Positions 1 through 17,508 of a stretch of 17,508 nucleotides of DNA are shown here, piece after piece. The notes under the pieces were generated by a model. That model had not been told where the DNA came from, made no database searches, and was given only the letters and a program-made list of their open reading frames with translations. Position 1 is the stretch's first letter, and each line of letters opens with the position of its first letter. Both the position numbers and the translations under genes were made by a program. Source of the DNA: Thermovirgaceae bacterium (lineage in GTDB: Bacteria; Synergistota; Synergistia; Synergistales; Thermovirgaceae); NCBI GenBank assembly GCA_046542505.1, contig JBKHBH010000039.1, forward strand, positions 1 to 17,508, in the 5' to 3' direction.

Positions 1-43
1 AATATTCAATTGAAAGATATTACATAAAACGAGGTGGTTCCAT

Positions 44-385
44 ATGCGTATTGCAATTCCGGCAGAAGGAGAGGACCTTTCCGCCCAGATATCAGGGAGG
101 TTTGCAAGAGCTCCCTGGTTTCTTTTTGTCGATCCGGAAACCGGCGAAGTCGAAGCCCTGAAGAACCCGGCAACCGCAGCTTCTCATGGCGCCGGCGCCC
201 AGGCTGTCCAGGAACTTGCCCGCCACGAGGTGTCCGTGGTGTTCGCACCCCGTGTGGGGCCGAAGGCGGCAGACGCCCTTTCAGCCGCGGGCATGACCGT
301 CTATGAGGCGGCCGACTGCACAGGCACCGAGGCCCTCGCAGCCTACAAGGCGGGGAAGCTTCCCCTGGTCCAGGAAGGAAGATAG
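44..385 (+). CDS. NifB/NifX-family (dinitrogenase FeMo-cofactor binding domain, COG1433-like) protein
   Basis: 113 aa; MRIAIP...GRFARAPWFLFVD...NPA...GAGAQAVQ...VGPKA..AL..AG family pattern; SD GAGGTG at 31-36. Confidence 0.88.
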   Translation: MRIAIPAEGEDLSAQISGRFARAPWFLFVDPETGEVEALKNPATAASHGAGAQAVQELARHEVSVVFAPRVGPKAADALSAAGMTVYEAADCTGTEALAAYKAGKLPLVQEGR

Positions 386-390
386 ACGTA

Positions 391-1242
391 ATGGCTGAAA
401 ATGCAGCGGATAAGCAGGAAAAACAGCAGCAGGAAAAAACCGGCGGGACCTGTGCCGGCATGCCTGTGAAGACGAAAAGAAACATCAAGCATGTGATTGC
501 CGTGGGAAGCGGCAAGGGGGGAGTCGGGAAAAGCACGGTTTCGGCCCTTTTGGCTGTCGGCCTGGCAAAAAAGGGTGCCAAAGTAAGCGTCCTTGATGCC
601 GACATCACCGGGCCTTCGATTCCGAAGCTTCTCGGTGTCCGGGAGGCTCCCTTCAACAGCGACTCAGGCGTTGTGCCCCCCAAGACGGGATGGCTCGGAA
701 TACGGGCCATGTCGATAAATCTGATGCTCGATGACCCGACGAAACCCGTTGTTTGGCGAGGACCTCTGATCGGGAATGTACTCAGACAGTTTTGGGAAGA
801 GGTCAACTGGGCTGATACGGAGTTTCTCATCATCGACCTTCCCCCGGGTACAGCCGATGCCGCGCTGACAGTCATGCAGACCATCGATCTCGACGGGTTG
901 CTCGTTGTCACGGCTCCCCAGGGGCTTTCAGCCCTTGTGGTTGAAAAAATGATGCACATGGCCCGGATGCTGGAAGTTCCTCTGCTGGGTCTTGTAGAGA
1001 ATATGGGGTACGCAATTTGCCCGGAGTGCGGTGCGCAATGGGAACTCTTCGGCCCGAGCCATCTGAAAGAGACCGCGGAGAAGTGGAACATACCGGTTCT
1101 TTCCGAGATCCCCGTAGACAAGGAAATTTCAATTCTGGGCGATGGCGGGCGGCTGGAACACTACGCGAAGGAAAACATTGCGGAGAATCTGGCGGAGGCG
1201 CTCATGGCGAGCCTTCCGGAAGAAGCGAAACAGCGGGGATAA
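391..1242 (+). CDS. mrp: Mrp/NBP35 (ApbC) family P-loop ATPase, Fe-S cluster carrier
   Basis: Deviant Walker A GKGGVGKST, DADITGPSIP, VVWRGP, DLPPGTAD, and GLVENM..AICPECG..ELFG (CxxC) signature. Confidence 0.93.
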   Translation: MAENAADKQEKQQQEKTGGTCAGMPVKTKRNIKHVIAVGSGKGGVGKSTVSALLAVGLAKKGAKVSVLDADITGPSIPKLLGVREAPFNSDSGVVPPKTGWLGIRAMSINLMLDDPTKPVVWRGPLIGNVLRQFWEEVNWADTEFLIIDLPPGTADAALTVMQTIDLDGLLVVTAPQGLSALVVEKMMHMARMLEVPLLGLVENMGYAICPECGAQWELFGPSHLKETAEKWNIPVLSEIPVDKEISILGDGGRLEHYAKENIAENLAEALMASLPEEAKQRG

Positions 1243-1249
1243 CCAGGCG

Positions 1250-1286
1250 AAAGGCCGGAAACCTCACGAGGTTTCCGGCCTTTTTT
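1250..1286. terminator. Bidirectional rho-independent terminator between convergent mrp and hemB-like genes
   Basis: Inverted repeat AAAGGCCGGAAACCT-CACG-AGGTTTCCGGCCTTT followed by further Ts; lies between the two stop codons. Confidence 0.9.
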
Positions 1287-2217
1287 AGCTTTCTTGCAGT
1301 AACCAGCCTGCGAGACGAACTGCGTCGTAGGTGATGACCCTGTCAGCTCCCGCCCGAAAGAGAGAGCGGTGAACCTCCACAATGGTCCTTCTCTCGTCGC
1401 ATACTCCCTTTTTTGCGGCGGTCCTTATCATCATGTATTCGCCGCTCACGAGCCATCCTGTCAAGGGGATATCGAATTTACCATGGAACTTCGCGATAAT
1501 GTCAAGGTACGCCAGAGCGGGCTTGATGATCAGTGCCGAAGTCCCTTCCCGGATGTCCGACGCGGCCTTTAAGAGGGCGCCCCCCTCGTCGGAAGGGTGG
1601 ATTTGCCCGCTGGGCATACCCCTTTCCGTAATCGATGTGGACGCGTTGAAAGGCCCGTAAAGGGCAGAGTCGAATTTTGCTCCGTAACTCAGGATCGCCC
1701 TGTCCGAAAACCCCCTGGCATCCATTGTTGTCCGAAGAAGTCGGACAAAGCCTTTTTCCAGAAAGAGGGGAATCACACCTTTCGCGCCGGCGTCCAGATG
1801 GCTTTCGGCAGTCTCCAGAAAGCGTCGACGGGTTTTCTGCGCATCGGGCGTTCCGGAAGGGTCGATGCAGAAATTGAGGCCGTTGTCGGTGGCATGAGCG
1901 AGGGAAACGTGGGTGAAAAAATCGGCCTCTTTGAAGTTTTTCGTCAGGAGCCGCAAAGCTTCCTGCACCGGACCCTCCGGATCCGAAGCGGGCGTTCCGT
2001 CCCTGTCCTTGCCCTTCTCGTAGTGGCCGAAGAGGACGAAATTCCTGACACCGACTGAAAGTGCCCTTTCGACGAAAAAAGGCACTTGATCAGGCGAAGC
2101 CCTTTCCACACCCTCGATGGTTTCAGACGGGATACGGCGTCCGTCGCCGGCCGTGACAAAAAGCGGCAGGATAAGGTGCTTTGGTGAAAGGGAAGACGAT
2201 TCCGCCCGCGCGAACAC
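1285..2217 (-). CDS. hemB: Divergent porphobilinogen synthase (delta-aminolevulinate dehydratase, HemB)-like protein; canonical activity doubtful. Start may be CTG at 2226
   Basis: LILPLFV, VLFG, SYGAKFDSALYGPF (Lys181), IIKPALAYLDII (Lys232), VSGEYMMI and RAGADRVITY match HemB; the Zn motif DxCxC...HGHCG and APSxMMDG are absent. Confidence 0.8.
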   Translation of the reverse strand: MFARAESSSLSPKHLILPLFVTAGDGRRIPSETIEGVERASPDQVPFFVERALSVGVRNFVLFGHYEKGKDRDGTPASDPEGPVQEALRLLTKNFKEADFFTHVSLAHATDNGLNFCIDPSGTPDAQKTRRRFLETAESHLDAGAKGVIPLFLEKGFVRLLRTTMDARGFSDRAILSYGAKFDSALYGPFNASTSITERGMPSGQIHPSDEGGALLKAASDIREGTSALIIKPALAYLDIIAKFHGKFDIPLTGWLVSGEYMMIRTAAKKGVCDERRTIVEVHRSLFRAGADRVITYDAVRLAGWLLQES

Positions 2218-2237
2218 TTTGCCCAGGGACGATCACC

Positions 2238-3098
2238 TCACAGAAAGTCTTCAAGCCGTTTCCGGATCGATTGTATCTCCTCGTGGAGCTCGCGAACAGG
2301 GATTCGGGTTTCAGCCACAGCGTCGACGACCGCCCGTTTGAAGGGGATCTCTCCAAGGATATCCCAGTTTTTGGCCCTGGCTTCCTCTTTGAGTTGTCGC
2401 GCGATTTTTGGCGCCAGATCGGCCTTGTTGACCACGAAGGCTGTGGGGATGCCGAACCGTGAAGTGACCTGCGAGAGACGCTCAACATCGTGAAAGGCCG
2501 CTTTTGAGGGTTCCGTCACGGCGATGGCCAGGTCTGCACCGGTGACGGCCGATATGGCGGGACATGCGATGCCGGGAGGGCCGTCGGTCAGAATGAGGGG
2601 GATATCCCTCTCGCGTGCCGCCTGAAGTGCCGACTCCCTCAGAAACTGGACGAGCTTGCCCGAATTTTCACCGCCTGGATTGAGCCGGGCATGCCACATG
2701 GGCCCCCATTGGGTCAAGCCCTCGTAGGATGTTCCCTGTCGGGTATCCACGAGTGATATGGCCTTTTCGGGGCATACACGGCGACAGACATCACATCCTT
2801 CGCAAAAGGATGTGTCTACCCGGGCCTTGTGGCCCGTCATGGAAATAGCGTCAAACCGACAGGCGGAGACACAGGCTCCGCACCCCGTGCAAAGATCCGG
2901 ATTCACCTCAGCCGTCTGCATTCCCCAAAAGGGTTGTTCACCGATGCGTTCGGGCTTCAGAAGGATCTCGAGGTCAGGGGCATCAACGTCTGCGTCGCAG
3001 ATGACCGCCTTGCCGAACGATGCGGCCAGAAGCGAGGTGAAAGTTGTTTTCCCTGTTCCCCCCTTGCCGCTGATAACAACGATTTCACGAGGCTTCAT
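2238..3098 (-). CDS. MinD-superfamily P-loop ATPase with inserted 2x[4Fe-4S] ferredoxin domain (COG1149-like)
   Basis: SGKGGTGKTT, DADVDAPDL, CTGCGACVSAC and CEGCDVCRRVCP, GENSGKLV, DGPPGIACP, VTEPS. Confidence 0.92.
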   Translation of the reverse strand: MKPREIVVISGKGGTGKTTFTSLLAASFGKAVICDADVDAPDLEILLKPERIGEQPFWGMQTAEVNPDLCTGCGACVSACRFDAISMTGHKARVDTSFCEGCDVCRRVCPEKAISLVDTRQGTSYEGLTQWGPMWHARLNPGGENSGKLVQFLRESALQAARERDIPLILTDGPPGIACPAISAVTGADLAIAVTEPSKAAFHDVERLSQVTSRFGIPTAFVVNKADLAPKIARQLKEEARAKNWDILGEIPFKRAVVDAVAETRIPVRELHEEIQSIRKRLEDFL

Positions 3099-3946
3099 CG
3101 GTCCAGCTTCCTTTCGAAATATTCCCAGACTTCCCGGAGCCCCGATTCCCAGCGGGCGTCCATCGCGGCAGGCGGAGTCCCTTCGGCGTATGCTTCGGCG
3201 ACGGCCCTTGAAAAGGGGAACTCGGCAAGAACGGGGGAGCCGTATTTCGAGGCCAGTCCCCTGATGTCCGCGGCGGCCAGGTCCGAACGGTTGATAATAA
3301 TTCCGACCGGTTTTCCGAGGTTTACCACCGCCTGTAGGGCGAGGTCAAGGTCGGCCGCGCCAAATGGAGTAGGCTCCGTCACGAGGAGCACCGCATCGGA
3401 GTGCCTGATGCCGGCGACCATGGGGCATGCGTTTCCGGGTGCACAGTCGATAACCTTGGGAACATCCATGCCGAGGACGACCTTGACGAGGTCTTCTATG
3501 ACCGGTACGGGATTTGGCAGACCCACGTTAAGGCGTCCTTCGTAAAGTTCAACGCCCCTTGCTGTGCGGCAATGCCTGATTTCGCCTATGGGCTTGTCGA
3601 TTTCCGTTATGGCGCCCTCGGGGCAGACCATGGAACAGAGACCGCATCCGTGGCAAAGGTCATTGACCTGCGGAGAGGAGTCCCCGAACATGGTCAGGGC
3701 GCCGAACATGCAGGCTGAGACACATTGGCCGCACCGGGAGCAGCGTCCGTCGTCGATGGCGGGAACCCGCAGGGAGACCAGGGAGCTTTCGAAAGGTTCC
3801 GCGTCGAGGAGAAGTCTGAGATTCGGTTCCTCGACATCAGCGTCTACGGCCAGAAGTCCCGGGACCGATGCGACAAGGGACGCGCTGACACTGCTTTTCC
3901 CCGTTCCTCCCTTGCCGCTTGCTACCGCCAGAGTCATGGAACTCAT
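3095..3946 (-). CDS. MinD-superfamily P-loop ATPase with inserted 2x[4Fe-4S] ferredoxin domain (COG1149-like), second paralog
   Basis: ASGKGGTGKSS, DADVEEPN, CSRCGQCVSAC and CHGCGLCSMVCP, DCAPGNACP, VTEPTPFG; 4-nt ATGA overlaps with both neighbours. Confidence 0.92.
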   Translation of the reverse strand: MSSMTLAVASGKGGTGKSSVSASLVASVPGLLAVDADVEEPNLRLLLDAEPFESSLVSLRVPAIDDGRCSRCGQCVSACMFGALTMFGDSSPQVNDLCHGCGLCSMVCPEGAITEIDKPIGEIRHCRTARGVELYEGRLNVGLPNPVPVIEDLVKVVLGMDVPKVIDCAPGNACPMVAGIRHSDAVLLVTEPTPFGAADLDLALQAVVNLGKPVGIIINRSDLAAADIRGLASKYGSPVLAEFPFSRAVAEAYAEGTPPAAMDARWESGLREVWEYFERKLDR

Positions 3947-4323
3947 CGTGTTTCACCGCTTTGTCCGCAGTGGTGCTCCGTGTCTTCCGACCCATGATGG
4001 CAGGCGCTGGGCCCCTGTTCGAGAACGCCGGAACAATAGTTTTTCACGGCTTCTTCAATATCGCCCGAGACGCCGATGACGGGTTCTATCCCCTGGGCGC
4101 GGAAAAGTTCCTCCGCCCTTGGGCCCATTCCTCCGGCGATAATGACGTCCACTTCGAGGCTTCCAAGCCACCGGGGCAAAACGCCTGGCGCATGACCGGG
4201 GTTCGGATGCTCCGCATGGTCGAGGATGTTTCCCTTTTTATCGACCGAATAAAGAGCGTAGAGAGGCGCATGGCCGAAATGGGGACACACTGCGCCGTTT
4301 TGAGCGGCAACGGCAATTTTCAT
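3943..4323 (-). CDS. NifB/NifX-family protein with His/Cys-rich C-terminal tail
   Basis: MKIAVA...CPHFGHAP...NPGHAPG...DVIIAGGMGPRA..LF...GI pattern; SD GGAGGTG just upstream of ATG 4323 (the ORF-track GTG at 4332 lies within the SD). Confidence 0.9.
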   Translation of the reverse strand: MKIAVAAQNGAVCPHFGHAPLYALYSVDKKGNILDHAEHPNPGHAPGVLPRWLGSLEVDVIIAGGMGPRAEELFRAQGIEPVIGVSGDIEEAVKNYCSGVLEQGPSACHHGSEDTEHHCGQSGETR

Positions 4324-4386
4324 GATTTTCACCTCCAGAGTTTTTTGTTTTCAAGGAGCTTCAGAGGGCTTTCCGGCTTGTACGGT

Positions 4387-4420
4387 CATAAAACGGGGAG
4401 AGCGATGACTCGCCCTCCCC
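4387..4420 (-). terminator. Terminator-like hairpin upstream of the minus-strand nifX-like gene
   Basis: Minus strand GGGGAGGGCGA-GTCA-TCGCTCTCCCC (11-bp stem with one G-U) followed by GTTTTATG. Confidence 0.65.
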
Positions 4421-4500
4421 TGCGCCGGGAAAAGAGAAAGTGAAGGAAGAAATCGATACAGTATCTTACCCAGGGGGATAATAACGATATCGATTCTCAA
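4388..4500 (-). ncRNA. Candidate ~110-nt small RNA or attenuated leader
   Basis: Lies between a TTGACA promoter and a terminator-like hairpin; 5' stem GAAUCGAUA/UAUCGAUUU, then a 26-nt pyrimidine tract; not matched to any family I recognise. Confidence 0.35.
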
Positions 4501-4504
4501 TAGA
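4486..4504. promoter_or_regulatory. Fur-box-like operator overlapping the predicted transcription start
   Basis: Minus strand TCTATTGAGAATCGATATC matches GATAATGATAATCATTATC at 13/19 positions; a Fur-family gene lies 3 kb away. Confidence 0.45.
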
Positions 4505-4534
4505 ATATTATCCCGAAAGGGACCTCTTTGTCAA
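4505..4534 (-). promoter_or_regulatory. Sigma70-type promoter
   Basis: Minus strand TTGACA (4534-4529), then 16 nt to GATAAT or 18 nt to TAATAT, in an AT-rich intergenic stretch. Confidence 0.7.
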
Positions 4535-4545
4535 GACTGACATTT

Positions 4546-6960
4546 TTATTTTAAAACCGGGTCGTGACTTATGCCCAGCCTGTCCGCCAGTGCCAGGTAG
4601 ACGGTGCTTGATGTGATCCGGGAAAAATTTTGCCTCTCGTTTTCCGTGATCCTCTGTGCCAGCTCGAAAAAGGCTTTTTGGCCTTTCTGGAGGTCCATGG
4701 GTTCGCCAAACCTGTCGAAGAAAGCCAGCAACCTGAGAGCCGCCTCAAGGCTTTTGGCGTCGGATGCCCTACCGGCCTCGGCGATCAGTTTTTCCAGGTG
4801 TTTCGAGGCTTCGTCTGCAAATCCCGAAAAAGGTATTTCGAGGCCCCATCTGGAGAATTCGTCAGCCCTGTCCTCGACGAGATCAAGATCCAGCCGCCTT
4901 TGTCTGAAAAGCACTTCCAGCTCCCGCGTGAGAGACAGTAGAAGAGCCGTCCTGAAAACATAAGGCACAGTCATGTCGTTTTCAGCGAGATATTCCATGA
5001 GCGGTGCATGCTTTTCCGAAAAGGTCCTGCAACTTTCGAGAAAGGGTCCGGCGGTTTTTTCAGAGACCCCCTCCAGTACGAGACGCTTTTCATCCCTGAA
5101 CAGGTGGTCCATGGTGTAATTGTGGTGTCCGAAAAACCGGTCCATTTCACGGGCGATCCCCTGGACGTATCCTTCCCGGTAGGCCGTTCTGATGCATCGG
5201 CTCATGGTTTCGTGCGTTTTGGTTTCCTTGAAGCCGCCTGTCCCGCAGAGAACATTGTGGCCGTCCAGATGGAAAGCGGCGAAGCTGATGGTTTTTCCCT
5301 CGAGAGTGACCAAGGATCTGAACCTGCACCGGCCGATCGCGAGGTTCCCCTTCCCTGTTTCAAGGATGTCCAGTTCTTCCGTTTCCACCGCGTACCGGTT
5401 TATGTTGATGGATTCGGCTTTTTCACGGAAGAGGGCAAAAATCGCATAATGGGCGGCGACGCGGAAGAGATCAACTTTGGCCGGAAGCACCATTGTTTTG
5501 TAGACCTCCGATCCGTCGGGCAGTGTCCGGGTGTTTCCAGGCGCGGATTCCAGCTTTTCGAGGAAGACTTCCTCGAGGGGTTCTTCCGTGAAAATTCCGG
5601 CCAGCTGGATGGCCCGGGCTGCATATCTCAGGACCTGGACGGTTTCGATCCTGCCGATATCTTCGAAAAACCAGGCGCAGCTTGTGAACATGAGCATTCC
5701 ATGGCGCTGCATTTCAAGAAGCGAAAGCGCCCGCCTGACGAGGCCGGGCTCCAGGCCCTGCACCAGTCTGCGTTCGAGAAAGGATTCGGCGCTTTCAGGT
5801 TTTCTTTCCAGTATGACCTGGATATATTCGTCACGCACCTTCCAGGGCGAGGCGAGCAGGTCTTTCGATTCAGTTTCAAAGATGTGATCCAGACGCTCCT
5901 TCAGCCAATTGAGGGCATCCCGCAGCGGCCCCCGCCATTTCTGGTGCCGGCTTTGTCCGTTTCCGGAACAGCCGCAGTCGGACCGCCATCGCTCGATGCC
6001 GTGAACGCAACTCCAGGAGGTGTTCTCCAAAAGGGCCACTTCCTGGACTGGTGGATCGGTATCAAGAAACTCACCATATGTTGAAAGGCGTACTTCCCGG
6101 GATTTTTCGATTCTGTCTAGGCAATAAGCGAGGGCCATTTCACCGAAATGGTGATGATGTCCGAAGGTTTCTCCGTCGGTGGCGGCGTGGACCAGCCTCG
6201 GGATTCCGTCACGGGGAGGGAACAGGGACAAGATCCGCCTGAAGAAATCTGAACCGTCGTTTAGAAGGGGGCCGAAAGCTATGTCCGCCGAAAGTGAGGC
6301 GTCATAGAAAAAAATGGTGATCGACCGGCCCGAGGGGAGCCGGCAGATCGCCGGAAGCGTCGTGTCGATGTTTTTGCCTTCCTTCTCTAGGCGGTCCTGA
6401 AGCATTTCGCCTATTCTGCGACCCTGGTGGGGCGCAAGAATGGTGAAACGGATTCCCGCGTCTGCAAGGCATTCCAGTGTCGCGATATCAGCGGCTGTCT
6501 CGGGGAGCCACATTCCTTCGCTCTTTCTGCCGAACCTGTGACGGAAGTCCGCCAGTCCCCAGAGAATCTGGTTTTTCTTGTCCCTTTCAGATGCGAGGGG
6601 AAGAATCATGTGGTTATAGACCTGGGCGATCGCCGTGCCATGCCCGCTGAAACGTGAAAGGCTCTCGGCATCAGCTTCAAGGATTTTCTCGTACACGTCG
6701 CGACGCCGGCGTTCCAGCCAGGAAAAGAGGGTCGGGCCGAAGTTGAAGCTTATCCGGCTGAAATTATTGAGCAAAAGGCGTATGCGTCCCGATTCGTCAA
6801 GGAGCCGGGCCGTTGTATTGGGTTCATAGCATTCGGCGGTGATCCTGTCGTTCCAGTCGTGAAAGGGGGCGGCGCTCTCCTGAATCTCTACCGATTCGGT
6901 CCAGGGGTTTTCCCGGGGCGGCTGGTAAAAATGGCCGTGAATGCAAACATATCGTGTCAT
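4546..6960 (-). CDS. DUF3536 domain-containing glycoside hydrolase family 57 protein
   Basis: 804 aa; HGHFYQPPRENPW, HDWNDRITAECY, YNHMILPL, GMWLPET (nucleophile Glu), ATDGETFGHH (acid/base Asp), SWSCVHGIERW, MFTSCAWFF. Confidence 0.9.
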   Translation of the reverse strand: MTRYVCIHGHFYQPPRENPWTESVEIQESAAPFHDWNDRITAECYEPNTTARLLDESGRIRLLLNNFSRISFNFGPTLFSWLERRRRDVYEKILEADAESLSRFSGHGTAIAQVYNHMILPLASERDKKNQILWGLADFRHRFGRKSEGMWLPETAADIATLECLADAGIRFTILAPHQGRRIGEMLQDRLEKEGKNIDTTLPAICRLPSGRSITIFFYDASLSADIAFGPLLNDGSDFFRRILSLFPPRDGIPRLVHAATDGETFGHHHHFGEMALAYCLDRIEKSREVRLSTYGEFLDTDPPVQEVALLENTSWSCVHGIERWRSDCGCSGNGQSRHQKWRGPLRDALNWLKERLDHIFETESKDLLASPWKVRDEYIQVILERKPESAESFLERRLVQGLEPGLVRRALSLLEMQRHGMLMFTSCAWFFEDIGRIETVQVLRYAARAIQLAGIFTEEPLEEVFLEKLESAPGNTRTLPDGSEVYKTMVLPAKVDLFRVAAHYAIFALFREKAESININRYAVETEELDILETGKGNLAIGRCRFRSLVTLEGKTISFAAFHLDGHNVLCGTGGFKETKTHETMSRCIRTAYREGYVQGIAREMDRFFGHHNYTMDHLFRDEKRLVLEGVSEKTAGPFLESCRTFSEKHAPLMEYLAENDMTVPYVFRTALLLSLTRELEVLFRQRRLDLDLVEDRADEFSRWGLEIPFSGFADEASKHLEKLIAEAGRASDAKSLEAALRLLAFFDRFGEPMDLQKGQKAFFELAQRITENERQNFSRITSSTVYLALADRLGISHDPVLK

Positions 6961-7010
6961 TCGCTACATCTCCGCCGGCGGTTTCCTGCCGGAACCTGTC
7001 CCGTTCCTGC

Positions 7011-7047
7011 AAGAAACGGCCAGACGGAAAGACCTTGCATCTGGCCG
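7011..7047 (-). terminator. Probable rho-independent terminator after the secreted-protein gene
   Basis: Minus strand CGGCCAGATG-N11-CGTCTGGCCG followed by TTTCTT. Confidence 0.6.
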
Positions 7048-7083
7048 CAAAACCTGCAAAAACCCATCTGATTGCAAATCATT

Positions 7084-7464
7084 CTATTCCCTTGTGATGA
7101 TGGCAGTGAAGGAGCCCCTGTCGGATCCTTCAGAGGATTCCCACTTCCCGATGAAGCGGTTCATGAAATCGATGGAGCCGAAAAACCGCAGGGGTTTTCC
7201 TGTGGTCGTAAACTCGCAGGTGCCGTCAAAGCTGCAGTTCCCGCTTACGTCGAGATCCTCGTAAGTGACGTTCGAATGAGCGACACCGGTGATGACCCCG
7301 TCGGGGGAGATGGCCAGCCTGAGGGCTCCGTAATCGTCTCCGATGAAAGTACCGAGATAGTTCCCGCTCATGCGCTCGGGAATCGAAGCCGCCGATGCGG
7401 ATGATCCGAAAAGGGCGGTCACGGCGAAGAGAGCAATAATGATCACGCTGATTTCTTTTCTCAT
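7084..7464 (-). CDS. Hypothetical secreted protein (Sec signal peptide, Gly/aromatic-rich, probably beta-rich)
   Basis: MRKE + hydrophobic stretch + ASA cleavage motif; SD GAGGTG upstream; fits between fur and the GH57 gene. Confidence 0.8.
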   Translation of the reverse strand: MRKEISVIIIALFAVTALFGSSASAASIPERMSGNYLGTFIGDDYGALRLAISPDGVITGVAHSNVTYEDLDVSGNCSFDGTCEFTTTGKPLRFFGSIDFMNRFIGKWESSEGSDRGSFTAIITRE

Positions 7465-7532
7465 GAGATTTCACCTCGCTTGTGCATTTGTCGTTACAGT
7501 GAGGTCTGTTGGATGTGATTCAGGCCGGGTTT

Positions 7533-8096
7533 TCATCCTTCCTTGCGCCAGCCCCGTCCCCTGCGCCGGCAGAGTCGTCCGCATTTTGGACGGTCGCTCC
7601 AGGGGAAAGGTTCCTCCAGAACGCCCTTGTTGAGACATTCCGGGCAGATTCCCGCTATTTCAAAAGTCTGGGGCAGGATGTCAAATTCCGCTTCCTGGGC
7701 CCATTCCCGTACTTTTTCCATTTTCTTGTCCTCATTCGAAAGATGGACCATCTTGCCGCACGAACGGCAGTACAGATGGAAATGCATCTGCTCGTCAGGA
7801 ACCTCGAAGCGGCTGAAGCCCTCGTCCATGTTGATCAGATTCAGCAGACCCATGCGAGACAGGAGTTCAATGGTCCTGTAAACCGTTGCGATGCCGATGG
7901 AATCATCCACCTGCTGGACAAGGTCGAGCAGTTCTCTCGCGTTTGGATGGCTTCCAATGTTCCGAAGCAGCGTCTCGATGATGATCCGTCGCTGGTTCGT
8001 CATGCGAAAACCGCGTTTTCTGAGCCGGTCAAGGTAATCTTCCACGTGGGCCGAAATACGTTCTTCCTCGATGTGTGAGGTGTTATCCTTTGCCAT
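7533..8096 (-). CDS. Fur-family transcriptional regulator (Fur/PerR/Zur) with extended C-terminal tail
   Basis: GFRMTNQRRII, HPNAREL, IGIATVYRTIELL, RFE, HFHLYCRSCG, GICPEC. Confidence 0.93.
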   Translation of the reverse strand: MAKDNTSHIEEERISAHVEDYLDRLRKRGFRMTNQRRIIIETLLRNIGSHPNARELLDLVQQVDDSIGIATVYRTIELLSRMGLLNLINMDEGFSRFEVPDEQMHFHLYCRSCGKMVHLSNEDKKMEKVREWAQEAEFDILPQTFEIAGICPECLNKGVLEEPFPWSDRPKCGRLCRRRGRGWRKEG

Positions 8097-8138
8097 GTTT
8101 TCACCACCAGGATCAAATCTCTCTTTTTACTTTCATCC

Positions 8139-8170
8139 TTGCTTTGGCTGCTGGATCACCTACTATTATA
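8139..8170. promoter_or_regulatory. Possible overlapping divergent promoter elements for fur (-) and the M48 peptidase (+)
   Basis: Plus strand TTGCTT-N16-TACTAT (8139-8166); minus strand perfect TATAAT at 8170-8165. Confidence 0.4.
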
Positions 8171-8256
8171 CAGGACGGAGGCGCTGCCGGGTCTTTGACC
8201 GGGAAAAGGTGTTCCGGAAAGGGTTTGCCGGTCGTGACGGGAAAGGATACTTTCAA

Positions 8257-9471
8257 ATGGACGGATTATGGCTGGTTGCACTTGTGGCCCTCGCCGGTTT
8301 TCTGGAAACGGTGCTCCATTTCAAGCAGTGGAGATTCCTGAGAAAACTTCCCGAAAAAATTCCCGGCGAGCTTGAGGGGTTTTTGGACAGTGATTACCTG
8401 TGGAAACAGTCGCTTTCCTTCAGCCGGGGGCGGACGGTTACTCGTTTCGGAATGGTCGCCTGCGGTTACGGGTTCCTGCTGACCGCCCTTTTTACCGGGC
8501 TCCCGGACACGGCGGCGACCTGGACTCATTCCCTCATGGGCGGCGAAGGCGGGGCGGGGGTTTTGCTCGGCGCCCTTTCCGCCGCCGCGGTCTGGCTGGT
8601 GTTTCTGCCCTGGACGTGGGCGCGTTCTTTCATGGCTGAAGGTTCCCGTCGCGCCCGAATTCCCGATATCCGTCGCTTCTGGAACGAGCAGGGACTTTTC
8701 CTCTTCCTTGCCATGACCGTTTCAGGTGCCGCTTTTGGGGGTGCCGCGCTGATCCTCGAGATGACATCGGGCGGCCTCTGGCTTTTCGGTGCAATTCTTT
8801 TTGCGGAATTTCTTTTGATATGGCTTTTCCCGGTTGTCGTTATCCCAATGTTTATTCCTGTCGAGCCGCTGCCCGAAGGACCGGTCAAGGAAAGGCTGCA
8901 GGAATTTTGCACGGCGGCGGGACTGGAAACCGCCGAGCTTCGGGAGGTAAACACCTCGAAAAGCCCTCGGGCAGGCAATGCCATGCTTTCAGGATTGGGG
9001 AAGATGAGGAGATTCCTGCTCTTTGACAGTCTTCTGAACTCGAAAAGCGTTGAAAACATCGAAGCCATCATGGCTCATGAGGTGGGCCATCTCAAAAGGA
9101 ATCACCAGGTCAAACGCTTTCTCCTCGCGGGGGCCCTGCAGGGAGTTCTTTTGGCAGTGATAGGCGTTACTGCTTCCGGCACGGTCGGGGCCGCAGTCAT
9201 TCTCAAGGGCGTGATTGCCGCGCAGGCTCTGCTGGTGCTTGTTTTTCAGCCCCTGGTGGTCTGGTTCGCCCAAAAGCAGGAATTCGAGGCCGATGCCTTC
9301 GCCGCCAGGCTCGTCGGAGCGCCGGCCATGGAGTCCGCTCTTGCAGGGCTGGTCTCGGAAAACAAGGGGTGGGCACCCTCCGATAAATTCTATTCACTTT
9401 GGTATGAGCCCCACCCCCCGGTGGCAAAACGCCTTGAAGCCCTGTCTCGGGAAGACTTCAGCGGAAGATGA
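8257..9471 (+). CDS. M48 family (Ste24/HtpX-like) membrane zinc metalloprotease
   Basis: Several hydrophobic segments; GNAMLSGLG..RR..LFDSLL, HEVGH, EFEADAFA, HPPVAKRL; start chosen at ATG 8257 after GAAAGGA. Confidence 0.9.
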   Translation: MDGLWLVALVALAGFLETVLHFKQWRFLRKLPEKIPGELEGFLDSDYLWKQSLSFSRGRTVTRFGMVACGYGFLLTALFTGLPDTAATWTHSLMGGEGGAGVLLGALSAAAVWLVFLPWTWARSFMAEGSRRARIPDIRRFWNEQGLFLFLAMTVSGAAFGGAALILEMTSGGLWLFGAILFAEFLLIWLFPVVVIPMFIPVEPLPEGPVKERLQEFCTAAGLETAELREVNTSKSPRAGNAMLSGLGKMRRFLLFDSLLNSKSVENIEAIMAHEVGHLKRNHQVKRFLLAGALQGVLLAVIGVTASGTVGAAVILKGVIAAQALLVLVFQPLVVWFAQKQEFEADAFAARLVGAPAMESALAGLVSENKGWAPSDKFYSLWYEPHPPVAKRLEALSREDFSGR

Positions 9472-10960
9472 GATCCTTCCCGCTTTTGAACCGGACGGTG
9501 TACATGACGGTAATTCTTTTTGTCCCGCCTTTTTCCATTTGAAGCCGCCAGGTCAGAATGCCCTTGTCGTCCTGCTCAGCGGGTTCCGGATCGATGGAAA
9601 CGTCCTCGATTTTGATCTCCTCTTTGGCAGGTACGGGGAGACGGTCTCGGACCACGATTTCAACAGGCCTGTCAAGGCCGTTCGTAACAGTGATCATGTA
9701 TCCCTTCTGCAGGCGATCCTTGCCGATCCAGCTGCTTCCCTCTTTCGGGAGAAGTTCTTCTCGGGACGCCGTGACCAGAGGTGTCTTCCCGAAGGGGATC
9801 ACCATCTTCTGGCCCATGCCTCCCGCTTCCAGCATAGTCGTGCCCGTTTGCTTCCCGTCAACGAAAAGTTCCGCCCTGGCTCTGAGGATGGCCCAGTCAA
9901 GCTCCTCGACGGTTGCGACGGTCCACGCCTCGTCCGCAATCTCCGGAACACTGACCACTTCCATAGAGGCCGGCATGGAAAAAGCGCCGATCTCAAGGTG
10001 TGTTGTGTCGCCCGACCCAGGCACATACCCCGAAGTCTCCATTCTCACATCGACGAGACCTTCCTCTACGTGCTCCTTAAGTTCGGGAGCAACCGCTTCA
10101 AGATTGTCCGTTGTGCGATAGACCTTTTCGCCGGCCTTGCCGAAAAAGCTTTCCCGATAGTCGACAATCAACGGGTCCAGCTCCGGCGTGGCGAGACCCT
10201 GCCTGGGCCTGACCGTGTGCAGTGAAATGTCCCCGTTCCAGTCAAGCCCGGTTTTCTGAAGGACTGCAGCCTGGAGGGACCCTTCTATCAGCCCCGACTC
10301 GGTGTCGAGGGACAGTTGATATCTGGGATGCCACCGGGCCTCGCCGGTCCATGCGATGATTCCGAGAGTCCCCTCACCGGCGGTTTCAACGGTCAGAACA
10401 CGAATTTTGTCGTTTTCTTTCGGCAGTCTTGACTCCAGTTCCTGTCGAAGGATGTCGTACTGGGTTGTTGCGTCGGCCAGGGCGGCGGAAGTTTCCGCTG
10501 TTTTCAACGCGATGGTTTCTCTTTTGGCGATGGCTCCGTCGATATAGGCATCGAGTTCATCCGGGGTTGAAACCTCCGGAGGGGCTCCCTCAAGATGCTT
10601 TCGGGCCTGTTCCAGGGCTTCGAGCCTTGCCGAGAGGCGGTCCCTTTCCGTCTTTGCCCGTTCAACCTCGTCGGCAAGGTCTTTCAGCGCCGATGGGATC
10701 CATCCCACCTGGGCAACGGTGCGGATTCTGCTGTCAAGGATACGGGCCGAGCCTGTCAGTTCGAAACGAAGGCTTTTGGGGTCGACTGTCATTGGCAGCT
10801 CCACGTCGAAGGTCCCGCCTGCGTCGAATTCCATCCTCATTTGGGCTCCCGAGGGGTAAACGTCTACGTCGGCCACTTCCGGGATTGATGGTGAAGCACA
10901 TGCGGGAAGGGTTGCCAGCAGTGAAGCGAGAAGAGCAAACAACAGTGATTTCCCGGCCAT
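9458..10960 (-). CDS. DUF4139/DUF4140 (MuiA-like) secreted protein
   Basis: Signal peptide; VDVYPSGA, DPKSLR, coiled coil, WHPRY, VLQKTGLDW..ISLHT, ELFVDG, DRLPVP, GILTW; SD AAGGAGGTG before ATG 10960. Confidence 0.85.
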   Translation of the reverse strand: MAGKSLLFALLASLLATLPACASPSIPEVADVDVYPSGAQMRMEFDAGGTFDVELPMTVDPKSLRFELTGSARILDSRIRTVAQVGWIPSALKDLADEVERAKTERDRLSARLEALEQARKHLEGAPPEVSTPDELDAYIDGAIAKRETIALKTAETSAALADATTQYDILRQELESRLPKENDKIRVLTVETAGEGTLGIIAWTGEARWHPRYQLSLDTESGLIEGSLQAAVLQKTGLDWNGDISLHTVRPRQGLATPELDPLIVDYRESFFGKAGEKVYRTTDNLEAVAPELKEHVEEGLVDVRMETSGYVPGSGDTTHLEIGAFSMPASMEVVSVPEIADEAWTVATVEELDWAILRARAELFVDGKQTGTTMLEAGGMGQKMVIPFGKTPLVTASREELLPKEGSSWIGKDRLQKGYMITVTNGLDRPVEIVVRDRLPVPAKEEIKIEDVSIDPEPAEQDDKGILTWRLQMEKGGTKRITVMYTVRFKSGKDLIFR

Positions 10961-11112
10961 GGATATCCACCTCCTTTTCGCGTAAGAGAAATCCAGGGGA
11001 TCCTGTTTCATGATACACCAATGTGATGCGCCTTGCTCATGCATGTGTCGGTGGGACCCTCTCGTGTACAATGTAGGCGAGGAACATATCTGGTTATGCG
11101 GGGTGGCCTTCC

Positions 11113-12207
11113 ATGTTGAGATGTGGCATTATCGGCCTTCCACTGGCGGGAAAAACAACGGTTTTCAACGTAATTACCCGTGCCGGTGCGGAAGTAAAGA
11201 CCTATGCGGGGGGGAAAATGGACCCCAACAGGGCTGTAGTGGATGTCCCCGACGATCGGTTCGACTCCCTCGTCGACGTGTATCAACCCAAAAAGCGTGT
11301 TCCGGCTGCTGTGGAGTTTGTCGATCTGGCGGGTCTTTCAAAGGATGCAAGCAAGGGCGCCGGTCTCGGAAACGCCTTTCTTTCCTTTGTCGCTGACAGC
11401 GATGCCCTGATTCACGTGATTCGGTGTTTCGATAATCCGGAGGTGCCTCATCCCGAGGAATCGGTAAACCCGGCCAGAGATTGGGAGATTGTCGAAATGG
11501 AGCTGGTTTTCCGGGACCTTGGTGTCATCGAAAACCGCCTGGCCCGCCTCGGGGAAAAGAAAAGGCCCTCGCCGGACGAACAAAGGGAAGCGGAACTTCT
11601 CGAAAAGTGCAGATCGCACCTTCTGGATGAGAAACCGCTTAGGGAACTTGACCTGAAAGAAGAAGAGGAAAAATCCCTGCGGGGGTTCTCCTTTCTGACC
11701 TTCAAGCCGGAACTTGTGATTCTGAATTGTGATGAAACACAGACGGAGGATTCTTCAATCCCTTCATACGGGAAATTTCTGGACCTCTCTTCTGAAAGGG
11801 GGCTCCAGGTGGTGAAGCTGTTCGGGCGCATGGAAATGGACCTTTCAGATCTCGATTCAGAATCACAGCGTGAAATCATGGGAGAGCTCGGGATACCCGA
11901 GCCGGGGCGGGAACGGCTGATCGCCGCCGCATTCGAACGACTCGGCCTCATCAGTTTTTTTACCGTTGGGAAGGACGAAGTCAAAGCCTGGACCCTTGCT
12001 GAAGGTGCCACCGCCATTGAGGCTGCCGGGACGATACATACCGACCTGGCGAGAGGGTTTATCAGGGCACAGGTTGTGCATTATGATGATTTCAGGCAGG
12101 AAGGTTTTTCCATGGCGAAATGCAGGGAAAAGGGAGTCCTTCGCCTTGAAGGGCGGGATTATGTCGTCAACGACGGCGACATCCTGGAAATCCGGTTCAA
12201 CGTTTAG
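11113..12207 (+). CDS. ychF: YchF/Obg-like redox-regulated ATPase
   Basis: GIIGLP.AGKTT, VPDDR, FVDLAGL...AS.GAGLGNAFL, LISFFTVGKDEVKAWT, AAGTIHTD..RGFIRA, RLEGRDYVV.DGD..EIRFNV. Confidence 0.93.
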   Translation: MLRCGIIGLPLAGKTTVFNVITRAGAEVKTYAGGKMDPNRAVVDVPDDRFDSLVDVYQPKKRVPAAVEFVDLAGLSKDASKGAGLGNAFLSFVADSDALIHVIRCFDNPEVPHPEESVNPARDWEIVEMELVFRDLGVIENRLARLGEKKRPSPDEQREAELLEKCRSHLLDEKPLRELDLKEEEEKSLRGFSFLTFKPELVILNCDETQTEDSSIPSYGKFLDLSSERGLQVVKLFGRMEMDLSDLDSESQREIMGELGIPEPGRERLIAAAFERLGLISFFTVGKDEVKAWTLAEGATAIEAAGTIHTDLARGFIRAQVVHYDDFRQEGFSMAKCREKGVLRLEGRDYVVNDGDILEIRFNV

Positions 12208-12234
12208 GATATGGTGCAGAAGGGAGGTGAAAGG

Positions 12235-13248
12235 ATGAAAGAAATGATCTGGGAGCCGATAGAAATCGAACCCTTGCGCCTCGGGAACAGGCTTGTATCA
12301 GCGCCCGTCGCCACGGCAACGGCAACCCGGGACGGGCTGCCCACGGCCGATACCCTTGATGCCCATGGCGTGATCGCCGAAAGCGGTGTCGGCCTGTCCG
12401 TCGTTGAACACCATGCCGTTCACAGAGACGGAAGGACGAGGTTCCGACAGCTGCTCCTCGACAGGGAAGACGTGGTGCCCTACCAGCGCAAACTCCATGA
12501 AGCTTATGCGTCGCACGAGTGCCCAGCCTTTATCCAGATTAATCATGCGGGATCTTTGGTTTGCGACGATGAGATGCTCGACGGAAACTTCGTTCCCTAT
12601 GGTCCTTCCCCGATCAGGCATCCCTATTGCACCCTGTATGTCATGCCCAGGGCCATGGCGGTTTCCGAGATCGAGGCCGTGGTGAGGCAATTCGCCCAGG
12701 CCGCTGAATTCGCCGTTCTCGCGGGATATCCCGGCGTCGAGATTCATGCCTGTCACGGTTTCCTTATCGGCCAGTTCCTGAGTCCCCTGACGAACCATCG
12801 TTCCGACCGGTACGGGGGAGAGATCAAAAACAGGGCGAGGCTTCTTTTCGAGATCTACGAAGCAGTCAGGGAAAGTATTCCCTGGGAGAATCCGGTGGCG
12901 GTGAGGCTGGGTGTCGCCGACACCATGCCGGGAAGGCCTCCGGCCGGCCTGACCGTTGAGGAGGCAAAATGGATCGCCCGGGAGTTGGCCGCAAGCAAGG
13001 TGGCCCTGCTGGATTTGTCGGGCAACCTTTGCGGCTATGAAGGAAGCGGAAGCGCTTATTTCGCTCCCTATGCAAAGGCCGTCAAGGAAGTTGCCGGAAA
13101 GGTTCCCGTTGTTTGCACGGGAGGTGTCAGCGATGTGGCGACGGCAGAAAATCTGCTCCGTGAAGGGGTCTGCGATCTCGTGGGGCTGGGGCGTGCCTTG
13201 AGACGGAATCCCGAACTCCTTCGAAACTGGAAGGACATGTCCCGATAG
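12235..13248 (+). CDS. NADH:flavin oxidoreductase (old yellow enzyme family)
   Basis: LGNRLVSAP, IQINHAG, GVEIHACHGFLIGQFLSPLTNHRSDRYGG..NRAR, PVVCTGG, DLVGLGRAL; SD GGAGGTG before ATG 12235. Confidence 0.92.
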   Translation: MKEMIWEPIEIEPLRLGNRLVSAPVATATATRDGLPTADTLDAHGVIAESGVGLSVVEHHAVHRDGRTRFRQLLLDREDVVPYQRKLHEAYASHECPAFIQINHAGSLVCDDEMLDGNFVPYGPSPIRHPYCTLYVMPRAMAVSEIEAVVRQFAQAAEFAVLAGYPGVEIHACHGFLIGQFLSPLTNHRSDRYGGEIKNRARLLFEIYEAVRESIPWENPVAVRLGVADTMPGRPPAGLTVEEAKWIARELAASKVALLDLSGNLCGYEGSGSAYFAPYAKAVKEVAGKVPVVCTGGVSDVATAENLLREGVCDLVGLGRALRRNPELLRNWKDMSR

Positions 13249-13282
13249 CCGGCAGGTTTCTGATGAAAGAGGCGGGTGCCAG

Positions 13283-14164
13283 ATGCAGATTGGTATAGAC
13301 CTCGGAGGGCATACGGTCAGGGTCGCCCTGGTCGAAGAAGGGAAAATACTGGAGTCAGCCCGGGGTCGTACGCCTGAAAGCCGGACGCCCGATGACGTGC
13401 TGGAGAACATATCACGAATGGTCCTGCATCTGGCGGCCAAAGCGGGAGTCGACGGAATCGGCATCGGTCTTCCGGGAATGCTGGATGCGGGCAGGTCTTG
13501 TGTCCTCAGGATGCCCAATTTCCCCGGCTGGGAAGGCTTTGATCTGAAAGCGGAAGCCGGACGCTTCTTTGGGGTGCCGGTGGTCATTGAAAACGACGCG
13601 AACTGTTATGCCTTGGGAGAAGGGACGTCAGGTGCCGCCAGGGGCCTGGAAGACTATGTCGTGTTCACAGTCGGCACGGGTATTGGAGGAGGGGTGGTCC
13701 TTGGGGGCGCTCTTTTGAAAGGCAGTCACGGCATGGCCGGGGAACTGGGGCACGCGGCTGTGGGCGGGGTGCGTCCCTGCGGGTGCGGCGGCGTTGGCCA
13801 TGCAGAATCCATTGCCGGCGCCGACGGAATCGAGAAGGCCTTCGCGGCGCTGGGTATCAGCGGGGAGCTTTCGGAACTTTGGTGTGAACGGAAACGCCCA
13901 CCTTACACCACAGTGTGGGGGATGGCCCTTGACGCACTGGCCAGAACGGTGGCCACGGCGGTTCACTTTTTCGACCCCCAGGCCGTCGTCGTCGGCGGGG
14001 GGCTGAGCCGTGGTGAAGGTTTCATCGAAGAGCTCCACGATGTCGTGACGGCATATCTTGCGGACCCTTTCAGGGCCACTCTGGACTTGAGGCCCAGCCT
14101 TCTCGGAAACGACGCCGCGGTGATCGGTGCCGCAGCCCTTGCTAGAGACTTGTCCATTTCTTGA
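13283..14164 (+). CDS. ROK family sugar kinase (glucokinase-like)
   Basis: IGIDLGG, GIGLPG, ENDANCYALGE, GTGIGGG, GELGH...CGCG..GH.E, LGNDAAVIGAA; no N-terminal HTH. Confidence 0.92.
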   Translation: MQIGIDLGGHTVRVALVEEGKILESARGRTPESRTPDDVLENISRMVLHLAAKAGVDGIGIGLPGMLDAGRSCVLRMPNFPGWEGFDLKAEAGRFFGVPVVIENDANCYALGEGTSGAARGLEDYVVFTVGTGIGGGVVLGGALLKGSHGMAGELGHAAVGGVRPCGCGGVGHAESIAGADGIEKAFAALGISGELSELWCERKRPPYTTVWGMALDALARTVATAVHFFDPQAVVVGGGLSRGEGFIEELHDVVTAYLADPFRATLDLRPSLLGNDAAVIGAAALARDLSIS

Positions 14165-15029
14165 AACCCCTGCCGACGACCTCGGAGGCATCGGAGACGA
14201 CCATGAAAGCCCCTGGATCAAGGCTGGACAAAAAACGTTTCAGGTCCATTGTCTGGCGCGGCGTGAGGAGGCAGAATATCACCCTGCGCCTGGCGTGGGT
14301 GTACCCTCCCTCGCCGTGGAGAATCGTCACACCGCGGTGAAGTTCACCTGTTACGAAGGAAGAAACAGCCCGGGGCTTACTGCTGATGACAAAAACCTGT
14401 CTCCGCCTGTCGAAGGACCTGAGGACGTTGTCCATGACGAGACCGTTGGAAAAGATGCTGACAAGGCCGTAAATAGCCCCTTCGAGGCCGACGACGGCTA
14501 TGGAGATGGAGAGTATGGCCAGATTGATGTAGAAGGTGAAGCGGCCGACCTCGACGCCGTAGCGTTTCCGCAGGGCGATAACGATGATGTCCGTCCCGCC
14601 GAGCGACCCCCCGGCCCGGAGGACGAATCCTCCGCCGAGACCCTTCACGACCCCTGCGAGAATTGCGACGAGAAGTCTTTCATCCAGGTCCGGGGAAGGG
14701 ATGTTCTCCAGGACTTTCAGGAGGATAGACAGCAGGATGACCGAATAGATCGTCCACGCCACGAAGCGCTTCGAGAGTTCCTTCAGCCCCCAGAGGAGAA
14801 GCACCGTGTTAAGACCTGCGACGACCCACGCCGGGGAGATCCCGAAGGAATAGTTTGTGAGCACGGCGACCCCGGATACTCCGGAATCGGGGAAACGGTA
14901 GGGTATCGTCAGAGACATGATTCCGAAAGCCACGACGGCGGTGCCGAAAGTCACGAGGAAAAACGCCGGCGCTTCACGCCGTATTGACGTCAGTGCAGCT
15001 GCCGAGGTACTTCTGATGGTGTGAATCAT
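14142..15029 (-). CDS. YitT family membrane protein (DUF161 plus C-terminal DUF2179)
   Basis: SGVSGVA, GGSLGGTDII, RGVTILHGEGGYT, LDPGAFMVVSDASEVVGRGF; multiple transmembrane segments. Confidence 0.92.
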   Translation of the reverse strand: MIHTIRSTSAAALTSIRREAPAFFLVTFGTAVVAFGIMSLTIPYRFPDSGVSGVAVLTNYSFGISPAWVVAGLNTVLLLWGLKELSKRFVAWTIYSVILLSILLKVLENIPSPDLDERLLVAILAGVVKGLGGGFVLRAGGSLGGTDIIVIALRKRYGVEVGRFTFYINLAILSISIAVVGLEGAIYGLVSIFSNGLVMDNVLRSFDRRRQVFVISSKPRAVSSFVTGELHRGVTILHGEGGYTHARRRVIFCLLTPRQTMDLKRFLSSLDPGAFMVVSDASEVVGRGFKKWTSL

Positions 15030-15112
15030 CGATCATTCTCAACTCCCTTCCGGCGGACATAGTCTAGACGACGCAGGCACCCAAGAGCAAGCCTGCGCTG
15101 AACGGAAAAGTC

Positions 15113-15121
15113 TGTTACAAT
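15113..15121 (+). promoter_or_regulatory. Extended -10 promoter element for the downstream hypothetical gene
   Basis: TGTTACAAT (TGnTACAAT) about 35 nt upstream of ATG 15157. Confidence 0.5.
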
Positions 15122-15156
15122 GTAGGCCGATTCCGAGAAAAAGGGGGCAGCCTGCC

Positions 15157-15609
15157 ATGCAAATGCAGAGACAGATCGGCCTTGATGAGCTTCTGTCCAT
15201 GCTCGTGGCGAGGATGGACAATCTCGCCTACAGTGATGAGAACCAGAAGACAAAGTTCAATATCATCGCCCGTGCCTTGTACAAAAAGGGGCTTATCGAG
15301 GATGAGGACATCATCGAGTCGATTCGTGAAGAGCACCGGATCCTGAAGGAACTGGACGCCATTTCGGAGTTGCCTTCGGAAGAAGTCGTTCAGGCCATTG
15401 CCGACAGCATCCTGCAGTGGATCAAGGGAGATGTGGAAAAGATCACCCAGGCTATGGAGGAATATGAGAAAAAACTCCAGGAAATGGCCCAAAAAGAACA
15501 GCAGTCGTCCAAACCCAAGATCGACGTCGCTTCGCCGGCCATTCTTGAACAGCTTGACAAGATGAACAAGGGACAGGGTGACGGCGGAGGAAGCAAACTG
15601 ATCTATTAG
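15157..15609 (+). CDS. Hypothetical acidic, alpha-helical protein
   Basis: 150 aa ORF with protein-like composition, purine-rich SD, an upstream -10 element and a downstream terminator. Confidence 0.8.
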   Translation: MQMQRQIGLDELLSMLVARMDNLAYSDENQKTKFNIIARALYKKGLIEDEDIIESIREEHRILKELDAISELPSEEVVQAIADSILQWIKGDVEKITQAMEEYEKKLQEMAQKEQQSSKPKIDVASPAILEQLDKMNKGQGDGGGSKLIY

Positions 15610-15629
15610 TCCTTCCGTGAACAGACAGG

Positions 15630-15664
15630 AAGAGGGCCGGGCCTTGCAAGGCCCGGCCCTCTTT
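15630..15664. terminator. Bidirectional rho-independent terminator
   Basis: Perfect 34-bp palindrome AAGAGGGCCGGGCCTTG/CAAGGCCCGGCCCTCTT between convergent genes. Confidence 0.88.
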
Positions 15665-15669
15665 GCATG

Positions 15670-16131
15670 TTACGGCAATTCCGACCCCGGCCGGTAGATC
15701 AGGACCGAACAGTGGGCATAACGGGCGATCGTTGAAGCAGTGCTCCCTACGACGAGTCTCTCGATGGCGCTGTGGCCGCGATAGCCCGTGACGATCAGGT
15801 TGTATTGATGCTCGCGGGCGAAGCGTATGATAACGTCCCCGGGGTTTCCCTCAAGAATGTGCACGTCCCTCTCGACGTGCTCTAGCGAGGGGTTTTTTCC
15901 CTCGGCTTTTTTCAGATAATAGAGAAGCCTTTTTCTGGCCACCTCCGAGATTTCCTGATCGATGTCTTTCCTGGGGATCCAGGGCTCGTACCCTTTAAAA
16001 AGATACGGATGGGGGAGCACGTGCATGAAGCTGACGCTCACATCCAGCCGGCCCCCGAGGCTGAGACCGTAATCCACAACCTGTTCCCCCATACGGCTGA
16101 GGTCAACGGCGACAAGGATTTTTCGGGGCAT
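15670..16131 (-). CDS. Universal stress protein (UspA family)
   Basis: KILVAVDLS, MHV, EGNPGDVI, LIVTGYRGHSAIERLVVGSTA..IARYAHCSVLI; SD GGAGGTG. Confidence 0.93.
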   Translation of the reverse strand: MPRKILVAVDLSRMGEQVVDYGLSLGGRLDVSVSFMHVLPHPYLFKGYEPWIPRKDIDQEISEVARKRLLYYLKKAEGKNPSLEHVERDVHILEGNPGDVIIRFAREHQYNLIVTGYRGHSAIERLVVGSTASTIARYAHCSVLIYRPGSELP

Positions 16132-16175
16132 TACCGGTCACCTCCAGGACATCTACGTCTTGTAAATGCAATGAT

Positions 16176-16184
16176 ATTTTATCA
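16176..16184 (-). promoter_or_regulatory. Extended -10 promoter element for the usp gene
   Basis: Minus strand TGATAAAAT about 45 nt upstream of the start; embedded in a TGATA-N3-TATCA palindrome. Confidence 0.45.
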
Positions 16185-16271
16185 CGATGAAACGCCATAA
16201 GAAAAGACACAGGTCTCTTGATCTTGGGTTACAATGAGGCCGTTTCCAGCCCGAAAGCCGGAGGTGTCTCC

Positions 16272-17054
16272 GTGGAAATTGTCTGGATTTTTCTGAGCGG
16301 TTCCCTGGGAGCCTGCATGGGCTCTTTTCTCAACGTGGTTGCCTTGCGGACGGTTCATGAACATTCCTGGTGGGGTTCCGAGCGGTCGCGTTGCGATGAA
16401 TGCGGTACGCCACTGTCCGGGTTCGACCTGATACCCATTGTATCTTTCCTGCTGCTTCGCGGCCGATGCAGGCACTGCGGCAAGCCCTTTTCGGCGGGTT
16501 ATTTCCTCGTGGAGCTTGCGGGGACTTTCATCGGTGTCGCGGTGGTCTGGAGGTGGGGGCTTTCCTGGGCAACCCTGACCGGACTTGTGCTGGGCTATGG
16601 GTTGTTGTTAAACTCCCTGACGGACATGTATTCGGGGTATGTCTATGACATTTTCGCCTGGTCTCCCGGTGTCGTGGTCTTTCTGATTCGCATTGCCGGC
16701 GGCAAGGAGGCAATTTTTGATGGTTTGGCAGGCGCCCTTCTCGGGTTCGGAGTCGTGGCAGTCATAATCCTTGCAAGCAGGGGGGGCATGGGTTGGGGTG
16801 ATGCCGGCCTCACGGGGGGAATGGGCGCCGCGCTGGGTTGGAAGCTCATGGCCGTGGGGCTTTATTCCGGCTTCATGATAGGCGGAGTGACCGCTCTGGC
16901 TCTTCTTCTGGCAAAGCGGGTGACGCGCAAGCAGGCCCTGCCGCTGGTTCCGTTTTTGGCTCTAGGAGGACTCGCAGCCATTCTTGCGGGCCCCATGGCT
17001 CTAGGATATTTCGGACTGGAAGCCGGGTGGCCCTGGCTGCAACAGGGGGGTTAG
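16272..17054 (+). CDS. pilD: Prepilin peptidase (A24A, PilD/ComC-like)
   Basis: GSFLNVV, RSRCDECG...DLIPIVSF...GRCRHCG, SLTD and GMGWGD catalytic aspartates, LPLVPFL; GTG start after GGAGGTG. Confidence 0.92.
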   Translation: MEIVWIFLSGSLGACMGSFLNVVALRTVHEHSWWGSERSRCDECGTPLSGFDLIPIVSFLLLRGRCRHCGKPFSAGYFLVELAGTFIGVAVVWRWGLSWATLTGLVLGYGLLLNSLTDMYSGYVYDIFAWSPGVVVFLIRIAGGKEAIFDGLAGALLGFGVVAVIILASRGGMGWGDAGLTGGMGAALGWKLMAVGLYSGFMIGGVTALALLLAKRVTRKQALPLVPFLALGGLAAILAGPMALGYFGLEAGWPWLQQGG

Positions 17055-17507
17055 CCTTTCAGCCATTATTTCCAAAGGTTTCAGTGACGGGTGACCGTGA
17101 AGATGCTTGAAGGGGTGATCCGCCCCCTCGATGACGTGAAAGATTTTCCGCGTTTCGGGCAGGGGAACCTCCCTGAGGATTTTTCTGCAGGATTCTTCCG
17201 AAAAGGTGCCGTCAAGGCTGCCGTAGAAGGAAACGAAATACTCCGCCGAAAGATTTCGGGCCGCCTCGTGAAGAACGCTTTCCGGAGGCATTGAGTCAAG
17301 AATCGGAAGATTCAGGGATTGTTTTCCCTCGGGGCGGATCCTGCCCCCGCTTCCGCTGGTGATGATGCCGCTGAAACAAAACCCGGGCAGGAGGGGGGCG
17401 TTTTGGTTTTCGCCGCTCAGGATGGTTTTCGAAGAGCCTCCTGCAATTGCCAAGGCGTGGATGCCTCCAAGGGAGAATCCCCATATCCAGAGGTCGTTTT
17501 CGGGAAA
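17001..17507 (-). CDS. Alpha/beta hydrolase, C-terminal part (5' end beyond the window edge)
   Basis: The frame stays open to the edge and reads FPENDLWIWGFSLGGIHALAIA (GxSxG elbow), FYGSLD (Asp) and IEGADHPF (His). Confidence 0.8.
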   Translation of the reverse strand, partial: FPENDLWIWGFSLGGIHALAIAGGSSKTILSGENQNAPLLPGFCFSGIITSGSGGRIRPEGKQSLNLPILDSMPPESVLHEAARNLSAEYFVSFYGSLDGTFSEESCRKILREVPLPETRKIFHVIEGADHPFKHLHGHPSLKPLEIMAERLTPLLQPGPPGFQSEIS

Positions 17508-17508
17508 A

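Follow-up and report, generated by a model that had tools for sequence, protein, structure and literature searches.

HemB is among the most conserved enzymes, with an active site that features in textbooks. What, then, does a HemB homolog do in organisms without any need of porphobilinogen, when half of its active site appears to have been rebuilt and then held constant? The question is raised by a gene in a 17,508-nucleotide stretch of DNA from a Thermovirgaceae bacterium (contig JBKHBH010000039.1 of assembly GCA_046542505.1; hereafter, the window), which encodes a protein that we call HemB-like (HemBL).

HemBL has a predicted ALAD fold and scores below the porphobilinogen synthase cut-off

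By open reading frame call, the HemBL coding sequence occupies positions 1285..2217 of the minus strand, encodes 310 aa from a GTG start and is the last gene of a minus-strand operon. The original prediction placed its end at 2226; the open reading frame is indeed there, but that coordinate adds 9 nt upstream of the sole canonical start, which sets the true end at 2217. An in-frame TGA lies upstream at 2233-2235. The accompanying claim of an intact, full-length frame holds: the 310-aa frame is unbroken and has the ALAD/HemB fold. HemBL scored 232.7 bits against the Pfam ALAD family (PF00490; cut-off 24.6), and 225.9 bits against the NCBIfam porphobilinogen synthase (PBGS) equivalog NF006762, below the cut-off of 297. 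Canonical Synergistales HemB proteins reach 431-436 bits against the Pfam family, compared with 232 for HemBL. The AF2 model, with a pLDDT of 95.2 (~80 in the lid region) and Foldseek matches to solved PBGS structures at TM 0.90-0.93, shows a confidently predicted ALAD TIM-barrel that is intact. Database sources label HemBL proteins "porphobilinogen synthase". In the Protein Atlas, HemBL retrieved ALAD clusters only, the top one with 54 members, most of them from Synergistota, and no functional lead.

One half of the pocket is retained and the other looks rebuilt

All the motifs quoted in the original prediction are found in the sequence. Residue equivalences were taken from a HMMER alignment of HemBL to solved ALADs, with human/mouse numbering, and pocket columns were compared with those of 227 other near-full-length ALAD family members. 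Both Schiff-base lysines are present, K181 (SYGAKF, 1675-1677; human K199) and K232 (IIKP, 1522-1524; human K252), at the two ends of a minus-strand span at 1522..1677. So are S258 (VSGEY) and Y297 (ITY), the equivalents of human S279 and Y318, which we take to be the P-side carboxylate ligands. All four residues, which had been predicted as kept, occur in 12 of the 12 members of the HemBL clade. Y178, Y187 and F190 are likewise retained without exception, and Q205 is also kept. The lysines and their surrounding aromatics are invariant across the clade. In class I (Schiff-base) aldolase-type TIM-barrel enzymes, a catalytic lysine forms an imine with a carbonyl substrate, a part that the HemBL lysines might play.

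The former metal-binding loop, THVSLAHATDNGLNFC (residues 102-117; 1867..1914, minus strand), carries neither the Cys triad nor the Asp-rich variant at the active-site metal positions. Human C122 corresponds to S105 (S, A or T in the HemBL clade; C in 186 and A in 31 of the 227 others), C124 to A107 (A, S or V in the clade; C in 175 and D in 41 others) and C132 to N115 (N in the clade; C in 186 and D in 32 others). The claim that the metal site is lost is correct for these ligands. However, every one of the 12 clade members has H103, H108, N115 and C117, and on this conservation the metal site looks rebuilt rather than merely lost.

VIPLFLEKG (residues 148-156; 1750..1776, minus strand) stands for the canonical VAPSDMMDG(R), in agreement with the predicted loss of the APSDMMDG-type motif. 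Within it, L151 replaces S168 (L or F in the clade; S in 224 of 227 others), F152 replaces D169, and K155 replaces D172 (K, S, R, Q or P in the clade; D in 223 others). H103 occupies the column of D120, which is D in 218 of the 227 others. Human D120 and S168 presumably hold the P-side amino group. The description of the P-site as intact is therefore right for the lysine and the carboxylate ligands but not for these two positions, and given their replacement by H103 and L/F151, ALA itself may no longer be a ligand of HemBL.

The active-site lid, YGPFNASTSITERGMPSGQI (residues 187-206; 1600..1659, minus strand), is 2 aa shorter than the canonical one and carries the clade-specific residues N191, S193 and T194. 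N191 takes the place of R209 in all 12 HemBL proteins, whereas 221 of 227 others have R. At the position of R221 the clade has M (M201 in HemBL) or a gap, an approximate assignment given the gapped lid alignment, and seven of the eight sequences of the window's genus-level clade have a Lys or Arg two residues ahead of the R221 equivalent. With that proviso, the A-side lid arginines are gone, as had been proposed; human R209 and R221 are described as substrate-contacting lid arginines in the available text of PMC9631992. Two further predicted losses also appear in the alignment: K217 stands where 206 of 218 others have the allosteric Glu, and the N-terminal RRLR arm is absent. Judged by the alignment, replacements at such near-invariant columns are far from chance. 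The newly conserved half of the pocket comprises H103, H108, N115, C117, L/F151, F152, N191, S193 and T194.

HemBL lacks a tetrapyrrole pathway to serve

The window's genome is 93.5% complete, and a search for a separate canonical hemB returned a single ALAD gene, HemBL itself. HemC, GlutR (hemA), HemD and CbiC were not found in this genome, nor was HemL above its cut-off (best score 170 vs 527.3 bits); a Pfam scan of the window confirmed that it holds no other hem gene. Among the 19 genomes of the family, one of them a 99%-complete single-contig genome, HemC was found in none. Elsewhere in the order HemC accompanies HemB, and outside this family the two tallies (HemB vs HemC) agree in each family, at 17 vs 18 of 23, 11 vs 11 of 23, 3 vs 3 of 8, 3 vs 3 of 3 and 19 vs 21 of 23. 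On these gene inventories HemBL almost certainly does not feed tetrapyrrole synthesis, and the core of the original prediction, a remodelled HemB homolog outside that pathway, stands.

HemBL forms one clade under purifying selection

The 12 HemBL proteins belong to a Thermovirgaceae-like family and form one clade (SH-aLRT 100), nested with canonical Synergistales HemB in a 23-row group with a support of 99. On this tree, the best explanation is that HemBL descends from the Synergistales' own hemB. Sixteen clade-specific invariant residues, H103, H108, N115, C117 and N191 among them, set the 12 HemBL proteins apart from 218 others and are shared by subclades that are only 40-50% identical. Across the clade, 69 of 295 positions (23%) are invariant, compared with 10 of 19 in the pocket, where all seven retained residues and three new ones are found in 12 of 12 members.

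HemBL dN/dS is 0.185-0.27 for unsaturated pairs and 0.13-0.14 for more distant ones. Mrp and the two ATPases described below have values of 0.035 to 0.11, and the small Nitro_FeMo-Co gene reaches 0.21 at most; HemBL evolves 2-4 times faster than the other genes of its operon. For the sequences compared, these ratios show purifying selection on HemBL that is more relaxed than on its neighbours. The original prediction had set conserved orthologs against a decaying gene, and a single 12-member clade with dN/dS of 0.13-0.27, far below 1, speaks for the former.

The reading frame is intact in all seven full-length copies from the family genomes. A TGA flagged in one copy (G092) was rejected as a gene break, as translation shows it to be the terminal stop and the gene to be intact; a copy with the same flag (G104) aligns by tblastn across residues 1-306. 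Two copies are damaged, one cut by an IS3-type element in a complete genome (G029) and one with an in-frame 28-aa deletion (G037), and 10 of the 19 family genomes have no HemBL match. Of three metagenome loci retrieved, only L031 carries HemBL, and a related-locus search in genome contigs with P0010 gave only L030, at 35% identity. We found no description of the HemBL clade in the PMC open-access subset or bioRxiv.

HemBL lies in an ORP-type metallocluster locus

The operon runs, in order, through a Nitro_FeMo-Co gene, MinDFer_A, MinDFer_B and HemBL. Its first gene (3943..4332, minus strand) encodes a single-domain Nitro_FeMo-Co protein resembling Orp8/orange protein (77.5 bits in Pfam, and 98.3 bits against the C-terminal domain of MrpORP). 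MinDFer_A (3095..3946) and MinDFer_B (2238..3098), both on the minus strand, are MinD/CbiA-type P-loop ATPases of the Orp3/Orp4 kind, each with 2x[4Fe-4S], carried in MinDFer_B on an inserted ferredoxin domain; the stop of MinDFer_B lies 20 nt ahead of the HemBL start. Upstream of the operon, an 11/12 consensus match to a sigma-70-like promoter (TTGACA-16-GATAAT) lies at 4507..4534 on the minus strand. Convergent with HemBL is an Mrp/NBP35 (NUBPL-type) Fe-S carrier ATPase (391..1242, plus strand; Pfam ParA/NUBPL, 281 bits), directly preceded by a second single-domain Nitro_FeMo-Co gene (44..385, plus strand; Pfam, 72.1 bits) that is 57% identical to its equivalent at L031. The Mrp protein scores 286.9 bits against the NCBIfam MrpORP model, below the cut-off of 450, and matches its N-terminal part; by these matches, the 44..385 gene and Mrp together look like a split MrpORP. 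A pattern scan placed a 16-bp GC-rich hairpin between Mrp and HemBL (1249..1284, on neither strand in particular), which is likely a bidirectional terminator. At gathering thresholds, Rfam gave no matches in the window, and a search of sequencing runs for the locus returned six DNA runs from two studies and listed no RNA run. Modelled as a complex, HemBL and the two neighbouring ATPases scored 0.00 in a run without controls, a result that counts neither for nor against binding.

The order Nitro_FeMo-Co, ATPase, ATPase, HemBL, with a convergent Mrp, recurs in four other genomes of the genus. It is also found at the metagenome locus L031, where HemBL is 50% identical and the gap between ATPase and HemBL is 1 nt, and the ORP position is seen in both deep HemBL subclades. 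The link is not universal, since in two relatives (G051 and G045) HemBL lies outside the ORP locus. There HemBL is a monocistronic gene beside a divergent RpiR/SIS regulator, followed by a class-III aminotransferase and a TAXI-TRAP transporter, and the ORP loci of both genomes are without HemBL. In the window's genome, the same RpiR-aminotransferase-TAXI cluster lies on another contig without HemBL alongside, and adjoins ABC-transporter genes for a PBP_like_2 binding protein, a permease and an ATPase. With the gene elsewhere in two relatives, damaged in two copies and without a match in ten family genomes, HemBL is an accessory gene. Canonical Synergistales hemB loci had no ORP matches in 12 of 12 cases, and the three scanned with Pfam had hemL-like neighbours. 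We therefore rejected the idea that the ORP position is left over from an ancestral hem operon; since canonical hemB sits beside hemL-like rather than ORP genes, the position of HemBL is derived. The ORP-type metallocluster locus is the strongest contextual clue to HemBL.

Comparison with known systems

Canonical HemB/ALAD (PF00490) has the same TIM-barrel, ~30-45% identity to HemBL, and the same lysines, P-side Ser/Tyr and pocket Tyr/Tyr/Phe. HemBL differs from it in having no metal site, APSDMMDGR, lid arginines, allosteric Glu or RRLR arm, in falling below the equivalog cut-off and in having no tetrapyrrole pathway around the gene or in the genome. The PBGS of Rhodobacter capsulatus is reportedly metal-independent. 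As such enzymes are known, loss of the metal ligands alone is no proof of lost activity. Zn- or metal-independent HemB variants resemble HemBL in having no Cys3 zinc site; they are active PBGSs with a full pathway and keep the substrate arginines and the Asp/Ser motif, whereas HemBL has none of these arginines, no such motif and no pathway. Zn-independent HemB paralogs also occur in Zur regulons (PMC2770081).

As described in the available text of PMC6345978, the ORP locus of Desulfovibrio vulgaris Hildenborough encodes Orp3, Orp4, Orp5, Orp8 and Orp9/MrpORP, and its cluster is "putatively involved in cell division" and Fe-S handling. The window has the corresponding component set: two MinD-like ATPases of the Orp3/Orp4 type, both of which have two [4Fe-4S] motifs, a single-domain Nitro_FeMo-Co protein of the Orp8 type, and an Mrp/NBP35-type carrier accompanied by a Nitro_FeMo-Co partner. 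The position of HemBL, after the two ATPase genes, is that of orp5 in the D. vulgaris numbering DVU2103-2105. Control in D. vulgaris runs through a sigma-54 promoter and OrpR, and the promoter match upstream of the HemBL operon comes from a scan for sigma-70-like sites. By contrast, that text describes no HemB-like member of the complex, and the operons are divergent in D. vulgaris but convergent in the window, where MrpORP is split and below cut-off. Human ALAD is a [4Fe-4S] protein that requires C122, C124 and C132, together with other residues, for its cluster, according to the available text of PMC7725820. That work ties the ALAD fold to Fe-S delivery, and the HemBL gene is flanked by Fe-S carrier and Fe-S ATPase genes; unlike the human protein, HemBL has none of the three cysteines. 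Only C117 is invariant in its clade, and the window's HemBL has one further Cys.

What HemBL may do

A whole haem/B12 ring pathway has been lost and one rebuilt HemB kept inside a metal-cluster locus, from which we infer that HemBL has probably taken on a new job. The reading we favour, and hold to be moderately probable on sequence comparisons, is that HemBL is the native hemB that survived the loss of its pathway and was repurposed as a Schiff-base enzyme or binder that makes no porphobilinogen, an accessory of the ORP-like system. HemBL would have outlived the loss of the tetrapyrrole pathway in the Thermovirgaceae-like family before it was repurposed. Condensation of two ALA to porphobilinogen would be gone, while a lysine would still bind a 4-oxo-acid-like ligand as a Schiff base. 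The other half-site, rebuilt and less charged, would take a different partner, perhaps a neutral carbonyl compound or else, at His/His/Cys, a metal or metal-sulfur species, and HemBL could serve the ORP-like metallocluster system, to which gene order links it, as an accessory enzyme or a ligand-holding subunit.

Four other explanations need to be weighed against this one. HemBL might be a Schiff-base enzyme of amino- or keto-acid catabolism that is unrelated to ORP and sits in the operon by accident, its substrate being the oxo-acid that an omega-aminotransferase makes from an imported compound. Synergistota are amino-acid fermenters, the retained P-side pocket would suit a 4-oxo-carboxylate, and the relocated genes of G051 and G045 lie beside just such a regulator, aminotransferase and transporter. 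However, the window's genome keeps its own RpiR-aminotransferase-TAXI cluster on another contig, apart from HemBL, and the ORP position in both deep subclades comes with spacings of 20 nt and 1 nt, so we consider a purely catabolic role fairly unlikely. That HemBL is a slowly decaying hemB relic with no present function, kept by chance or by operon polar effects, seems quite improbable. Its faster evolution than its neighbours, a Pfam score about half that of canonical relatives, the IS disruption and internal deletion, and the ten family genomes without a match speak for it. Against it stand a dN/dS far below 1, seven intact frames out of seven, 16 shared derived residues held across such divergent subclades, invariance of every retained pocket residue and a confident AF2 model.

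The remaining two explanations concern the pocket itself. The N-terminal arm and the allosteric site, through which PBGS oligomers are controlled, are gone, so the assembly behaviour of HemBL must differ, and other ALAD-family proteins (e.g., P0158) have lost even the lysines; HemBL could accordingly be a pocket-dead, non-catalytic scaffold that keeps its lysines for folding only. Conservation is nevertheless concentrated in the pocket, and the residues newly acquired there (His, His, Asn, Cys, Asn, Ser, Thr) have polar side chains that could act as ligands, which makes a scaffold very improbable. We regard it as extremely unlikely that HemBL is a still-working PBGS of an unusual metal-free type. 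Metal-independent PBGSs do exist, and both lysines, the P-side Ser/Tyr, Y178, Y187, F190 and Q205 are kept, yet the equivalents of R209, R221, D120, S168 and D172 are all replaced, the protein falls below the NCBIfam equivalog cut-off, and no ALA-making or PBG-using enzyme was found in its genome or the 19 family genomes.

The repurposed-HemB reading can be taken one step further, by analogy. HemBL might be the small-molecule enzyme of ORP-type metallocluster assembly, which makes or holds a keto-acid-derived ligand for a metal-sulfur cofactor or docks the cofactor itself; lysine Schiff-base chemistry and the rebuilt His/His/Asn/Cys half-site would serve it in such a role. NifV, which supplies homocitrate to FeMo-co, offers a loose comparison. 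We think this specific role rather unlikely, but if true, it would be the first chemical handle on the enigmatic, anaerobe-wide ORP system.

The automatic annotation of HemBL proteins as "porphobilinogen synthase" is very probably wrong, and metabolic reconstructions of these Synergistota should leave them out as a haem or B12 step. On the favoured reading, HemBL would be a clean example of an enzyme repurposed once its pathway had gone, and a natural test of the uses that the ALAD fold may have beyond Knorr-type pyrrole condensation. Its presence in an ORP-type locus provides a testable lead into a gene cluster that is widespread among anaerobes.

An intact fold with a half-rebuilt active site

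HemBL, the HemB-like protein of the window (ALAD/porphobilinogen synthase [PBGS] family), is encoded by a single open frame of 310 aa with a GTG start, at 1285..2217 on the minus strand. The original prediction placed this frame correctly, although its end at 2226 overshot the sole canonical start by 9 nt; 20 nt separate the stop of the upstream gene from the GTG, and an in-frame TGA lies upstream at 2233-2235. The Pfam ALAD match spans almost the entire protein (232.7 bits), and HemBL scores 225.9 bits against the NCBI curated porphobilinogen-synthase equivalog, under the cut-off of 297. An AlphaFold2 model, with an 80-row alignment as input, was confident (mean pLDDT 95.2, pTM 0.93); confidence dropped only over the first 10 residues and in the lid (residues 190-210, ~80). 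It superposed on solved PBGS from Pseudomonas, human, Toxoplasma, Chlorobium, Pyrobaculum, E. coli, and yeast with a TM of 0.90-0.93 and an rmsd of 1.5-2.3 Å, so the ALAD fold is predicted to be intact.

We mapped residues through a HMMER alignment of HemBL to mouse ALAD (2z0i, numbered as human) and compared them with a family alignment of 237 near-full-length members, 10 from the HemBL clade and 227 others. According to excerpts of PMC7725820, K252 is the Schiff-base lysine of the P-side, one of the two ALA substrate sites; Zn acts as a Lewis acid on A-side ALA, and C122, C124, and C132 bind a metal or cluster. Both Schiff-base lysines (K181 = K199, K232 = K252) and the P-side Ser and Tyr (S258 = S279, Y297 = Y318) are kept, as originally proposed, and Q205 aligns with Q225. 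The cysteines read S105, A107, and N115. Among the 227 others, these three columns are C/A in 186/31, C/D in 175/41, and C/D in 186/32, the patterns of the two known metal classes, neither of which is seen in HemBL of the window. D120 is replaced by H103, S168/D169/D172 by L151/F152/K155, and the A-side lid arginines R209 and R221 by N191 and M201. D120, S168, and D172 are acidic or polar ligands of the substrate amino group, and D, S, and D stand there in 218, 224, and 223 of the 227 others; R209 is R in 221. K217 occupies the position of a Glu in 206/218 others, which we take to be the allosteric-Mg ligand, and the consensus N-terminal RxRRLR arm is missing. The loss of the metal ligands, the lid arginines, the Glu, and the arm had been read correctly from the sequence at the outset. 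The contacts of ALA/PBG in human ALAD, as listed in excerpts of PMC9631992, are Tyr196, Lys199, Tyr205, Phe208, Arg209, Arg221, Lys252, Tyr276, and Zn. HemBL retains five (Y178, K181, Y187, F190, and K232), has W or Y at the Y276 position, and has lost both Arg and the metal site. By alignment, half of the pocket is kept and half is rebuilt.

A single clade derived from the lineage's own hemB

Only 69/295 positions are invariant among 12 HemBL sequences. Y178, K181, Y187, F190, K232, S258, and Y297 are each 12/12, as are the new residues H103, N115, and N191. Sixteen residues (S78, H103, H108, N115, C117, R132, F133, L153, G179, N191, S193, T194, D210, K217, H283, and D298) occur in all or nearly all HemBL sequences but in <10% of 218 others. 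This pattern indicates selection on the pocket. Because the changes are fixed and common to subclades just 40-50% identical, the remodelling must have arisen once and been maintained since. The purifying selection proposed as a check was seen in Nei-Gojobori dN/dS within the genus, several pairs being saturated and giving no estimate. HemBL values were 0.185-0.27 for pairs with unsaturated dS among the window's genome (G000) and two relatives (G000-G092 0.20, G000-G104 0.185, G092-G104 0.27) and 0.13-0.14 for more distant pairs, against 0.035-0.073 for Mrp, 0.042-0.085 and 0.061-0.109 for the two ATPases, and 0.062-0.206 for the Nitro_FeMo-Co gene. Judged by these ratios, HemBL is constrained, though 2-4 times less than most of the operon.

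A word-indexed search of 5.8 billion proteins returned 513 matches at E ≤ 1e-10: seven at 61-75% identity (one from a Thermovirgaceae bacterium by NCBI name), two at 49-50%, and the rest canonical, at ≤43%. When 1.84 billion cluster representatives were scanned exhaustively with HMMER, only proteins P0003 (75%) and P0010 (50%) exceeded 41% identity. In an order sample of 121 genomes, 65-75% matches were confined to the window's genus (5/5 other genomes), and G051 and G045, from two other genera of the family, encode 40%-identical proteins with the same remodelled motifs on alignment. A maximum-likelihood tree (quick IQ-TREE search, SH-aLRT only) was built from 65 hand-chosen rows: every clade member plus 9 order-mates, 16 canonical proteins that we picked, and 30 drawn at random. 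The substituted orthologs, whose grouping the original prediction had proposed to check, form one clade (11 rows, support 100, long stem 1.13), with two subclades, the window's genus and P0010/P0011 plus G051/G045 (support 96). The clade nests in a 23-row group (support 99), whose other members are the 9 canonical Synergistales HemB and three canonical proteins without a name; HemBL therefore descends from the lineage's own hemB, not a foreign gene. Degeneration took other courses in two ALAD-family proteins of unrelated metagenome source. In P0158 the metal site is gone and the two lysines have become R and E, and P0141 lacks the cysteines and the first lid arginine. Remodelled HemB-like proteins may therefore have more than one origin.

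Recurrent linkage to an ORP-type locus

HemBL is the last of four closely packed minus-strand genes, preceded by a single-domain Nitro_FeMo-Co gene (3943-4332) and two MinD/CbiA-type ATPases (3095-3946 and 2238-3098), both of which carry a 2x[4Fe-4S] domain as an insertion. Between HemBL and a convergent pair, Nitro_FeMo-Co (44-385) and Mrp/NBP35 (391-1242), stands a strong hairpin (1249-1284). These are component types of the Desulfovibrio vulgaris orange protein (ORP) complex, given in excerpts of PMC6345978 as Orp3/Orp4, Orp8, and Orp9/MrpORP. The Mrp/NBP35 carrier and Nitro_FeMo-Co domain are fused in Desulfovibrio MrpORP, whereas here they are separate adjacent genes, Nitro_FeMo-Co first; the same split occurs in metagenome contig L031 (3402-4602).

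Upstream, a 213-nt leader (4333-4545) runs from the end of a GH57 gene to the operon. It has no Rfam match and carries a strong sigma-70-like promoter match (4534-4507) followed, ahead of the first gene, by a terminator-like hairpin (4420-4395), which may serve the GH57 gene as its terminator or act as an attenuator. The GH57 + DUF3536 protein (804 aa, 4546-6960, minus strand) lies between the operon and a small conserved gene; it occupies this position in G057 and G092 too, matches only as a 58-residue remnant in G104, and was not seen there in G029 or G096. The product of the small gene (7084-7464, minus strand; 126 aa) is hydrophobic at its N-terminus, has no Pfam match, and is kept at the same place in 5/5 other genus genomes (73-86% identity).

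The ORP-type order with HemBL is kept in four other genus genomes and in L031, the source of P0010, where 1 nt separates the ATPase gene from HemBL and the ORP proteins share just 55-65% identity with their counterparts in the window, G051, and G045. The linkage is thus recurrent. Canonical hemB of other Synergistales adjoins hemL-like aminotransferase genes (3 loci scanned with Pfam), and ORP genes were matched beside it in 0/12 loci, so the ORP position is derived. Since ORP-linked members occur in both deep subclades, the simplest history would place HemBL in the locus before they split.

In G051 and G045, the ORP loci lack HemBL, and the ATPase and Mrp genes abut. HemBL stands alone there, flanked by the gene of an AbrB-type membrane protein and by a divergent RpiR/SIS regulator. 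Beyond the regulator come a class-III aminotransferase, whose best match is of PRK06917/PRK07483 type rather than HemL, and a TAXI-TRAP transporter. On the AbrB side, these loci (L028 in G051, 1849-13990; L029 in G045) also carry MsrB, a B12-binding-domain protein of 593 aa, and a hydantoinase-like protein. The window's genome has the RpiR/aminotransferase/TAXI-TRAP cluster on a different contig, adjoining ABC-transporter genes (PBP_like_2 binding protein, permease, and ATPase). In G029, complete and the sole single-contig genus genome, HemBL (L023, 9446-11326) is cut after about residue 195 by an IS3-type element (a 303-aa transposase frame and a 118-aa upstream frame); its 3' half and Mrp were not found in the 18-kb stretch. 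Compared with its relative in G051 (70% identity), the G037 copy (L043, 2763-3236) is missing 28 residues in frame and ends at a contig edge; it could be decaying or an assembly artefact. With no HemBL match found in 10/19 family genomes, ORP loci without it, and these damaged copies, HemBL is dispensable and has been lost repeatedly.

No tetrapyrrole pathway found with HemBL

The search for a separate canonical hemB found HemBL to be the sole ALAD-family gene of the window's genome (2.14 Mb, 142 contigs, 93.5% complete). That assembly gave no match to HemC, GlutR_N, or HemD, no HemL over cut-off (best 170 versus 527.3 bits), and no CbiC. Its one TP_methylase match, a 284-aa frame, need not be a tetrapyrrole methylase, because every control genome matches that family as well. 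HemC was matched in 0/19 family genomes, two of them 99% complete. Across the order sample, HemC and ALAD tallies agree family by family (18 versus 17 of 23 genomes in f3, 11 versus 11 of 23 in f4, 3 versus 3 of 8 in f5, 3 versus 3 of 3 in f8, 21 versus 19 of 23 in f10, and 0 versus 0 in four families). The exception is the window's family, with ALAD-like proteins in 8/18 and HemC in 0/18. The genomes are sampled and partly incomplete, and these counts are read as "not found" rather than "absent".

HemBL as a probable repurposed protein

We favor, with somewhat better than even confidence, the view that HemBL is a repurposed protein under selection, no longer a PBGS, whose pocket still works and whose function is tied to the ORP-type locus. 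Such a protein would no longer make porphobilinogen. K232, and perhaps K181, would form a Schiff base with a 4-oxo-acid-like ligand whose carboxylate is seated on S258 and Y297. The other half-pocket, having lost two positive charges (R209, R221) and the D120, S168, and D172 ligands, and gained His, His, Asn, Cys, Asn, Ser, Thr, and hydrophobic side chains, would now accept either a partner without charge or a metal or metal-sulfur species.

An enzyme of keto or amino acids independent of ORP would suit the position of HemBL outside the ORP locus in G051 and G045; set beside the linkage in both subclades, we hold it unlikely. Repeated loss and damaged copies could be taken for those of a relic, a doubtful reading given dN/dS of 0.13-0.27. 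A scaffold with a dead pocket is improbable with the seven kept pocket residues at 12/12. That HemBL is an odd but real PBGS, as the kept lysines would allow, deserves very little credence when no HemC was found in the family genomes and the lid arginines are replaced.

Database sources that name HemBL proteins use "porphobilinogen synthase". Our searches of the PMC open-access subset and bioRxiv turned up no paper describing either a remodelled HemB clade or a HemB-like gene in an ORP locus. The main interest of HemBL, as a probable non-PBGS member of its family, would be as a clean case of repurposing and as a handle on ORP-type loci.
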